A stretch of 64,000 nt of DNA, taken from contig CANJXF010000013.1 in NCBI GenBank assembly GCA_947478865.1, positions 1,462 through 65,461 of the forward strand, in the 5' to 3' direction. Shown in pieces: positions 1 through 64,000 of the stretch (positions are counted from its first letter, which is position 1; every line of letters begins with the position of its first letter). The notes beneath the pieces are model-generated. The model worked only from the letters and a program-made list of their open reading frames with translations, ran no database searches and was not told where the DNA came from. Source of the DNA: Verrucomicrobiales bacterium. GTDB lineage: Bacteria > Verrucomicrobiota > Verrucomicrobiia > Limisphaerales > CANJXF01. The translations under genes were made by a program, and so were the position numbers.

Positions 1-1238
1 TTCTGCCGGCCTGCATGCTGCCGTTATTGATTCTCGGCAACAAAGCCCGCCGCGCCAGCCGCGCCGGTCGGAAGGCCAGCGTTTCGCAGAATAGTTTGCT
101 GATCGAGTTGCTGAGCAACATTCGTGTGGTGAAAGCGTTCAACCTCGAGGCGCTCCAGATAAAGAGGTATCGCGATTACGCCAAACAGCTCGTGCATCAC
201 GGGATGAAAGGGGTTCAGGCGAAAGAAATGGTTAATCCAATCATCGAAATCATCTCGATGCTGGGCTTGGGCATGCTGGTTGTTTACATCTTCTGGTCCA
301 AACAAACCGTGCACGATCTCGTTGGGTTTTTAACTGGCTTGGCCCTCTTTTTTGTTCCCATAAAAAAACTGGCCAACATCCATATTCTTTTTCAACAAGC
401 CAGCGCTGGAGTCGATCGGCTCATCGAAATTCTATCCGAACAACCTAGCGTCAAAGAGTCGGCTTCCCCTAAAGCCATCGCCGGATTTCAATCCTCCTTG
501 ATCCTGGACAATGTGAGCTTCTCCTATGGAAATCAACTCGTTCTGACCAATGTCAGCCTGAAGATCCCGCGCGGGTTCAAGCTGGGCGTCGCCGGCGAAA
601 GCGGTTCCGGCAAAAGCACGCTGGTGAATTTGCTCTATCGCTTCTACGACCCGACCCGCGGCTCCATCCAGTTTGATGGCGTAGATCTGCGCGACGCTTC
701 GATCACTGATTTGCGCCAGCAAATGGCGCTGGTCAGCCAGGAAATTGCGCTGTTCGATTCGACCGTTGCCGAAAATATCGAGTGCGGAAAGCTCGGGGCG
801 AGCCGTGCGGAAATCGAAGCGGCAGCGCGCGCGGCGTTCGCGCATGATTTTATTTCTGAACTGCCGAATGGTTACGACACGCGCATTGGCGAACGCGGCG
901 TGACCCTGTCGGGCGGCCAACGCCAGCGCATCGCGATCGCCCGCGCGTTCATCCGCAACGCACCCATTCTTGTTCTCGATGAAGCGACCGCGTCGCTCGA
1001 TTCTCAATCCGAAGCGGAAGTCCAGGCAGCGATTGAAAAGCTGGAGGAAAATCGCACCGTCATCTGTGTGGCGCACCGCCTCTCCACGCTCAAGTCGATG
1101 GACTCGATTATCGTCATGTCACGTGGCGAAATTGTGGAGCAGGGCAGCTTTGCCGAGCTTCTCGAACATCGCAGTTTGTTCGCAGCAATGGCAAATCGCC
1201 AAGGAATCTCCGCCGAGAACGTCGCTCAGAAAGTATAA
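1..1238 (+). CDS. ABC transporter permease/ATP-binding protein, MsbA-like exporter (5' end cut by window edge)
   Basis: Frame is open from the window edge. Walker A GESGSGKST, ABC signature LSGGQRQR, Walker B ILVLDEATS, H-loop VAHRL. A hydrophobic TM segment lies upstream of the NBD. Confidence 0.85.
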   Translation, partial: LPACMLPLLILGNKARRASRAGRKASVSQNSLLIELLSNIRVVKAFNLEALQIKRYRDYAKQLVHHGMKGVQAKEMVNPIIEIISMLGLGMLVVYIFWSKQTVHDLVGFLTGLALFFVPIKKLANIHILFQQASAGVDRLIEILSEQPSVKESASPKAIAGFQSSLILDNVSFSYGNQLVLTNVSLKIPRGFKLGVAGESGSGKSTLVNLLYRFYDPTRGSIQFDGVDLRDASITDLRQQMALVSQEIALFDSTVAENIECGKLGASRAEIEAAARAAFAHDFISELPNGYDTRIGERGVTLSGGQRQRIAIARAFIRNAPILVLDEATASLDSQSEAEVQAAIEKLEENRTVICVAHRLSTLKSMDSIIVMSRGEIVEQGSFAELLEHRSLFAAMANRQGISAENVAQKV

Positions 1239-1250
1239 TTTTGATGGCGT

Positions 1251-2171
1251 TTAGCGTCGCCAACCAGCGAGCCGCGAGCCGAAGCGTTGATAAAGAACCT
1301 CAATTTGCGGACGGTACATTTCTTCCAGAAAGCGCCGTGACTTTTCTGGTATCACCGCTTCGGGATTCTTGTTCACGACTTTGTCGCAAGGAAATAACCG
1401 CCAATCCACATTTTCAGAAACACCAATGTGCCGGAACATTTCAGTGAGCACTTCTTTGGGTCGCGATGCGATCTCATCGAAAACCGCGATGTGCAGTTGT
1501 TCAGCAGGAAAGACGCTCAGCCAATGGGCAAAAACCGTGGTGTAATCGCTCATTTGGCGACAGTGGGCCGATCTGAAATAGGTGTTTAATTCCTCTTCCG
1601 TGAGTTCCTCGAACTTGCGTCCAGGCAGTCTCGATAGAACCCGGCGCGCTGCCGACCACACTCGATCAATCGGATTGCGCATGATGAAAAGCAGCCGCGC
1701 TTCGGGCATGATGCTCCGGATAAATTCAATTCGTTTGCGCGGAAGGATCGCGTAATCCGGACTGATCTCGCCCTTTTTCCGCGTGCCAGCATGCTTGAAT
1801 TGAGCGGCATAACTGAACCGCAGGCTTTTGAAAATCTTGAGGCTGAAATAGCGCAGTTCTTTTTCTTCAGACAGGCAAATCTCCGGATGGCAGCGGAGAT
1901 TCTCGTAAAGCCACGTCGTGCCGCTCTGCGGGGCGCCGAGTCCGAGAAAATCGGGCAGCGTCAGACTCCGAGGGGAAAGTATTTGTTGCAAGTACAACCA
2001 GTGCTCGGGTTTTGTGTAGATGGAAAAGATAGGGGTTAGCAGGCGTCGTTTCCATCGCTTCGAGCGATATGGATCCATCGTCCTGATTAATTCCGCATTT
2101 TTTTTCCTCAAGCTGTTGCTCATTGTCGGGCAACTGGATTTTGCAATAGAGTGAATCAGCATGGAAAGCAC
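1251..2171 (-). CDS. Sulfotransferase family protein (start uncertain; internal Met at 2123 would avoid overlap with the divergent gene)
   Basis: PAPS-binding style motifs GAPQSGTTW (5'-PSB) and IMRNPIDRVWS (3'-PB, RxxxDRxxS). 306-aa ORF, convergent with the ABC gene. Confidence 0.7.
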   Translation of the reverse strand: MLSMLIHSIAKSSCPTMSNSLRKKNAELIRTMDPYRSKRWKRRLLTPIFSIYTKPEHWLYLQQILSPRSLTLPDFLGLGAPQSGTTWLYENLRCHPEICLSEEKELRYFSLKIFKSLRFSYAAQFKHAGTRKKGEISPDYAILPRKRIEFIRSIMPEARLLFIMRNPIDRVWSAARRVLSRLPGRKFEELTEEELNTYFRSAHCRQMSDYTTVFAHWLSVFPAEQLHIAVFDEIASRPKEVLTEMFRHIGVSENVDWRLFPCDKVVNKNPEAVIPEKSRRFLEEMYRPQIEVLYQRFGSRLAGWRR

Positions 2172-3228
2172 ATACCGTTCAAAGTTTGTTTCACCGGTCT
2201 TTGCCGGTCCGTTGCTTCATTGTGCGCTCCTGCTAAAAAAATTTGATGCGTCTGAGAAACGTTCTGCGCGCTGCCAAAAATGGGCAGCCCGCTTTTACCG
2301 ACTCGCCTTAAAACGCCCTTTCAAACATATCTCTTCGATCGATCCGCGATTGGATCTTCGGGAAATCGGCAGCAAGCCGGGTTGCAAAGAAATTCTCTGG
2401 CACGGAAAAGTGGTTGGGCAAACCCATTCGCTGGATCAGATTCACAATTCTGTGCGAGGCGATTGCTTCATCGCAGCCACCGGTCCGAGTATCAACGAAG
2501 CGAATCTCTCGCTTCTGTCAGGCCGAACTATTTTCGGGGTGAACGGCGCGTTGCCAAAGCTGCGGCAATTTGGGCTCACGCCTTATTATTACGCGGTGGC
2601 CGATGTTGATTTCGCACAAAATCGGTTTGAAATGGTCCGGGAAATTGTTGCTTCGGGCGCCAAATGTTTTTTTTCGCCCAAGGTGATCTCAGTTATTGGC
2701 GACCGCGACCCTTCGCTGTTGCGGAAAGCTGAAATTTATCTGGTCGAACCGGTAAATAAATTGTACGGAGTTCCGCGCTTGAACTGGAAAATTTTCAAAC
2801 AGGAAAATCGCGACCTGGTTTATTCAAATGAACCCGATCAGAAATCGGGGCGCATCGGCTTCAGCACAGATCTGCGAAAGGGGCTGTTCACGGCCAGCAC
2901 GATTGTTTTCGGCAGCTTGCAAACCGCCTATCACCTCGGATTCCGCCGGCTCTTCATTCTCGGAATGGATCTGGATTACGGCGGTTCGTCCTCGCGTTAT
3001 TACGAAACTGGAAAACACGCTCGGCCTTCGCAGATCGAACAATTGTACGAGCCTGTCATTCGCCCGTCGTTTGAATTGTTGTCGACGCTCTGCCGCCAAA
3101 ATCTTCTCGAAGTTTTTAACCTTTCGAACAAGAGCCGTCTGCCGGCGGAAATCATTCCAAGGCTCACATTGGAAGACGCGATCGGCCAGATTCCTCAAGC
3201 AACATCCACCCGTTCTACACAAATTTAA
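2161..3228 (+). CDS. DUF115/MptE-Maf-like putative glycan-modifying transferase
   Basis: CFIAATGPSINE resembles the GxGPSL motif of the DUF115/CstII-like family. It is followed by ILGMDLDY. Sits in a glycan-modification neighbourhood. Confidence 0.4.
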   Translation: MESTYRSKFVSPVFAGPLLHCALLLKKFDASEKRSARCQKWAARFYRLALKRPFKHISSIDPRLDLREIGSKPGCKEILWHGKVVGQTHSLDQIHNSVRGDCFIAATGPSINEANLSLLSGRTIFGVNGALPKLRQFGLTPYYYAVADVDFAQNRFEMVREIVASGAKCFFSPKVISVIGDRDPSLLRKAEIYLVEPVNKLYGVPRLNWKIFKQENRDLVYSNEPDQKSGRIGFSTDLRKGLFTASTIVFGSLQTAYHLGFRRLFILGMDLDYGGSSSRYYETGKHARPSQIEQLYEPVIRPSFELLSTLCRQNLLEVFNLSNKSRLPAEIIPRLTLEDAIGQIPQATSTRSTQI

Positions 3229-3234
3229 AATCCC

Positions 3235-4422
3235 GTGCGCATCTGCCTGTTAACAGCAACATTCTTTCCCAAAGTCGGAGGCCACGAAGCCGTGGTTGAT
3301 CAGCTCGCCCGACAATTTAATCGGAACGGAAACGAAGCCGTCGTATTGGCCCAGCATCTCAGCATCAAAGGAACGCCCGGAAAACTGGATGTGCCCTACC
3401 GCGTGGTTCGATTCCGAAAGCCGTTCTCGCAAAACTGGGATTTAGGCGTGCTTCGTCGCGCGTTAGTTCGCCTCCATCGCGAGTGGCCCTTCGATATCAT
3501 CCACAGTCACTCGAGCTATCCGACCGGCTACATCGCCGTTCAGGCTGGGGCCATTTTGAACATCCCGGTGGTCGTGACGCCTCATGGCAGCGACATCGCC
3601 GAAACATCCCGTTTTCTCAGCCGCCCGGTGGTGATGCGAAGAATTCGGGAAACGCTCGAGAAAACGGATGCTCTCACGACCATCAGCCAGTATCTAAAAG
3701 GGCGCGCGCTGGAAATCGCGCCGAAATGCGCAACTCATTTGACCGAAATCAGCAACGGGATTGATTGCGCCGCTTTCGCTCAACCCGCCGTTCAGCCGGA
3801 GCGAATCAAAAAATATTTTCATCCGGATCAAGCGCAATTTCTCCTGTTCCTCGGACGGTTTCATCCCAGAAAGGGCGTTGATATTCTGATCGAAGCCTTT
3901 CGTATCGCCGCGCAAAACAATCGAAATCTCCAACTTGTCATCGGCGGTGATGGACCCGACCGCGAGGCGCTGCATCAGCAAGCTTCACAAAGCGGCGTGG
4001 CTGATCGCATTCATTTTCTCGGGTTGGTGCATGGACAGGAAAAGCTGTGGCTTCTGCAAAACGCGCTCGCCTTGGCGGTGCCGACAAAAAGTTGGGAAGG
4101 CCTTCCCATCGTTGTGCTCGAAGGTCTCGCCAGTGGACAGGCAATCATCGGCAGCCGGGTCGGTGGAATCGTGGATCTAGTGAAAGATGGCGACAACGGC
4201 CTTCTCATCGAACCGGGAAATGCCCCTAGTTTAGCGAACGCATTTCAAATAATTTCGGAAAATCCCGCCGCTCGCCGCAAAATGGGAGAAGCGTCGCGGG
4301 AACGGGCAAAACTCTTCGACTGGCCTAAGGTGACCGCGCGTTACCTTTCTCTCTTTTCAGACTTGATTGAACTATCGAACCACGGTTCTCGGAAGGTGAT
4401 TTCCGAAGGAAACAAGCGATGA
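3235..4422 (+). CDS. Glycosyltransferase family 4 (GT-B fold)
   Basis: N-terminal FFPKVGGHE and C-terminal EGLPIVVLEGLASGQAIIGSRVGGIVDLV, the typical GT4 E-x7-E region. GTG start 7 nt after the upstream stop. Confidence 0.8.
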   Translation: MRICLLTATFFPKVGGHEAVVDQLARQFNRNGNEAVVLAQHLSIKGTPGKLDVPYRVVRFRKPFSQNWDLGVLRRALVRLHREWPFDIIHSHSSYPTGYIAVQAGAILNIPVVVTPHGSDIAETSRFLSRPVVMRRIRETLEKTDALTTISQYLKGRALEIAPKCATHLTEISNGIDCAAFAQPAVQPERIKKYFHPDQAQFLLFLGRFHPRKGVDILIEAFRIAAQNNRNLQLVIGGDGPDREALHQQASQSGVADRIHFLGLVHGQEKLWLLQNALALAVPTKSWEGLPIVVLEGLASGQAIIGSRVGGIVDLVKDGDNGLLIEPGNAPSLANAFQIISENPAARRKMGEASRERAKLFDWPKVTARYLSLFSDLIELSNHGSRKVISEGNKR

Positions 4423-4521
4423 AAAAATCAGGCTTAATCAAATAAAAGAATTGAGTTCCCGCCGGCAGTGCGAGTTCAGCGTTTCTTTCCGCCAAGGCAC
4501 AATCCCATCGACAGCCCATCC

Positions 4522-5631
4522 CTAGGCTCGCGGATCCAGTTCAGATTTCAGATCCTTGCGGTCTGAGGGATTGCGGGCTTTGATCCTTTGGTCACGCTTG
4601 GCTCGTCGGTCAATGGTGATTTGACGTTTCCGGCGGCGGGCTCGCAGCTTTTCAATTTCTGCATCCAGCTTAATAAATCCTTCAAAACGTCCTGATGTAA
4701 GGACGCCGTTTTCCATCGCCTGGCGAATGGCGCAACCGTCATCCGACCCGTGCTTGCAATCGTGATATTTACATTGTCCCGCCAGTTTTTCGATGTCGGC
4801 GAATCTTTCTCGCAGCGTTTTTTCATCCGTCCACATCTGCACTTCCCTGATCCCCGGGTTGTCGATGAGCATGCCACCATTGGGCAAAACCAAAAGCTGG
4901 CGGGCGGTGGTGGTGTGCCGACCTTTGCCGGTGATTTGATTTACCTCATCGGTCCATTGCCATTCATCGCCGAGCAGCAGGTTGATCAGGGCGGATTTTC
5001 CAACGCCGCTGGAACCGACGAAGGCCACCGTGACGCCGGGTTTAAAGCAGTCCTTCAGTTCAGCCAGACCGGTCTTTTGGATGGCACTCGTCACGTAAAC
5101 CATCGCGTCCGGGTTGAGGGCGCGAATTGATTGGGCGGCTTCCTGATTTTGCGCGTCCGGAAAAAGATCTGATTTGTTGACCAGCACGACAGCTTTGGCA
5201 CCACTGCGGCCAATGAGAGAAAAATAACGTTCCATGCGCCGAGGATTGAAGTCCTGCCCGGCGTCGGTCACCACAACCACAAGGTTGATATTCGTAGCGA
5301 TGACCTGTTCTTCGGCGCTCTGGCCGGCAGCCCGGCGGGAAAAGCAGCTCTGCCGGGTGAGCCGCGCCTGGATGACCGTCTCCTGCCCCTCGCCGCCCAA
5401 CTCTAAAGCCACCCAATCGCCTACGGCAGGAAGTTCGGCATCCGTTTCCGCGTCATGATAAACCTTGCCGCTCATGCTAACTTCCAATTCTCGCCCGCCA
5501 TCCTCAGCCAGGAGTGCGCCGAAAGTGATGCGGTTGTCCCGGATGACGCGCGCTGGCTTCCACCCCTTCAAATAAAAAGGGGCAAACTCGCTTTCAAAAG
5601 CAGCGTTCCATCCGAGATCTTCCAGCGTCAT
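4522..5631 (-). CDS. rsgA: Ribosome small-subunit-dependent GTPase A
   Basis: Circularly permuted GTPase motifs NKSD, VGSSGVGKSALIN and GRHTTT. C-terminal zinc knuckle CKYHDCKHGSDDGC. Confidence 0.9.
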   Translation of the reverse strand: MTLEDLGWNAAFESEFAPFYLKGWKPARVIRDNRITFGALLAEDGGRELEVSMSGKVYHDAETDAELPAVGDWVALELGGEGQETVIQARLTRQSCFSRRAAGQSAEEQVIATNINLVVVVTDAGQDFNPRRMERYFSLIGRSGAKAVVLVNKSDLFPDAQNQEAAQSIRALNPDAMVYVTSAIQKTGLAELKDCFKPGVTVAFVGSSGVGKSALINLLLGDEWQWTDEVNQITGKGRHTTTARQLLVLPNGGMLIDNPGIREVQMWTDEKTLRERFADIEKLAGQCKYHDCKHGSDDGCAIRQAMENGVLTSGRFEGFIKLDAEIEKLRARRRKRQITIDRRAKRDQRIKARNPSDRKDLKSELDPRA

Positions 5632-5873
5632 CGCATCATCTTAGGTTTCGATTCGAAAATGCCAATGGGCAAAAAACACTTAAGCAGAAATGCCAAAAGA
5701 GAAAACATGGAACGTTCAACTTGAATGTCAAAAGGGATTCCACCCCGGGGGCGGAATGGAAACAACAAACGCCCGAAATCGGGAATCGAAGCCTCTTGCA
5801 AATTCAGTTTGAACACGTTGGCGGCGGAGCGGTCTCATATTCGTTAGGTTTTCATGTGTTTGTGTTTGGGTTT

Positions 5874-5909
5874 AAGAGTCTGGCTATTGGTTTGGCCAGA
5901 CTCTTTTTT
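5874..5909 (+). terminator. Rho-independent-type hairpin with T-tract on the + strand
   Basis: 11-bp perfect stem aagagtctggc / gccagactctt (5874-5884 / 5895-5905), 10-nt loop, then a T run to 5909. No annotated + strand gene lies upstream. Confidence 0.35.
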
Positions 5910-6026
5910 CCGCCCGAAAGACGACTGCTCATTTTTCATTCGCGCCCCCCAGCAAGAGAGGAATTTTTCACGTTCATCCAAGCGAGGAAGCCGGAAACGG
6001 GGCGGGGCTGACCACGCCGCTGCCAA

Positions 6027-7310
6027 TCACTTCAGCAAGTCCAGGCAAAGCAGTTCACCGGCGGTTTTAACTCCATCGCCCAGGTAGAGCTTGCCCTCGG
6101 CATAAGCCGGATTACACCAGTTCAAACTGCAAACCTGCGCCCGGCTGATCTCTCTGCATTCCTTTGGGTCGGCAGCGAAAAGCACCAACTCTCCGCTGTC
6201 CGTGGATAAGAGAATATTTTTCCCCAGGACGAGAAAGGCGGCGTGAGCCTTGTCGGCCGAGGTGTTGATGTAACCCTCTTTCGACCATTCGACCTTGCCG
6301 GTCGGTATCTCCACGCAAACAATATTTTTCGTCGGCCCGAGGCCATAAAGGTATTTTCCAACCGCGACCGGCGAAGAAAAATTCATCGCCGCTTCCTTGT
6401 TTACCCAAACCTGCTCAGCGCTCAATCCAACGCCGTTCCGCGAAACTTTGATGCCCAGCAAGCCGACCTGATGCGACGCAACGACGACCATGTCGCCGTA
6501 AATCACCGGTGTGGTTACGTGCCTTGCGTAAGCGGTTTTCACCGGAATGCGCCAGAGAAAACGCCCGTCATCCGCCGCCACACTCAGCACGCCTTCGACG
6601 GTGAAACAGATCACCTGTTTTATGCCAAGAATCGTGGCAACCATCGGCGCGGCGTAACCTGCCTGGTCGTTCTGCGATTTCCAAATCACCTTGCCGGTTC
6701 GTTTGTCAAAGCACACCACACTCGCGCCGTTCGTGCCGCCGGCACAGGCGATCAGGTGGTCGCCGTCAATCACAGGCGAAGCGTCGTTTCCGTGACGCGC
6801 GGCACCGGGAGCATTCCCTTTTTCTCCGATGAAGACTGCGCTGAGATCGTTGGAATAATTGACCCGCCAGACGAGTTTGCCATCGGAGACGTTGAGACAT
6901 TTCAATTCGCCCTTGCACGATTGCGCATAAACGCGGTCGCCATCGACCAGCGGCGTGCAACGCGGCGCGGGCGGGCCCTGGGTGTCCTTGTGGAGGTCAT
7001 CAATCTCTGCACTCCAAAGCTCTTTAGCGGTCGCGGCGGCAACCGCATGCAGCGTTTCCTTCCCCCCGGCGCTATCCGAATAGAAAACTTTGCCTGCGGC
7101 GACAACCGGCGATGCGAAGCTTTCCCCCGTCTTGATGCGCCAGACGGCCTTGGGCTCGGCTGGCAGTTTGGCCGGAACCGGTGCGCCCTGCGGCACATGC
7201 CCCGTCCGATCAGGGCCGCGCCATTGCGCCCAATCCTCTGAACGAAGTTCGCCTGCGGATAAAATAACTCCAGAAATCGAAACGAATGCCAGATAACGTA
7301 CGGAAATCAT
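6027..7310 (-). CDS. Secreted PQQ-like (BamB-type) beta-propeller repeat protein
   Basis: Signal-peptide-like MISVRYLAFVSISGVIL, then WAQWRGPDRTGH and repeated G-hydrophobic-V-a-hydrophobic-D propeller blades. ATG at 7310 preferred over the 7379 extension. Confidence 0.7.
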   Translation of the reverse strand: MISVRYLAFVSISGVILSAGELRSEDWAQWRGPDRTGHVPQGAPVPAKLPAEPKAVWRIKTGESFASPVVAAGKVFYSDSAGGKETLHAVAAATAKELWSAEIDDLHKDTQGPPAPRCTPLVDGDRVYAQSCKGELKCLNVSDGKLVWRVNYSNDLSAVFIGEKGNAPGAARHGNDASPVIDGDHLIACAGGTNGASVVCFDKRTGKVIWKSQNDQAGYAAPMVATILGIKQVICFTVEGVLSVAADDGRFLWRIPVKTAYARHVTTPVIYGDMVVVASHQVGLLGIKVSRNGVGLSAEQVWVNKEAAMNFSSPVAVGKYLYGLGPTKNIVCVEIPTGKVEWSKEGYINTSADKAHAAFLVLGKNILLSTDSGELVLFAADPKECREISRAQVCSLNWCNPAYAEGKLYLGDGVKTAGELLCLDLLK

Positions 7311-7524
7311 GGCATCGAATTCACCTGCAAATTGAAGCCCCGTCAAGCGTGGAGGCTTTTCGCGAGGTCGATTCCACATTTCCTGCCGCGCAGGCCTCGA
7401 AAGTTCAACAGTTGGCTGAAGAAAAGTCCGGATTCAACGTCTTGTTGGGAAAAATTGAGCTTGCCGGCGCATTCCGTCCCGAAGCGCTGGACGACCCGGA
7501 TTCTGGTTGGTAGCGTGGCGGCCC

Positions 7525-9879
7525 ATGATTACTTTTTTTGGCTGGCGTCGCACCCATCTGCGGACGAATTTCGCAATCCTCGTTGCGTTGACCACCGCAC
7601 TTTCACGATTTGCGGTATGGGCGCAATCCCCCACGCAATGGCAGCAAATGGATTTCGGGCCCACTTTTTCCAGCACCTTTGACGCGCGCTATGCGAGCAC
7701 CCGAAACCCCACCTACAAGGGAATCGCTGTTCGCCTGCGGCGTGACGGGAAAGCTACTGCGCTCTTTGACACCGATTTGCTGCGCTACTCCGCCTGGTGG
7801 AACGGCGGCTTCATCCAACTGCCCGAGAAGAGCCGCGATGGGCTTGGAGACGCTGTTGCGGCCGCCCCGGTCGGAACCGTTCGGCTGGGCACGCCAAATG
7901 TCCCGGGCTGGAGTCACGATAAGACTTTCAACGACCCCCGGACGCAACCTTGGGGACCCCTTCCCCGGGAACACTCCAAGTATCGTGGGCTATACCTGCA
8001 TGGTGACCGCACCGTTCTTTCCTACACCGTTGGCGAGACGCCGGTTCTTGATTCGCCATGGGCAGAGTCCGTCTCCGGTGATAACGGGGCCGGCGAATTC
8101 GAAGCCTTTGCCCGCACGATTGAGATTGACGCCCACTCGGAAACCCTCTCGTTGCTCGTCTGCGAGCGGAAGGATTCGACCGCGCGCATTGCGGCGGGGA
8201 ATGGTGTCGAAGCGTGGGAACATGGCGACAATGCCACAGCGGTTGCTCTCGCTCCAGCCAGCAAATCGGCCGCTAAAATTCATGCGACCTCGGGACAATT
8301 TATTCTGGAGATTCCTCCAGCAAAACAGAGTCGGCGGTTGAAACTCCTGCTCTGGTCTGGTGCCAAGGCGGATCTTAAGGAATTCGTCCGGCTGGTTCGA
8401 TCAAGTCCGGCGCCCAACGATCTGCGCAACCTCACTCAGGGCGGACCGCGCCGCTGGGCAAAGCCGCAGATTACCCACGGTGTTCTCGGAAAAGAGCCAG
8501 GGCCTTACGCTGTGGATACACTGACCGCACCTTACGAAAACTCCTGGAAGAGCTACCTGCGCTTCTCGGGGCATGATTTCTTTTCGAACGGCGATGCTGC
8601 GATCTGTTCCGTGAGCGGAGATGTCTGGATCGTGAAGGGAATTGATGCCGGCTTGGAGAAACTCACCTGGACACGTTACGCAACCGGCCTCCACGAACCG
8701 CTCGGACTGAAAATTGTGAACGACCAAATCTATGTCCTGGGTCGCGGCCAGATAACCCGGTTGCGCGATCTAAACAAAGATGGGGAGGCCGATTTCTACG
8801 AGAATTTCAATAATGACGCGCATTACTTCGGGCACGGCCACGCCTTCTACACGGAGCTCCACACGGACAAAGAGGGCAACTTCTACTTCACGGTTTGTGC
8901 GGATCCCGACGAAAGGCCCGGACAACATGGTGGCTGCCTTATCCGGGTGTCCGCCGATGGCCAACGCCTGGAGCGCGTGGCCACCGGTTTTCGCAATCCG
9001 AATGGAATGACGGTTAGCCGCGATGGCCGGGTGGTTGTCGCCGATCAACAGGGAGGCTGGGTTCCTTCCTCCCGAATCGACTGGGTCCGTCCAGGTGGCT
9101 TCTATGGCTATATGCCGATGCACCACCGCGAAACTCCCCCGACTATCTATGATAATCCCATCCTGTGGTTGCCGCACAATGTGGACAATTCTTCCGGAGG
9201 TCAGGCTTGGATCGAGGATGACCGCTGGGGACCATTGAAAGGCAAGCTGGTTCACCTCTCCTATGGTGCGTGCCGGATGTTCATCATCCTCCCTGAAATC
9301 GTCGCAGGCCAGATCCAGGGCGCGGCGGTCCCCCTACCCGTCCGGTTCAGCACCGGCGTGATGAGGGCGCGGTTTCATCCTGGCGATGGCCAATTGTATG
9401 TGAGCGGCCTGCGCGGGTGGCAGACAGCCGGAACGCTTTCCGGAGCCTTCTACCGGGTGCGTTACACGGGCCGGCCTCTCAGCTTGCCAGTCTCCTTTCA
9501 TGTGCGAACGAATGGCTTGCTCGTCAACTTCTCCGAGCGCCTGGATCCGAAGCTGGCCGCCGATACGGGCAGCTATGATGTCTCCCAGTGGAATTATCGA
9601 TGGACGAAGGAATACGGATCGCCCCACTACTCTGTGGCGCATCCGGAAGCAAAGGGAGAGGACGACGTTGAGGTAAGCCGGATAGAAGCGGGAGCCGATG
9701 GGCGGTCGGTCTTGTTGCACACCACCGCACTTGGCCCGGTGATGCAGATGCGCATCCGTTACAACCTCGCTACCGCGGAAGGAACCCCGCTCTCGGGCGA
9801 AATTTATAATACGATCAACGTTCTCCCGGCTACCGCCAGCGAGTCAAGCGAATGGTCCGGGTCGACTCCTTTGCCGTGA
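7525..9879 (+). CDS. Secreted beta-propeller protein, sorbosone/glucose dehydrogenase-like (SGL-type), without a heme motif
   Basis: Signal peptide ending AVWAQ. ATGFRNPNGMTVSRDGRVVVADQ and GHDFFSNGDAAICSVSGDVWIV resemble PVC 'membrane-bound dehydrogenase domain' proteins. No CxxCH present. Confidence 0.5.
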   Translation: MITFFGWRRTHLRTNFAILVALTTALSRFAVWAQSPTQWQQMDFGPTFSSTFDARYASTRNPTYKGIAVRLRRDGKATALFDTDLLRYSAWWNGGFIQLPEKSRDGLGDAVAAAPVGTVRLGTPNVPGWSHDKTFNDPRTQPWGPLPREHSKYRGLYLHGDRTVLSYTVGETPVLDSPWAESVSGDNGAGEFEAFARTIEIDAHSETLSLLVCERKDSTARIAAGNGVEAWEHGDNATAVALAPASKSAAKIHATSGQFILEIPPAKQSRRLKLLLWSGAKADLKEFVRLVRSSPAPNDLRNLTQGGPRRWAKPQITHGVLGKEPGPYAVDTLTAPYENSWKSYLRFSGHDFFSNGDAAICSVSGDVWIVKGIDAGLEKLTWTRYATGLHEPLGLKIVNDQIYVLGRGQITRLRDLNKDGEADFYENFNNDAHYFGHGHAFYTELHTDKEGNFYFTVCADPDERPGQHGGCLIRVSADGQRLERVATGFRNPNGMTVSRDGRVVVADQQGGWVPSSRIDWVRPGGFYGYMPMHHRETPPTIYDNPILWLPHNVDNSSGGQAWIEDDRWGPLKGKLVHLSYGACRMFIILPEIVAGQIQGAAVPLPVRFSTGVMRARFHPGDGQLYVSGLRGWQTAGTLSGAFYRVRYTGRPLSLPVSFHVRTNGLLVNFSERLDPKLAADTGSYDVSQWNYRWTKEYGSPHYSVAHPEAKGEDDVEVSRIEAGADGRSVLLHTTALGPVMQMRIRYNLATAEGTPLSGEIYNTINVLPATASESSEWSGSTPLP

Positions 9880-9968
9880 CCAACCCGGCACCAGAAACCT
9901 AGCCGTAAGACCGCGGTCGAAATGGGCTCCGACCCGATCTCAGGTTCAAGCGAGGTTTCTGTGGTGGA

Positions 9969-11384
9969 TTAGGCGAGAATACCCTTTACCACATGACCAG
10001 CGACATCGGTCAATCGGTAGTCGCGACTGGTATGCCTATAGGTCAGCCGCTCGTGGTCAAAGCCCAGCAGGTGCAGAATGGTCGCGTGGAAATCATGCAC
10101 GTGGACAGGGTCCTTCGCGACGTTAATTCCGTAATCGTCCGAAGCGCCATATACGGTTCCAGGCTTCACACCGGCCCCAGCCAACCAGGAGGAAAAAACC
10201 CAGTGATGATGCTCGCGACCTTTCGCCTTCTCCGCTTCTACAAACGGCGTGCGGCCAAATTCTGTGGTCCAGACCACAAGGGTATCATCCAATAGGCCGC
10301 GTTGTTTCAGGTCGCGAAGAAGACCGGCGATCGCCTGGTCCACGTTCTTTGCCAAAGGGGTATGGGTAAGCATGTCACCGTGTGCATCCCAGTTATCGGA
10401 CGAGCCGGAATCAATTAACTCCACAAACCGCACACCTTGTTCCACGAGCCGCCTGGCCATCAGACATTGCCAGCCAAAGCCGCTCGTCTGCCCTCGCTTG
10501 AGGCCGTAGAGGTCCAGGGTGGCGTCGCTTTCCTTGGCGAGGTCAAAAACATGCGGCACCTCCATCTGCATGCCGAAGGCGGTTTCAAAGGATTTGACGC
10601 GCGCTTGAAGGAGCGGGTCATCTGAACGGGTGGTGAGATGACGTTGATTCATCCGGGCCATCACACCGAGTTCCATTTCCTGCAACTTTTGGGAGGCGGC
10701 GCGGCGCTGGACATTGGCGATGGGTTCCGCGCCGGGCACGACGAGCGTTCCCTGATGCGCGCCCGGCAGAAAATCGCTTCCCCACACCTGCCCACCTGCA
10801 TAAGGCGATTTCGGCGCTATGACCACGAAGGAAGGCAGGTTGCGATTCACCGTCCCCAGCCCGTAGCTGACCCAAGAACCAATGCTGGGCCGAGCGAAGG
10901 TGAATGAACCCGTATGCATCCCGAGGGTGGCTTCGTAGTGATTGGTGTGATCCGACTTCATCGAGCGAATCACGCAGAGATCATCAGCACAACCAGCCAT
11001 GTGCGGAAAAAGTGAACTGACCTCGATTCCGGATTGGCCATTCCGCGTGAACTCCCACTGCGGTCGTTTGAGGAACATTTTGAAGTCACCTTTGCGGCCT
11101 TGATACTCGTTGACGGAAGTCGTCTTGCCCGCGTCGGCAAAGAGCTTCGGTTTCGGGTCAAAGGAGTCCACGTGCGAAACGCCACCGCTCATGTAGAGAA
11201 AGATGACGCGTTTGGCTTTCGGCGGGAAATGCGATGGCTTAGGAGCCAGGGGATCCATGCTGACCGCAGGCACAGCCTCATCGGCCAGGAGCTGGGTGAG
11301 GAGGTTGGGCAAAAGGATTGAACCGCCCACCATGGAGCGGAGAAATCCGCGCCGGGAATAATCGAATTGGCAGTCAGGTTTCAT
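9969..11384 (-). CDS. DUF1501 domain-containing protein (sulfatase-fold, Tat-type signal)
   Basis: SRRGFLRSMVGGS Tat-like N-terminus. Family-typical C-terminus ERLTYRHTSRDYRLTDVAGHVVKGILA. Starts 11 nt after the stop of the DUF1553 gene. Confidence 0.85.
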   Translation of the reverse strand: MKPDCQFDYSRRGFLRSMVGGSILLPNLLTQLLADEAVPAVSMDPLAPKPSHFPPKAKRVIFLYMSGGVSHVDSFDPKPKLFADAGKTTSVNEYQGRKGDFKMFLKRPQWEFTRNGQSGIEVSSLFPHMAGCADDLCVIRSMKSDHTNHYEATLGMHTGSFTFARPSIGSWVSYGLGTVNRNLPSFVVIAPKSPYAGGQVWGSDFLPGAHQGTLVVPGAEPIANVQRRAASQKLQEMELGVMARMNQRHLTTRSDDPLLQARVKSFETAFGMQMEVPHVFDLAKESDATLDLYGLKRGQTSGFGWQCLMARRLVEQGVRFVELIDSGSSDNWDAHGDMLTHTPLAKNVDQAIAGLLRDLKQRGLLDDTLVVWTTEFGRTPFVEAEKAKGREHHHWVFSSWLAGAGVKPGTVYGASDDYGINVAKDPVHVHDFHATILHLLGFDHERLTYRHTSRDYRLTDVAGHVVKGILA

Positions 11385-11394
11385 AGCGATGATT

Positions 11395-14300
11395 TCAGTC
11401 CATGTGGAGGAATTCGTTGCTGCCGAAGAGCGAGCGGACGTAGGCCGTGAGGGCGGCGGGTTCGGCATTGGTTTGCCCGGCCGCCGTGAGCTCAGCCCGG
11501 TAGGCAGCAAGAAATTCGGTGGCCTCGGAACGCTCCGGTTCAGTAGGCGACCGCCCGGTGGTCAGGCGCCAAGCAAGTTCAACCTGCTGCGCCTCGCCCG
11601 GAAAGGTGGAGCGAAGGCGGCTGGCGCATCTTTCAGCCTTCTCATGGACGAACGATGAATTGAGGAAATAGAGCGCCTGGGTCGGCACGGTGGTCGTGCG
11701 GCGATCCGCAGTGGTGGCGTTTGGATCCGGCCCATCGAACAAGGCAAGGAACGGGTGACGTTTAATACGTTGGGTCATTAAGTAAACGCTGCGCTGGTTG
11801 TGGTCGTAAACGGCGCTGAAGGGGCCGTGCTGGGTATAGCTCGAGGTGACCGGCGAAGGAAACGGATGTCCGCGCCCCGGGCTTGGGTCGAGTTCACCGC
11901 TAATGGCGAGGATGGCGTCCCGGAGTTCCTCGGCGCTGAGGCGGCGACGCGTGAAGAAAGAGTATTCCGTATTCAGTGGTTCACCATTGGATTGGCCCGT
12001 AACCGTTGAAGTCCGATTACTGGCCGCTGAATATTGCCCGGCCTGCTGATAGGTTGCGCTCAACATGATCAACCGATGCATTGCCTTGATGGACCAACCG
12101 CTTTGCATGAATTGGGTTGCCAAGTGGTCTAGTAATTCCGGATGCGTAGGTGCCTGGCCGCGCACGCCAAAATCGTTTGGTGTAGCGACGAGGGCGCGGC
12201 CGAAATGATATTGCCAGAGCCGGTTAACCATGACACGGGCCGTGAGCGGGTTGTCGGCCCGGGTCAGCCAATGCGCAAGCTCAAGCCTGCCACTACCATC
12301 GGTGTTGGCGGGCAACGGTCCGCCACCGAGGGCTTTGATGAAACCGCGCGGGATTTCCTCACCCGGTTGATCTGGTTCGCCCCGCAGTTGCAGACGCGCG
12401 TTCTGGGGTGTCCCGTCCACCACGCCGTAGGTCATTTCACACGGGCCATCGATGAGCAGAGCCGTGAGTTCCTTGGTGTATTTGGCAACCTCATCGCTCA
12501 GCGCCGCAAGCTGCTTTCGCAGTTCCACCACGCGGGCGTGCCGCGATTCGCGTTCAGCCTCTGTCTCCGCCAGCCCAGGCGCAGTCAATGGCGGAAACGC
12601 AGAGTCCCGGAACATAAAATTATCGGTATCCAACGCGGGCCGAACCCCGGGCCGGTGGCCGCGCCCGTCGATGTAGGTATAGTCGATCGTGCCATCCCAG
12701 CCCGCCACGAACGCTCCCTCGAAGGAGGTATTTCCTGCCGGAGTGGCGAGGTTTCCGGTGTAGGTTTTCTCCTTGAGATTGAGGGTGAGCTGGACCTGAT
12801 GCCACTCGCCGGGCCGCAATCGGGCGACGGCATCGTAGGTGGCGCCGGAATGCGTGAAAAACTCGCTGCCGTTGAACTGCAACTCCACCGCAGTCGAACT
12901 GCCACTGCCATGGCCAATGTAAAACCGCCACGAACCTTCCGCACCCGCCTCCGGTTTGTCGCAGCGAAAATCAAACGACACAAACAACAGGTTGGTGCGG
13001 GCCGCTAAAAATGGGACGGCGAACGTCAGCCCAAACCCATCATATTCGCTGCGACTTGGCATGTGCAGGCCAAGCTTTCCAGCGGGGAAAACATTGCGAA
13101 AAGGGCTTTGGGCGGCGGTGCTGACCTTGACCACGCTATTCGGTCCGGGGTTCCACGGCAGGGCTGGAGGCGTTCCGTCTGCTTGCCACTCGATGTCTCC
13201 GTCCAACGCGGTCAACCTCTGCAACTCCGCGTTCATTACTTCCAGATTGGGCTGGCCGGAGGTGGCCGGGAGAGTCGGCGGCGTGGTTGAGACGATCGGG
13301 ATGGGTTCTGACTGAACGCCGAAGTTATCGATTTCGAGGACCGGAAGCACGGTGCCCGCGCGGCCACCGGAGTCCAGTTGCACGTGATTGATCGCGCCCG
13401 ACCATCCAGCTGCGAATGGCTTATTGGAGAAAGTGATTAGGCTGCCCGGCTGGCCGATTCTGCCGGAAAAACTGCGATGCTCCAAATCGAGGTCCAACTG
13501 CAGGTTGTTCCACTCGTGCGGCTTCAACCCGGCGAGCGGCTCGCTTTGCCCTCCGGTGCGGGTAAAGACTCCTTCCGCGGAGATGAGCAATTCGACCGCC
13601 GGCAAACCCTCTTTCGCTCCGATCCAGAATCGATGTGATCCTTTCGCTCCGGCCTCCGGCGTCGCAGGTCGGAAATCGAGATTCACATGCAGCACGTGGC
13701 CGGTTTTCTGCGCGGGTGGCAGAGAGAACGATTGCGCCAGACGATAATCCTTGTCGCCCCCAGCCAGGTTGGCGCCGAATTTCCCGAGCGGATAAAGATT
13801 CTTGAACGGGCTCTGGGCCGCAGTCGTCACGCTGATTTTTCCCTCCCCGAGCCACGGCGGAACGATCACGCCGTAACTTCCACCAGCGGCGTCCTTCTGA
13901 ATTTCAAAGTCACCATCCAGATCATGGAGGGAACGAAAAACCGCCGCGGGCACCGGCTGTTTCTGCCGGGCAATCTTCTCTGAAAGCACCGCCACCTGCT
14001 GGTCATACTCGCGCCACTTCGGCTTTGATTCCCCCGCTGGCAGCAATGGAACCATGGCCCGCAACTTGCCTTTTTGTTCCGAGCCCGGGAAGGCGTAGCG
14101 GGTGCTCGCGAATATACCATAAAGCGCATAGTAATCCCTCATCGAGATCGGGTCGAACTTGTGATCATGGCAACGCGCGCAGCCCAGGCTCAGGCCGAGA
14201 ACGGTTTGCCCCAAGGTGTCGAGGGTATCCTGAATCGTCAGGTGATGATAATTCTCCGAATCAAATCCGAACCGGCGTGAGATTGCGATGAAGCCGGTGG

Positions 14301-15285
14301 CTGTAACCCTCTCGGCGAAGCGTTCGCGCGGACCTTGTTCCGCCAGGAGGTCGCCGGCGATCTGTTCGCGCACAAACTCGTCGTAAGGCTTGTCGGCATT
14401 GAAGGCATCGATCACGTAGTTCCGATAACGCCAAGCCAACCCAACGGGATAATCAGCCGTGTCGCCAGCGGTATCGGCATAGCGAACGATGTCCAGCCAA
14501 TGCCGTCCCCAGCGCTCGCCGTAGTGGGGTGAACTCAGGAGGCGCTCGACCAGCTTGGCGAAAGCGTTCGTCGAACGATCCGCCACGAATGCATCGATCT
14601 CCTCGGGCTTTGGCGGGAGGCCGGTAAGATCGAAAGTGGCCCGCCGGATCAGCGTTCGCTTGTCTGCCAAGGCGGAGGGTTGAAGACCTCGTCCCTCGAC
14701 CTTCGCGAGGATGAACGGATCGATGGAGGTCACCGGCCACGCCGTGTCCTTGACGGCCGGTGGAGCAGGATTCTTGATCGGCTCAAAGGCCCAGGGTCGG
14801 GGCGGGGCAAGCTTGTGACCCGCCGGTGTTTCAGGATAGGGCGCCCCCATCTTGACCCACTGGACCAAGTCGGCGATGACAGGGTCCGAAAGTTTCTTTC
14901 CACCATCCTTGTTCGGAGGCATCCGCAAATCCTTGTCCTCGTAACGCACGGCCTGGATCAACCGGCTCTGGTCCGGCTGCCCCGCAACGACGATGACTCC
15001 ATCCGTTCCGCCTTTGAGAAAATCTTCCTTCGTATCCAGCTTGAGCGTACCCCGGACCTTCTTCGCGTCGGCGCTGTGACAGGGGTAACAGTGCTCGACG
15101 AAAACGGGGCGGATCCGGTTCTCGAAGAACGCAAGCCCCGCCGCGTCGGATTGGGCCTGGGCCGCAGGACTCGAAATCGACCAGGCAACGAGCGCTACCG
15201 CGAGAGATAAGGCCTCGAAACGAGCAGCCGTGACCCGGCAAAGGGTCACTCGCAAGGCAAGGCAGCTTGAGTTGGCTTTACGCAT
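11395..15285 (-). CDS. PSCyt1/DUF1549/DUF1553 (PSD1) domain protein with two inserted LamG-like modules
   Basis: CYPCHS heme-type motif within FFENRIRPVFVEHCYPCHSADAKK (PSCyt1). RRATFDLTGLPP (DUF1549). CARCHDHKFDPISMRDYYALYGIF (DUF1553). 1296 aa. Confidence 0.85.
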   Translation of the reverse strand: MRKANSSCLALRVTLCRVTAARFEALSLAVALVAWSISSPAAQAQSDAAGLAFFENRIRPVFVEHCYPCHSADAKKVRGTLKLDTKEDFLKGGTDGVIVVAGQPDQSRLIQAVRYEDKDLRMPPNKDGGKKLSDPVIADLVQWVKMGAPYPETPAGHKLAPPRPWAFEPIKNPAPPAVKDTAWPVTSIDPFILAKVEGRGLQPSALADKRTLIRRATFDLTGLPPKPEEIDAFVADRSTNAFAKLVERLLSSPHYGERWGRHWLDIVRYADTAGDTADYPVGLAWRYRNYVIDAFNADKPYDEFVREQIAGDLLAEQGPRERFAERVTATGFIAISRRFGFDSENYHHLTIQDTLDTLGQTVLGLSLGCARCHDHKFDPISMRDYYALYGIFASTRYAFPGSEQKGKLRAMVPLLPAGESKPKWREYDQQVAVLSEKIARQKQPVPAAVFRSLHDLDGDFEIQKDAAGGSYGVIVPPWLGEGKISVTTAAQSPFKNLYPLGKFGANLAGGDKDYRLAQSFSLPPAQKTGHVLHVNLDFRPATPEAGAKGSHRFWIGAKEGLPAVELLISAEGVFTRTGGQSEPLAGLKPHEWNNLQLDLDLEHRSFSGRIGQPGSLITFSNKPFAAGWSGAINHVQLDSGGRAGTVLPVLEIDNFGVQSEPIPIVSTTPPTLPATSGQPNLEVMNAELQRLTALDGDIEWQADGTPPALPWNPGPNSVVKVSTAAQSPFRNVFPAGKLGLHMPSRSEYDGFGLTFAVPFLAARTNLLFVSFDFRCDKPEAGAEGSWRFYIGHGSGSSTAVELQFNGSEFFTHSGATYDAVARLRPGEWHQVQLTLNLKEKTYTGNLATPAGNTSFEGAFVAGWDGTIDYTYIDGRGHRPGVRPALDTDNFMFRDSAFPPLTAPGLAETEAERESRHARVVELRKQLAALSDEVAKYTKELTALLIDGPCEMTYGVVDGTPQNARLQLRGEPDQPGEEIPRGFIKALGGGPLPANTDGSGRLELAHWLTRADNPLTARVMVNRLWQYHFGRALVATPNDFGVRGQAPTHPELLDHLATQFMQSGWSIKAMHRLIMLSATYQQAGQYSAASNRTSTVTGQSNGEPLNTEYSFFTRRRLSAEELRDAILAISGELDPSPGRGHPFPSPVTSSYTQHGPFSAVYDHNQRSVYLMTQRIKRHPFLALFDGPDPNATTADRRTTTVPTQALYFLNSSFVHEKAERCASRLRSTFPGEAQQVELAWRLTTGRSPTEPERSEATEFLAAYRAELTAAGQTNAEPAALTAYVRSLFGSNEFLHMD

Positions 15286-15719
15286 ACTGATTGATTACGG
15301 CATAGCGTCGCGAAAACTTTGAGTTTCAACAAGAACACATTCAAGCGTGCACGAACTACGTGGCGCAGTATCAGCATAACCATCATCGGCACCACCAGCC
15401 CTGCACCAATTTATTCCAGCGGAATATAGCGCATCGACGAATCCAAAACTATCACTCCAAGCCGATCGAGCGAACCGCAGCTTTACGACTTGCAGGCGGA
15501 TATCCGCGAAGCCAAAGATGTCCAAAGAAAAACGATGATGTGGTCCGGCGATTATTGCAGGTGCACAAGGATTAAACTGCGGAGCTGATTCCGCCCTTGC
15601 TCGCACAAGCCGGGGCGGCGACGCCACAGGCTGCGGCCATAGCAAAGAGACTCCACGAACCAACCCGGCTGCGGCATTGCCTGTGGGCGGGAAAAATGAA
15701 GACTGACAAAGTGCATGCC

Positions 15720-17288
15720 ATGAAACGATTGATCGATCTTCTATTCCTGGGCCTGGTGGTCATTATCGCCAGCGGTCCGGCGGAAGGCGCACCGCTTAAG
15801 GGCGCGACGAACCTTCGCCCCAACATCCTCTTTATTATTTTTGACGATTGGAGTCGCGCCCACGCCGGTGCATATGGTTGCGCCTGGGTGAGGACGCCCA
15901 ACTTCGACCGTATCGCACGGGAGGGTGTTCTATTCCGAAACGCATTTACCTCCAATCCCAAGTGCAGCCCGTGCCGAGCAAGCATTCTTACGGGGCGCAA
16001 TACGTGGCAGCTCCAGGAGGCTGTTTCGCACTGGAGCATTTTCCCGTCAGGCTTTGAGACGTATCCCGATTTGTTGGAGCGCGCAGGCTACCGCGTTGGA
16101 TTGACGGGGAAGGGCTGGGGACCCGGCGATTTCAAAACCACCGGCCGGACGCGCAATCCCGCAGGACCCAACTTCGATCAACTTACCCAGGGAGTCGTGG
16201 CTTCGGGCATCGCCAAAAACGATTATCCGGGAAACTTTGGCGAATTCCTCAGGCAGCGTGACCCGGAGAAACCATTTTGCTTCTGGATGGGTTTTCAGGA
16301 GCCACACCGCGCCTATGAACCGGGCTCCGGTCTGCGGTTGGGCAAGAAACTTGAAGACGTGAGCGTGCCGGCCTTCCTGCCCGACAACACGCTGGTCCGG
16401 AGCGATCTGCTGGATTACGCCGTGGAAGTCGAGTGGGCCGACCAGCAGATCGGCCGAGCGCTGAAGTTGTTGGAGGACTCCGGGGAATTGGACCGGACCC
16501 TGGTGATTGCCACCTCCGATCATGGCATGCCGTTTCCGTATGTGAAGGGGCAGATCCACGAGGATGCTTTTCGCCTGCCGCTGGCGATGCGCTGGCCAGC
16601 CGTGATCAAGCCGGGCCGGGTGGCGGAGGATTTCGTCAACGTGCGCGACTTCGCGCCAACCTACCTCGAACTCGCCGGCCTCAAGCCGCACCCACAAATG
16701 ACCGGCAAGAGCCTCGTCAAACTTTTGCGTTCCAAGAAATCTGGCTGGATTGAAAACCGCGACGTGATGCTCGCCGGCAAAGAGCGCCTTGATATTGGAA
16801 GGCCGCACGATCAGGGTTACCCGGTGCGCGCCCTGCGCACGAAGGACTTTCTTTACGTCCACAATTTCCACCCGGAGCGCTGGCCGGCGGGCGATCCCGA
16901 GACCAACTTCCCCAATTGCGATGACGGGCCCACCAAGGAGGTGATCAAAACGTTGGGCGGTTACTACTACGATCTCTGTTTTGGCAAGCGGTTCCCGGAC
17001 GAACTGTATGACATCCGGAAAGATCCCGAATGCGTGAACAACCTCGCCAACGACCTGTTCTACGCAACGGAACTCGATAAACTGCGTTCCAAAATGATGA
17101 ACCTCCTCAAGGTGGAGAAGGACCCGCGCGCGCTCGGCACCGCCGAGGTCATCGAAACCTATGAATACCGGGGCAGCCACGCCCAAGGCTACGATGCGTG
17201 GTTAAAGCGACAGGAGCCGAAATTGGAAGAGGCGCTAAAGGCAACTACGCCGGCCGCCGCGCCAGCTCATCCGAACAAGCGGAGGTAA
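15720..17288 (+). CDS. Sulfatase (Cys-type, formylglycine-dependent)
   Basis: Signal peptide MKRLIDLLFLGLVVIIASG. Sulfatase signature CSPCRASILTGR (C-x-P-x-R). ATSDHGMPF. Alternative ATG at 15696. Confidence 0.85.
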   Translation: MKRLIDLLFLGLVVIIASGPAEGAPLKGATNLRPNILFIIFDDWSRAHAGAYGCAWVRTPNFDRIAREGVLFRNAFTSNPKCSPCRASILTGRNTWQLQEAVSHWSIFPSGFETYPDLLERAGYRVGLTGKGWGPGDFKTTGRTRNPAGPNFDQLTQGVVASGIAKNDYPGNFGEFLRQRDPEKPFCFWMGFQEPHRAYEPGSGLRLGKKLEDVSVPAFLPDNTLVRSDLLDYAVEVEWADQQIGRALKLLEDSGELDRTLVIATSDHGMPFPYVKGQIHEDAFRLPLAMRWPAVIKPGRVAEDFVNVRDFAPTYLELAGLKPHPQMTGKSLVKLLRSKKSGWIENRDVMLAGKERLDIGRPHDQGYPVRALRTKDFLYVHNFHPERWPAGDPETNFPNCDDGPTKEVIKTLGGYYYDLCFGKRFPDELYDIRKDPECVNNLANDLFYATELDKLRSKMMNLLKVEKDPRALGTAEVIETYEYRGSHAQGYDAWLKRQEPKLEEALKATTPAAAPAHPNKRR

Positions 17289-17340
17289 ACTTGGAACTCG
17301 TTCCGGGTGGCAGCACCGGCCTGCCCACGGAGGAGGAACC

Positions 17341-18816
17341 TTATTGCAGTTTGAGCGGCATCTGGAGAACGACGCCGTACAAGTCGGCGAGAGTGCGCCC
17401 AGTTCCTTGAGCACGAAGGTTTGGGCCGAATTGAAAGGTTGCCGCCGCATCGAAATTTCGGAGCATCATGCAATAGGTGTTGTTGGCCATGATGCCCAGC
17501 AGGTCGCCATTCTTGCTGAAAACAAAATCACCCCGCGAAGGGTTGAACTTCCCGAAAATTCCTTTCACCACGTTATGATCGAGTTTGATGTAACCGGGCA
17601 TGGCCACATCAATTTCAAATCGGCATTCGCCGTAATAATCTTCCGTCGCGCCGACCAGGACCGCGTCCTGAAATTTAAACGGGATGGGCGACGCGCGGTA
17701 AATTTTTCCACCAAGCCGATGCGCCTCTGCCGCGGTGACAGGCATGAAAAGAATTCGTGGATCCTGCAAGTGAAAGGACAAGGAGTGGATCGGAAGCGAA
17801 TCCACATTTCGCACGATGGTGCCGGTGAGTTTTTCCCATTCGACGCCGGGATTCCAGAACGTGAACGGCGTGTCCTGCACGTGGCACAATGCGAAGGTGT
17901 TCGTGCCATCGGTGACGAGAATACTTTGGATTTCCTTGCGCTTGGTGGATTCCCCCACAAACAAGCCGGCTCGCGTGGCACTGAGGCGCGCCTCAACCCG
18001 GTTGGTAAGAAACTCTTCAAAAATCGTGTTTGGCGTGAGGGGACGGTTGTCGCGAATTTCCTGGGTTAATTCCGTGGAGCGTGCCGCCAAAGTTTTGACC
18101 CCTTCCGCCAACTTGGCTTTCTCCGCGCGCTCGATTATCACCTGCTCCTGCATCCTGACGGCCTGTTCCGCAGCGTGCCGTTTCTCGACCTGGGCAACCT
18201 GAAGTTCGCCGGCCAAGCGCTGGCGTTCGTTGAGGACCATCTGGTTGCTTTGCGAGAGAAGGGCCATTTGTTTCTGAACCGCGGCCGCTTCCTCCGCGCG
18301 CTTCCGCAGTTCAGCCTCCATTTGGGCCAGTTTTTCTTTCGAGATTAACGCGTCTGTGGAACTGTTCTTGAGCTGCTGGCTCAAGGTTTGCAAATTGGTT
18401 TGCGCAGCGGCGAATTGCTTCTGCAAAGCCGTCTGCTGCTGTTGGAGCTGTGCTGATTCCTGTTGGCGCGACTCGATGGTTTGCTGAAAATTTTTCGCCT
18501 GCTGCTCAAATTTTTGCGCTTGGGATTCGAGCGCCTGCTGGAGGTTTTTCGCCTGCTTTTCGCGTTCGCCCGCCGTTTGGCGGGTCGCCGCAAGATCGTT
18601 CATCAACAAATCGCGCTGCTGTTTTTCCTCATCCAAGGCCAAGCGCATTACGGCGGCCAGATCCTTTCCACTCGCGGCGGCGTTATTCGTCGCAAGGGTT
18701 GTCTGCGCCTGCGGCACCGTGCCTTCCTCGGCGATTTTGTTGATGTCCACCGTCGAAAACGCCAGCAGGCTGACCAACAAGAAATCGCAAATAAGAATCA
18801 GAATGCTGCGATTCAT
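17341..18816 (-). CDS. Single-pass membrane protein: ExbD/TolR-like TM helix with Asp, long Gln-rich coiled coil, C-terminal chymotrypsin-fold-like domain lacking Ser
   Basis: N-terminus MNRSILILICDFLLVSLLAF. About aa 55-265 are Q/A/K/E heptad-like. C-terminal ALCHV ... FNPSRGDFVFSKNGDLLGIMAN. Start overlaps the upstream stop (ATGA). Confidence 0.5.
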   Translation of the reverse strand: MNRSILILICDFLLVSLLAFSTVDINKIAEEGTVPQAQTTLATNNAAASGKDLAAVMRLALDEEKQQRDLLMNDLAATRQTAGEREKQAKNLQQALESQAQKFEQQAKNFQQTIESRQQESAQLQQQQTALQKQFAAAQTNLQTLSQQLKNSSTDALISKEKLAQMEAELRKRAEEAAAVQKQMALLSQSNQMVLNERQRLAGELQVAQVEKRHAAEQAVRMQEQVIIERAEKAKLAEGVKTLAARSTELTQEIRDNRPLTPNTIFEEFLTNRVEARLSATRAGLFVGESTKRKEIQSILVTDGTNTFALCHVQDTPFTFWNPGVEWEKLTGTIVRNVDSLPIHSLSFHLQDPRILFMPVTAAEAHRLGGKIYRASPIPFKFQDAVLVGATEDYYGECRFEIDVAMPGYIKLDHNVVKGIFGKFNPSRGDFVFSKNGDLLGIMANNTYCMMLRNFDAAATFQFGPNLRAQGTGRTLADLYGVVLQMPLKLQ

Positions 18817-20528
18817 AGCGGCGCGGCGAGCCGGTGTTCGGTGGAGGGCGACGTTGAGAGATTTTTTTCCACTTCCGCTTCAAGCAGTAACTTCCGCCGC
18901 AGCGGGCGCAGATGAAATATCTTGAACACCGAAACGAAGATCACGCCAAAGGAAGTCGACGAATACGCTGCCATCAGGCTGGGCTTGATGATGCCCATCG
19001 AGACCAGAATCAGGGAAATAATCGTTCCGGCAAAACCGAGATACAGACCCGCATCGAAGAGATGCTCTTCGTTTTCGAGCAGCTTTAGCTTCATCTGCGC
19101 CGGAAAAGTTTGCCGGCGGATTTCCGCCAGTTTGACAAGGCAGGCGACGTAGATCAGCGCTTGGAGGACGAAAAACAACAACAGGGTTAATAAACTTAAT
19201 TGATTCATAATGGATCGATTAGCACCGACGTTTTCAGCCGAAATGGCACTGCTCACCATGGGCAACTGCAGCCGAATGGGAAACTCCACATTCTGACTTT
19301 CCAAAGCGAGAAACGGCTCGCTCAAGAGTAACACAACCAGCAGAAAACCCATCCCAAACAATATCTCGCGGGCGACGTGAAACCCGCGCACCTGAAACGC
19401 TCGCTCCGGGATCGGCACGGGCGGCCGCGCAAAATGCATCGCCAGCGCCGACAAAAACCCTGCCAGCAAATATAAAAAACATTTCAGCCCCCACGCAATC
19501 TGGGGCATTCGCAACGGTAGATAGACCAGCGCGCCAGACAGTGCATTCAAATTTCCTGGGAAGTGCGAAACATAAAGGCGCTGGCTGCGCTGCAACAGTT
19601 CATTCACCCCACCCGCGCCAAAGTGGAGACTGGCAGTCAAATCCTTTGGGCCGGTTTGGCCGAACTTCATCAGAAAGCCGGCTGCGGCGGCGGGTTTCCC
19701 GGAAAGTTGGACGGCTGAGAACAGCGTTGGCAATTGCGCGTCAGCTCGGCGCACGAGGTTCGCCTGAAGACGGAGCGTTTCTGGATCGTCGATCTTTTCG
19801 ATGAACGAAACGAGTTGTCCGTAGTTGAATCTCTGGCCGAGCGACATGACATCGATGAGAATTTGCTCAATGGGTTGAGAATCTCCGCCGCGAAATGCAG
19901 CCGTGCCCGCTGCAGAAATGGCATTTACGAAACCCGGAGCCAGCTTTTGTCCTTCAACCATCAGACCGCAGAGCGCGAGCGCGGCATCGAAGGCTTGTCC
20001 CGACGATGATTGCGATGGCGAAAAAAGAACCGTGTTCGTCAGCGTCCGGCAGCGCAGCAGCTCTTGCACGACAGGCGACCGCGAACCCCGCAAGAACTGG
20101 AGCGCGTTCTCGCGATTTTCCGATCGAATTAGAAGGTCGGTAATCGGTTGAGTTTTGTGCAGCGAAGCGGCAAGCGGGGCTGCGCCTGAAGTTTTTTTCT
20201 CGAATTCCAGCAATGGTTTCAGTCCCGGCTCCATGCCCAGAACGGACACTGCCGGATTCGCCCTGGCGGCATTGGTAATCGCAGCGGAAAGTTTTTCGTA
20301 CCCCGGAATTTTTTCCAGTTGGGCGGCCTGCAAGAGCAACGTTGCCGCGCCATATTTTTTGTCAGCGACAAGCGTGAGACCCCGATCGATCAATCCAGAT
20401 GTGCCCCGCCCTGCTTGCTGAAGAACCTGTGCATCGACCGCGCGCAGGTGAATCGGCATCAGCCAACTGACCAGGAACGCCGCCAAAGCGCCGATCAAGC
20501 AAAGCGTAAATAGAACCCAGCGTTTCAT
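18813..20528 (-). CDS. Polytopic membrane protein with ExbB/TolQ/MotA-like C-terminal TM module and a ~320-aa N-terminal extracytoplasmic domain
   Basis: Six hydrophobic segments. The last two carry GLYLGFAGTIISL and AAYSSTSFGVIFVSVF, comparable to the ExbB motifs FVGLFGTVWGI and EALLATAIGLVAAIP. Confidence 0.5.
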   Translation of the reverse strand: MKRWVLFTLCLIGALAAFLVSWLMPIHLRAVDAQVLQQAGRGTSGLIDRGLTLVADKKYGAATLLLQAAQLEKIPGYEKLSAAITNAARANPAVSVLGMEPGLKPLLEFEKKTSGAAPLAASLHKTQPITDLLIRSENRENALQFLRGSRSPVVQELLRCRTLTNTVLFSPSQSSSGQAFDAALALCGLMVEGQKLAPGFVNAISAAGTAAFRGGDSQPIEQILIDVMSLGQRFNYGQLVSFIEKIDDPETLRLQANLVRRADAQLPTLFSAVQLSGKPAAAAGFLMKFGQTGPKDLTASLHFGAGGVNELLQRSQRLYVSHFPGNLNALSGALVYLPLRMPQIAWGLKCFLYLLAGFLSALAMHFARPPVPIPERAFQVRGFHVAREILFGMGFLLVVLLLSEPFLALESQNVEFPIRLQLPMVSSAISAENVGANRSIMNQLSLLTLLLFFVLQALIYVACLVKLAEIRRQTFPAQMKLKLLENEEHLFDAGLYLGFAGTIISLILVSMGIIKPSLMAAYSSTSFGVIFVSVFKIFHLRPLRRKLLLEAEVEKNLSTSPSTEHRLAAPL

Positions 20529-20801
20529 TTTAATAGGTCTTACAGTGATGCAAAGCGCCTCTTTATCCAGCGATTATTTTGCGACACGCTTTGCCCATGG
20601 GCGCTCGCCAGCTTATCTTAGATGCCGGGCTGGAGTGGAATATTCGCCTTTCCCCGAAATTTCTTAAACACCGGGATCAGGGCACCCAATCCGCCCGGGA
20701 TTCTTTACGCCTGAACGACATCAAGATGCGCGATTGATTGCTGTGCGACTTGACTCTGCAGCATTTCTGAACCTTTCTGTCTGAAAAAATATTCCAATCC
20801 A

Positions 20802-23504
20802 ATGATGTCCTCAATCTTACGCATTCTCTCCGTCGCAGTCTGTTTTCTGAACGTATTCGCCACGTTGGCGGCGCCCGCCAATTCGCCGAATGATCCCGTC
20901 GGGCCTTCCGCCGGCAATCGGTTGATGACTCCTGTGAACCAGTTGATTACCCCGTTTGGAAAACAGGTTGACCTGCCGGGGCTCCGGCCTCAGGCAATTG
21001 CACTTTCGCCCAATGGCCGCGTGCTGGCGGTTTCAGGCAAGACGAGCGAAGTGCTCATCGTTGACCCGGTTACCGGCGCGATTCGACAACGGGTGGCCCT
21101 CCCTCCAGAAGGGCAACGCGAACCGGCCCCAAAAGTTGCTTCGGCCAACATCCTTCAGCCCGACACCAAGGGGCAGGTCAGCTTCACCGGCATGATTTTC
21201 TCCCGCGACGGCCGCCAGCTGTTTCTCAGCAATGTCAACGGCAGCATCAAGGTGTTTGCCGTCGATACAAATGGCGTGGTGACGGCATCGCATTCCATGG
21301 CGCTGCCCCTCGCAAACGCTCCCCGCCGGAAAGAAGAAATTCCGACTGGCCTGGCCATTTCCGCCGATGGAAAAAAACTCTATGTCTGCGGGAACCTTTC
21401 CAATCAGCTGCTTGAATTGGACCTCGCAACTGGAAATGTGCTGCGCAAATTCGACGTCGGAGTCGCGCCTTACGATGTCGCGTTGGTCGGCAACAAAGCG
21501 TACGTGAGCAACTGGGGCGGCCGCCGTCCGAAACCCGGCGAACTCACCGGACCTGCCGGCCGCGGCACCGAGGTGAAAGTGGACCCCATCCGCCATATCG
21601 CCAATGAAGGTTCGGTAACCGTTCTCGATCTAAATGCAGCATCGCCCGCCAGCGCACTCAAAGCGGAAATCCTGGCGCAACTTCATTCTTCGGCACTCGC
21701 GGTTTCACCTGACCAGCGTTACGTGGTCTGTGCGAATGCCGCTTCGGACAATCTCAGCGTCATCGATACGCGCACCGATACCGTGGTGGAAACGATCTGG
21801 GCAAAACAAAGCCCCGCTGATCTGTTTGGCGCTTCGCCCAACGCTCTTTGTTTTGCATCGAATGGCAAAACTCTTTACGTCGCCAACGGCACCCAAAACG
21901 CCATCGCGCTCGTGGCCTTTTCCCCGCGTAATCGGTCCTCAAAACTGCTCGGCTTGATTCCCGTCGGTTGGTTTCCCGGAGCGCTCGCCTTCGATCAGGA
22001 GCGGAAGAGTTTGTACGTGGCAAATACCAAAGGTCACGCCACCGAGTCGCGACGGGATGGGGAAACCGGCAGGGAAGGTTTCAATTCACATCAATATTCC
22101 GGGTCTCTCTCGCTGGTTCCCTTGCCCAAAAACCGCGACCTGGCCGGTCTCTCCGCCATCGTCTACAAAAACTATCGCCACGAACGGCTCGCCTTGGCGC
22201 AGGCCAAACCTCGCCCCACCCAACCGCCCCGCCCCCTTCCCGAACGCATTGGCGAGTCCAGCCCCATTCGCCACGTGGTTTATGTGATTAAGGAAAATCG
22301 CACCTACGACCAAATCCTGGGCGACATGGTTCAGGGAAAAGGCGATTCCTCACTGTGCATTTTTGGCGAAAAGGTGACGCCGAATCAGCACAAGATGGCC
22401 AGCGAGTTTGTCCTGCTCGACAACACCTACTGCTGCGGAATCCTCAGCGCCGACGGCCATCAATGGAGCACGACCGCGTTTGGCACCGATTACCTGGAGA
22501 AATCGTTCGCCGGCTGGCCGAGGAGCTATCCCGACGGCATGGGCGAAGATGAAAACGATGCCATTGCCTATTCGCCCGCGGGTTTCATCTGGGATAACGC
22601 CGCGAAACACCGGATTTCGATTTGGAATTTCGGTGAATTTGCCCTCCCCGCCTGCCGTTGGACCGACCTCAAGCGCAAGGGCGAACCGACCTGGAAAGAT
22701 TATTGGGCGGAGTTCCAAAAACCTCGCGGTGAAGTGCTGATCTCCAGCCAGCCGAGCGTGGAAAGCATTCGACCCTACACGCCGACCAATTACGTCGGCT
22801 GGGAAATGGCGGTCCCGGATGTCTGGCGCGCTCGCCACATCACCAATCAACTGGCGCAATGGGAACGCGACGGCAAGATGCCTCAACTCGTCATCATTTG
22901 TCTGCCCAACGACCACACCAGCGGCACCAAGGCCGGAACTCCCACTCCGGCAGCGCTCGTCGCCGACAACGACCTTGCCTTCGGCCAGATTGTTGAAGCG
23001 TTGAGCCACTCTTCGTTTTGGAAATCGATGGCGATTTTTGGAATCGAAGACGACCCGCAAAACGGTTGGGACCACATCAGCGGCTACCGGACGACTTCCT
23101 ATCTCATCAGCCCTTGGGCCAAGCGCAAAACTGCCGTCAGCACGCAATACAACACCACCAGCCTGCTGCGCACGATGGAGCAAATCCTTGGAATGCCGCC
23201 GATGAACCAGTTCGACGCCACGGCCACGCCGATGTTCGACTGCTTCACCGACTCGCCGGATTACACGCCGTTCAAAGCGGTTGCGAACAACATCCCGCTC
23301 GATCAGATGAACCCGGAACCGAAAGCGATTCGCGGAGCGGCGCTGCGGCGCGATGCCTACGCCTCCGCACGATTGAACCTGCGCCGCCCCGATGCGTGCC
23401 CCGAAGACTTGCTGAACAAAATCCTGTGGCGCGCGATGAAAGGGACGGACGCGCCCTACCCTGCCTGGGCCGTGACCTTGCACGACGATGATGACGACGA
23501 TTGA
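20802..23504 (+). CDS. Bifunctional YncE/YVTN beta-propeller + phosphoesterase (PLC/AcpA-type) family protein
   Basis: Signal peptide. Repeated LSPNGRVLAV / ISADGKKLYV / SPDQRYVVCAN / ASNGKTLYVAN blades. Then VVYVIKENRTYDQILGD and ICLPNDHTSG. Ends in HDDDDDD. Confidence 0.75.
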   Translation: MMSSILRILSVAVCFLNVFATLAAPANSPNDPVGPSAGNRLMTPVNQLITPFGKQVDLPGLRPQAIALSPNGRVLAVSGKTSEVLIVDPVTGAIRQRVALPPEGQREPAPKVASANILQPDTKGQVSFTGMIFSRDGRQLFLSNVNGSIKVFAVDTNGVVTASHSMALPLANAPRRKEEIPTGLAISADGKKLYVCGNLSNQLLELDLATGNVLRKFDVGVAPYDVALVGNKAYVSNWGGRRPKPGELTGPAGRGTEVKVDPIRHIANEGSVTVLDLNAASPASALKAEILAQLHSSALAVSPDQRYVVCANAASDNLSVIDTRTDTVVETIWAKQSPADLFGASPNALCFASNGKTLYVANGTQNAIALVAFSPRNRSSKLLGLIPVGWFPGALAFDQERKSLYVANTKGHATESRRDGETGREGFNSHQYSGSLSLVPLPKNRDLAGLSAIVYKNYRHERLALAQAKPRPTQPPRPLPERIGESSPIRHVVYVIKENRTYDQILGDMVQGKGDSSLCIFGEKVTPNQHKMASEFVLLDNTYCCGILSADGHQWSTTAFGTDYLEKSFAGWPRSYPDGMGEDENDAIAYSPAGFIWDNAAKHRISIWNFGEFALPACRWTDLKRKGEPTWKDYWAEFQKPRGEVLISSQPSVESIRPYTPTNYVGWEMAVPDVWRARHITNQLAQWERDGKMPQLVIICLPNDHTSGTKAGTPTPAALVADNDLAFGQIVEALSHSSFWKSMAIFGIEDDPQNGWDHISGYRTTSYLISPWAKRKTAVSTQYNTTSLLRTMEQILGMPPMNQFDATATPMFDCFTDSPDYTPFKAVANNIPLDQMNPEPKAIRGAALRRDAYASARLNLRRPDACPEDLLNKILWRAMKGTDAPYPAWAVTLHDDDDDD

Positions 23505-23620
23505 TTTCCTCTGCTGATCAAATCACCCGCGCTTCGCCGAGACCCTGCGCGAAGCAAACCAGTTTGATCGAAGCCTGTCTTCATGCTTGCCGACGCGCGG
23601 TTCCGAACTAGAGTTTTCCT

Positions 23621-23992
23621 ATGCAACACGCTCCCGGATTCCTCAAGCTGGTCAACGAAGCCCGCCCGCTCGTCAACGAAATCACCATTGAAGCCGCCCG
23701 CGCCCGGCTCGCGCAAAATCCAAAAGCGATTTTTGTGGATGTCCGGGAAGATGACGAATGGAAAAAGGGCCACGCCGCCGAAGCGATTCACCTTGGCAAA
23801 GGGGTTTTGGAACGGGACCTGGAAGAAACCATTCCTGACACCAACGCCGAGATCATTATGTACTGCGGCGGCGGTTATCGCTCCGTGCTGACGGCTGACG
23901 TTGCCCAGAAGATGGGCTACAAAAACGTGGCGTCGCTCATCGGCGGCTACAAAGGTCTGGTCGCGGCGAACTGGCCGATGAAGGCGGAATAG
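23621..23992 (+). CDS. Rhodanese-like domain protein
   Basis: FVDVREDDEWKKGHAAEAIHL and active-site loop YCGGGYRS. 123 aa. Confidence 0.8.
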   Translation: MQHAPGFLKLVNEARPLVNEITIEAARARLAQNPKAIFVDVREDDEWKKGHAAEAIHLGKGVLERDLEETIPDTNAEIIMYCGGGYRSVLTADVAQKMGYKNVASLIGGYKGLVAANWPMKAE

Positions 23993-23995
23993 CCG

Positions 23996-24538
23996 TTACC
24001 TGCATTCGATCACCGAGGCGAATGCTTCAAAGTCTCGGAACGTCGGAAGCGAAAATGTTACCGCCAGCGTTGCTCCGGGATGGTTGATCCGAAAATCTTT
24101 CACGCCATCCAACATATATTGCGCGGCGTTCGCAGGCTCGACCCGTCCTTCTCCCGTTGCGAGGGCGGCAAAGGCAATTGAGGTTGCGCCGAGTTTAAAA
24201 GCCGCTTCCATTGCCGACGAAATCCCCTCGCGCAGCCGCTCCGGTTGGGGGCAATACGCACCCTGCGGCGTGTTTTTGATGATGGAAATGACATGGAGCA
24301 CCCAACGAGTTCCCGAAGCCTCCATTTTGAAAGAAGGCGTGACCGCAACGACGCCCACCTGCCGTGGCAGTTTCGCCAACTTGGCCCGCAGATCCACTAT
24401 TATTTCCGGCCCAGCCGCGGCCAGGACGGCTGCCGCCGCCCCACCGCTCATTTCCCCCGTGTCTTTAGCGCCATAGCCAATGGCGTCAACGGTTAGGGTT
24501 TGAATAGGCTCACGTGACAATGTGACTCCGGTGATCAT
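23996..24538 (-). CDS. Macro domain-containing protein (ADP-ribose binding/processing type)
   Basis: TVDAIGYGAKDTGEMSGGAAAAVLAAAGPEI matches the pattern VDAIVNAAN..L..GGGV..AI..aGpei. A later SIAFAALATGEG matches SIAFPaIstG. Confidence 0.55.
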   Translation of the reverse strand: MITGVTLSREPIQTLTVDAIGYGAKDTGEMSGGAAAAVLAAAGPEIIVDLRAKLAKLPRQVGVVAVTPSFKMEASGTRWVLHVISIIKNTPQGAYCPQPERLREGISSAMEAAFKLGATSIAFAALATGEGRVEPANAAQYMLDGVKDFRINHPGATLAVTFSLPTFRDFEAFASVIECR

Positions 24539-24558
24539 GCAATTCTCAAGACCAATGT

Positions 24559-25935
24559 TTAGACTTCCACGCTCAAACCCGGCTGCGGCTGGATGACTTT
24601 CATTTTTGGCCAGCGCGCTTTGATTTGTTGTTCAAACCATTGGCGCGCGTCCTCTTCGCCGTGGCCAAGCAAAACGGTGTGCGGTGAAACCTGGCCAACA
24701 AAATCCAGAAGTTCGTCGCGGTTGGCGTGCGCGGTCAGATCAAAATCCTGCACTTCGCAACGCTTGGTCAATTCGCCGCCGCTCGGGCTGAACATAAATT
24801 TCTCGCCCTGCTTGGCAGCTTTCAAACGTCCGCCCGGCGTGCTCGGGTCGGCGTAGCCCACGAAAAAGATTGCCTGTTTTTCGTCCTCGACCATGCGCAA
24901 CGCGAGTTCGTGCGCAGGCGTTTGCTCGGTCATCATGCCGGCGGTGATGACAAAAAGTTTTCCGCCGCCGAGCCGCATCTGTTCGGTTTGATTCCGCTCC
25001 GGCACAACCAGATTCAAGGCCTGGGTAAGCTTTAGGTTTTGGTGCGAGCGGCTGATGCGATGCGATTCCAAATCGTAGATTTCGGTGAAAACGCGACCGA
25101 GTCCACCGATGAAGACCGGTTGGTGCTTCAGCTTGCCAGCCTGCATCATCAACGCGAGTTGCGCCAAAATCTCCTGAGTTCGTCCGAGCGCGAACGTCGG
25201 GATCAGCACGGATCCTTTTCGATCGAGGACGCGTTGAATGGCTTGAGCGAGACGTTCCGCTTCCGCAGCGCGCGTGAAACCGGCAGGCACTTCGCGGTTG
25301 CCGCGGGTCGTCTCCATGATGAGGACGTCCGCTTTCACATCTTCAAACCGTGCGCTGCGCAAGATGGTTTGGTCGTGGAAACAAACGTCCCCCGTGTAAA
25401 ATACCGATTGTTTATCGGCGCGAATCATCACACCGGCTGAACCGAGCGCATGCCCGGCGTCATAGAACTCCAAGGTCGGCGAAAGAAATCCGCTCCGCGT
25501 TTTGTTGAAAGAAGCCCATTCGACTTCACGATTGTATTTGAAAGCCTGAAACCGCGCGGCGATTTCCTCGACTTCATCATGCGTAAAGAGCGGATATTCC
25601 TTGATCCCCATTTCGTCGCGCTGACGGGTCATCACGTTCACGGAATTGTGGAGCACCCGCTCAATGATGAAATAGCTCAACTCGCTCATCAAAACGTGCG
25701 CCTTGGGAAAATGGCGCAAAGCCACGGGCAGCGAGCCAACATGGTCGTGGTGGCAGTGAGTCAGGGCAATCGCGTCGAGTTCCTCTTTCGCAATTGCCGA
25801 ATAGAGCGGCAGACTGTCGAGTCCATCTCGTTTCGGATGGGTTCCCGCATCGAGCAAAATCCGGTTTCCTTCAATATCGACAAACCACGCACTCGCTCCG
25901 ATTCCTGTATCGGGGTTCAAATTTACAATTCGCAT
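24559..25935 (-). CDS. MBL-fold metallo-hydrolase, beta-CASP ribonuclease family
   Basis: LTHCHHDHVGSLP (HxHxDH). Length 458 aa, with a C-terminal GHGEE-type motif typical of the beta-CASP/RMMBL architecture. Confidence 0.8.
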   Translation of the reverse strand: MRIVNLNPDTGIGASAWFVDIEGNRILLDAGTHPKRDGLDSLPLYSAIAKEELDAIALTHCHHDHVGSLPVALRHFPKAHVLMSELSYFIIERVLHNSVNVMTRQRDEMGIKEYPLFTHDEVEEIAARFQAFKYNREVEWASFNKTRSGFLSPTLEFYDAGHALGSAGVMIRADKQSVFYTGDVCFHDQTILRSARFEDVKADVLIMETTRGNREVPAGFTRAAEAERLAQAIQRVLDRKGSVLIPTFALGRTQEILAQLALMMQAGKLKHQPVFIGGLGRVFTEIYDLESHRISRSHQNLKLTQALNLVVPERNQTEQMRLGGGKLFVITAGMMTEQTPAHELALRMVEDEKQAIFFVGYADPSTPGGRLKAAKQGEKFMFSPSGGELTKRCEVQDFDLTAHANRDELLDFVGQVSPHTVLLGHGEEDARQWFEQQIKARWPKMKVIQPQPGLSVEV

Positions 25936-26127
25936 TAATTAAAACGTCCCTTACGAACGAGCATTCTGCGAGTCTTAAATAAATTTCAAATTGTTTTGAA
26001 CAACTGGCGCAAGACCGCGTCAGAATTGGTGGTAGTAGTGGTATTCTTCCGAGAACGGCTGGGCGGTTTTGGTTTTTCCGGCCAGCCAGATTCCGGTGGA
26101 ATGGTTAGTTTGGTTGTTGGGGTGGAG

Positions 26128-26154
26128 GCGGGCACCGCAAGGTGCCCGCTTTTT
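26128..26154. terminator. GC-rich hairpin (strand assignment ambiguous)
   Basis: gcgggcacc-gcaa-ggtgcccgc, followed by ttttt on the + strand. On the - strand it lies 8 nt after the TAG (26158-26160) that closes the extended reading frame of the 26305-26907 gene. Confidence 0.4.
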
Positions 26155-26304
26155 CTTCTACTGGGTCGCTTTTTCGAGCATCCGCTGCATCATCGCTTGC
26201 TGAAGTTGCCCCATGCTGGTGTAACGAGTGGCGCCAACCGGCGGCTCAAATTGTTTACCGTCTGGCTTGGCCAATCGCACATCGCTGTATTTCAGAACGA
26301 CGGT

Positions 26305-26907
26305 TTAGCCTTTTTCAGTGGTTTCCATTTGGACCGGAAATCCCTGGAGATCAGTCGCGTTCCAGACAATTGCATCCTGCGTTTTCCCTTTGTCATCCGT
26401 CACGACTACCTTGCTTTTCTCGCAGGGATGGCCCGCCACAGTTTCTTTGCCTACGACGGTTTTGGTTATTTTAGGCTCTTTCCCGGAACTTTCCGCGTCG
26501 GCTGCAGACATGGCCTGTTCCACATAGATGTTGAGCCCTGGATAAGCAAGATAGGTCACCTTTTTATCCGGCCGCGAAATGAAAACGGTGCGGTCCGCGC
26601 CCATGTCTTTCATCTGGGTAATCAACGCCGAGGTCAGCATTTTGTTCTTCATTTTGCTCATGTCGGTCTCGGCGCGCATTTTTCCATCGAGCATGGCCAA
26701 ACTGAGGACCGCGCTGATCGTTTCGGCTCGCGTGTCGTCCAAAACGCGCATCTCGGTCGTTGCGGTAAAATTGGTGTGCCGGCCAAAAAGTTTAACCATG
26801 GCGCTGTTCAACGGAGCGCCGGTTGCTCCGGGAATTTGCGCCTGCAACAGGCAAGTAGAAGCGGCGAACAACACAGCGATGACACCCAGGCGATAGTTCA
26901 TTTTCAT
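26305..26907 (-). CDS. Secreted protein (LolA-like/DUF4412-like by pattern), interrupted by an in-frame TAA; the frame stays open to 26158
   Basis: Signal peptide MKMNYRLGVIAVLFAASTCLLQAQ. After TAA (26305-26307) the same frame reads TVVLKYSDVRLAKPDGKQFEPPVGATRYTSMGQLQQAMMQRMLEKATQ before a TAG. Confidence 0.6.
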   Translation of the reverse strand: MKMNYRLGVIAVLFAASTCLLQAQIPGATGAPLNSAMVKLFGRHTNFTATTEMRVLDDTRAETISAVLSLAMLDGKMRAETDMSKMKNKMLTSALITQMKDMGADRTVFISRPDKKVTYLAYPGLNIYVEQAMSAADAESSGKEPKITKTVVGKETVAGHPCEKSKVVVTDDKGKTQDAIVWNATDLQGFPVQMETTEKG

Positions 26908-26966
26908 AAATTCAAGTAGTTCAACAGTGACGAATTAAGACCGAAAAGCAACGCGAGTTCGGTAAA

Positions 26967-27944
26967 TTATTTTTCCAGAACCGCAGCGTAGCGTAATCCC
27001 CGAGTGCTGATCCGCAGTTCGGCAAATCCAAAACGCTCCATGATCGCTTCGTAAATCGCCAATCCAGTCAGGATGACGTCCGCGCGTTTCGGCGGGAGTC
27101 CGATGATCGTTTTTCGTTCCTCCATCGAAATATTCCACAGTCGATGCATGTGCGAATTGACGTCCCCCAGAGCGAGGCGCGCGGCTTCGATTTTCTCGCG
27201 ATCGAAGTCTGCCATCTTCATTTCCATTCGCGCCAGAATCGTCGCGGTGCCGCCGGTGCCGACGAGCAAAACTTTTTGGCATTGGTTCAATGCGGGTTCC
27301 AGCTCCGCTGCAATTTGCTCTTCTAAGAACTTCTTAAGCCATTGCCGACACTCCGCCAGCGCAGCCACGCCCGGCAGATCGCCCGGCTTGAGTTGTTCCA
27401 GCAGCCGCACCGACCCGAGGCGAAAGCTGTTTCGAAAATATTGATGATGGCCCTGGCCCAAAATGAATTCCGTGCTGCCGCCGCCGACGTCGATGATGAG
27501 CAAAGGCACCCCTGCCAGTTTCGGATCGCTTGCAACACCTCGGAAAACCCAATCGGCTTCCTGTTCCCCGGAAATAATTTCAACGGGCAAACCGGAGCTC
27601 GCCTGAATCGCGCCGAGCAGCTCATGCGCATTAATCGCATCACGAGCGGCGCTGGTGGCAATAACGCGAACGGCTTCCGCCCGCAAAAACTTGGCGTGAT
27701 CAGCGAAGTCCCCGACTGCTTGCGCCGTTCCAGCAATCGCTTCCGGCTGGAGCTGATGCGTATCGTAAAAACCGCGGCCCAACCGGGTCTGCTTGCTCTG
27801 TTCGTCGACCGGAATCACTTCAGAACCGGCGATATCCGCGACAAGGAGTTTCACGGAGTTCGTACCGACATCGATCACGGCGCGACGGGTTGCGGAAACG
27901 GAGGAACAAGAGGCGGTCGATGTCATGTGGCGGCTTTCTTCCAT
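26967..27944 (-). CDS. Ppx/GppA family phosphatase (exopolyphosphatase-type, N-terminal two-domain form)
   Basis: AVIDVGTNSVKLLVADI, LLIIDVGGGSTEF and LVGTGGTA, the ASKHA-fold phosphate motifs of Ppx/GppA. Confidence 0.8.
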   Translation of the reverse strand: MEESRHMTSTASCSSVSATRRAVIDVGTNSVKLLVADIAGSEVIPVDEQSKQTRLGRGFYDTHQLQPEAIAGTAQAVGDFADHAKFLRAEAVRVIATSAARDAINAHELLGAIQASSGLPVEIISGEQEADWVFRGVASDPKLAGVPLLIIDVGGGSTEFILGQGHHQYFRNSFRLGSVRLLEQLKPGDLPGVAALAECRQWLKKFLEEQIAAELEPALNQCQKVLLVGTGGTATILARMEMKMADFDREKIEAARLALGDVNSHMHRLWNISMEERKTIIGLPPKRADVILTGLAIYEAIMERFGFAELRISTRGLRYAAVLEK

Positions 27945-27962
27945 CTTTGGTTCCGGTTTCGG

Positions 27963-28943
27963 TTACTTGGACTCCCGCCGCGCCAAAACCGCCGCGCCGA
28001 TGATCCCAGCGTCATCGCCCACTTTGCTCGCAATGATCTCAATTCCCTTGGTTGTGCCGCTCATCGCGTTGTCTTTCGCAGTCTCGACGATGATCGCCAT
28101 CATTTCATCTTCGAGCGCGTCGATGACGCCGCCGCCGAGGACAACGACCTCCGGGTTTAAAACATTGATTAAATTTGCGACCGCAATGCCGGTGTATTCA
28201 GCCGCCTCTTCGACGATTTTCTCGGTGAATTTGTCTCCTTTGCGAATGGCTTTCCGCAAATCCCCACTGCGCAAATCCTTCAAATCTTCTCCCAGCATTT
28301 CCGTCAAAACGGTTTTCTGGCCATCTTTGACGGCGGCTTGGATCTTCCGGAAAATCGCCGTCCGGCTGGCGAGAGCTTCGAAACAGCCCCGGTTTCCGCA
28401 ACCGCATTTCGGCCCGCCGACTTCGATGACCATGTGCCCGATCTCGCCGGCGGTGCGGTTGAAACCCGAATATAATTTTCCATCGATGATGATGCCGCCG
28501 CCGATTCCAGTGCCAAGGAAGATGCCGACCACGTGGCGCGGCTTGCCCTTCAATTCCGTTTCGTAAACGCCCAGAGTGCAAATATTCCCGTCATTTTCGA
28601 GGAAAACGGGCAGATCGAGTTTTTTCTCGAGTTCCTTCTTCAGCGCGACATCTTCCCACTCCAAATTAGGGGCAAAAATAACTTCGCCGACCTCGGGATT
28701 GACGGCGCCGGGCGCACCGATGCCCACCGCGCGAATCTGTTTGAGGCTCAAATCGCATTCGTCCACGACGTCCTGCACGCAGCGCGAGACTCTCTCGATG
28801 ACTGCGTCGCTCCCGCGCTCGGATTTCGTGCTGACTTTCGTCCGGCCCAAACACTTGAGCGAGGAATCGAACACGGCCGCCAGAATTTTCGTGCCGCCGA
28901 AATCGACTCCGACGAAATATTCAGATTTGCTGGGTTCTGGCAT
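27963..28943 (-). CDS. ROK family sugar kinase (glucokinase-like)
   Basis: FVGVDFGGTKILAAV, GIGAPG, and ROK zinc motif GPKCGCGNRGCFEALAS. ATG at 28943 lies 13 nt after the upstream stop, so the long N-terminal extension in the ORF track is rejected. Confidence 0.8.
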   Translation of the reverse strand: MPEPSKSEYFVGVDFGGTKILAAVFDSSLKCLGRTKVSTKSERGSDAVIERVSRCVQDVVDECDLSLKQIRAVGIGAPGAVNPEVGEVIFAPNLEWEDVALKKELEKKLDLPVFLENDGNICTLGVYETELKGKPRHVVGIFLGTGIGGGIIIDGKLYSGFNRTAGEIGHMVIEVGGPKCGCGNRGCFEALASRTAIFRKIQAAVKDGQKTVLTEMLGEDLKDLRSGDLRKAIRKGDKFTEKIVEEAAEYTGIAVANLINVLNPEVVVLGGGVIDALEDEMMAIIVETAKDNAMSGTTKGIEIIASKVGDDAGIIGAAVLARRESK

Positions 28944-28956
28944 AGCAGAAATGAGT

Positions 28957-29706
28957 TTAACGACCGGCAAGAACCGCGGAAATTTTCTTTCGCAGCTCCA
29001 GATTAATTTCACCCACGGAACGATGCGCATCCACCATCGCAAATCCGTAGGTGGATTGCAGCTGTTTGAACTGGTCACCGACCAGCGCCTGATACTGTAG
29101 AAAACTGTCAAACATGTCACGCGAAAGGCCCAGATCCATCCCGCTCTCCCAATAATCCAGCGAATGCGTTTTGGAAAAATTTCGCTGCACCAATTCTTCG
29201 GGCGAGACGTTGAGATAAAAAACAATGTCCGGCACAGGCGCGATTCCGTAGAGATTTTTCACCCAGGCCGGATCCATTCCACGAACGATGTCGCGGACCA
29301 TCAGCGTGTAAATGTAGCGGTCGGCCAGGACCATGAAGCCGGCCCGTAGCGCCGGCAAAATAATGTTCTCAAGCTGATCCGCAAAGTCGGTTGCATAAAA
29401 CAAACTGAGCGTCGTGTGGCTCAAAATATTTCCGTGCTTGGCCTTTTCGAGCTCTTCGCTAACCAGCGTGGAGCGCGACAAACCGACTTGCACCGTCGCA
29501 TGCCCGCTTCCTTCCAGCCACCCAACTAGTTTCGCGATCTGGGTCGAGCGGCCTGAACCGTCAGCCCCTTCGACCACGATCAGTTTGCCGGCGAGTTTTT
29601 TTAAATCGCAGCCAGGAATGCCGTGGCCGTAAAAGCGGCGCGGCTTGGCGCTCGGCACCACGATGCGGCGACCATTTTTTTCCAAACGCGGTTTCTTTTT
29701 TGTCAT
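28957..29706 (-). CDS. Thymidylate kinase-like protein, P-loop variant GSGRST
   Basis: IVVEGADGSGRSTQ, ADRYIYT (DRY-type). Shares YWESGMDLGLSRDMFDSF with its neighbour. N-terminal basic extension. Confidence 0.6.
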   Translation of the reverse strand: MTKKKPRLEKNGRRIVVPSAKPRRFYGHGIPGCDLKKLAGKLIVVEGADGSGRSTQIAKLVGWLEGSGHATVQVGLSRSTLVSEELEKAKHGNILSHTTLSLFYATDFADQLENIILPALRAGFMVLADRYIYTLMVRDIVRGMDPAWVKNLYGIAPVPDIVFYLNVSPEELVQRNFSKTHSLDYWESGMDLGLSRDMFDSFLQYQALVGDQFKQLQSTYGFAMVDAHRSVGEINLELRKKISAVLAGR

Positions 29707-30395
29707 GCGAGCACAGGGTTATGCGCCTGAAATTCGGCGAGGTTTAATTTGGCGCGAACCAGATCGCGCACGGTGGACTGCTGCGCTTCGACCGGCTGAT
29801 TGGCGTTGATCACCAGAAAACGGAACTCGGTGCTCATGGCCAGATATTGCTCAAGAATACGCCCCTGAAAAATGCGAAAACTTTCGTAGGGATCGGAGGA
29901 GATGTGCAGGTCCATTCCCGCCTCGAAATATTTCAATTCCGGCCGCCCATCGAGAATCCGTTGCAGCGAAACTTCCAGGTTCGCTTTGAAGAAAAAGGTC
30001 AGGTCGGGCAGCGCGGCAAAATTGTAAATGCCGCGCACCCATTCCGGCGGACAACCGCGCACGGTGTCGCGCGCAAACGCCGTAAAAATATAGCGATCAC
30101 AGAGCACGATATAGCCGGCGCGCAGCAGCGGAACCAGCTGGCGTTCGTAACGATCCGCGAAATCGGTGGCGTGAATCAGGCTGAAGGTGGTCGGCGAAAG
30201 CAGCTCGCGCTTTTTGCCCTTGCTGGTGGCGGCTTTGACCAGGGAAGACGAGTTCCATTCGCTGAAAAAAACCTTGAGCCCCTGCAATTCGAGCCAGCGT
30301 TTGAGCAGGTAAATCTGGGTTGATTTACCCGAGCCATCTAATCCCTCCACTGCGATCAACCGCCCTGGAAAATTTTGTTCCGCGAAAGTCTTCAT
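29703..30395 (-). CDS. Thymidylate kinase-like protein, canonical P-loop
   Basis: IAVEGLDGSGKSTQ, CDRYIFT, YFEAGMDLHISSDPYESF. Its stop overlaps the downstream paralog's start by 4 nt. Confidence 0.65.
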   Translation of the reverse strand: MKTFAEQNFPGRLIAVEGLDGSGKSTQIYLLKRWLELQGLKVFFSEWNSSSLVKAATSKGKKRELLSPTTFSLIHATDFADRYERQLVPLLRAGYIVLCDRYIFTAFARDTVRGCPPEWVRGIYNFAALPDLTFFFKANLEVSLQRILDGRPELKYFEAGMDLHISSDPYESFRIFQGRILEQYLAMSTEFRFLVINANQPVEAQQSTVRDLVRAKLNLAEFQAHNPVLA

Positions 30396-30481
30396 CCGGC
30401 CAAAAACTAATCAGCGCCCGCCGGAAAACAAAGCCTGAATTGGCGATCGTGTTGACCATGGCGATTATGGAAGCGTTTCGT

Positions 30482-32620
30482 TCAAGGCGCGTCTACAGTG
30501 CGGTAAAAGCGCAGCGCAAACTCCGCTGCATCTTGATCCGTGAATTCCACCTGGCCGTTGCGATTCTCGGCTTCGCCTAAGAATGTCCAGGTCGTCAGAT
30601 TTGTGGACGCCTCAATTGCATATCGGACTCCCGGCTGACCGGCGAAGGCCAGTCGGAACGCCCCTCCTGGCAACCGCTCGAAGGAAGTTAGATTGAATTG
30701 CGAAACCGCAGCCGTCGAATTGCGAATCGGCACGGCAGCAACAGCGGGTTTTGAAGGTAAAACGGGCGAGAGCCTCGACGGTGAAACCAGGAAGCTGCGA
30801 TATTGCCCTCCCTTCTTGCCACTGGCCAGAATCTGCCCGCGATCGTTGATTGCAGTCGCACTATCCAAATGCCAGCCGGAGTTGGTGCCAATGAGGTCAT
30901 TCAAATCCACCATCTCGCCACCGCGTTTCAAGAACGCAAAATTTCGGTTCTCCATTGTTGTGGCATAACCGACGATCTCTCCGGCATTATTGATACTCGT
31001 GGCTCGGCTCGTTTTCCATCCCACCACATTCAAGTCGAGCAACTCGCCCTTCTCCCAGACAATGGCATGAGCCTGATCCCAGGCGGCACCCGCAGGATTC
31101 GCCCAACCCACCACCGTTCCCTGGTCGTTGATCGCATTCACGCTTGCTCGCGGTCCACCGAGAGTTTTGAGATCAATGATTTTCCCGTTTTGCCAGAGAA
31201 AAACTCCCCAGCCATTATCACGCTGAATGGACTGTCCGGCGATCTGCCCACGGTTGTTCATCGCTTTTGCGTAACAGATGGTGCCATCGCCGCGCAAACC
31301 GAAGTAGGAAATCTGCTCCTGACTAAAAAGGAACGAACGCTGGCTGTCGCCCTTGATCATGAGCCTGCCGGTGACTTGCGACCGGTTGTTGATGTCGACA
31401 CTCGGCGCGTATGAAATATTTCCCTCAGTCCCGAGCTTCGCAAATCCGTCAATCACCCCAAGGTCTGTCACATTGCTTCCTTGCAACATGAAAACCCGGC
31501 GCTGTTCGTTGGCAAGCACCACTCCAACGATCTCTCCGCGATCATTGATACCAGAAGCGATGGCTTTCGAACCACCCAAAGTTCCCAGGTCGATTACATT
31601 TCCGTGTTCCCATAAAAATGCGTGAACCAAACCATTGGAGCCGTCCATCCATCCCACGACCTGCCCTTGATTGTTGAGACCCGTGACGTGACTTGAAATG
31701 AACCCGGGCAGTGCGCCAATGTTCGCAAGCAAATAGTTCGTGAACGGGGTTTCCTGTTGCGGTTGTTCAGAAACCGCTACCTCCGGCGATAGGCGAGTTG
31801 TTTGTGAATCCGCGCTTCCAGGGTTTTTGGATTCCGCGTTCTGCGCCAGTAGGATTATTAGCGCTGCCGAAGTCAGCACAGCAAGACCGGCGGCAGTCAC
31901 AACCTTCACTTTTTTCCACGCCATAATATTCAACACTCCTTTCACAATCGCCAAAGTTGAACCACCCGCCACCGCACCTTTCGCCGCCGCTGCCATAGCC
32001 GTCACCACCAAGCCTGTCGGTGCGGCCTGCACTGAGTTCGCCGACACTGCGCCCGCGATGAGCGTCGTCGTCAACGTCACGCCGCGTTTGCTGAAAATCT
32101 TCCGCAACTTCTCCAGCGCCCGGTTCACCCGCATTTTAGCGGCGTCTTCACTCGCGCCCAAGGCAGCGCCGACTTCGCCCAAAGTTTTTTTCTCGAAGAA
32201 CCGCAGCACAATGGCGTGGCGGTCGCGCTCACCAAGTTTGCCCAGCGCGTCGTCGAGCAGCGGGGCGATGCGCGGCCACGTCTCCTCGGATTGAGGTTCC
32301 TCCAGTTGCGATTGCATAAACGCCTCCTGTTCCCGGCGGGCGCGGCGAAACTCGGTTCGCCGATAGTTCGCCGCCGTCAATCGCGCGGTCTGATAGAGCC
32401 AGCCGGAGAGAATGGTTTTCGGGCCGAGCGATGCCGCCTTGAGCGCGAGGATGACGAACACCGCCTGCGTAATCTCCTCGGCAGCGTGCGGATTGCCCGT
32501 CTGCCGCAGTGCGATGGAATAGACGAGATTCACGTGTCGCGTCACGAGCGCGGCAAAGGCGGCTTCGGAATTTTCCCGCGCGAATTCGGCAAGCAATTGG
32601 CGATCATCCGGTCCGGTCAT
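30482..32620 (-). CDS. ECF-type sigma-70 factor fused to a TM segment and extracellular HAF-repeat domain
   Basis: Region 2 (FAALVTRHVNLVYSIALRQTGNPHAAEEITQAVF) and region 4 (RHAIVLRFFEKKTLGEVGAALGASEDAAKMRVNRALEKLR). Hydrophobic VVTAAGLAVLTSAALIILLA. Repeats of the type HAFLWEHGNVIDLGTLGG. Confidence 0.7.
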   Translation of the reverse strand: MTGPDDRQLLAEFARENSEAAFAALVTRHVNLVYSIALRQTGNPHAAEEITQAVFVILALKAASLGPKTILSGWLYQTARLTAANYRRTEFRRARREQEAFMQSQLEEPQSEETWPRIAPLLDDALGKLGERDRHAIVLRFFEKKTLGEVGAALGASEDAAKMRVNRALEKLRKIFSKRGVTLTTTLIAGAVSANSVQAAPTGLVVTAMAAAAKGAVAGGSTLAIVKGVLNIMAWKKVKVVTAAGLAVLTSAALIILLAQNAESKNPGSADSQTTRLSPEVAVSEQPQQETPFTNYLLANIGALPGFISSHVTGLNNQGQVVGWMDGSNGLVHAFLWEHGNVIDLGTLGGSKAIASGINDRGEIVGVVLANEQRRVFMLQGSNVTDLGVIDGFAKLGTEGNISYAPSVDINNRSQVTGRLMIKGDSQRSFLFSQEQISYFGLRGDGTICYAKAMNNRGQIAGQSIQRDNGWGVFLWQNGKIIDLKTLGGPRASVNAINDQGTVVGWANPAGAAWDQAHAIVWEKGELLDLNVVGWKTSRATSINNAGEIVGYATTMENRNFAFLKRGGEMVDLNDLIGTNSGWHLDSATAINDRGQILASGKKGGQYRSFLVSPSRLSPVLPSKPAVAAVPIRNSTAAVSQFNLTSFERLPGGAFRLAFAGQPGVRYAIEASTNLTTWTFLGEAENRNGQVEFTDQDAAEFALRFYRTVDAP

Positions 32621-32745
32621 TCATCAAGTAATGTCCGCCGAACGCGAAAAGGGAACAGTTTTTTGCCACACCCTTCTTGGACGAAGCGGAGGATTTTTGT
32701 AAATCGTTGCGGATGTCACTCGGGCCGACCAATCCTGAGAATGGA

Positions 32746-33015
32746 CTATGATTCACGCGCGGGCATCTCCGCCGTCGCCACGGCCTTGAGCATGGCCTTG
32801 CGCTTGTTCACGGTTTCCTGAAATTCGACTTCCGGTTTGGAGTCATTTACCCAGCCGCCAGCTCGAACACAGGCTTTGTCATCTTTGATGACCGCATTAC
32901 GAAAGTGATGCAACAATCGAGGTTGCCGTTGAATGAGAAATAACCAACAGATCCGCCGTAGGCCGCGTGTGGCTTTTTCCAGTTCGGAAATAATCTTCAG
33001 AACCGCTCGAACTTT
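32746..33015 (-). pseudogene. Degenerate duplicate of the trpE 3' end
   Basis: Translates to KIISELEKATRG ... AVIKDDKACVRAGGWVNDSKPEVEFQETVNKRKAMLKAVATAE. The intact TrpE has QIISQLEQTTRG ... ALIKDGKAYVQAGGGWVNDSEPEAEFQETINKSKAMLKAVAMAE. The middle section is frame-shifted. Confidence 0.65.
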
Positions 33016-33094
33016 CCATTGTCTTTTCCGGGCGTCGAGTTGCCCGCCGCTACTTCGGAATTTGAATTCAGTTTGAGCCTCATTACCTCGGCTC

Positions 33095-34621
33095 CTACGG
33101 CGCTGTGGCAAACGTCTCCGCCATCGCCACGGCTTTGAGCATGGCTTTGGATTTGTTGATCGTTTCCTGGAATTCCGCCTCGGGTTCGGAGTCGTTCACC
33201 CAGCCGCCGCCGGCTTGCACGTAGGCTTTGCCGTCCTTGATCAAGGCGGTGCGAATGGTGATGCAACAATCGAGGTTGCCGTTGAACGAGAAATAGCCCA
33301 CGCAGCCGCCATAAGGCCCGCGCGTGGTTTGTTCGAGCTGAGAGATTATTTGCATCGCGCGAATCTTCGGCGCGCCACTCAACGTTCCCGCAGGAAACGT
33401 GGCGCGCATCAAATCATAGGGCGATTTCTTGGCGCTGAGTTTTCCTTCGACTTGCGAGACGATGTGCATGACGTGGCTGTATCGCTCGATGATCATGAGG
33501 TCTTTGACCTGCACCGAGCCGTAATCGCAAACGCGGCCCAGATCATTTCGGGCGAGATCCACGAGCATCACGTGTTCGGCGCGCTCCTTCGGGTCGGCGA
33601 GCAGCTCCTTTTCGAGCGCGAGATCTTCCTCGGTTGTTTTTCCTCGGCGGCGCGTGCCGGCAATTGGGCGAATTTCCACCTGGCGATCCTCGCAGCGAAC
33701 GTGAATCTCCGGCGAGGCACCGACCAACGAGAATCCATCCAGCTCCAGCAGAAACATGTAGGGCGAAGGATTAATCGTGCGGGCGGCGCGGTAGATATCC
33801 AACGGCGACGCCTTCACCGGCACGGAAAATCGCTGCGAGCCGACAACCTGAATGATGTCGCCAGCCGTAATGTATTTCTTCGCTTCGAGAACGTTCGCAA
33901 AAAACTTCTCCTTCGAAACATTCGATTGGAATGGCAACTCCGCGATCTCTTTCGGCGGCGTGACCGGGATATGTTCCGTCGGTTGTTCCAGAAGTGCGAT
34001 GAGCCGTTCGATTTCGCCCAACGCATTTTCGTAGGCGTCTTCTGGAGTGGTTTTCTCATCGAGAATCGCGTTGACCAAAACGGTCAAGGTTTGCGAGACG
34101 CGATCGAAAATGAGCAGTTCGTCCGCGAGCAGGAAATACATTGTCGGCGTTTTCAGCTCGTCCTGAACTGGCCGCGGCACGACTGGTTCCACGTCGTGAA
34201 TAAATTCATAGCCGATGAAACCCACCGCGCCGCCCGTGAAGCGGGGAAGCGAAGGAATGGGAACCGCCTTGTAGCGCTTTAAGATTTCCTCGACCACGTG
34301 CAATCCATCGCTGACGCATTTGGCGCAATCGGAGTTTTTCTGCGTGACGGCAAACTTCTCCACAACTTTCCCATTTTCAATGACCTCCACGCTGTCGCCC
34401 GTTTGTTTAATCACAGCGCGAGGATTGCAGCCCAGAAATGAGTAGCGCCCGACATGTTCGCCGCCTTCGACCGATTCAAAAAGGAACGACTCGCCCTGGC
34501 CACGGATTTTGCGATAAGCGGAAAGCGGCGTTTCGAAATCGGCGAGGATGGTTCGCGTGACCGGGATTAAATTTCCCAGTCGGGCAAATTCCAGAAATTC
34601 AGATTGTGTTGGGTGATACAT
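33095..34621 (-). CDS. trpE: Anthranilate synthase component I
   Basis: Chorismate-binding C-terminal region GTLSGAPKIRAMQII and RGPYGG.VGYF; N-terminal LESVEGGE-type motif (FLFESVEGGEHVGRYSF). 508 aa. Confidence 0.9.
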   Translation of the reverse strand: MYHPTQSEFLEFARLGNLIPVTRTILADFETPLSAYRKIRGQGESFLFESVEGGEHVGRYSFLGCNPRAVIKQTGDSVEVIENGKVVEKFAVTQKNSDCAKCVSDGLHVVEEILKRYKAVPIPSLPRFTGGAVGFIGYEFIHDVEPVVPRPVQDELKTPTMYFLLADELLIFDRVSQTLTVLVNAILDEKTTPEDAYENALGEIERLIALLEQPTEHIPVTPPKEIAELPFQSNVSKEKFFANVLEAKKYITAGDIIQVVGSQRFSVPVKASPLDIYRAARTINPSPYMFLLELDGFSLVGASPEIHVRCEDRQVEIRPIAGTRRRGKTTEEDLALEKELLADPKERAEHVMLVDLARNDLGRVCDYGSVQVKDLMIIERYSHVMHIVSQVEGKLSAKKSPYDLMRATFPAGTLSGAPKIRAMQIISQLEQTTRGPYGGCVGYFSFNGNLDCCITIRTALIKDGKAYVQAGGGWVNDSEPEAEFQETINKSKAMLKAVAMAETFATAP

Positions 34622-34747
34622 ACACGAGCGGCAGTAATTTGTGGGCGACGGCGGAGTTAGTAAACTTCAAATACAACTGCGAAAGTTTTAGATGAAATCG
34701 TGCTGGTTGGACTGCGGTTGTCCCAGCCCAAATGTTAGTCTCCTCCC

Positions 34748-35527
34748 ATGAATGAACGAACAGCGCACGATCTTAACGAGCTGGAGGGTTACGTCGAACT
34801 GGGGATGCAAAGGGAGTCCCTTCGCCTTGCCCGAAAGCTGCTGAAACAACCGGGATTAACTCCGCAAATTTTTGCGGACGCTATGCACGCTATTCTGGTT
34901 CACGCCGATCAATTGACTCGTTGGCGTCCGTTGGTCGAGACGGTGCATTCGAAATTTTCCGCGAAACAAAAGCGGGCCGCTCGAAAATCCATGTTTCATT
35001 TCTACGTTTCGTTGAACGAATTTGGTATGGCGTTTCTCTACATGCCGCTCAAGCCGCGCGCGGCGGACGACCTTCTCTTCTGCATGTGGACGCTGCTGGA
35101 TCTTCGTTACATGGATGCGTGTGACGACATGGCCGAACGAATCAAAAGAATTTGGAATAAGCCGAAATCGGAATTTGAAATCAGTTGCGTGCTGGAAGCG
35201 ATCGGAAGCTACGCCGCGCAAAACGGCTGGTTTGAAGTGGCGGAAAGTGTCTGGGAGCAGGCGATCACCCACGAATTGTTTGAGGCGAACGCGTGGACGG
35301 GATTGATCAATATCGAAATCGCAAAAGCACATGCGCGCGTCGGTAGCGCCGTGAATCGCATTTCCGCGCGCAAACCGGATTACAATCCGATGCTTCCGCG
35401 AAATGAAGAAAAGCTGAAAATAGCTTCCCTAAAAGAACTTGGCCGCATACAACGAGAACTCAACCACGTGCTTCCAAAGAACGAGCTTTGGCGGTTTGGG
35501 AAATTAGAAAATCATAATTCAAAGTGA
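34748..35527 (+). CDS. Hypothetical alpha-helical repeat protein
   Basis: 259-aa ORF with no recognised motif. Its stop overlaps the GTG start of the next gene (GTGA at 35524-35527). Confidence 0.5.
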   Translation: MNERTAHDLNELEGYVELGMQRESLRLARKLLKQPGLTPQIFADAMHAILVHADQLTRWRPLVETVHSKFSAKQKRAARKSMFHFYVSLNEFGMAFLYMPLKPRAADDLLFCMWTLLDLRYMDACDDMAERIKRIWNKPKSEFEISCVLEAIGSYAAQNGWFEVAESVWEQAITHELFEANAWTGLINIEIAKAHARVGSAVNRISARKPDYNPMLPRNEEKLKIASLKELGRIQRELNHVLPKNELWRFGKLENHNSK

Positions 35528-36696
35528 ATCTGCCAAAGTCATTAAGAAACATTTACTGGTCTTCTCCGAATGGCTCTTTTGAAGTAACGGAGAGATTCAA
35601 AAGTTTACTCAAACGTTTTGTTCAACTCCCGAAAACAACGAGACCAAAAACTTTTTTCGAAATTTCTGGAAATCCTCATTACGAGATTTATTGCAGTAAT
35701 TTCCTGAAGTTCTGGTTTTCTCAAGGTGCCGATCACGGTTTTGGCGACAACATTTTGTTTTCGTTATTGTCTTTGGTGGAACCCAATTTAGAGCGCGAGT
35801 CTTTGAAAAATGCCGAGGTTTTCCGTGAAGACCTAACCAAGAATGATGGTCAATTAGATCTTGTCATTAGAAGCGAGGATTTAGTCGTTGGCATTGAAAA
35901 CAAGATTTATGCGAGCCTTCAGAACAATCTCGAAGATTATTCACAACACTTAGCAAAGTCGGGAAAACGGTGTTTAAAAATTATTCTTTGTCTAAATGAA
36001 CTCCGACTTGAAGAAAAAGAGAAGGCCAAGAAATCAGGCTTCAAAATTGTAACATACGATCAGTTTTTTAAGCATCTTTTGAATTCCATTGGTGTGAAAA
36101 TGACAACTGCCAACATGCATTATGTCGGCCTTCTGCTCGATTTTGTTGCAACGATGGAGAATCTAAAACGAGGAACTCATATGAACGTAGAATTGCTTGC
36201 TTTTTTTAAAGAATACGAAGAAGAAATCCGCCAACTTTGTTTCGATGCCGTGCCCGAATTAACCTCTGATTTAAAGGCGAAGGGAGAACCGGTCAGAGAT
36301 CTTATGAAAGAAAGAAAACTGCCAAATGGAATAAGCCAATTAAAAGGAGAAGAATGTTCGGACGCTTTAGGCAGAAAGGTTTTTTCCTATGCTGTTTGGT
36401 GCAAGGCTGACCTTGGCGGGTCTCACTCGATGGGCCTTGAAGCCACGGTTCAACTAAATGGGTGGAAAATTGTAGCGTGGGCCGATGAAGAGTCTCGTAT
36501 TCGAGTTGATGAGTTCATTAGAAAGATAGGCATTCCGTATAAAAAAGAACGCCAGGAAAATCGGGATGAGATTTGGATTTTCAAAAAGTTTCCATACGAA
36601 GCAAATCACGAAGTAGTTGCAAAGGAATTTCAAGAACTTGTCGAGAAAGTGAGCAGCCGACTTCCAAAGAAAAAAGGAAACCTAAAGCGGCGCTAG
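35524..36696 (+). CDS. PD-(D/E)XK nuclease family protein (PDDEXK_4-like)
   Basis: TFFEISGNPHYEIYCSNFLKFWFSQGADHGFGD and GQLDLVIRSEDLVVGIENKIYA (D...E-x-K core). The sequence is visibly AT-richer than its flanks. Confidence 0.65.
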   Translation: MNLPKSLRNIYWSSPNGSFEVTERFKSLLKRFVQLPKTTRPKTFFEISGNPHYEIYCSNFLKFWFSQGADHGFGDNILFSLLSLVEPNLERESLKNAEVFREDLTKNDGQLDLVIRSEDLVVGIENKIYASLQNNLEDYSQHLAKSGKRCLKIILCLNELRLEEKEKAKKSGFKIVTYDQFFKHLLNSIGVKMTTANMHYVGLLLDFVATMENLKRGTHMNVELLAFFKEYEEEIRQLCFDAVPELTSDLKAKGEPVRDLMKERKLPNGISQLKGEECSDALGRKVFSYAVWCKADLGGSHSMGLEATVQLNGWKIVAWADEESRIRVDEFIRKIGIPYKKERQENRDEIWIFKKFPYEANHEVVAKEFQELVEKVSSRLPKKKGNLKRR

Positions 36697-36813
36697 GAAC
36701 AATTCTTCGTTCTCCGAATTCGCCACACCGACAGAAGCGTGTAAAAAAGCACGGTGAACGCGTAAGCCAGAATTCCTAACCGATCGCGTAAGGGTTTTCC
36801 GCACGACTGAAGA
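36694..36813 (-). pseudogene. Decayed copy of the 3' end of the 37522-38043 membrane-protein gene
   Basis: 36714-36813 aligns with 37537-37637. The first ~65 nt differ at 2 positions, followed by a 1-nt deletion. The copy would encode ...LAYAFTVLFYTLLSVWRIRRTKNCS*. Confidence 0.6.
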
Positions 36814-36874
36814 AAAGACGAATCATACGAGCAACTCCTTCACAAGTAATTAGTCAACCGGTATTGGGAGGAAT

Positions 36875-37330
36875 ATGAAAATGAAAATACGAGGTAGTAA
36901 AGCCACATGTATTCAACTTGTTGCAGGCAGCAAGGGGCCGGATTGGCGCCTAGAAGATCTCAACGCAAGCCCGCTTGGCGAATCTGACGCTTATTTTGGA
37001 GTTTATCTTCCACCAAAAGCCTTATATCCAACTTCGAGGATTATTTCGAAAAAGAACGTTAGATCGAAAGACGCGGTTGGATGGGTTGGATACGATAAAC
37101 CTCCTGGGAATAACCGCGAACAAGAAGCGTCAGTTTATGTGTATTGTGAGACGAAACGCGCTGCAATGCAGATCGAAAGGTTTATGGACTCGAAGGCGGG
37201 TTATAAAACGCGGCTTTTTGTTGAGGGAGCGACTTTCAAATTAAGGATTTCGGCAAATCGAGAGCACGGCAACGATCTCCAGTGGTTCCAAAACACGATA
37301 CATAGGCTCAAGAACGTGCCGCGTTATTGA
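36875..37330 (+). CDS. Hypothetical protein (orphan, 151 aa)
   Basis: ATG preceded by gggagg at SD distance. No recognised motif. Lies between the two repeat copies. Confidence 0.45.
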   Translation: MKMKIRGSKATCIQLVAGSKGPDWRLEDLNASPLGESDAYFGVYLPPKALYPTSRIISKKNVRSKDAVGWVGYDKPPGNNREQEASVYVYCETKRAAMQIERFMDSKAGYKTRLFVEGATFKLRISANREHGNDLQWFQNTIHRLKNVPRY

Positions 37331-37390
37331 TGTGCCTAGCCATAAAGTATCGCAATTGCGATCAGAATCGTCGGTGCGTTCCTCTGTAAC

Positions 37391-37521
37391 TTACGCGAGT
37401 AGTTGTTTCACAACTTTCCCCCAACATCCGTCAGCCAATAATCGCGGCCTTCGAAACGGTAGGTGAGTTTCTCGTGATTCATGCCGAGGCAAGCAAGCAT
37501 CCTCGCGTGGCGTGATGAAAT
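37391..37521 (-). pseudogene. Remnant of the 3' end of a DUF1501 gene, with a 1-nt frameshift in a G-run
   Basis: Translates [32 protein letters not shown], then a frameshift, then KVVKQLLA*. The intact DUF1501 gene at 9969 ends [40 protein letters not shown]. Confidence 0.65.
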
Positions 37522-38043
37522 TTAACGAATTTGTCGCCGAATTCGCCACACCGACAGCAGCGTGTAAAAAAGCACGGTGAACGCGTAAGCAAGAATTCCT
37601 AAACCGATCGCGTAGGGAATTTCTGAACGACTGAAGAGAATTAGCGCACCGCCGACGATTCCGAAGAGAACGGTTTGCGACGCGAGGCAAAAAAGGTAGA
37701 GGCCGATGTGGGTTTCCACGAGTCGCGCCACGTGCCAGTCGCGATACATTTCCTCGCCGAGCGTGCGCATCAGCCAGGCTTGTTGAAAGTTTCTCGCTGC
37801 TACAAGAACACTCGTCGTGGAAATGATGATTGCCATGATCGGATACAGCGCAAACGAGAGGCAAAGCGCGATGTTGACGAGCGCGCCCAGCTTCCATCCC
37901 ATCCGTTTCGCGAGGGGATTTCCTTCGAGAACGAGATTGGGCGTTGCGACCCACGTGCTCAAAAAATCCGATCCCCGGGAAAACAGCAGGAGCGCCAGAA
38001 GAATAAAATAAACACGACTGGCAAAGGGAACAGATTCTTCCAT
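37522..38043 (-). CDS. Small polytopic membrane protein (DUF5658-like by motif)
   Basis: Four to five hydrophobic helices. RGSDFLSTWVATPNLVLEGNPLAKRMG resembles the D..sT...E-NP motif of that family. Confidence 0.55.
   Translation of the reverse strand: MEESVPFASRVYFILLALLLFSRGSDFLSTWVATPNLVLEGNPLAKRMGWKLGALVNIALCLSFALYPIMAIIISTTSVLVAARNFQQAWLMRTLGEEMYRDWHVARLVETHIGLYLFCLASQTVLFGIVGGALILFSRSEIPYAIGLGILAYAFTVLFYTLLSVWRIRRQIR
37537..37637. repeat. Direct repeat copy B (intact gene 3' end), partner of 36714-36813
   Basis: By-eye alignment: ccgaattcgccacaccgacag[c/a]agcgtgtaaaaaagcacggtgaacgcgtaagc[a/c]agaattcctaa... Confidence 0.7.
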
Positions 38044-38105
38044 AGAAAGCGATCAGCAGTCAGATCCGCCATCTTCGTCAATTGCCGCCCGCTGAATGAA
38101 AAAGC

Positions 38106-38498
38106 TCATTTTTTCTTGCCGTAAATATCCTCGGGCTTTTGCAACTGGGATTCCGTGACCTTGAAATCGGACCCCTCGTTTTCGACCGAGCGGAAAAAGC
38201 AGGATTGATAACCCTCGTGGCAAGCCGCGCCAGTTTGTTCGACCTGAATCAGCAAGGTGTCGCCGTCGCAATCGAAAGAAATGTCTTTGACGACTTGCGT
38301 GTGGCCACTTTCTTCGCCTTTCATCCAGAATTTTTGGCGCGAACGACTCCAGAAATGCGTTTTGCCGGTCGCTATGGTGCTTTCGAGTGAGGCGCGGTTC
38401 ATCCACGCCATCATCAGCACGCGCCCGGTTTTGTGTTCCTGCACGATGGCCGGAATCAAACCGTCCGAAGTAAATTTTAGTTTTTCGTAAAAGTTCAT
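38106..38498 (-). CDS. hisI: Phosphoribosyl-AMP cyclohydrolase
   Basis: [46 protein letters not shown]. The ATG at 38498 overlaps the upstream stop (ATGA). Confidence 0.9.
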
Positions 38499-38905
38499 TT
38501 TGAAATGGTCGGGCTTTGGTTGGCGATGATCGGCTTGATTGGCGCGCTCATCTTTTCCGGCATGAAAATAAAACCGACTGCCGCCAAAACGCAAACAAAC
38601 GCGGCGAGATGGTTCCATTTAATTTTTTCGCCGAGATAAAAAATAGCGAAGCCGCAAAACACAACCAGCGTGATGACTTCCTGAATAATTTTCAGCTGTG
38701 TTGCGGAATAAACGGAGTTGCCCCAACGATTGGCAGGAACCATCAGGCAATATTCAAAGAAGGCGATTCCCCAGCTCGCCAGAATGATCAGGAGCATCGG
38801 CTTGCTTTTGTATTTTAAATGGCCGTACCAGGCGAAGGTCATGAAGACATTCGATAGGGTAAGCAGCACGATGGGTAGCCAGCGGGATTGAATTGGGTCA
38901 GTCAT
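38495..38905 (-). CDS. DMT-superfamily small membrane protein (DUF486-like)
   Basis: [11 protein letters not shown], 4 TM segments, 136 aa. Translationally coupled to hisI. Confidence 0.7.
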
Positions 38906-38921
38906 AAAAATTTACGTGTCG

Positions 38922-39239
38922 TCAAATTGATTCGCCCAGCGCCGAACGCGCGCCGTGGCGGACGTGGAGAATGCGAACTTCATCAGCTCTAAGCTCAAAG
39001 AGAACACGATATTTGCGCTGTTTTTGCCCATGAAAAATTTGTCGGATCTCATTCTGGAGAAATTGGCTTTCCAGCGAAAGCCAACAACGATCAGGGAAGG
39101 TTTCCAGCGAGAAGATTACCTCCAACAAATGATTGAACCAGTGAATCGCAGCTTTTTCATCGCGCTCGGCAATCCATGAATATGCCTCGCCAATGTCGCG
39201 TTCTGCTGAAGGCAGAATGATGATCCCGTAATGTTTCAC
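38922..39239 (-). CDS. Type II toxin, ParE/RelE family
   Basis: 105 aa. AERDIGEAYSWIAERDEKAAIHWFNHLLEVIFSLETFPDRC, ending YRVLFELRADEVRILHVRHGAR. Overlaps the antitoxin stop by 4 nt. Confidence 0.7.
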   Translation of the reverse strand: MKHYGIIILPSAERDIGEAYSWIAERDEKAAIHWFNHLLEVIFSLETFPDRCWLSLESQFLQNEIRQIFHGQKQRKYRVLFELRADEVRILHVRHGARSALGESI

Positions 39240-39529
39240 CGGGCTGAGCGCGGGATTTCATACTTGGCCCGAAGACGATCTAAAACCTTGCTGGCTGGTT
39301 CACCTTTGCCCGCTGCCGCCTCATCTAATCCGCGTTGGATCCCGCGTATGGCATCGATCATTTCTTCAAACGCAGCAGCGTCCTGCACGATCAGTTCAGG
39401 TTTCCCGTTGACGGTTAAAACTTCTGGGCGGCCGGTGTTCTTGAGACGCTTCAAATGCGACTTGGTGTTCCTTTGGAAATCCGTCAGAGAGCGAATGTCC
39501 CCCAAAGCGAACGTGGCGTTGAATTTCAT
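39236..39529 (-). CDS. Type II antitoxin, Phd/YefM family
   Basis: SLTDFQRNTKSHLKRLKNTGRPEVLTVNGKPELIVQDAAAFEEM, a typical YefM N-terminal fold signature. Confidence 0.75.
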   Translation of the reverse strand: MKFNATFALGDIRSLTDFQRNTKSHLKRLKNTGRPEVLTVNGKPELIVQDAAAFEEMIDAIRGIQRGLDEAAAGKGEPASKVLDRLRAKYEIPRSAR

Positions 39530-39581
39530 GTTTTATCCATGTTGCGGCAAACCTTCCGTCAACGCAAGTCAACCAACTTCC

Positions 39582-40355
39582 TTAGAGCCGCACCGGAATA
39601 TTTTGCTTAGCCAAAAACTTCTTCACATCACCGACAGTGTAAGTGCCAAAATGGAAAATGCTCGCGGCCAAAACGGCGTCGGCGCGGCCTTCCAACAGAA
39701 CATCCGCCATGTGCTCCAGCGTTCCGGCTCCGCCGCTGGCCACGACGGGAACGCCAACCGATTCACTCACGCGGCGGGTCACCACTAGATCAAAACCAGC
39801 CTTGGTTCCATCGGCATCGATGCTGTTTAAAACGATTTCGCCCGCACCGAGCGCGACGGCTTTTTTGGCCCATTCGATCGCGTCGAGGCCAGTGGATTTA
39901 CGTCCGCCGTGGGAAAAGACTTCCCATCTTTCAGGCGCAACTTTCTTTGCATCAATCGATACAACGATGCATTGGCTGCCGAATTTTTCCGCGCCTTGCC
40001 GGATCAAATCGGGCGTGGCGAGCGCGCTGGAATTAATGCTCACTTTGTCGGCGCCTGCTTTCAACATGGCGTGCATATCTTCAACCGTGCGGATTCCACC
40101 GCCGACGGTCAAAGGCATGAAACATTCATCCGCCGTGCGCTCGATCACATTCACCATGGTGGCCCGACCGTGCGCGCTGGCGGTGATGTCAAAGAAAACC
40201 ATTTCGTCGGCGCCTTGCTCGTTGTAACGCATCGCAAGCTCGACCGGATCGCCGACGTTGCGGAGTTCGCCGGCTTCAGCTTTGCCGAATTGGACGCCAC
40301 GGGTGACTTGTCCGTTGTGAACGTCGAGGCATGGAATTACGCGCTTTGCGAACAT
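39582..40355 (-). CDS. hisF: Imidazole glycerol phosphate synthase, cyclase subunit
   Basis: [36 protein letters not shown]. Confidence 0.92.
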
Positions 40356-40560
40356 GATGTTTTGAGTTTGGCCGAAAATTTTCTGGCCAACAATGTCGAA
40401 TGCGGAAATCTGAATGCAAGGGATTAATCGTTTTTGGCGCGCTTCTGATCGTGGCAGAGTTGCTCTTGGGCTGATTTCGAGGCAAACTGCATATAAAGCT
40501 AAGGAGAAAGATGATGCTCTGTGGCTCGAATAAGCCGAAGCGCTCGGCGTCTATGACGAT

Positions 40561-41148
40561 ATGAAACGAATTTTGTTAATGGCCATCGCAGTGTTGGCGG
40601 TAGTTCCAGCCAAGGCGGATCTCTTTAGTCCTGAGTCACTTACCGGTGCGGCCTTGGGTGCCGGGGTGGGCGCAATCATCGGCAACAACAGCGGCGGACA
40701 TACGGGACAGGGCGCGGCAATCGGCGCGGGCGTCGGTCTTCTAGCTGGCTCGATGGTCAATGACAGCCGCCAGCGAAATGGCTACCATTCTGGGGGTTAC
40801 GCGAGCGGCGGATATTATTCGCCCGGCCATTCTTCGATCAGCGTTGGTTTTTCTTCCAGTTATTATCCCTCCCACTATCCTGCGCACCATTCCCATCACG
40901 GATACCACGGTTACGGTGGACCAAGCTACTATTTCGGCTATTCGTATCGGCCGAGTTATTATCCTCAGGCCTATTACGCGCCGGTTTATGCGGAACCGGT
41001 TTACTCGGCGCCGGTGGTTATCCAACAACCTGTTGTGCAACAACAGCCCGCAGCGGCAGCTCCCTCTCAAGTCACGATCATCAACAACAACTATTATTCC
41101 GGCTCAGGAACACCCATGAGCAGCGCCAACGCCATGTTTGGCCGCTAA
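40561..41148 (+). CDS. Secreted glycine-zipper protein with Tyr/Pro/Ser-rich low-complexity tail
   Basis: Signal peptide ending AKA. GAALGAGVGAIIGNNSGGHTGQGAAIGAGVGLLAG (Gly-zipper). Then GYHSGGYASGGYYSPGH...YYPQAYYAPVYAEPVYSAPV. Confidence 0.55.
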   Translation: MKRILLMAIAVLAVVPAKADLFSPESLTGAALGAGVGAIIGNNSGGHTGQGAAIGAGVGLLAGSMVNDSRQRNGYHSGGYASGGYYSPGHSSISVGFSSSYYPSHYPAHHSHHGYHGYGGPSYYFGYSYRPSYYPQAYYAPVYAEPVYSAPVVIQQPVVQQQPAAAAPSQVTIINNNYYSGSGTPMSSANAMFGR

Positions 41149-41174
41149 AAAACTTTCCTTTGTCAGGTTACTTT

Positions 41175-41804
41175 ATGAAATCGATTACTCGCTTTGCGTC
41201 CCTTTCTGTCGTGGTGGCTGCCGGATTTTTGACCGGTTGCGCCACGTCAGGAGTCAAAAATCCATCAGGCGTTCCGGTCACGGAAATGCGCCCGGACGAA
41301 CGGGGTTTTGTTGCGGGAACCGGCGTGGAATCGCAAGACATGGTCGCGGTGACAGACAAGATGGCGCGCAGCATTTTGAACACCCCCGAGATCACCAACG
41401 CCCAAGGGATTCCCCGGGTGGTACTCGAACCGGTGGTCAATGACACCCGATTCGCGATCAACAAAGATATTTTTCTGACGCGGATTCGCACGGAATTGAA
41501 TACGAAAGCGCGCAACAAAGTTCGTTTTCTCGCACGTGAGCAGATGAAAGCGCTGGAGAACGAACGCAATCTTAAGCAATCCGGCCAGGTCACCAGCAAC
41601 AGCGACCCGAATGTGGTGGAGTTTAAAGGGGCGGATTTTTTCCTCACCGGCAAATTGCAGGGAATGACGACGCGCACTTCAGCCGGCACGAGCGACTACA
41701 TTTTATATTCGTTCCAATTGATCGATGCCCGGACGAGCGACATTATCTGGGAAGATTCTGCCGAGATTAAGAAACAAGGTTCGGACAGCGCGGTCTACCG
41801 TTAA
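41175..41804 (+). CDS. LpoB-like (COG3417-type) lipoprotein
   Basis: Lipobox AAGFLTGC. RVVLEPVVNDTRFAINKDIFLTRIRTELN and GADFFLTGKLQGM...ILYSFQLIDARTSDIIWE parallel E. coli LpoB VLLVDSVNNRTNGSLN and GAHYVLYSSASG...LQMQLMLVQTGEIIWS. Confidence 0.6.
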   Translation: MKSITRFASLSVVVAAGFLTGCATSGVKNPSGVPVTEMRPDERGFVAGTGVESQDMVAVTDKMARSILNTPEITNAQGIPRVVLEPVVNDTRFAINKDIFLTRIRTELNTKARNKVRFLAREQMKALENERNLKQSGQVTSNSDPNVVEFKGADFFLTGKLQGMTTRTSAGTSDYILYSFQLIDARTSDIIWEDSAEIKKQGSDSAVYR

Positions 41805-41825
41805 GCCTTTCCCCGATTTGTTCGC

Positions 41826-42992
41826 ATGAAATTTCCCGTTTCGCTCTGGGCAGGCGGCATCTCGCTGCTGGCTTTGGCCGGTTGCGCCACTTCGCAGCCG
41901 GGCGAGACGAAACCAGCGGATGGAAATTCTGTGACCAACCGCGAGGCCGGCCGGAACAAAGTTCTAGTTGAATATCGCAGCGCGTTGACCGCATTGCATC
42001 GCGGCGAATTAGGTGAAGCCAAACGCCTGCTCGACGACGCGCTGCTCTCCATTGGCGGCATTGGCGCCGACGATAAAAATGCCAAGCAGGCTCGACGCTA
42101 TTTCTCCTCCGAAGACAAAAAAAACTTTCGCGGCGAGCCTTACGAAAGGGTGATGGCCTATTATTATCGCGGCATTCTTTATTGGATGGATGGCGAAACG
42201 GACAATGCCCGAGCTTGTTTTCGCAGCGCGCAAATCCAGGATGGCGACACCGAGAACAAAGAGTATTCCAGCGATTACGTTTTGCTCGATTACCTCGACG
42301 GCTTCGCCTCCGCAAAATTAGCCGCAGACGGTTCCGATGCTTTCAAGCGCGCGCAAACGGTCGCAAAAACCGCCACCCTTCCACCTTACAACACGAAAGC
42401 GAATGTGTTGTTCTTCGTGGATTATGGTGCTGGGCCGCTGAAATACGCGTCCGGCCAATACGGCGAAGAATTGCGGTTCCGCAATCAAAACTCGGCCGCC
42501 CGCAGCGCCACGATTTTGGTCAATGGCCAGAGCATTCCGGCAATTCCTTACGACGATCTTTTTTTCCAAGCAACGACCCGTGGCGGTCGCGTCATGGATC
42601 ACATTCTCGCGAACAAAGCGGTTTTCAAATCCACCACCAGCGGCGTCGGTGACGCAGCTTTGATCAGCGGCGCGATTCTTGGGACAACCCAGCAAGGCCG
42701 CCACAGCAGCGCCGATGAGATCGGTCTGGGCCTCGCAGCCTTCGGATTGATCAGCAAGATTGTGTCGTCAGCGACAACTCCCGCAGCAGATACCCGCTCC
42801 TGGGATAATCTTCCGCAGTATTTAAGTTTTGCCTCGGCGACCCTTCCACCAGGACAACATGTCGCGAAGATCCAATTCAACGACGCCCAAGGTCGGGCTC
42901 TGCCAAGTCTAACGAAGACCGTGACAATCAACATTCCTGCCGGCTCCCGTGACAGCGTTATTTACGTCAGCGATAAATCCAGCAACTCATAA
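41826..42992 (+). CDS. Lipoprotein with a TPR-like segment, function unknown
   Basis: Lipobox LALAGC. GEPYERVMAYYYRGILYWMDGETDNARACFRSA is helical-repeat-like. 388 aa. Confidence 0.5.
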   Translation: MKFPVSLWAGGISLLALAGCATSQPGETKPADGNSVTNREAGRNKVLVEYRSALTALHRGELGEAKRLLDDALLSIGGIGADDKNAKQARRYFSSEDKKNFRGEPYERVMAYYYRGILYWMDGETDNARACFRSAQIQDGDTENKEYSSDYVLLDYLDGFASAKLAADGSDAFKRAQTVAKTATLPPYNTKANVLFFVDYGAGPLKYASGQYGEELRFRNQNSAARSATILVNGQSIPAIPYDDLFFQATTRGGRVMDHILANKAVFKSTTSGVGDAALISGAILGTTQQGRHSSADEIGLGLAAFGLISKIVSSATTPAADTRSWDNLPQYLSFASATLPPGQHVAKIQFNDAQGRALPSLTKTVTINIPAGSRDSVIYVSDKSSNS

Positions 42993-42993
42993 T

Positions 42994-43410
42994 ATGAAAA
43001 TCAAATTCGTTTTTACAATTCTCGCCGCCGTGGCTGTTTCCCTGATTGGTTGCACGACGCAAAAGGAAGCTTACAAGCCGAAAGATGCGAACAGTCATGA
43101 TTTGGAAAATCACGAGCGACTCGTGCTCATGAACAAGCGCGTTCAGGACTCTGTGACAAGCGCGGGATTTCAGGAAAAGATCAATCCTGATGGCCGCCTC
43201 GAAGTGGTCGCCAATATTCGCAGTCGCGACAGCCGCCGCATTCAAGTGCAGGTCAACTGCGTGTTCAAAGATGAATATGGCACGCCCACTGGCGATGAAA
43301 CCCCATGGCAGAATTTAATTCTGACGGAGTATTCACAGGAAGCGGTGCATTTCATTTCCATGAATGACAAAGCAAAACGTTACACGATCCGCGTTCGAGA
43401 AGCGCGATAG
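42994..43410 (+). CDS. YcfL-like (DUF1425-type) small lipoprotein
   Basis: Lipobox SLIGC. LEVVANIRSRDSRRIQVQVNCVFKDEYGTPTG...RYTIRVREAR fits the YcfL pattern (l.v.N.s..p..v.Yrf.WyD.qG ... yrl). ATG lies 1 nt after the upstream stop. Confidence 0.45.
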   Translation: MKIKFVFTILAAVAVSLIGCTTQKEAYKPKDANSHDLENHERLVLMNKRVQDSVTSAGFQEKINPDGRLEVVANIRSRDSRRIQVQVNCVFKDEYGTPTGDETPWQNLILTEYSQEAVHFISMNDKAKRYTIRVREAR

Positions 43411-43452
43411 TGAATGGCAGGTTCTCCGGGACGTCAAAAAACTTACACGAAT

Positions 43453-44418
43453 ATGAAAAAGATCATTTTATTAGCTCTGCTCGGCGCGGCGGGTTGCGCG
43501 TCATCGTCGCCCAATCCTGAAGTCAGGACGGTTTACAGTCCCGGGCCGTTGCCCGCAGCGACTGTTCCGCGGTCCACTGAAACGTATGTTTACGATCAAA
43601 AGCCGTTGCAGTCGCAGCCTGCGCTAATCGCGCCCGAACAAGCGCAATCCATCATCGAAAAATTCAAGACCGCTTACGGCAAATTGGGCCAGCCGCGCAT
43701 GCTGCTCTACGTTAACCGCGAACTGGTGGACGAGAAAACGGGGTTGAAACTCATCGCGCGCACGGAGAATACCGACAGCACCCGCCGCACAATTGACAGC
43801 ACGGTGGATGCCTCGACGCGAGCTTCCAACACAACCACGATCACCGCCGGACGCGACGTGACCGTGAATGGCTCAACCAAGGATTATCCGGGCAAAGGGA
43901 AAACTTCTGACGTGACCGAAAAAGTTTCGAACGAAAACCGCTACCGCATCGAAGAGAAAAACTCCAAGTTGGCCGACCGGCAAACGGTCCGCGATGTGGA
44001 ACGCCTATTCGGCCGGCCTCTGCGCGTGGCGGGAGTTTTGCTGGCGGACCAAGGGGTTGCCACGCAGTTGATCGGTGATCGCACGATTCAATCGTTTACC
44101 GTCAATCCATCGGGGGATTCTGCCCGCAAAGATCGCGAAGCATTGGCGAAAATTACTGATGTTGCGATCGAGGTTTTGATTTCATCGCGGAACATTTCGG
44201 TCCCGGAAGTCTCCGGTCCAAAGACGTATTCGGTTCCCGATATTCAAGCGACTGCAATTCGTTTGAAAGATTCGAAAATCATTGGGCAATCCTCTTCGCG
44301 CGATGTGATGGGCCGCGATCGCGATGCAGGTCGCGTGGCGCGGAATTTCGATGTGCAGGAAATCGCGGAAGCCACCGCCCTTGCCCTGTTGGATGACATC
44401 GCCAGCAGCGCGAAATAA
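43453..44418 (+). CDS. Lipoprotein, function unknown (Thr/Ser-rich central linker)
   Basis: Lipobox LGAAGC. 321 aa. Central TDSTRRTIDSTVDASTRASNTTTITAG. Confidence 0.5.
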   Translation: MKKIILLALLGAAGCASSSPNPEVRTVYSPGPLPAATVPRSTETYVYDQKPLQSQPALIAPEQAQSIIEKFKTAYGKLGQPRMLLYVNRELVDEKTGLKLIARTENTDSTRRTIDSTVDASTRASNTTTITAGRDVTVNGSTKDYPGKGKTSDVTEKVSNENRYRIEEKNSKLADRQTVRDVERLFGRPLRVAGVLLADQGVATQLIGDRTIQSFTVNPSGDSARKDREALAKITDVAIEVLISSRNISVPEVSGPKTYSVPDIQATAIRLKDSKIIGQSSSRDVMGRDRDAGRVARNFDVQEIAEATALALLDDIASSAK

Positions 44419-44421
44419 GAG

Positions 44422-45132
44422 TTATTTCTCCGCGTAATTGATGCTCATCACGCCGCCGAGAAAGCTCACCACCCGAACGTTTTTGCAATCGAGCCGCCGC
44501 ATTTTTTCGGCGACTCCGCGTTGCGCTGGATAGCTCTTCAGCGATTCCAGAATGTAAGCGTGCGTGGCGGAATCGCCGCAGAACAGCTTTCCAAAAACCG
44601 GCACTGCCCAGCGCAAGTAGCCAAAATATAAACTGCGCCAGAGCCCGCTGTCAGGTTTCCCAAAATCGAGCACGAGCAAACGTCCACCCGGCTTCGTGAC
44701 GCGCCACATCTCTTCCAAGCCCCGTTCCCAACTTGCCAGATTACGAAGTCCGTAACCGACCGTCGCGACGTCAAAAGTAGAATCGTCGAATGGAAGATTC
44801 TGCGCGTCGCCTTCGAGGAATTTCGGGTTCCGCTTTCCGGCTTCTCCCCTGCTCCTTGCCACATCCAACATCGGCTTGCTGAAATCTAACCCCACGACTG
44901 CAGCGCCGGTTGCTCCGAGACGAAGGGCAATATCGCCCGTTCCGCAGCAAACATCCACGGCACGCTCGCCCGGTTGTAAATTCGCCAACGCAATCACCCG
45001 GCGCTTCCAATATCGATGCAGGCCAAAACTTTGCAGGTCGTTGATCAGGTCGTAACGGGGAGCAATTTTCGCGAATAAATCGTTCACTTTCGCGGCCCGT
45101 TCTTCGCCCGGTTTGTAAAAACTGTTCCCCAT
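44422..45132 (-). CDS. ubiE: Demethylmenaquinone/ubiquinone C-methyltransferase
   Basis: VNDLFAKIAPRYDLINDLQSFGLHRYWKR and SAM motif VDVCCGTGD. The ATG shares 1 nt with the miaA stop. Confidence 0.85.
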   Translation of the reverse strand: MGNSFYKPGEERAAKVNDLFAKIAPRYDLINDLQSFGLHRYWKRRVIALANLQPGERAVDVCCGTGDIALRLGATGAAVVGLDFSKPMLDVARSRGEAGKRNPKFLEGDAQNLPFDDSTFDVATVGYGLRNLASWERGLEEMWRVTKPGGRLLVLDFGKPDSGLWRSLYFGYLRWAVPVFGKLFCGDSATHAYILESLKSYPAQRGVAEKMRRLDCKNVRVVSFLGGVMSINYAEK

Positions 45133-46088
45133 CAAGGTTTCTCCTCCGCGCAATCGCCCTTGAACGCTCGCGTCATTTTTTCAACGGCGCCAAGTTCGTC
45201 TGCTTCGCCAAGGTGAAGCCAATTGAGCTGCATTTGCCGCCGAAACCAGGTGAGCTGCCTCTTGGAAAACTGGCGCGTCCGGATTTTCACCAATTCAATT
45301 GTTTCCGCCAACGAACGTTTTCCACGCAGATGTTCCACCACTTGCCGATAGCCGATCGCCTGCATGGCGGTTTGGTTTTCCTCAAGACCAGCAGTGAGCA
45401 GCGCTTCCGTTTCGGCAACCAGCCCACGCTGGAACATTTCGTCCACGCGCTTTTCGATGCGGGAATGCAGGTCCGCCCGACTGCGCACCAGCCCAAAGCA
45501 GAGCTGCATCTCTGAAGTGCGTTGCGCCTTCCACTCGGCGCGCTGTTCGGAAAACGGTTTTCCTGTGATGCGTATGACTTCAATTGCGCGAATGACTCGG
45601 CGCGGATTCTGTCGGTCGATTTTCTCGAAGCTCGATGGATCACGCGTTTTCAATTCTTCCAGTAGATCAGCCAGGGGAATCGCCGTGAGCGCTTCGCGGA
45701 GAGACGCGTCCGCGGGTGGCGCTTCGCCGAGCCCTTCCAGAAAGGCTTTGAAATAAAAGCCCGTTCCGCCGCAAAAAACTGGAACTCGTCCGCGGCCTTG
45801 AATCTCGGCAACCGCATTGGCCGCCAGGAGACAAAACTTGGCCGCGTCAAAAGCTTCGTTCAAGTCGGCAACGTCGATGAGGTGGTGCGGAACCAGCGCG
45901 CGTTCCGCCGAAGTCGCCTTAGCCGTGCCGATATCCAGCCCGCGATAAACCTGCATGGAATCGACCGAAATAATTTCGCCTTTGAGACGCTGCGCTAATT
46001 CGAGAGCGATTTCGCTTTTGCCGCAGGCAGTCGGTCCCGCGATAAAAACAGGCCGCAGAGTTTTGGTGAGCTGAGAATTCATTTCCAA
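45132..46088 (-). CDS. miaA: tRNA dimethylallyltransferase
   Basis: VFIAGPTACGKSEIALELA, ISVDSMQVYRGLDIGTAK, HHLID. Confidence 0.9.
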   Translation of the reverse strand: MEMNSQLTKTLRPVFIAGPTACGKSEIALELAQRLKGEIISVDSMQVYRGLDIGTAKATSAERALVPHHLIDVADLNEAFDAAKFCLLAANAVAEIQGRGRVPVFCGGTGFYFKAFLEGLGEAPPADASLREALTAIPLADLLEELKTRDPSSFEKIDRQNPRRVIRAIEVIRITGKPFSEQRAEWKAQRTSEMQLCFGLVRSRADLHSRIEKRVDEMFQRGLVAETEALLTAGLEENQTAMQAIGYRQVVEHLRGKRSLAETIELVKIRTRQFSKRQLTWFRRQMQLNWLHLGEADELGAVEKMTRAFKGDCAEEKP

Positions 46089-46091
46089 ATC

Positions 46092-46964
46092 TCAACCTTT
46101 GGCGGACCGGCGCCGAGGAGATTTCGTCCAAAACAAAATCAGCCCGGCCGCAAAAATACCGATGCTGACAAACTGTCCCGGGCTAATTGCGCCATTAAAG
46201 AAATATTCCGCGGGTTTGTAGTCGTCCCGGAAAATTTCCACAAACGACCGCAACACCGCGTAACAAAGCAAGTAGGCAGCGAGAATATGCCCGTCAAATT
46301 TCTTCCGGCGATAAAGCCATGCCAGAAAAAAATAGAGCCCAAAGTTTAACAACGATTCGTAAATCTGCGTTGGATGAACCGGCGTCGCGGGCAAGCCCAC
46401 CGGATGCGTTTCGTGGCCCACGGGAAAAGTAATCGCCCACGGCAGCGAACATTGTTTTCCAAAACAGCAACCGGTCATCAGACAGCCGATCCGGCCAAAC
46501 GCATGTCCCAGCGCCACGCTCGGTGCGAGCACGTCAGAGAATCTCAGCAATGGAATTTTTTTCCGGCGCGTGTAAATCAGCGCTGCGAGCGTCACACCAA
46601 AAAAGCCACCGTAAAAAACCAGTCCGCCCCGCTGGATCATGAACATTTCGGTCCACGGCTGGCGCGAAAACTCCTCTTTCCAATAGGTCAAAACATGCAA
46701 CGTTCGCGCGCCAATTACCACGCCAACCATTGCCCATGGCGCGAAATCCATCACGTCGGCGGCGGAGATTCCGCTGCGCAAAGCGCGGCGGCTCGCCGTC
46801 CAAAGGCCGAGCAGAAATCCGGTGGCGACCAGGATTCCGTACCAATGGACTGAAAGTTTCCCGAAATGAATGGCGATTGGATGCACGCAGACCCACTGTA
46901 AGTTTCCAGAGCCAAATTTCAAATTGCAAAATCGCTTGGGCGAATTCGCCATTTGTTCTTTCAA
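46092..46964 (-). CDS. lgt: Prolipoprotein diacylglyceryl transferase
   Basis: WYGILVATGFLLG, GRIGCLMTGCCFGK, HPTQIYESL. Confidence 0.88.
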   Translation of the reverse strand: MKEQMANSPKRFCNLKFGSGNLQWVCVHPIAIHFGKLSVHWYGILVATGFLLGLWTASRRALRSGISAADVMDFAPWAMVGVVIGARTLHVLTYWKEEFSRQPWTEMFMIQRGGLVFYGGFFGVTLAALIYTRRKKIPLLRFSDVLAPSVALGHAFGRIGCLMTGCCFGKQCSLPWAITFPVGHETHPVGLPATPVHPTQIYESLLNFGLYFFLAWLYRRKKFDGHILAAYLLCYAVLRSFVEIFRDDYKPAEYFFNGAISPGQFVSIGIFAAGLILFWTKSPRRRSAKG

Positions 46965-46989
46965 CGCTTTTGTGCAATTTAGCGGAGCG

Positions 46990-49900
46990 ATGACGTTATG
47001 GACGCTGATTCTTCGCGGGCTCCGATTTCACGCCCGCTCACATTTTGGCACACTCATGGGCGCGGCCATTGGCAGCGCCATTTTGATTGGCGCGCTGGCT
47101 GTCGGCGACTCGGTCCGTGAAAGTTTGCGCGAAATGGCTTTGTCCCGTTTGGGCAAAACAGAATTTGCCCTCGCATCGAACGATCGATTTTTTCGTGCCA
47201 GACTTGCCGACGAAATAAATTCCGCCGCAACGAAAGCCGCGCCGGTTTTGCAATTATCCGCAACAGCCGCCAACGACGAAGGAACGGCGCGCGCCAATCA
47301 GGTTCAAGTCTTGGGCGTGAACGATTCCTTCTGGAATTTCGCCGATAAGAACCTTCAGAAACCTCAAACAGACGATCCCTCGGTCGCGCTGAATTCGTCT
47401 TTGGCCAGGCAACTCAAGGCGAAGGTTGGCGACATCGTTTTGCTGCGGGTTCACAAACCGTCGCTTCTTTCTCGCGATGCGCCGATTTCCCCGCAGCAGG
47501 ATTTTTCGAGCGCATTTCGGTTGAAGGTCAGCGCAATTGTCGCCGAAGCGGAGCTCGGTAATTTCAGTTTGCGCGCGAACCAAGTTCCGCCCTTCAACGC
47601 GTTTGTTCCGATTGCGTTTTTGCAAGGCAAGCTCGGCCTCGAGGGCAAAGCCAACTTGCTTCTGGCGAGCTCGTCTGAAAAAGAAGGCGCTCTGAAAAAG
47701 CTCGAGGCAGCGCTGCGTCAGCATTGGCAATTGGCCGATGCCGAACTTCAATTGCGAGCGATCACCAACCAACCGATCTTGGAACTGCGCAGCGCCCGCG
47801 TTTTTCTTGATCCGCCCATTGTCAGCGCTGCCGTCAATGCCGCCGCGCAGGCCAATTTGGCCGCGACTTATTTCGTCAACGAGCTGCGCGTTGCCGATCA
47901 AGCCACGCCGTATTCCATGGTCACCGCAATCGGAGATCCGATTGTGCCAAAGGAAATGCGCGACGACGAAATCCTGATCAACCAATGGCTCGCCGACGAT
48001 TTGAGGGCGAAATCGGGCGACCAAATGGCGATTCGATATTTCACGGTGGGCGCAGATCAACGGCTGGATGAGCGGACGAATTCATTTCGCATTCGCGGCG
48101 TCGTGCCGCTCGCCGGGATTTACGCTGATCGTGATTTGATGCCAGATTTTCCCGGCGTTTCCAAAGCCGAGAAGACGGAGGATTGGGACGCGGGATTCGC
48201 AATCGACATGAAAAAGATCCGGCCGAAGGATGAGCAGTATTGGAAAGAGCGACGCGGAACCCCAAAGGCATTCGTGACCCTGACTGCTGGCGAAAAAATG
48301 TGGAGCAACCGATTCGGGGCTTTTACCGCCGTGCGATTTCCCGCCGGGAAAGCACCAGAAATCGAAGGAAAACTGCGAGGCCTGCTTGAGCCCGCTTCCG
48401 TTGGCCTGAGTTTTCAACCGGTGAGAGAACAAGCGCTTGCCGCCAGTTCGCAGTCGCAGGATTTTGGGCAGCTATTCCTCGGCTTTAGTTTCTTCCTGAT
48501 ATTCGCGGCGCTGCTTTTGGTCGCGTTACTTTTTCAATTCGGACTCGAACAACGCTCCACCGAAATCGGCACGTTGTTGGCGATGGGATTCCGGCCAAAA
48601 CAAGTGCGCAATCTACTGCTCGGGGAAGGAATGACGCTGGCGCTGGCGGGCGGAATTCTTGGAGCGGCTGGCGGAATCGTTTATGCGCGAGCCATGTTAC
48701 TGGGCCTGCAAACGATTTGGCGCTCGGCGGTCGGAACCTCGTCACTGCAATTTCATGTCACGGCGCTGACGCTAGCCATCGGCACAGTCGCAGGTTTTGC
48801 GGTGAGCACGTTGACGATCTGGCTGGCGGTTCGAAACAAGGCGAAGCGTCCGGCGCACGAGCTGCTCGCGCAGGGAGCGGAGCTTGAATTGGAAAACGTC
48901 CCCCGCAAATCCGCTGCGCGAAACGGGTCAACGTGGATCGGAACCGCGAGCGGCATCGCGGCGCTTGGTTTGGTGGCGTGGGCCATCCGCGAGAAAAACG
49001 ATGCTGCCGCTGGAATTTTTTTCGGCGCGGGCGCGCTGCTGCTGATTGCGGGGTTGGCGTTCGCGTCCAGTTTTCTCAAACACCTCGGACGCTCAAAAAC
49101 GAGCGAGCGTTTAACCCTGCTCAGTTTGGCGATCCGCGGGTGCAGCCGCCGTCGGAAGCGAAGCTTGGCGACAATCGGGTTGCTGGCGTGCGGAAGCTTT
49201 CTCGTGGTCTCCGTGGCAGCGAACAGATTGGATGCGGAAAAAGACAGCCGGTTGCGCTCGTCCGGCACCGGCGGTTTTGCGCTGCTCGGCGAATCGACCT
49301 TGCCCGTCACCAAAGATTTGAATTCAACGGCTGGACAAAGCTTTTTCGGTTTGGATGAAAAGGATTTGAAAAACGTGAACGTGGTTCCATTTCGCGTGCG
49401 AGAAGGCGATGACGCGAGTTGTTTGAATTTGAACCGCGCGCAAATTCCAAAATTGCTCGGGGTCAATCCCCAAGCCCTTATCGCCAGAAAAGCCTTCTCC
49501 TTTACGAAAACGCTTCGCGACATCTCGCCGCAAAATCCATGGATGCTGATCAATCAATTGATGCACCAAGAAGTTGTCGCGGCCGGCTCTATTAATTCAC
49601 CATCGATTATTGACGGCAGCATCCCTGCGATCGGCGATGCCGCATCGATCCAGTGGGCGCTCGGAAAAAAGGTCGGCGACGTAATCGAATACACCGACGA
49701 ACATGGAAACAAATTCAACGTCCGCATCGTCGGCGCGGTAGCGAATTCCATTCTGCAAGGAAGCCTCATTATCGACGAAGCCGAGTTCGTGAAGCGCTTC
49801 CCTTCGACCAGCGGTTATCGAATGTTTTTGATCGATGCGCCGTCAGAGAACGTGGAGCAAGTCAGCGCAACCCTTTCGCGTGCGCTACGCGATGTGGGCT

Positions 49901-50334
49901 TGGAACTGACGCCGACGGAGCAACGGCTGGCCGCTTTTAACGCAGTGCAAAATACCTATTTGAACACATTTCAAGTTCTCGGCGGACTCGGTCTCCTGCT
50001 TGGAAGCGCGGGGCTGGGAATCATTGTCCTGCGCAACGTCTTGGAGCGGCGCGGCGAATTGGCCATTTTGCTCGCGACCGGTTTTCGCCGCCGAACGTTG
50101 CGCTGGCTGGTGCTTGCGGAACACGCGGCGCTGTTGTGGTTGGGAATCGGTTTGGGCGTGACCGCAGCGTTCGTGGCCGTTTTGCCGACATTGCTTTCGC
50201 CCCGTGGAGAATTGCCCTATTTTTCACTGGCAGTAACACTCGGAACCGTGCTGGCCAGCGGAATGATTTGGACATGGGCTGCGACATCGCTGGCTTTGCG
50301 TGGCGAATTAATTGAATCTTTGCGAAACAACTGA
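46990..50334 (+). CDS. Large FtsX-like ABC transporter permease (two FtsX modules)
   Basis: N-terminal LRGLRFHARSHFGTLMGAAIGSA. Two four-helix FtsX-type blocks (around LAMGFRPKQVRNLLLGEG and LATGFRRRTLRWLVLAEH). ATG at 46990 avoids overlap with lgt. Confidence 0.75.
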   Translation: MTLWTLILRGLRFHARSHFGTLMGAAIGSAILIGALAVGDSVRESLREMALSRLGKTEFALASNDRFFRARLADEINSAATKAAPVLQLSATAANDEGTARANQVQVLGVNDSFWNFADKNLQKPQTDDPSVALNSSLARQLKAKVGDIVLLRVHKPSLLSRDAPISPQQDFSSAFRLKVSAIVAEAELGNFSLRANQVPPFNAFVPIAFLQGKLGLEGKANLLLASSSEKEGALKKLEAALRQHWQLADAELQLRAITNQPILELRSARVFLDPPIVSAAVNAAAQANLAATYFVNELRVADQATPYSMVTAIGDPIVPKEMRDDEILINQWLADDLRAKSGDQMAIRYFTVGADQRLDERTNSFRIRGVVPLAGIYADRDLMPDFPGVSKAEKTEDWDAGFAIDMKKIRPKDEQYWKERRGTPKAFVTLTAGEKMWSNRFGAFTAVRFPAGKAPEIEGKLRGLLEPASVGLSFQPVREQALAASSQSQDFGQLFLGFSFFLIFAALLLVALLFQFGLEQRSTEIGTLLAMGFRPKQVRNLLLGEGMTLALAGGILGAAGGIVYARAMLLGLQTIWRSAVGTSSLQFHVTALTLAIGTVAGFAVSTLTIWLAVRNKAKRPAHELLAQGAELELENVPRKSAARNGSTWIGTASGIAALGLVAWAIREKNDAAAGIFFGAGALLLIAGLAFASSFLKHLGRSKTSERLTLLSLAIRGCSRRRKRSLATIGLLACGSFLVVSVAANRLDAEKDSRLRSSGTGGFALLGESTLPVTKDLNSTAGQSFFGLDEKDLKNVNVVPFRVREGDDASCLNLNRAQIPKLLGVNPQALIARKAFSFTKTLRDISPQNPWMLINQLMHQEVVAAGSINSPSIIDGSIPAIGDAASIQWALGKKVGDVIEYTDEHGNKFNVRIVGAVANSILQGSLIIDEAEFVKRFPSTSGYRMFLIDAPSENVEQVSATLSRALRDVGLELTPTEQRLAAFNAVQNTYLNTFQVLGGLGLLLGSAGLGIIVLRNVLERRGELAILLATGFRRRTLRWLVLAEHAALLWLGIGLGVTAAFVAVLPTLLSPRGELPYFSLAVTLGTVLASGMIWTWAATSLALRGELIESLRNN

Positions 50335-50339
50335 GGACG

Positions 50340-51008
50340 ATGAAACAAATTTTATATTTTGGTCTGGCCGTGACGTTCGCCACTTTGGTAAGTGGGCAGG
50401 AAAACAAAGCAGCGGCGGATGCTGGAAATGTTCTGTACGAAAACAATTTTGAAAAGTCGGAACTCGACAAAGTTCCCTCGGAATTCCTGGTGCTGGACGG
50501 CGGCTTCGCGGTGAAACAGGAGGGCGCGAATAAATTTCTGGAACTTCCTGGCGCGCCTCTGGAGACGTTCGGCGTTTTGTTTGGACCGACTTTGGAATCT
50601 GATGTCGCCGTCACAGCAAAGATGAAAGGGACAGGAAAAGGCCGACGGTTTCCGACGTTCGCGGTCGGGTTGAATGGCGTGGGCGGTTATCGATTGCAAG
50701 TGTCGCCTGCGAAAAATGCATTGGAGCTCTACAAGGGGGATGCCGTCGTCGCGACCGCGCCATACGAGCAAAAAATTGGCACGTGGATGATCCTGCGCTT
50801 GGAAAACCGCAAGGCAGGCGAGAACGATTACAAGATCGAGGGAAAAGTTTGGCTGGAGAACGCGCCTGAACCGAAAGAGCCGATAATCAGTTTTGCGGAA
50901 AAATCCAAGCCAGTGTCGGGTCGCGCCACAATCTGGGGAAGCCCTTACGCTGGAACACCGATTGAATTTGACGATCTGAAGGTCACCGGTTCACCTTCGA
51001 AAAAGTAG
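50340..51008 (+). CDS. Secreted protein, concanavalin/LamG-like jelly-roll (tentative)
   Basis: Signal peptide. Beta-rich 222 aa. Starts 5 nt after the permease stop. Confidence 0.45.
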   Translation: MKQILYFGLAVTFATLVSGQENKAAADAGNVLYENNFEKSELDKVPSEFLVLDGGFAVKQEGANKFLELPGAPLETFGVLFGPTLESDVAVTAKMKGTGKGRRFPTFAVGLNGVGGYRLQVSPAKNALELYKGDAVVATAPYEQKIGTWMILRLENRKAGENDYKIEGKVWLENAPEPKEPIISFAEKSKPVSGRATIWGSPYAGTPIEFDDLKVTGSPSKK

Positions 51009-51305
51009 CCCTTCACGAGATCCCTGGAAAACGACATTCCTCGTTAACGCCATTGATCTGATTGCTCCAACTGCAAAACGCGCCAGAATCGGTGGGCATT
51101 GCCACTCGCATTTGGTCAAAGGAATTGCGCCGGGGTTTGCGCTGATGTTGTTTCCGAGCGGCCTCCAGCTTGAATCTTCCAAATTGTTTTTGGATTTAAC
51201 GCCAAGCGAGCGCGGAAATGATAGCGACCGCTGCGCCGGAACAGCGGGCTGTAAAGGCAGAATTGTTCCGTGCAATCCTGCCGCAATCGACGTTACTATT
51301 TTCGC

Positions 51306-52775
51306 ATGGCTCCCGTCTCTGTTGTGATGAAATTCGCCCGATTGCTTTTACTGCTGCTCATGGTCGGCTCACTGCACGCCGCCGAAACGCGACCGAACAT
51401 CGTTTGGATTATTGGCGAAGACATGGGACCGGAACTCGGTTGTTACGGCGATCAGCAAGCCATCACACCGAAAATGGATCGCCTAGCGCGCGATGGGGCG
51501 CGTTACACGCATTGCTTCACGCACGCACCCGTCTGTGCGCCAAGTCGCTCGGGCCTCATCACCGGCCAATATCCCACCACCATCGGCACGCACCACATGC
51601 GGTCGCAATTGCTCAAGCCTCCGACCATGTTCACTGAGCATTTGAAGAAAGCGGGCTACACGATCTGTTGGCCGACGAAAGGCGGATTCGGCAAAACGGA
51701 TTTTAACTTCGAGCTGCCGCCGGATGCCTTCGATGTGCGGACCGACTGGACGCAGCAGAAGCCCAAGGAACCGTTCTTCGGCTTCTTTAACATCACCTGG
51801 TCACACGAGAGTAAACTTCGCGCGGACCCCGGCGATCTCGCCAGGCTCACGGAAAAGTTAAAACCAAACGAGCGCCATGATCCGAAGAAAATGGCCGTGC
51901 CCCCGTATCATCCCGACGCGTCGGAAGTGCGCCGCGATCTGGCGAATTATTACGACCTCGTGACGGCGGTAGACAAAAAGATGGGCGACGTGCTCGACAC
52001 GCTGGAGAAATGGGGCATCGCGTCGAACACGGTCGTAATTCTGACGGGCGATCACGGCCGCAGTTTGCCGCGAAGCAAACGCTGGATTTACGACAGCGGA
52101 ATTCATGTGCCGCTGATCGTGCGCTGGCCGGGACACGTCAAAGGCGGCGAAGTGCGCGATGATCTGGTGAGCTTTATTGATTTTGCGCCGACGATGTTGA
52201 GCGTGGCGGGCGTCCAGCCATGGCCGTGGGGCGGATTCGTATTTTCTGATCCCGGAGTGGCTCATGGCTTTTATCCGCCGATGCAAGGCGCGGTTTTCCT
52301 CGGCGACCACGCGCAAAAGCGGAATTACATCTTCGCCGCTCGCGATCGCATGGACGAAACCTATGACCGCATTCGCGCTGTTCGCGACCAACAGTTCAAA
52401 TACATTCGCAATTTCGAGCCTCAATTGCCTTACGCTCAACGCATCGCCTATGGCGAAGAAATGCCGACATTGCAGGTTTGGCGCAAATGGAATGCCGAAG
52501 GAAAGTTGAACGCGGCGCAAAAACGATTCTTCGCACCAACAAAACCGACAGAAGAGCTTTACGATTGCCAGGCCGATCCCCACGAAATCAACAATCTCGC
52601 GAGCGATCCGAAACACGCAAAAAAGCTGAACGAATTACGCGCGGCGTTGGACAAATGGATTGAGCAGACGCATGATATGGGCGCAATTCCCGAAACGGAA
52701 TTAATTAAGCGCGGATTGGTCGCCAACCGACTTTCGGGATATGATTCGCGGAAATTGAAACCAGAGAAAAAATGA
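51306..52775 (+). CDS. Sulfatase (Cys-type)
   Basis: Signal peptide. NIVWIIGEDMG, signature CAPSRSGLITGQ, TGDHG. Alternative ATG at 51327. Confidence 0.85.
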   Translation: MAPVSVVMKFARLLLLLLMVGSLHAAETRPNIVWIIGEDMGPELGCYGDQQAITPKMDRLARDGARYTHCFTHAPVCAPSRSGLITGQYPTTIGTHHMRSQLLKPPTMFTEHLKKAGYTICWPTKGGFGKTDFNFELPPDAFDVRTDWTQQKPKEPFFGFFNITWSHESKLRADPGDLARLTEKLKPNERHDPKKMAVPPYHPDASEVRRDLANYYDLVTAVDKKMGDVLDTLEKWGIASNTVVILTGDHGRSLPRSKRWIYDSGIHVPLIVRWPGHVKGGEVRDDLVSFIDFAPTMLSVAGVQPWPWGGFVFSDPGVAHGFYPPMQGAVFLGDHAQKRNYIFAARDRMDETYDRIRAVRDQQFKYIRNFEPQLPYAQRIAYGEEMPTLQVWRKWNAEGKLNAAQKRFFAPTKPTEELYDCQADPHEINNLASDPKHAKKLNELRAALDKWIEQTHDMGAIPETELIKRGLVANRLSGYDSRKLKPEKK

Positions 52776-53866
52776 GCAGTCCGGAAAAAACACCAGATAA
52801 AAACCAGGTTTCCACAGGAAAAATCATCGCGATCATCGCGGTTGTGCTGGTGGGCGTTGTTGCCGGAACGATGCTTTCAATGAGGGCGGCGGACAAGGAC
52901 GCCAAGAAACAGTTCGAAAGGCCAGGCGCACTGGGCCACGAGATGCGATCGACCCTGAATACCAACAACATGGTGTGGGTGCCGGGCGGAACATTTTTCA
53001 TGGGGTCGGAGAACGGACAGGAAGACGAGAAGCCAGTTCACGAAGTGGCGGTGGATGGTTTCTGGATGGACAAAACGGAAGTAACCAATGAGGAGTTTGA
53101 CAAGTTTGTCCGGGCGACGCGCTACGTGACGGTTGCCGAACGCAAACCGGATCCGAAAGATTTTCCAGGCGTTCCAACGGAGAATCTGGTTGCAGGCTCG
53201 GTTGTCTTCACGCCGCCACCCGGTGAAGTATCGCTCGAAAATCATTTCGCCTGGTGGAGTTATGTTCCCGGGGCCAATTGGCGTCATCCGCAAGGTCCGG
53301 CGTCTGACATCAAAGGTTTGGAAAGACATCCGGTGGTGCATGTCTGCTGGGACGACGCAGCGGCTTACGCAAAGTGGGCCGGCAAACGTTTGCCGACCGA
53401 AGCCGAATGGGAATACGCGTCGCGGGGCGGTTTGGATCGGAAACCGTTCAGTTGGGGCGAAGAAAAAGTTCCCGGCGGTCAATGGCAGGCAAATATCTGG
53501 CAAGGCCAATTTCCCAACGAAAACAAACTGGAGGACGGGTTTCGCCAGAGTTCGCCGGTGAGGACGTTTCCATCGAATCGCTACGGCTTGTTCGACATGG
53601 CCGGCAATGTTTGGGAATGGTGCGCGGATTGGTATCGGCCCGACTATTACGCAAATAGTCCGGCGAAAAACCCGCCTGGTCCAAACGACAGCTTCGATCC
53701 CAATGAGCCCGGAACAGCCAAGCGGGTAACGCGTGGCGGGTCTTATCTTTGCAGCGACTTATACTGCACTGGATATCGCCCTAGCGCGCGGATGAAGACA
53801 TCTCCTGACACTGGTTTGTCCCACACCGGATTTCGTTGCGTGGTCAAAGGCCCTCCTCCGGGTTAA
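52772..53866 (+). CDS. Formylglycine-generating enzyme family protein (SUMF1-type)
   Basis: MVWVPGGTFFMGS, VTNEEFDKFV, AGNVWEWCADWY, RGGSYLC. The start overlaps the sulfatase stop (ATGA). Confidence 0.85.
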   Translation: MSSPEKTPDKNQVSTGKIIAIIAVVLVGVVAGTMLSMRAADKDAKKQFERPGALGHEMRSTLNTNNMVWVPGGTFFMGSENGQEDEKPVHEVAVDGFWMDKTEVTNEEFDKFVRATRYVTVAERKPDPKDFPGVPTENLVAGSVVFTPPPGEVSLENHFAWWSYVPGANWRHPQGPASDIKGLERHPVVHVCWDDAAAYAKWAGKRLPTEAEWEYASRGGLDRKPFSWGEEKVPGGQWQANIWQGQFPNENKLEDGFRQSSPVRTFPSNRYGLFDMAGNVWEWCADWYRPDYYANSPAKNPPGPNDSFDPNEPGTAKRVTRGGSYLCSDLYCTGYRPSARMKTSPDTGLSHTGFRCVVKGPPPG

Positions 53867-53923
53867 TCAACGATCCGAAAATTTCCTGAGTCCTAAAACG
53901 CCCGACGCCTGAATTGAAAACGC

Positions 53924-55186
53924 TCAGGTCAAATACGGAATCGTTAAAGGACCTTGCGGAAGAACAGCGACCCGGGCGTTTGGCCCAAGTTTTCTTAAGC
54001 GGTCTCCCACTGCGGCCCCAATATCTTGGCACGGAGTCAAGAATGCCGCGCGCACCACTTCTTCCGGCAACGAACTATAAAGCAACACTTCTGCGCGCCG
54101 TTGGATGAGCGCTTGGATTTGCGCCTGCCATTGTTCAGGCCGAACAAATCCGGGCGTGGAGAGCATCGTTAAAATTTCCTCGGGACTGGAGGCGCTACGC
54201 AGAAGTTTGTCCAGCGGACTATTCGCGGGAACCCCTTCGCGACATTCGCATGCGAGAATCAACAAACCGTTTTCCGAAAGAACCCGCGCACCCGCGCTCA
54301 TCCCCTTCACGCCCTGGTAAAGATTCATGTCGAGGGGATGACCGCTGTTCGTTGTGATAACAATATCAAAGGGTTCTTTGACTTTTTGCATGGCGGATTT
54401 TCGAACGAATTCAAAGCCAACCTTGTGCGCCTGCAAAATGTCACCGGCGAAAACGCCCGTAATTTCTCGCGCCTCATTCAGCGTAACGTTGAAAAGGAAG
54501 CTCGGCCCAACCCGCAACGCGATGTCCCGCAGTTCTTCCCACAGCGGATTGCCCTCCGTGATTCCGAACGTTGCCTTCGGGTTGCCAATATTTTTTACGC
54601 CGTGATTGCTCATCACGGTTTCCAGCCCAGCGCACCCGGGCATGATGCCTTTGATTCCGCCGCTGAATCCGGCGAAGAAATGCGGCTCAATAAATCCCGT
54701 GATAATCCGCACGTCCGCTTCCGCCAAAGTTTTGTTGATCAACGCCGGCGTGCCGTCTCGCGTCGTTCCGAATTCTTTCAGCGCCGCGTGGTTTTCCGGC
54801 TCGTGATTGATCACGCGATAATCGCGCACAACTTCGGGCGTGAGTAATTTCTCCAGTTCCGCTTTCGTGTTCGGCCGATGCGTCCCCAGTTGGTTAAGCA
54901 AGGTGATGTTCTCTCGCGGAAACTCAGATAAATATTCCAATAACCATGGAATGATTCGCTCGTTCGGCGTCGCGCGGGTGATGTCGGTGAACGCGATGCA
55001 AATTTTGTCCGTCGGCTTGATCCATTCGCGCAACGGACGGCTGCCAATCGGACTCCGCAACGCCGCCAGCACTGCCGCTTTTTCGTCCGGCAGACCGGGA
55101 TTGTGCGACGGCAGGATCACCGTCGTGCGGTTCTCAGGCAGGTCGAGTTGCAGGTGTCCGTGTCCGTAAGCGAGATCAACTTTCAT
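53924..55186 (-). CDS. LarA-like nickel-pincer-cofactor-dependent racemase/epimerase family protein
   Basis: GTHRP, IEPHFFAGFSGGIKGIMPG, SNHG and NLYQGVKGM parallel L. plantarum LarA GFHRP, ESHFFAGFSGGRKSVLPG, ANHS and NIYQAVKGM. Confidence 0.75.
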   Translation of the reverse strand: MKVDLAYGHGHLQLDLPENRTTVILPSHNPGLPDEKAAVLAALRSPIGSRPLREWIKPTDKICIAFTDITRATPNERIIPWLLEYLSEFPRENITLLNQLGTHRPNTKAELEKLLTPEVVRDYRVINHEPENHAALKEFGTTRDGTPALINKTLAEADVRIITGFIEPHFFAGFSGGIKGIMPGCAGLETVMSNHGVKNIGNPKATFGITEGNPLWEELRDIALRVGPSFLFNVTLNEAREITGVFAGDILQAHKVGFEFVRKSAMQKVKEPFDIVITTNSGHPLDMNLYQGVKGMSAGARVLSENGLLILACECREGVPANSPLDKLLRSASSPEEILTMLSTPGFVRPEQWQAQIQALIQRRAEVLLYSSLPEEVVRAAFLTPCQDIGAAVGDRLRKLGPNARVAVLPQGPLTIPYLT

Positions 55187-55247
55187 GTTTTTAAATCGGC
55201 ACAAATTAGACGGAACCGTGCCGTGCGCAAAGCGCAATTCAATTGAG

Positions 55248-55445
55248 TTAACCGTCTTCCACAAGATCACGAGCACGAACCTGCAGCGCTTTGGAAATTT
55301 GAAGGAGCGTCGTCAACGAAATTTGTTCTTCTCCACGTCCGCGCCGAATTTTCGCAACCGACCTTCTGATTTCTTGCCCAAAGGCGCAGCAAATTACGTT
55401 GGCAAAATTCAATGGACAGAAACGCCGCAAAGCGTCGTAGTTCAT
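55248..55445 (-). CDS. Small XRE-like HTH protein (tentative)
   Basis: 65 aa. FGQEIRRSVAKIRRGRGEEQISLTTLLQISKALQV resembles the helix-3/ErG..P-sl.tl region of HTH_3. Divergent from the giant gene. Confidence 0.35.
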   Translation of the reverse strand: MNYDALRRFCPLNFANVICCAFGQEIRRSVAKIRRGRGEEQISLTTLLQISKALQVRARDLVEDG

Positions 55446-55461
55446 GCACGGTCAAATTGTT

Positions 55462-58400
55462 ATGAAAACTTCAGGGAGGGCATCGGTGGCGGTTCCTATA
55501 TTCATTTTCGGACTACTTTTTAGTTTCAGTCTTTCAACATTAGGAAAGCCGCGTTCGCCGTTGCCGCCTCTGCCTGAAATGGCTCCGGTGCTTGAGCACA
55601 TTGATTTTAACGAACCGCTTTGGGACGGCGGCGGTAAAGCGGAATTTTTCACGACGGCTTACGGCGAGTTGTGGGAAAGTTGGTCCGGTTATTCTCTCGT
55701 GCGCGGCGGTCAATCGGTTTCTCCTTACATTTTGCCGCTGATCAGTGATTCGGGGAAAACGAATTTGACTGCCTCACAAGGAGCGATTCGGCTTTGGTTT
55801 CAGCCCGATTGGACTACCGGTTCTGGACCTGGAAAAAATGCGCGGCTGCTGGAAATGAATGTGCTGCCGTCGCCGCAGATGTATGTCAACTGGTCGCTTT
55901 ATTTCAGCGACGACGGCTCGAAACTTATTTTGAGTGGACAGACGGGAAAGGGAGCGGCGGATTTGCTCAGTGCCGAAATCAAATGGGAATCCGGCGCATC
56001 GCACTGCCTTGGTCTGAATTACAGTGAAAAACAGACGGAACTGTTTATTGACGGAAACCTGGTGGCTCAAGGTGGAGGCGTTTTGCCGGTTTCGCCGTCA
56101 GTGAGTGGATTGGTTGTCGGCAGCACCATCGAAGGCACGGACACGGCGTCGGGACAATTTGATGAGATCACCACGTTTGGCCGTCCGTTGAGCGCAGCAG
56201 AAGTTTCTTTTTATTATTCTGCTCTCAAACAAACGGCGGCACTCGGACCCATTTCAGCAGCAGAAGAGGCGCAGAAAGCCGCTGTCGCAAAGTATCGCCA
56301 GGAGCTACAAACGGAATCTGAATCTTCCGGCGCATATCGCGTCAATGGCGGCGTCACCAACTGCCCGACCAATGGGCCGGTTTACATCACGAATATTTTT
56401 TCGATTCTGACGACCAATGGAGATGCAACGGTGACCTTTGACATTGTCGGCGGCACGAATGGGATTCTTTACGATATTTTCAGCGCCACAAATCTCGTGG
56501 GCAACAGCATTACGAACGGAGCTTGGACCTGGCTGGAACAGGGCTACACCTGCAATAGTTACATTTACACCAATCAGCCGGGGACGTTTGCGTTCTATGT
56601 TTTGGGCACTCCACTGGACACCGACAGTGACGGGTTGACCGACGCTTACGAATTTCTTGTGAGCAAGACTGACTCAAACGACTCAGACACGGACAACGAT
56701 GGAATTCCCGACGGTTGGGAAGTGGCGCACGGTTTGAATCCGCTTGTGAATGATGCCAGTGACGATCCAGATGGCGATTGGCTGACGAATTTTCAGGAAT
56801 ACCAGGCGGGGAGCAATCCGCATGACAAGATGGTCGTGGCGTGGGGCGAAAATTTATTCGGTGAATGCGACGTGCCGCCCGGTTTGCGAGATGTCGTGGC
56901 AGTTGCGGGCGGCTTTAATTTCAGCATGGCGTTGCGAAGCAATGGAACCGTCGTAGTTTGGGGACAGAATGATTATGGGCAGACGAATGTTCCTGCGGAC
57001 TTGACGAATGCGGCAAGCATTTCTGCATGGCTGTGGTACACCGAGGCACTGCGGCAAGACGGCACCGTGGCTCAATGGGGTGCTTTGGTTCACACGGTTC
57101 CAAGTTCGGCGACCAACCTTGCGGCGATTTCCGTCGGTTACGATTACGCCGTGGGTTTACGCAGCAATGGCACTCTTATCTCATGGGGAGAGAATAGTTA
57201 CCGGACCAATTTATTGGCGGGACTGACGAATGTCGCGGCGATTGCGACATCCACGGATCACAAAGTTGCATTGTTAAGTAATCAAACGCTGGTCGCATGG
57301 GGTTTGACCTACAGCAACCTTGGCTGGAACTTAACCAATGTTCCTGCTGATTTGACCAACGTTTCCAGAATTGCGGTGGGAGAATTTCACACGCTCGCGT
57401 TGAAAGCAGACGGAACAGTCGGTGCATGGGGCGCGGGCGGTCCGACAAATACTTCCGAAAATTATTTGGGAGCGGAGCAAGGGCAATCGGTTGTGCCATC
57501 TGGATTATCGAATGTGACTGCCATTGCGGCTGGCGGTTATCACAGCATGGCCTTGCGCACGGATGGAACCATTGTTTCATGGGGCGATCTCACCCCAGGT
57601 TATTTGCAAAGCAATTATGTCGCGATTGGTTCGGGCACTTTTCATGGACTCGCCATCCGCTCCGGACGATTGCTGCCGCTCATGGCCAAACAACCTTCAG
57701 ACAGAATCGATTTGGCGGGCACGAATATTACTTTCACCGCTCAAGGGGTTGGTTTGGCCGGTGTTCTTTATCAATGGCAGCTCAACGGCACAAATATTTC
57801 AGGAGCGACAAACTCCACACTGACGCTGACGAATGTTCAAGCGGCGAATGAAGGCAGCTACCGAGTGATCATCTCGACCGGAGCGGGTTCCGTCACGACT
57901 TCAAACGCCAATTTTACTTTGGTGATTCCGCCCGTGATCGTTTCAAAGACTCCGTCCACCAACCCGCTGGTGATTTATGCAAGGAGATTTACTTTGAGCG
58001 TGACAGCGACGGCTCCGGGGCAATTCGACGGCTTTCCGCTGAGTTATCAATGGAAATTCAATGGGATAAACATCATCGGAGCTACGGCCAGCAATTGCAC
58101 GACATACGCGCTGCCCGGAACTTATTCGGTGATCGTGAGCAATGCGGCAGGAAGCACGAACGCCGCTTGGGAAGTAACGACGACTTATGAAGGAAGCTAC
58201 ATTGATGTCGGAACCCTCGCCTACCATTTGTCCACCAATGCCGTTTCGCGGACAAACGGCTTTACGGATATTGCCAGTGCTCAGATGCAACTGACTAATT
58301 GGACATATGCCGAATTTACCGAAACAAATTTAGGGCTTTTGACCAATGCTGTCTGGTCAACCAATTGTTGGTTGAAAGGCGTGCAAGGCTTGAGCGCGAC

Positions 58401-58776
58401 GTGCATTGCCGTCAGCAATAATGTCGGGGGGCAGTGGCTGGTGACGATGGTTTCCCCACGCCATTATTTGCGCGCAAACCACACGGGCACTCCTGCGATG
58501 ATGGCTTTTCTGGACACCAACAACGTGATTTATTGGCGAACATCTTTGCAACAGGTGCAGGTTGCAGGTGATACTGACGTTGGAATTCTGGACGCGGATT
58601 TACCTTCGTCGATTGGCTTTTTGTCAGTAGTGCCGACAAATCTTTCAAATTATTTGCCTACAAATGGCCCGGCGGTTATTCAAGCTATCGGTCTCAATCA
58701 GACTAATATGATTTTCAGCCAACCGATGAAGTTTGGATATCAGGCAGTATCATTAATTAGGAGTAGCCGATGTTAG
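55462..58776 (+). CDS. Giant secreted multidomain protein: LamG, TSP3-like Ca-binding repeats, RCC1 repeats, Ig-like domains, and the first part of a chymotrypsin-fold-like domain
   Basis: Signal peptide. LamG-like IRLWFQPDW...LFIDGNLVA. DTDSDGLTDAYE / DTDNDGIPDGWE. Repeated WG.N.YGQ..VP / GG..H..AL. GSYRVIISTGAGS. RHYLRANH ... DTDVGILD. Confidence 0.7.
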   Translation: MKTSGRASVAVPIFIFGLLFSFSLSTLGKPRSPLPPLPEMAPVLEHIDFNEPLWDGGGKAEFFTTAYGELWESWSGYSLVRGGQSVSPYILPLISDSGKTNLTASQGAIRLWFQPDWTTGSGPGKNARLLEMNVLPSPQMYVNWSLYFSDDGSKLILSGQTGKGAADLLSAEIKWESGASHCLGLNYSEKQTELFIDGNLVAQGGGVLPVSPSVSGLVVGSTIEGTDTASGQFDEITTFGRPLSAAEVSFYYSALKQTAALGPISAAEEAQKAAVAKYRQELQTESESSGAYRVNGGVTNCPTNGPVYITNIFSILTTNGDATVTFDIVGGTNGILYDIFSATNLVGNSITNGAWTWLEQGYTCNSYIYTNQPGTFAFYVLGTPLDTDSDGLTDAYEFLVSKTDSNDSDTDNDGIPDGWEVAHGLNPLVNDASDDPDGDWLTNFQEYQAGSNPHDKMVVAWGENLFGECDVPPGLRDVVAVAGGFNFSMALRSNGTVVVWGQNDYGQTNVPADLTNAASISAWLWYTEALRQDGTVAQWGALVHTVPSSATNLAAISVGYDYAVGLRSNGTLISWGENSYRTNLLAGLTNVAAIATSTDHKVALLSNQTLVAWGLTYSNLGWNLTNVPADLTNVSRIAVGEFHTLALKADGTVGAWGAGGPTNTSENYLGAEQGQSVVPSGLSNVTAIAAGGYHSMALRTDGTIVSWGDLTPGYLQSNYVAIGSGTFHGLAIRSGRLLPLMAKQPSDRIDLAGTNITFTAQGVGLAGVLYQWQLNGTNISGATNSTLTLTNVQAANEGSYRVIISTGAGSVTTSNANFTLVIPPVIVSKTPSTNPLVIYARRFTLSVTATAPGQFDGFPLSYQWKFNGINIIGATASNCTTYALPGTYSVIVSNAAGSTNAAWEVTTTYEGSYIDVGTLAYHLSTNAVSRTNGFTDIASAQMQLTNWTYAEFTETNLGLLTNAVWSTNCWLKGVQGLSATCIAVSNNVGGQWLVTMVSPRHYLRANHTGTPAMMAFLDTNNVIYWRTSLQQVQVAGDTDVGILDADLPSSIGFLSVVPTNLSNYLPTNGPAVIQAIGLNQTNMIFSQPMKFGYQAVSLIRSSRC

Positions 58777-58792
58777 TTGGGAGACCAATGCG

Positions 58793-59050
58793 GTGATTCC
58801 TTTTGGGGTAGGTTCCAATTGGAACATTCCTTTAATTGGTGGAGATTCTTCCCTGCCTGAAAGATTACTGATCAATAACCAATTAGTGTTGATTTCCCAC
58901 AATACTCTTCCGAGCGGCGGGCCCAATTACTCCTTCCAGTTTGACGCGATTAACCTGAAGATGCATTATCTCTCGACGAACCATAGCGTTGGAACAGATT
59001 ATCAACTGACGCCCATTTCTTTGACCAATTGGTCAGTCATTACTCAATAA
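58793..59050 (+). CDS. Detached, frame-shifted continuation of the preceding gene (carries the GDS motif)
   Basis: The +1 frame is open from 58757 (LGVADVSWETNAVIPFG...). Contains IGGDSSLPERLLINNQLVLISH. No independent strong RBS. Confidence 0.45.
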   Translation: MIPFGVGSNWNIPLIGGDSSLPERLLINNQLVLISHNTLPSGGPNYSFQFDAINLKMHYLSTNHSVGTDYQLTPISLTNWSVITQ

Positions 59051-59072
59051 TCACCCAAAACCAAAAGACAAA

Positions 59073-59657
59073 ATGAAAACAAAACACCTGATAATCATCG
59101 CTGTTATATTTGGAGCGACATTTCCAGTTTATCCCCAAGGATATATTGTAGCAAACGGCGTTACGACTCCTTCTGCGAACGTATTTCATGTTATACAAAA
59201 TCCAGCAACTTCAGACTATACAGGTTTTGCTTTACCACCCACAGGCGGAAACACATTTACATTCTTCCTTCCTTTTCTTGATGAGGGCGTTCGTATTTTT
59301 TTGGTGTCATTTAATCAGCCAATCAGCCTGCAACCAATTTTGGCGAACAGCTATACTGAGTTGACATATGGTAATGTTTTTGCTAGCGCCTCGCCGTTTT
59401 ATTTGGGGTTTTACACGGGTGCCACTTCCCCTCGAAATGGAATTTACAATGATCCGCTCTTTGGCTGGGCGCTATTGGCCAACAATAGAGGCACGATGCA
59501 ATTGCTCAGTAGTGGGCTGGAATATGGCGGGGGCGGAATCTATGCCGGAACGCAAACCATCATTGGCATTCCCGAACCGGGCACAATCGCTTTGACCGCC
59601 CTCGGCACCGTGCTGCTCGGCTTCCACCGCTGGCGGAAATTGGCACGACGAATATGA
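59073..59657 (+). CDS. PEP-CTERM sorting-domain protein
   Basis: Signal peptide. C-terminus IPEPGTIALTALGTVLLGFHRWRKLARRI (PEP motif + TM + basic tail). Confidence 0.8.
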   Translation: MKTKHLIIIAVIFGATFPVYPQGYIVANGVTTPSANVFHVIQNPATSDYTGFALPPTGGNTFTFFLPFLDEGVRIFLVSFNQPISLQPILANSYTELTYGNVFASASPFYLGFYTGATSPRNGIYNDPLFGWALLANNRGTMQLLSSGLEYGGGGIYAGTQTIIGIPEPGTIALTALGTVLLGFHRWRKLARRI

Positions 59658-59670
59658 AACGCTTGGCCAT
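59571..59670 (+). repeat. PEP-CTERM tail/junction repeat, copy 1
   Basis: 100 nt aligning with 60287-60386, with 9 mismatches counted by eye. A 43-nt core is identical. Spans the stop codon and the next ATG. Confidence 0.85.
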
Positions 59671-59704
59671 TCGTAACCAGATAAAAATCATTAAAGAACT
59701 CAAA

Positions 59705-60373
59705 ATGAAACGTAAGAGGATCAGAAAAACAATCGTTTTAGTTTTTTTTCTTATTTCGGCACATTCAGGTTTATCACAAGGTTTTGTTAACTTGGATTTC
59801 GAATCGGCAAAAATCATTCCCATAGCAGGTAGTCCCTATTCCATAACAGTTTCAAATGCTTTCCCGGGATGGTTTCTTAATGGCAGTATGGAAGGTCAAA
59901 CCACTTACAATGACCCTTCTCTGGGTTCCACAGGAGTATCTCTTTGGGCGACTAACGGCGCTCAAATTAGTGGAAATTTCAGCGCGTTGCTTCAAGCGGG
60001 GCAAGCTTCTTTTCCAGCTACGATCAGCCAGACCGGATTAGTTCCAGCATCCGTCCAATCCCTTCTATTTCAAGCGCAACCAGGGAGAGGTTCGTTGGAA
60101 GTTTATCTGGGTGGTCAAAGCCTTTCCTTTTCTGCTTTGTCTGATGGACCGAATTATACTTTATACGGTGCCGACATTTCCTCTTTCGCCGGGCAAGCCA
60201 AAGAATTGATGTTCTCCGCCTTGCGTGTTTCAACAGGTTTAAACAATTGGACATTGGACAACATCCAATTTTCACCCTCCGCCGTTCCCGAGCCGAGCAC
60301 AATCGCTTTGACTACCCTCGGCACAGTGCTGCTCGGCTTCCACCGCTGGCGGAAATTGGCACGACGAACATGA
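59705..60373 (+). CDS. PEP-CTERM sorting-domain protein
   Basis: Signal peptide MKRKRIRKTIVLVFFLISAHSGLSQG. C-terminus VPEPSTIALTTLGTVLLGFHRWRKLARRT. Confidence 0.8.
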   Translation: MKRKRIRKTIVLVFFLISAHSGLSQGFVNLDFESAKIIPIAGSPYSITVSNAFPGWFLNGSMEGQTTYNDPSLGSTGVSLWATNGAQISGNFSALLQAGQASFPATISQTGLVPASVQSLLFQAQPGRGSLEVYLGGQSLSFSALSDGPNYTLYGADISSFAGQAKELMFSALRVSTGLNNWTLDNIQFSPSAVPEPSTIALTTLGTVLLGFHRWRKLARRT

Positions 60374-60386
60374 AATATTTGGCCAT
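60287..60386 (+). repeat. PEP-CTERM tail/junction repeat, copy 2
   Basis: See copy 1. Followed by a signal-peptide-like stub, MKYLAIIICFFGVIL. Confidence 0.85.
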
Positions 60387-60424
60387 CATCATCTGCTTTT
60401 TCGGGGTAATTCTGCAACAGGCAA

Positions 60425-60470
60425 GGCCGAGCCAAGCATTTACACATTGCTCGGCTGCGTTTTTTTATTT
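60425..60470 (+). terminator. Rho-independent terminator after the PEP-CTERM genes
   Basis: Stem ggccgagc / gctcggc(t) with a ~16-nt loop, followed by tgcgtttttttattt. Confidence 0.6.
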
Positions 60471-60632
60471 GGCGCGGCAAGGGCCACGTTTAAAAGAAGG
60501 CAACGAAGCCACCTGAAATAACCAATTGCTCTACGGGCATATTTCCAGCCGATGGGAAATCATTGAAGGCGATTGCACTGCGCAGTTTAATCCGTTGCAA
60601 GCCGGCCAATTTTTGGCAGGATTTCCGCACTG

Positions 60633-61391
60633 ATGTTACTCGAAAACCTAACCTGGCCGGAGGTCAAATCATTACAAGTGGAGACAAAGATCGTCGTGCT
60701 CCCGCTCGGTTCTTTTGAACAACACGGGCCACATCTGCCGCTGACGACCGACACCGATTTGGTGGCAGCGATTTCGAGGCGGGTCGAACGTGAGCGTCCG
60801 GACAAAATTCTGTGCCTCCCGACGTTGTGGCCCGGACATTCGACGCACCATTTGTTTTTCCCCGGAACCTTGAGCGTCAGCCAGATGCCCTACATCCAGC
60901 TCGTCCTGGAGCTTTGCCGTTCCATCGTGAGCATGGGCGGGAAAAAAGTGTTCCTGCTCAACGGCCACGGCGGAAATGACATTCCACTGCGCGCCGCGTT
61001 GCGCGAATTGAAAACAGAATTTCCTCAAGTGCAGTTTGTCTTTGCGTCCTATTGGTCGATTGCTGCGCAGACCCTCAAGCAGGTTCGCGAATCTGAACCG
61101 GGCGGGCTCGGGCACGCTTGCGAAATGGAAACGTCGCTCATGCTTCACCTGCATCCTGACCGCGTGAAAATGAATCTCGCCAAACGCGACGGGCCGGCGC
61201 ACACCGATCTTTTCCGCAAGGCAGACATGCAATACGCGCGGCCGATTTATTTTGTAAATGAATTCCACGAAGTTTCGTCGAGCGGCGTGGTTGGCCAGCC
61301 GGAATTAGCCTCTGCTGAAAAGGGCGCGCACTTCTTCACGGGCATCGTGAAGGACGTCGTCGGGTTCGTGGACGAATTCTCCACCTGGTGA
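60633..61391 (+). CDS. Creatininase family amidohydrolase
   Basis: VLPLGSFEQHGPHLPLTTDT, NGHGGN, HACEMETS. Confidence 0.8.
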   Translation: MLLENLTWPEVKSLQVETKIVVLPLGSFEQHGPHLPLTTDTDLVAAISRRVERERPDKILCLPTLWPGHSTHHLFFPGTLSVSQMPYIQLVLELCRSIVSMGGKKVFLLNGHGGNDIPLRAALRELKTEFPQVQFVFASYWSIAAQTLKQVRESEPGGLGHACEMETSLMLHLHPDRVKMNLAKRDGPAHTDLFRKADMQYARPIYFVNEFHEVSSSGVVGQPELASAEKGAHFFTGIVKDVVGFVDEFSTW

Positions 61392-61504
61392 ACATCGAAT
61401 CGCGGCAACTTAAAATTCAATTCGACGGCAAGGGGTGCAGACGCGATATTCCCGCCAATGCGTCGCCGCTCCTCGTTCGAGCCATAAGCGACTTCAATAA
61501 TTTT

Positions 61505-62566
61505 ATGCGTTTAATTCCAAGAGTTATTTTCGGCTTGCTCCTGACCGCCTCGGTTTTTCAATCCGCAACCGCGGGCGCCGCAACTTCCCCTGTGCCGAAG
61601 TTTGAGGAAGTTTATCAATTGTTGCGCACCAATGGCACCCTAGCCGAAGCGGAATTAAACCGTGCAGCCGTGCAAGGATTGCTCGATCAATTGCATTCCC
61701 GCGTTGCGCTCGTGACGAACACCGTGGCCGGGGCGGATTCGCTGAGCAAAAATTTCGTGCTCGACGATTCGTTCGCGTATTTTCGCATCGGGCAAGTCGA
61801 GGGCGGCCTCAACGAAAGTTTCAAATCCGCCTACACCAAACTTCTCGCGACGAACAAACTAAAAGGCATTGTTCTCGATTTGCGTTACGCGACGGGCACC
61901 GATTACAGCTCGGGGGCAAGGACCGCCGATTTGTTCATTACCACCGAACAGCCTCTCTTGCGTTGGGGCGAAACTTCCGCCCGTTCTTCCGTCAAAACGA
62001 ACGCCATCGCCTTGCCGGTCGCCGTGTTGGTGAATCGCCAAACTTCAGGTGCGGCCGAAGCGCTTGCGGCGATGTTGCGTGACGCCCAAGTCGGGCTGAT
62101 TCTCGGGACCAACACCGCTGGCCAGGCGAGCGTCTTCAAAGAATTCAAGCTGTCTGACGGGCAAACTCTGAAGGTCGCCTCTTCGCCGGTGAAACTGGGA
62201 AACGGAAAGGAAATTCCAGCCGAAGGATTGAAGCCTGATATTGAAATCGCGGTAAACTCCGCGGATGAACGAGCCTTCTACGACAATCCGTATCGAACAA
62301 CCTCGCGGTCGGCCGTAATCTCGAACTCCTCAACAAATAGCGCGACCGGAAATGCGGACACAAATCGTCCACGCCGGCGCTTGAACGAGGCTGAGTTGGT
62401 CAGGATGCAGCGCGAGGGATTAACCCCAGACCAGGACGTCGTGGAAAAGCCGCTCAAAGAAATGGATGCGATCCACCCGGTCCTGAGCGACCCGGCGCTG
62501 GTGCGAGCCCTGGATTTGTTGAAGGGTTTGGCTGTGGTGCAACGGCAGGCGGAGCGAAAACGCTAA
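61505..62566 (+). CDS. Peptidase S41-like protein, apparently lacking the catalytic Ser/Lys
   Basis: Signal peptide MRLIPRVIFGLLLTASVFQSATA. GIVLDLRYATG and VAVLVNRQTSGAAEALAAMLRDAQVGLILGTNTAGQAS, against the canonical vLvn..SASASEi.a.al.d....lvGe.TfGKG. Confidence 0.6.
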   Translation: MRLIPRVIFGLLLTASVFQSATAGAATSPVPKFEEVYQLLRTNGTLAEAELNRAAVQGLLDQLHSRVALVTNTVAGADSLSKNFVLDDSFAYFRIGQVEGGLNESFKSAYTKLLATNKLKGIVLDLRYATGTDYSSGARTADLFITTEQPLLRWGETSARSSVKTNAIALPVAVLVNRQTSGAAEALAAMLRDAQVGLILGTNTAGQASVFKEFKLSDGQTLKVASSPVKLGNGKEIPAEGLKPDIEIAVNSADERAFYDNPYRTTSRSAVISNSSTNSATGNADTNRPRRRLNEAELVRMQREGLTPDQDVVEKPLKEMDAIHPVLSDPALVRALDLLKGLAVVQRQAERKR

Positions 62567-62572
62567 GGTCTT

Positions 62573-63538
62573 CTAGTCCAAGCCGCTCGCCAGCTTTGCT
62601 CTCTTCAGAACGGATTGCGCGAGTGTCCGCGCTTTCCCCGCGCCTTCCGCAAGAACGTTGTGCACGTAATCCAAATTCGCGGCCAGCTCGGCACGTTTGG
62701 TCCGCGCCTCAGCGAAATAGTTCCAGTAATTCTCGAATAACGCTTTCTTCAAATCGCCGTAGCCGAGTCCGCCAGCGCGCAAACGCGCTTCAAAATCCTT
62801 GGCAACATCGGCCGACGCGACAAGTTTTAGCAGCTGAATCGCCAGATTTTTTTCTGCATCCGGCTTCGGTTCCTGAGGAGAGCGGCTATCCATCGTGAGA
62901 CTCATGATTTTTTTCCGCAGCGCTTTTTCGTCGCCGAAAATCTCGATCGTGTTGCCGTAGCTTTTGCTCATTTTCTGGCCGTCCGTTCCGGGCACCACGG
63001 CGACTTCATCTCGGATGCGCGGCTCGGGAATAACAAATGTCTGGCCGTATTGCTCGTTGAATTTCACCGCAATATCGCGTGTAACTTCGACATGTTGTTT
63101 CTGGTCGCGACCGACGGGAACCACGTTGGAATCGTAAATTAAAATATCCGCCGCCATCAGCACTGGATACGCGAACAAGCCGTGATTTGGTGATACACCC
63201 TTGGCGATTTTATCTTTGTAGCTATGACATTTTTCCAAAAGGCTCATCGGGGTGAGCGTGGTCAAAATCCAGGATAGCTCCGTCACTTCCGGCACATCGG
63301 ATTGGCGGAAGAAAATGGATTTTTTTGGATCCAATCCGCACGCCAAAAAATCCAGCGCAACGTCCAGCGTGTTTTTGCGTCGCTCCGCGGCATCGAACAG
63401 CGACGTCATCGAATGATAATTGGCGATGAAATAATAAGCTTCGCCCTGCTCTTGCAGTTCGATGGCGGGGCGCATCATCCCAAAATAATTTCCGAGATGC
63501 AGCGCGCCAGAAGGTTGAATGCCCGACAGAATTCGCAT
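62573..63538 (-). CDS. trpS: Tryptophan--tRNA ligase
   Basis: SGIQPSGALHLGNYFG (HIGH-type) and KMSKS. 321 aa. Confidence 0.92.
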   Translation of the reverse strand: MRILSGIQPSGALHLGNYFGMMRPAIELQEQGEAYYFIANYHSMTSLFDAAERRKNTLDVALDFLACGLDPKKSIFFRQSDVPEVTELSWILTTLTPMSLLEKCHSYKDKIAKGVSPNHGLFAYPVLMAADILIYDSNVVPVGRDQKQHVEVTRDIAVKFNEQYGQTFVIPEPRIRDEVAVVPGTDGQKMSKSYGNTIEIFGDEKALRKKIMSLTMDSRSPQEPKPDAEKNLAIQLLKLVASADVAKDFEARLRAGGLGYGDLKKALFENYWNYFAEARTKRAELAANLDYVHNVLAEGAGKARTLAQSVLKRAKLASGLD

Positions 63539-63632
63539 GGGCGAAAAGTTAATTGAATTTGCGACTCAGGAAAGCAGGAACTGCGAGGCTGTGGTCGGGC
63601 TGCGCGATAAAAGCAGGCCGAGCGACCCTGAC

Positions 63633-64000
63633 CTACTTCGTCTTCCCACCTGTTCGGACGAACTCCACGCACTGTTTGATGTCAGGAACGGAGTTGGTCC
63701 AGTTGTGCTCGTATTCGATGGAAATGTAGCCGTTGAATTTTTGCCGCTTTAATTCTTTCAACACGCCTTTCACATCGCCGACCCCTTGCCCAAAAATGGT
63801 GTCGTGTTCGGCCTGGCTCAGCGGATCTTTGAGGTGCAGCGAGTGAACCCGCTTTCCGTGAAGTTTGACGGCGTCCACCGGTTTCAAGCCCGACCGAACC
63901 AGATGCCCGGTGTCCAGGCAAAAGCCCATGCGCGGGTCGCGATTTTTCATCAGGCCCGCCGTGTAATTCGGATCCCAATTTTTATAATCTGGGTGCGCCT
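63633..64000 (-). CDS. Sugar phosphate isomerase/epimerase (xylose isomerase-like TIM barrel), 5' end beyond window
   Basis: GFCLDTGH, HLKD, and the ISIEYEH pattern. The frame stays open upstream of the first Met to the window edge. Confidence 0.65.
   Translation of the reverse strand, partial: AHPDYKNWDPNYTAGLMKNRDPRMGFCLDTGHLVRSGLKPVDAVKLHGKRVHSLHLKDPLSQAEHDTIFGQGVGDVKGVLKELKRQKFNGYISIEYEHNWTNSVPDIKQCVEFVRTGGKTK

Follow-up and report, generated by a model that had tools for sequence, protein, structure and literature searches.

Two overlapping genes in a 64,000-nucleotide stretch of a Verrucomicrobiales genome (here, the window) raise the question of whether a membrane channel subunit and a partner with a buried aspartate form an ion-driven motor of a new kind. 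The two products, proteins A and B, look like an uncharacterised membrane pair resembling the core of a proton-driven motor, to which a protease-like head has been added. The preliminary description interpreted the pair as a motor, and this is still the best single reading on the grounds of architecture and motif logic rather than of homology to known motors.

The gene pair and its distribution

Both genes lie on the minus strand, with the following features at the locus.

17341..18816, minus strand: gene B, open reading frame for a 491-aa bitopic protein, N-in, with a TM helix, a coiled-coil stalk and an HtrA-fold head
18813..20528, minus strand: gene A, open reading frame for a 571-aa polytopic inner-membrane protein
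18813..18816, minus strand: ATGA stop/start overlap of A and B, junction ...CCG CTA TGA / ATG AAT CGC
20527..20554, minus strand: weak match to a sigma-70-like promoter, directly ahead of gene A, marking the operon boundary only

The ATGA overlap at 18813-18816 had been noted previously and can be read directly at the junction, implying that translation of the two genes is coupled. Synteny also extends beyond this genome, with the partner directly downstream in 79 of 80 loci; the single exception is a contig end, and the identical 4-nt overlap recurs in 65 of the 79 paired loci. Nearly all of the 80 genomes compared are labelled Verrucomicrobiota, and the pair is retained in hundreds of Verrucomicrobial genomes. 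The best reading is that the pair is specific to Verrucomicrobiota, mainly to Limisphaerales/Pedosphaera-type lineages. The protein A family forms 797 clusters at 50% identity and the protein B family more than 1,700 at 90% identity; in these large families the motifs of A and B are among the most conserved positions, which places these motifs beyond chance. No conserved third gene was found in the neighbourhoods of homologous loci and, as described earlier, no TonB, TolA, Pal, OmpA-like or Zor partner is nearby. The promoter candidate, which lies in the 273-bp divergent intergenic region upstream of gene A, matches at 9 of 12 positions, no better than shuffles predict.

Architecture of proteins A and B

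Protein A is divided as follows.

20457..20522, minus strand: TM1, residues ~3-24, N-terminal membrane anchor (hydropathy, AF2)
19503..20456, minus strand: periplasmic all-alpha domain, residues 25-342 (AF2, mostly high-confidence helices)
19113..19502, minus strand: TM2-TM4, residues 343-472 (AF2), with E404, F452 and Q456 100% conserved
18894..19100, minus strand: juxtamembrane helix and TM5-loop-TM6 hairpin, residues 477-545, the ExbB/TolQ-like motif region

Hydropathy and the AF2 model (pLDDT 77.8) give protein A six TM helices, in agreement with the layout first proposed (an N-terminal TM helix, a soluble domain of ~320 aa and five more helices); those of the C-terminal part are modelled as H342-367, H381-409, H443-472, H493-510 and H518-558. 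A positive-inside analysis of 178 homologs predicts an N-in/C-in topology, and their K+R density places the all-alpha domain outside the cytoplasm. No relatives of this periplasmic domain were detectable by sequence (PDB profile search) or by Foldseek. Conservation is highest in the TM4-TM6 module, where ten positions are 100% conserved among 178 sequences and where G-x-x-G-T and S-T-x-x-G motifs are found. Residues 477-545 hold the most conserved stretch of the protein, with the pattern LLENEE.LFD.GLY.G..GT...S.LMAAYSST.FG, in which N486, E487, F491, G498, G501, G528 and R541 are 100% conserved, position 502 is Thr or Ser in every sequence, and S524 and T525 are conserved in 98% and 89%. The C-terminus and TM4-5 loop of protein A are predicted to be cytoplasmic, as is the N-terminus of protein B, while the TM5-6 loop of A is short, a topology compatible with the motor reading.

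Protein B is built from three segments.

18751..18807, minus strand: TM helix, residues ~4-22, with the Asp11 codon at 18784-18786
18052..18675, minus strand: heptad coiled-coil stalk, residues ~48-255 (3.5/7 periodicity)
17344..18033, minus strand: C-terminal trypsin/HtrA-fold head, residues ~262-491 (AF2 pLDDT 89.9, pTM 0.86)
17881-17883, minus strand: His312 codon, head domain
17536-17538, minus strand: Ser427 codon, head domain

The membrane Asp had been assigned correctly to its codon and is conserved in orthologs, Asp11 being found in all 78 diverse homologs. N2, R3, I7, F12, L13, L14, L17 and F20 are likewise invariant in this helix (78/78, as is D11), and the same residues are invariant in 77 close homologs. 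While overall identity drops to 44%, the TM helix remains the most conserved part of the protein, and invariance of this kind is atypical of a passive anchor or a signal peptide.

What had been called a Q/A/K/E heptad-like coiled coil proved to be a true heptad coiled coil with periodicity peaks at 3.5 and 7. Its register is unbroken over residues ~83-255, and the ~200 residues would reach ~30 nm if fully extended. The anchor-to-anchor length ranges from 213 to 318 aa, with 47 of 80 homologs in one class modulo 7, and species differ in stalk length by steps of seven residues, so that the phase between TM helix and head is preserved. The a, d, e and g positions have a dimer-like composition (Asn and Lys at a, Leu at d, polar residues at e and g), and judged by its sequence the stalk looks dimeric rather than trimeric.

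The beta-rich, trypsin-like character suggested for the head was confirmed by AF2 and Foldseek, in which the C-terminal ~230 aa form a chymotrypsin-like double beta-barrel matching Deg2, Deg9, DegS, DegP and HtrA1 (probability 1.0, E 4e-6 to 7e-4). The preliminary description also considered the head to be a pseudo-protease without a nucleophilic serine, and this was not borne out: Ser427, within N-P-S-R-G-D, is Ser in 73 of 78 homologs (Thr in four, Leu in one), and the label 'Ser-less' is probably wrong. His312 is kept in 78 of 79 homologs and D352 in all 79. When aligned with HtrA by hhalign, Ser427 falls on the Ser of G-N-S-G-G and His312 on the catalytic His, while the catalytic Asp position falls on the variable residue 344, with the invariant D352 in the following loop; these alignments are not significant (P 0.08-0.13). 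Neither the matches of protein B from the window nor the families listed for 77 of its homologs include a trypsin or PDZ family. Sequence profile matches that did occur on protein B (Pfam, NCBIfam, PADLOC) were rejected as coiled-coil noise. The protein ends 7 residues past its last modelled helix (H472-484).

The motor reading and its alternatives

The E. coli strings on which the original comparison was based are essentially correct as checked against MG1655 (ExbB ISPFVGLFGTVWGIM...AEALLATAIGLVAAIP, TolR VPLLDVLLVLLLIF, ExbD TPFIDVMLVLLIIF). The spacing of the Thr motifs, described as similar, is indeed similar but not equal, at 23 residues in protein A and 33 in ExbB/TolQ. Searches with the whole protein were negative: no family matched the window protein A at E<=10 in Pfam, NCBIfam or PADLOC, the family lists of 88 diverse homologs at E<=10 did not include MotA_ExbB (PF01618), and no ExbB, TolQ, MotA or PomA chain in the PDB was found with the family profile. 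Foldseek of the AF2 model against the PDB returned nothing below E 0.76 and showed no structural similarity to ExbB/TolQ/MotA. Canonical ExbB/ExbD are readily found in the same genomes (ExbB at E 1e-10), so any relationship of the A/B pair to them would be very distant.

Although profile and Foldseek searches thus found no match for the C-terminal TM module, proposed to resemble ExbB/TolQ/MotA, hhalign gave the expected register at marginal strength, always aligning residues 495-531 with TolQ 138-185, T502 on T145 and T525 on T178. Thr on both candidate pore-lining helices is present at the motif level only. Against an 8-sequence reference, P was 2e-4 to 6e-4 (probability 29-47%); a deeper, 88-sequence reference brought no gain in signal (P 1e-3 to 4.5e-3, probability 8-22%). 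Scores against MotA/ExbB/TolQ were 25-29, as compared to 9-12 for reversed controls (P 0.35-0.6) and a decoy mean of 13.8 (sd 2.8), and MotA/ExbB/TolQ ranked 2 of 62 against decoy families, with one unrelated decoy scoring higher. The Asp helix of protein B was aligned with TolR/ExbD Asp on Asp, but over 11-12 columns only (P 0.04) and with better scores for decoys; no significant ExbD/TolR/MotB match on protein B was found in Pfam, NCBIfam or PADLOC. Homology of protein A to MotA/ExbB/TolQ is not established, and kinship of the pair with known motors is only weakly supported. The MotA/ExbB/TolQ profile itself finds no chain named GldL, PorL or ZorA in the PDB (a ZorA-like chain appears only at E 0.26), so a sequence miss for protein A is not disqualifying.

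Tentatively, and at somewhat less than an even chance, proteins A and B form a new clade-specific ion-coupled machine, dedicated and autonomous in the inner membrane, whose Asp-bearing subunit spans the periplasm. Protein B would dimerise via its stalk, and two Asp11-bearing helices would sit inside an oligomer of protein A, lined by the TM5/TM6 hairpin. There Asp11 would face the hydroxyls of T502, S524 and T525, as the Asp of MotB/ExbD/TolR faces the Thr ring of MotA/ExbB/TolQ. Ion flow might then drive protonation and deprotonation of Asp11 and make B rotate or pull relative to A. Since protein B lacks a TonB/TolA-type partner of its own, its stalk would carry this movement ~30 nm across the periplasm, where it may position, turn or activate the protease-like heads near the outer envelope layers. 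The periplasmic domain of protein A could serve as a collar or stator at the base of the stalk. A more specific version, in which the pair founds a new clade-specific ion-driven family of the 5:2 type and the Asp-bearing dimer is a rigid ~30 nm drive shaft with serine-protease heads, is possible but doubtful. If true, proteolysis or remodelling at the outer envelope would be coupled to energy in a compartment without ATP, and the stator subunit would be too diverged for any current profile to recognise.

The main rival, less likely than the motor, is a membrane-anchored protease complex that does no ion-driven mechanical work. Protein B would be an anchored HtrA-like protease, or a substrate-binding pseudo-protease, on a spacer, and protein A a scaffold, sensor or inhibitor working by way of its periplasmic domain; the TM Asp and the polar TM residues of A would serve only for specific helix-helix association or as a regulatory switch. 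The HtrA fold of the head is the only statistically solid assignment, its His312 and Ser427 are conserved, and every standard profile or fold test for MotA/ExbB/TolQ or ExbD/TolR came out negative or marginal. Both proteins are mostly periplasmic, which would suit direct control of the head by the periplasmic domain of A, and membrane-anchored HtrA proteases exist, DegS providing a precedent. However, an anchor helix invariant at nine positions, including the buried Asp, is left unexplained, as is the fact that protein A is most conserved in a TM hairpin with G-x-x-G-T and T-x-x-G in the ExbB/TolQ register. As a protease, moreover, protein B lacks a PDZ domain, its canonical catalytic Asp position is not conserved, and Ser427 is replaced by Thr or Leu in five of 78 homologs.

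It is improbable that the B dimer is a passive tether, a rigid ruler running from the inner membrane (via A) to a peptidoglycan or outer-membrane partner and setting or sensing the width of the periplasm with no energy input. The heptad-quantised stalk of 213-318 residues and its continuous register would fit a ruler, no other conserved partner lies near the genes, and the head could be a binding module, since its triad is incomplete. A tether would nevertheless need neither an invariant TM Asp nor a 6-TM partner in which ten residues in or next to the membrane are 100% conserved, and conservation of His312 and Ser427 suggests chemistry over mere binding. Least probable is a transport role, with A as a transporter or channel of the inner membrane and B bridging to an outer-membrane exit as membrane-fusion proteins do. 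A homolog of B is called 'AcrA (membrane-fusion protein)' in one source and others are called 'colicin uptake', and the plan of B (TM helix, coiled coil, beta domain) loosely recalls adaptor proteins. Such names, however, reflect coiled-coil composition, the beta domain has an HtrA-like fold rather than that of a lipoyl or beta-barrel MFP domain, protein A matches no transporter family, and no conserved outer-membrane factor or ATPase gene is near the pair.

Comparison with known systems

The ion-coupled reading places the pair beside several known machines. Like MotAB, it shows A-then-B gene order with a stop/start overlap, which is also 4 nt in E. coli motA/motB. As in MotA/ExbB/TolQ, the last two TM helices of protein A form a hairpin that carries G-x-x-G-T and T-x-x-G, with a short loop on the periplasmic side and a C-terminal helix in the cytoplasm. 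Protein A differs in its six TM helices, 320-aa periplasmic domain and near absence of a cytoplasmic domain; it also lacks their conserved prolines, and its inter-motif loop is 10 residues shorter. Protein B, like MotB/ExbD/TolR, crosses the membrane once, N-in, by a TM helix that holds an invariant Asp, and has the string D-x-L-L-V-x-L-L-x-F in common with TolR. Its periplasmic part, a coiled coil and an HtrA fold, replaces the ExbD/TolR fold or OmpA-like peptidoglycan-binding domain, and the pair, unlike MotAB/ExbBD/TolQR, has no TonB, TolA or rotor partner.

The head shares its trypsin-like two-barrel fold with the HtrA/Deg proteases (DegS, DegP, Deg2, HtrA1; MEROPS S1C). In the hhalign alignments its x-H-V motif supplies the counterpart of the catalytic His, x-x-S-x-G that of the catalytic Ser, and I-K-L-D lines up with I-Q-T-D. 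DegS likewise has an N-terminal TM helix anchor. Unlike HtrA, protein B has no PDZ domain, a variable residue at the canonical catalytic Asp position, N-P-S-R-G instead of G-N-S-G-G, and a 200-residue coiled coil between anchor and protease. HtrA proteases are normally trimers, which would clash with a protein B dimer.

Zorya ZorAB also combines a MotAB-like core with a very long coiled coil that carries signal or torque away from the membrane, but there the tail is cytoplasmic and belongs to ZorA, ZorB carries a domain for peptidoglycan binding, and ZorC/D come next. No ZorC/D or other conserved extra neighbour lies beside A/B; with the PADLOC models, ZorA/ZorB did not match protein A, and ZorA matched protein B in the coiled coil only (E ~0.1).

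Another architectural analogy is GldLM/PorLM, the type IX secretion and gliding motor of Bacteroidota, where it occurs with partner T9SS genes. Its B-type subunit itself spans the periplasm as an elongated dimer, and its A-type subunit is likewise missed by the MotA/ExbB/TolQ profile in the PDB. GldM consists of stacked globular domains, however, in contrast to the coiled coil of protein B, and the charged TM pair is arranged differently, with a Glu in GldL and an Arg in GldM.

The TPH-vWA 'monomeric force transducers', reported in Verrucomicrobia, fuse an Asp-bearing transpore helix directly to a periplasmic effector and pair with a single tolQ-like gene and no tolR/exbD; the effector-bearing subunit is proposed to rotate directly within the pentamer (PMC12204202). 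Their partner is a recognisable TolQ homolog, the vWA head sits on a disordered linker and the genes are often heterologous pairs (PMC12204202), whereas protein A is unrecognisable to profiles, the linker of protein B is a rigid coiled coil and its head is HtrA-like. With a tolQ-like gene alone as partner, these proteins provide a precedent for an Asp helix fused to a periplasmic head, as in protein B (PMC12204202).

A coupled gene pair and its neighbours

Genes A and B lie on the reverse strand of the window, where the preliminary description had read them as a candidate ion-driven motor pair. The features discussed below are as follows.

Features of the gene pair (positions in the window)
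18813..20528, reverse strand: gene A, an ORF of 571 aa
17341..18816, reverse strand: gene B, an ORF of 491 aa
19503-20456, reverse strand: all-alpha periplasmic domain of A, residues 25-342 (AlphaFold2 model)
18613-18663, reverse strand: conserved segment of B past the TM helix, residues 52-68, with positions invariant in homologs

The junction sequence confirms the ATGA overlap described earlier: A ends in ...CCG CTA TGA, and the ATG AAT CGC that opens B begins one base before this stop codon. The same two genes, without a Pfam domain, were called by independent gene callers on several metagenome assemblies. Clustered at 90% identity, the A family forms more than 1,383 groups, and at 50% identity (E<=1e-3) it forms 797; most of the matches listed are ∼550-600 aa, and the shorter ones span just part of the profile. 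The B family exceeds 1,708 clusters at the 90% level. When one genome per species was scanned, at least 541 stretches encoding relatives came up. The best 80 of these are nearly all labelled Verrucomicrobiota, Verrucomicrobiia, Limisphaerales, Pedosphaera or subdivision 3, the few odd taxon labels among them stemming from automated MAG catalogues. A B homolog sits directly downstream of A in 79 of these 80 loci, the exception being a contig end, and 65 of the 79 have the same 4-nt overlap, so the synteny extends outside this genome. No conserved third gene family is found with the pair; the runner-up among neighbours is present in 14 of 81 loci (window included). A/B is firmly established as an autonomous, translationally coupled, clade-wide two-gene module.

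Several loci with 42-56% identity to A (L014, L019, L048, L073-L075, L077-L079 and L081) carry non-Verrucomicrobial labels such as Bifidobacteriaceae, Saccharimonadales, Limnocylindrales, Baltobacteraceae, Sulfopaludibacter, Angelobacter or Acidoferrum. Their identity to A falls within the range of the Verrucomicrobial loci, and they look like mislabelled or contaminated MAG bins as opposed to true occurrences outside the phylum. Short members of the A family (196-275 aa) were considered as minimal, ExbB-sized versions and rejected. One lies on a 980-bp contig and appears truncated; for the other, the 275-aa P0291, a 334-aa ORF overlaps its start on an 81-kb contig (L171:3021-4828), most likely reflecting an A gene split by a frameshift error, and short representatives are thus not to be taken as minimal variants.

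In the window, the pair is flanked by a convergent sulfatase gene and a divergent beta-propeller/phosphoesterase gene, with PSCyt/PSD, DUF1501, rhodanese, macro-domain and MBL-fold genes farther away, and none of the flanking genes suggests a functional tie. At 9969-15285 (reverse strand), a DUF1501 gene precedes the gene for a 1,296-aa PSCyt1/PSCyt2/PSD1 protein, an uncharacterised pairing widespread in Planctomycetes and Verrucomicrobia. A 712-aa protein at 30482-32620 (reverse strand) is an unusual sigma-factor fusion, in which ECF-type sigma-70 regions 2 and 4 (residues 25-174) are joined to a lengthy C-terminal extension that matches DUF3466. The stretch ∼34700-38000 has a GC content of 0.47-0.48 as compared to 0.54-0.60 elsewhere, encodes a PD-(D/E)XK nuclease and three ORFs without a Pfam match, is flanked by an anthranilate-synthase-like and a hisI-like gene, and may be a small acquired island. 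A second low-GC stretch (58000-60400, 0.46) holds two adjoining genes for small PEP-CTERM-tailed proteins at 59073-59657 and 59654-60373.

Membrane helix, stalk and head of B

No part of B is better conserved than its N-terminal membrane helix, MNRSILILICDFLLVSLLAF. Nine residues (N2, R3, I7, D11, F12, L13, L14, L17 and F20) are the same in 78/78 homologs, even where overall identity is as low as 44%, and the transmembrane Asp on which the motor proposal depended is one of them. That B is a lipoprotein or carries a cleavable signal peptide was rejected, as Cys10 lies in a poor lipobox a mere 9 residues from the N-terminus and the helix does not vary. A relationship to TolA was likewise rejected: the phmmer matches (E ∼1e-5) are compositional, and the helix carries an Asp in place of the TolA/TonB His motif.

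The heptad-like region of about 200 residues described previously is a real coiled coil (residues ∼48-255), with hydrophobic periodicity peaking at 3.5 and 7 and a continuous heptad register from ∼83 to 255. Across homologs, 213 to 318 residues separate the Asp motif from the beginning of the head. These lengths are quantised: of 80 unique sequences, 47 fall in one modulo-7 class (213, 220, 227 ... 276, 318), and the other moduli tested gave at most a mild peak (mod 11). Position d is Leu, position a is Leu, Ala, Val or Ile with 8% Asn and 8% Lys, and e/g are Gln/Glu; such a core is more usual in parallel dimers than in trimers. Just past the TM helix and linker, D52, V56, A60, L61, E64 and R68 do not vary among 77 homologs. 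The segment belongs to the N-terminal part of the stalk, which has a shifted heptad register that breaks near Gly83, and it might act as a plug, as in MotB, or dock the periplasmic domain of A.

The C-terminal 242 residues of B were modelled at pLDDT 89.9 and pTM 0.86, and Foldseek matched the head to Deg2, Deg9, DegS, DegP and HtrA1 with probability 1.0 and E values down to 4e-6, bearing out the protease fold; by sequence, no trypsin family matched B in the window or appeared among the families listed for 77 homologs. Alignment of the head to E. coli DegS, DegQ and DegP with hhalign (P 0.08-0.13, not significant alone) served solely to map residues onto the significant Foldseek match, and agrees with the strand order of the model. 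HtrA genes among the ORFs of the loci were too few to deepen this E. coli reference. His312, kept in 78/79 homologs in the context F-A-L-C-H-V, falls on the catalytic His, I-K-L-D falls on HtrA I-Q-T-D, and Ser427, in N-P-S-R-G-D-F-V-F-x-x-x-G-D-L-L-G-I, falls on the Ser of HtrA G-N-S-G-G-A-L-V-N-x-x-G-E-L-I-G-I. The earlier reading of the head as lacking a Ser is probably wrong, residue 427 being Ser in 73 homologs, Thr in 4 and Leu in 1. The canonical catalytic Asp position corresponds to the variable residue 344, with an invariant D352 in the next loop. The head thus probably keeps the predicted catalytic His and Ser and not the canonical Asp. Firmly established is that B is bitopic, with an invariant intramembrane Asp, a register-constrained ∼30 nm stalk and an HtrA-fold head.

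Protein A and the motor families

Hydropathy and the AlphaFold2 model (mean pLDDT 77.8) give A an N-terminal TM helix, an all-helical domain (residues ∼25-342) and five more TM helices, the last of which (518-558) extends beyond the membrane in the model. K+R density, computed over 178 homologs, is ∼0.21 per residue in the N-tail, TM2-3 loop, TM4-5 loop and C-tail and ∼0.08 in the complementary segments, which predicts cytoplasmic N- and C-termini (N-in/C-in) and places the 320-aa domain in the periplasm. This domain was modelled mostly at high confidence, with many 10-residue blocks at pLDDT >= 90; it has no Pfam, PDB-profile or Foldseek-PDB relative, the model searched being full-length and the sensitivity for the domain alone uncertain, and may have an undescribed fold. 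Conservation is densest in the C-terminal module, where the family consensus reads LLENEENLFD.GLYVGLGGTV.SLIL...ASLMAAYSSTLFGI. Among the 178 homologs, E404, F452, Q456, N486, E487, F491, G498, G501, G528 and R541 are 100% conserved, T502 is always Thr or Ser, and S524 and T525 are conserved in 98% and 89%. That A is polytopic, and most conserved in a TM hairpin with many small and hydroxyl residues, is firmly established.

No MotA_ExbB, ExbD, MotB or Zor match to A or B was found in Pfam, NCBIfam or PADLOC at E<=10, single-sequence and family-wide scans returning coiled-coil noise alone, and for 88 diverse A homologs no listed family is MotA_ExbB. Profiles of both families returned noise from the PDB, with no motor subunit found by the A profile, and Foldseek with the full-length A model gave no PDB match below E 0.76. 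Regular-expression motif patterns, written after both families had been viewed, speak only to the rarity of the motifs. As calibration, a MotA/ExbB/TolQ profile retrieved ExbB, TolQ, MotA and PomA chains from the PDB and no chain named GldL, PorL or ZorA, a ZorA-like chain reaching just E 0.26 with a Verrucomicrobial ExbB query. If these three accepted 5:2 subunits are in the PDB copy searched, as we presume, they lie beyond the reach of such a search.

A homolog search for a diverse MotA/ExbB/TolQ reference gave almost solely enterobacterial MotA, and the reference was instead built from PDB-derived sequences and a metagenome scan. With shallow profiles, hhalign gave P ∼0.1 in the register proposed in the preliminary description. 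A diverse A profile scored 28-29 (P 2e-4 to 6e-4, probability 29-47%) against an 8-member reference of real TolQ, ExbB and MotA sequences from MG1655, PDB entries and one Verrucomicrobial locus, as compared to 11-12 for reversed controls and 24.7 for the best of 62 decoy families against the C-terminal module. Deepening the reference to 88 members from the metagenome scan did not raise the signal (score 25, P 1e-3 to 4.5e-3, probability 8-22%, same register), and the full-length A family ranked 2/62 among decoys against it (decoy mean 13.8, sd 2.8, max 23.8). The proposed likeness of the A module to ExbB/TolQ/MotA recovers the expected register each time but is marginal by hhalign and unmatched by Pfam, PDB profile and Foldseek. 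The likeness of the B helix to TolR/ExbD did not hold at profile level: Asp aligned on Asp across 11-12 columns at P 0.04, and decoys scored better. Tests of whether A belongs to the MotA/ExbB/TolQ family did not demonstrate that it does, and A/B may work like such a motor.

Canonical ExbB/ExbD, our internal positive control, were easily found in the same genomes with E. coli queries (E 1e-10 and 1e-14), indicating that A/B is not the Ton/Tol motor of these organisms. They lie ∼6 kb downstream of A-B in a few loci (L018:14577-15639, L034:14990-15409, L025:15293-15655) and are not conserved neighbours across loci. An ORF matching E. coli MotB (E 5.6e-8) ∼300 bp upstream of A (L012:5901-6692) is a single and probably coincidental occurrence.

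Interpretation and comparison with known systems

Because it covers most of the established features at once, our tentative preference is that A/B is a MotAB/ExbBD-like ion-coupled complex whose Asp-bearing subunit itself spans the periplasm. The main rival, which we consider rather unlikely, is a non-motor, membrane-anchored protease complex; the HtrA-fold head with its His and Ser would suit it, and the polar TM residues, the invariant Asp included, would serve merely for assembly or regulation. Less likely than either are a passive spacer, which is improbable, and a transport system, which is very improbable.

Full-text literature searches found no description of the A/B family, and every source label of its homologs is "hypothetical protein" or a coiled-coil-driven misnomer. 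Were A/B an ion-coupled complex, it would add another independent elaboration of the MotAB/ExbBD principle to those of flagella, Ton/Tol, gliding/T9SS, Zorya and vWA transducers, and would be the first case of a membrane-embedded ion-binding subunit bearing a protease-fold head on a rigid stalk, a means of using the proton gradient to power proteolysis or mechanical work across the periplasm, on its far side. A further implication would be that a stator subunit can diverge past the reach of Pfam and Foldseek, leaving present motor censuses incomplete. Even as a non-motor, A/B represents a large, tightly conserved and wholly unannotated family, in a phylum abundant in soil and freshwater, that includes a confidently modelled periplasmic helical domain without a detectable structural relative.

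The arrangement proposed for B is found in GldM, where the position of the Asp-type B subunit is filled by a protein that itself spans the periplasm. GIT-type stators with added domains have been described (PMC12505986). In recently reported vWA proteins with an Asp helix, whose only paired gene is TolQ-like, the Asp-bearing subunit likewise spans the periplasm itself, as proposed for B (PMC12204202).
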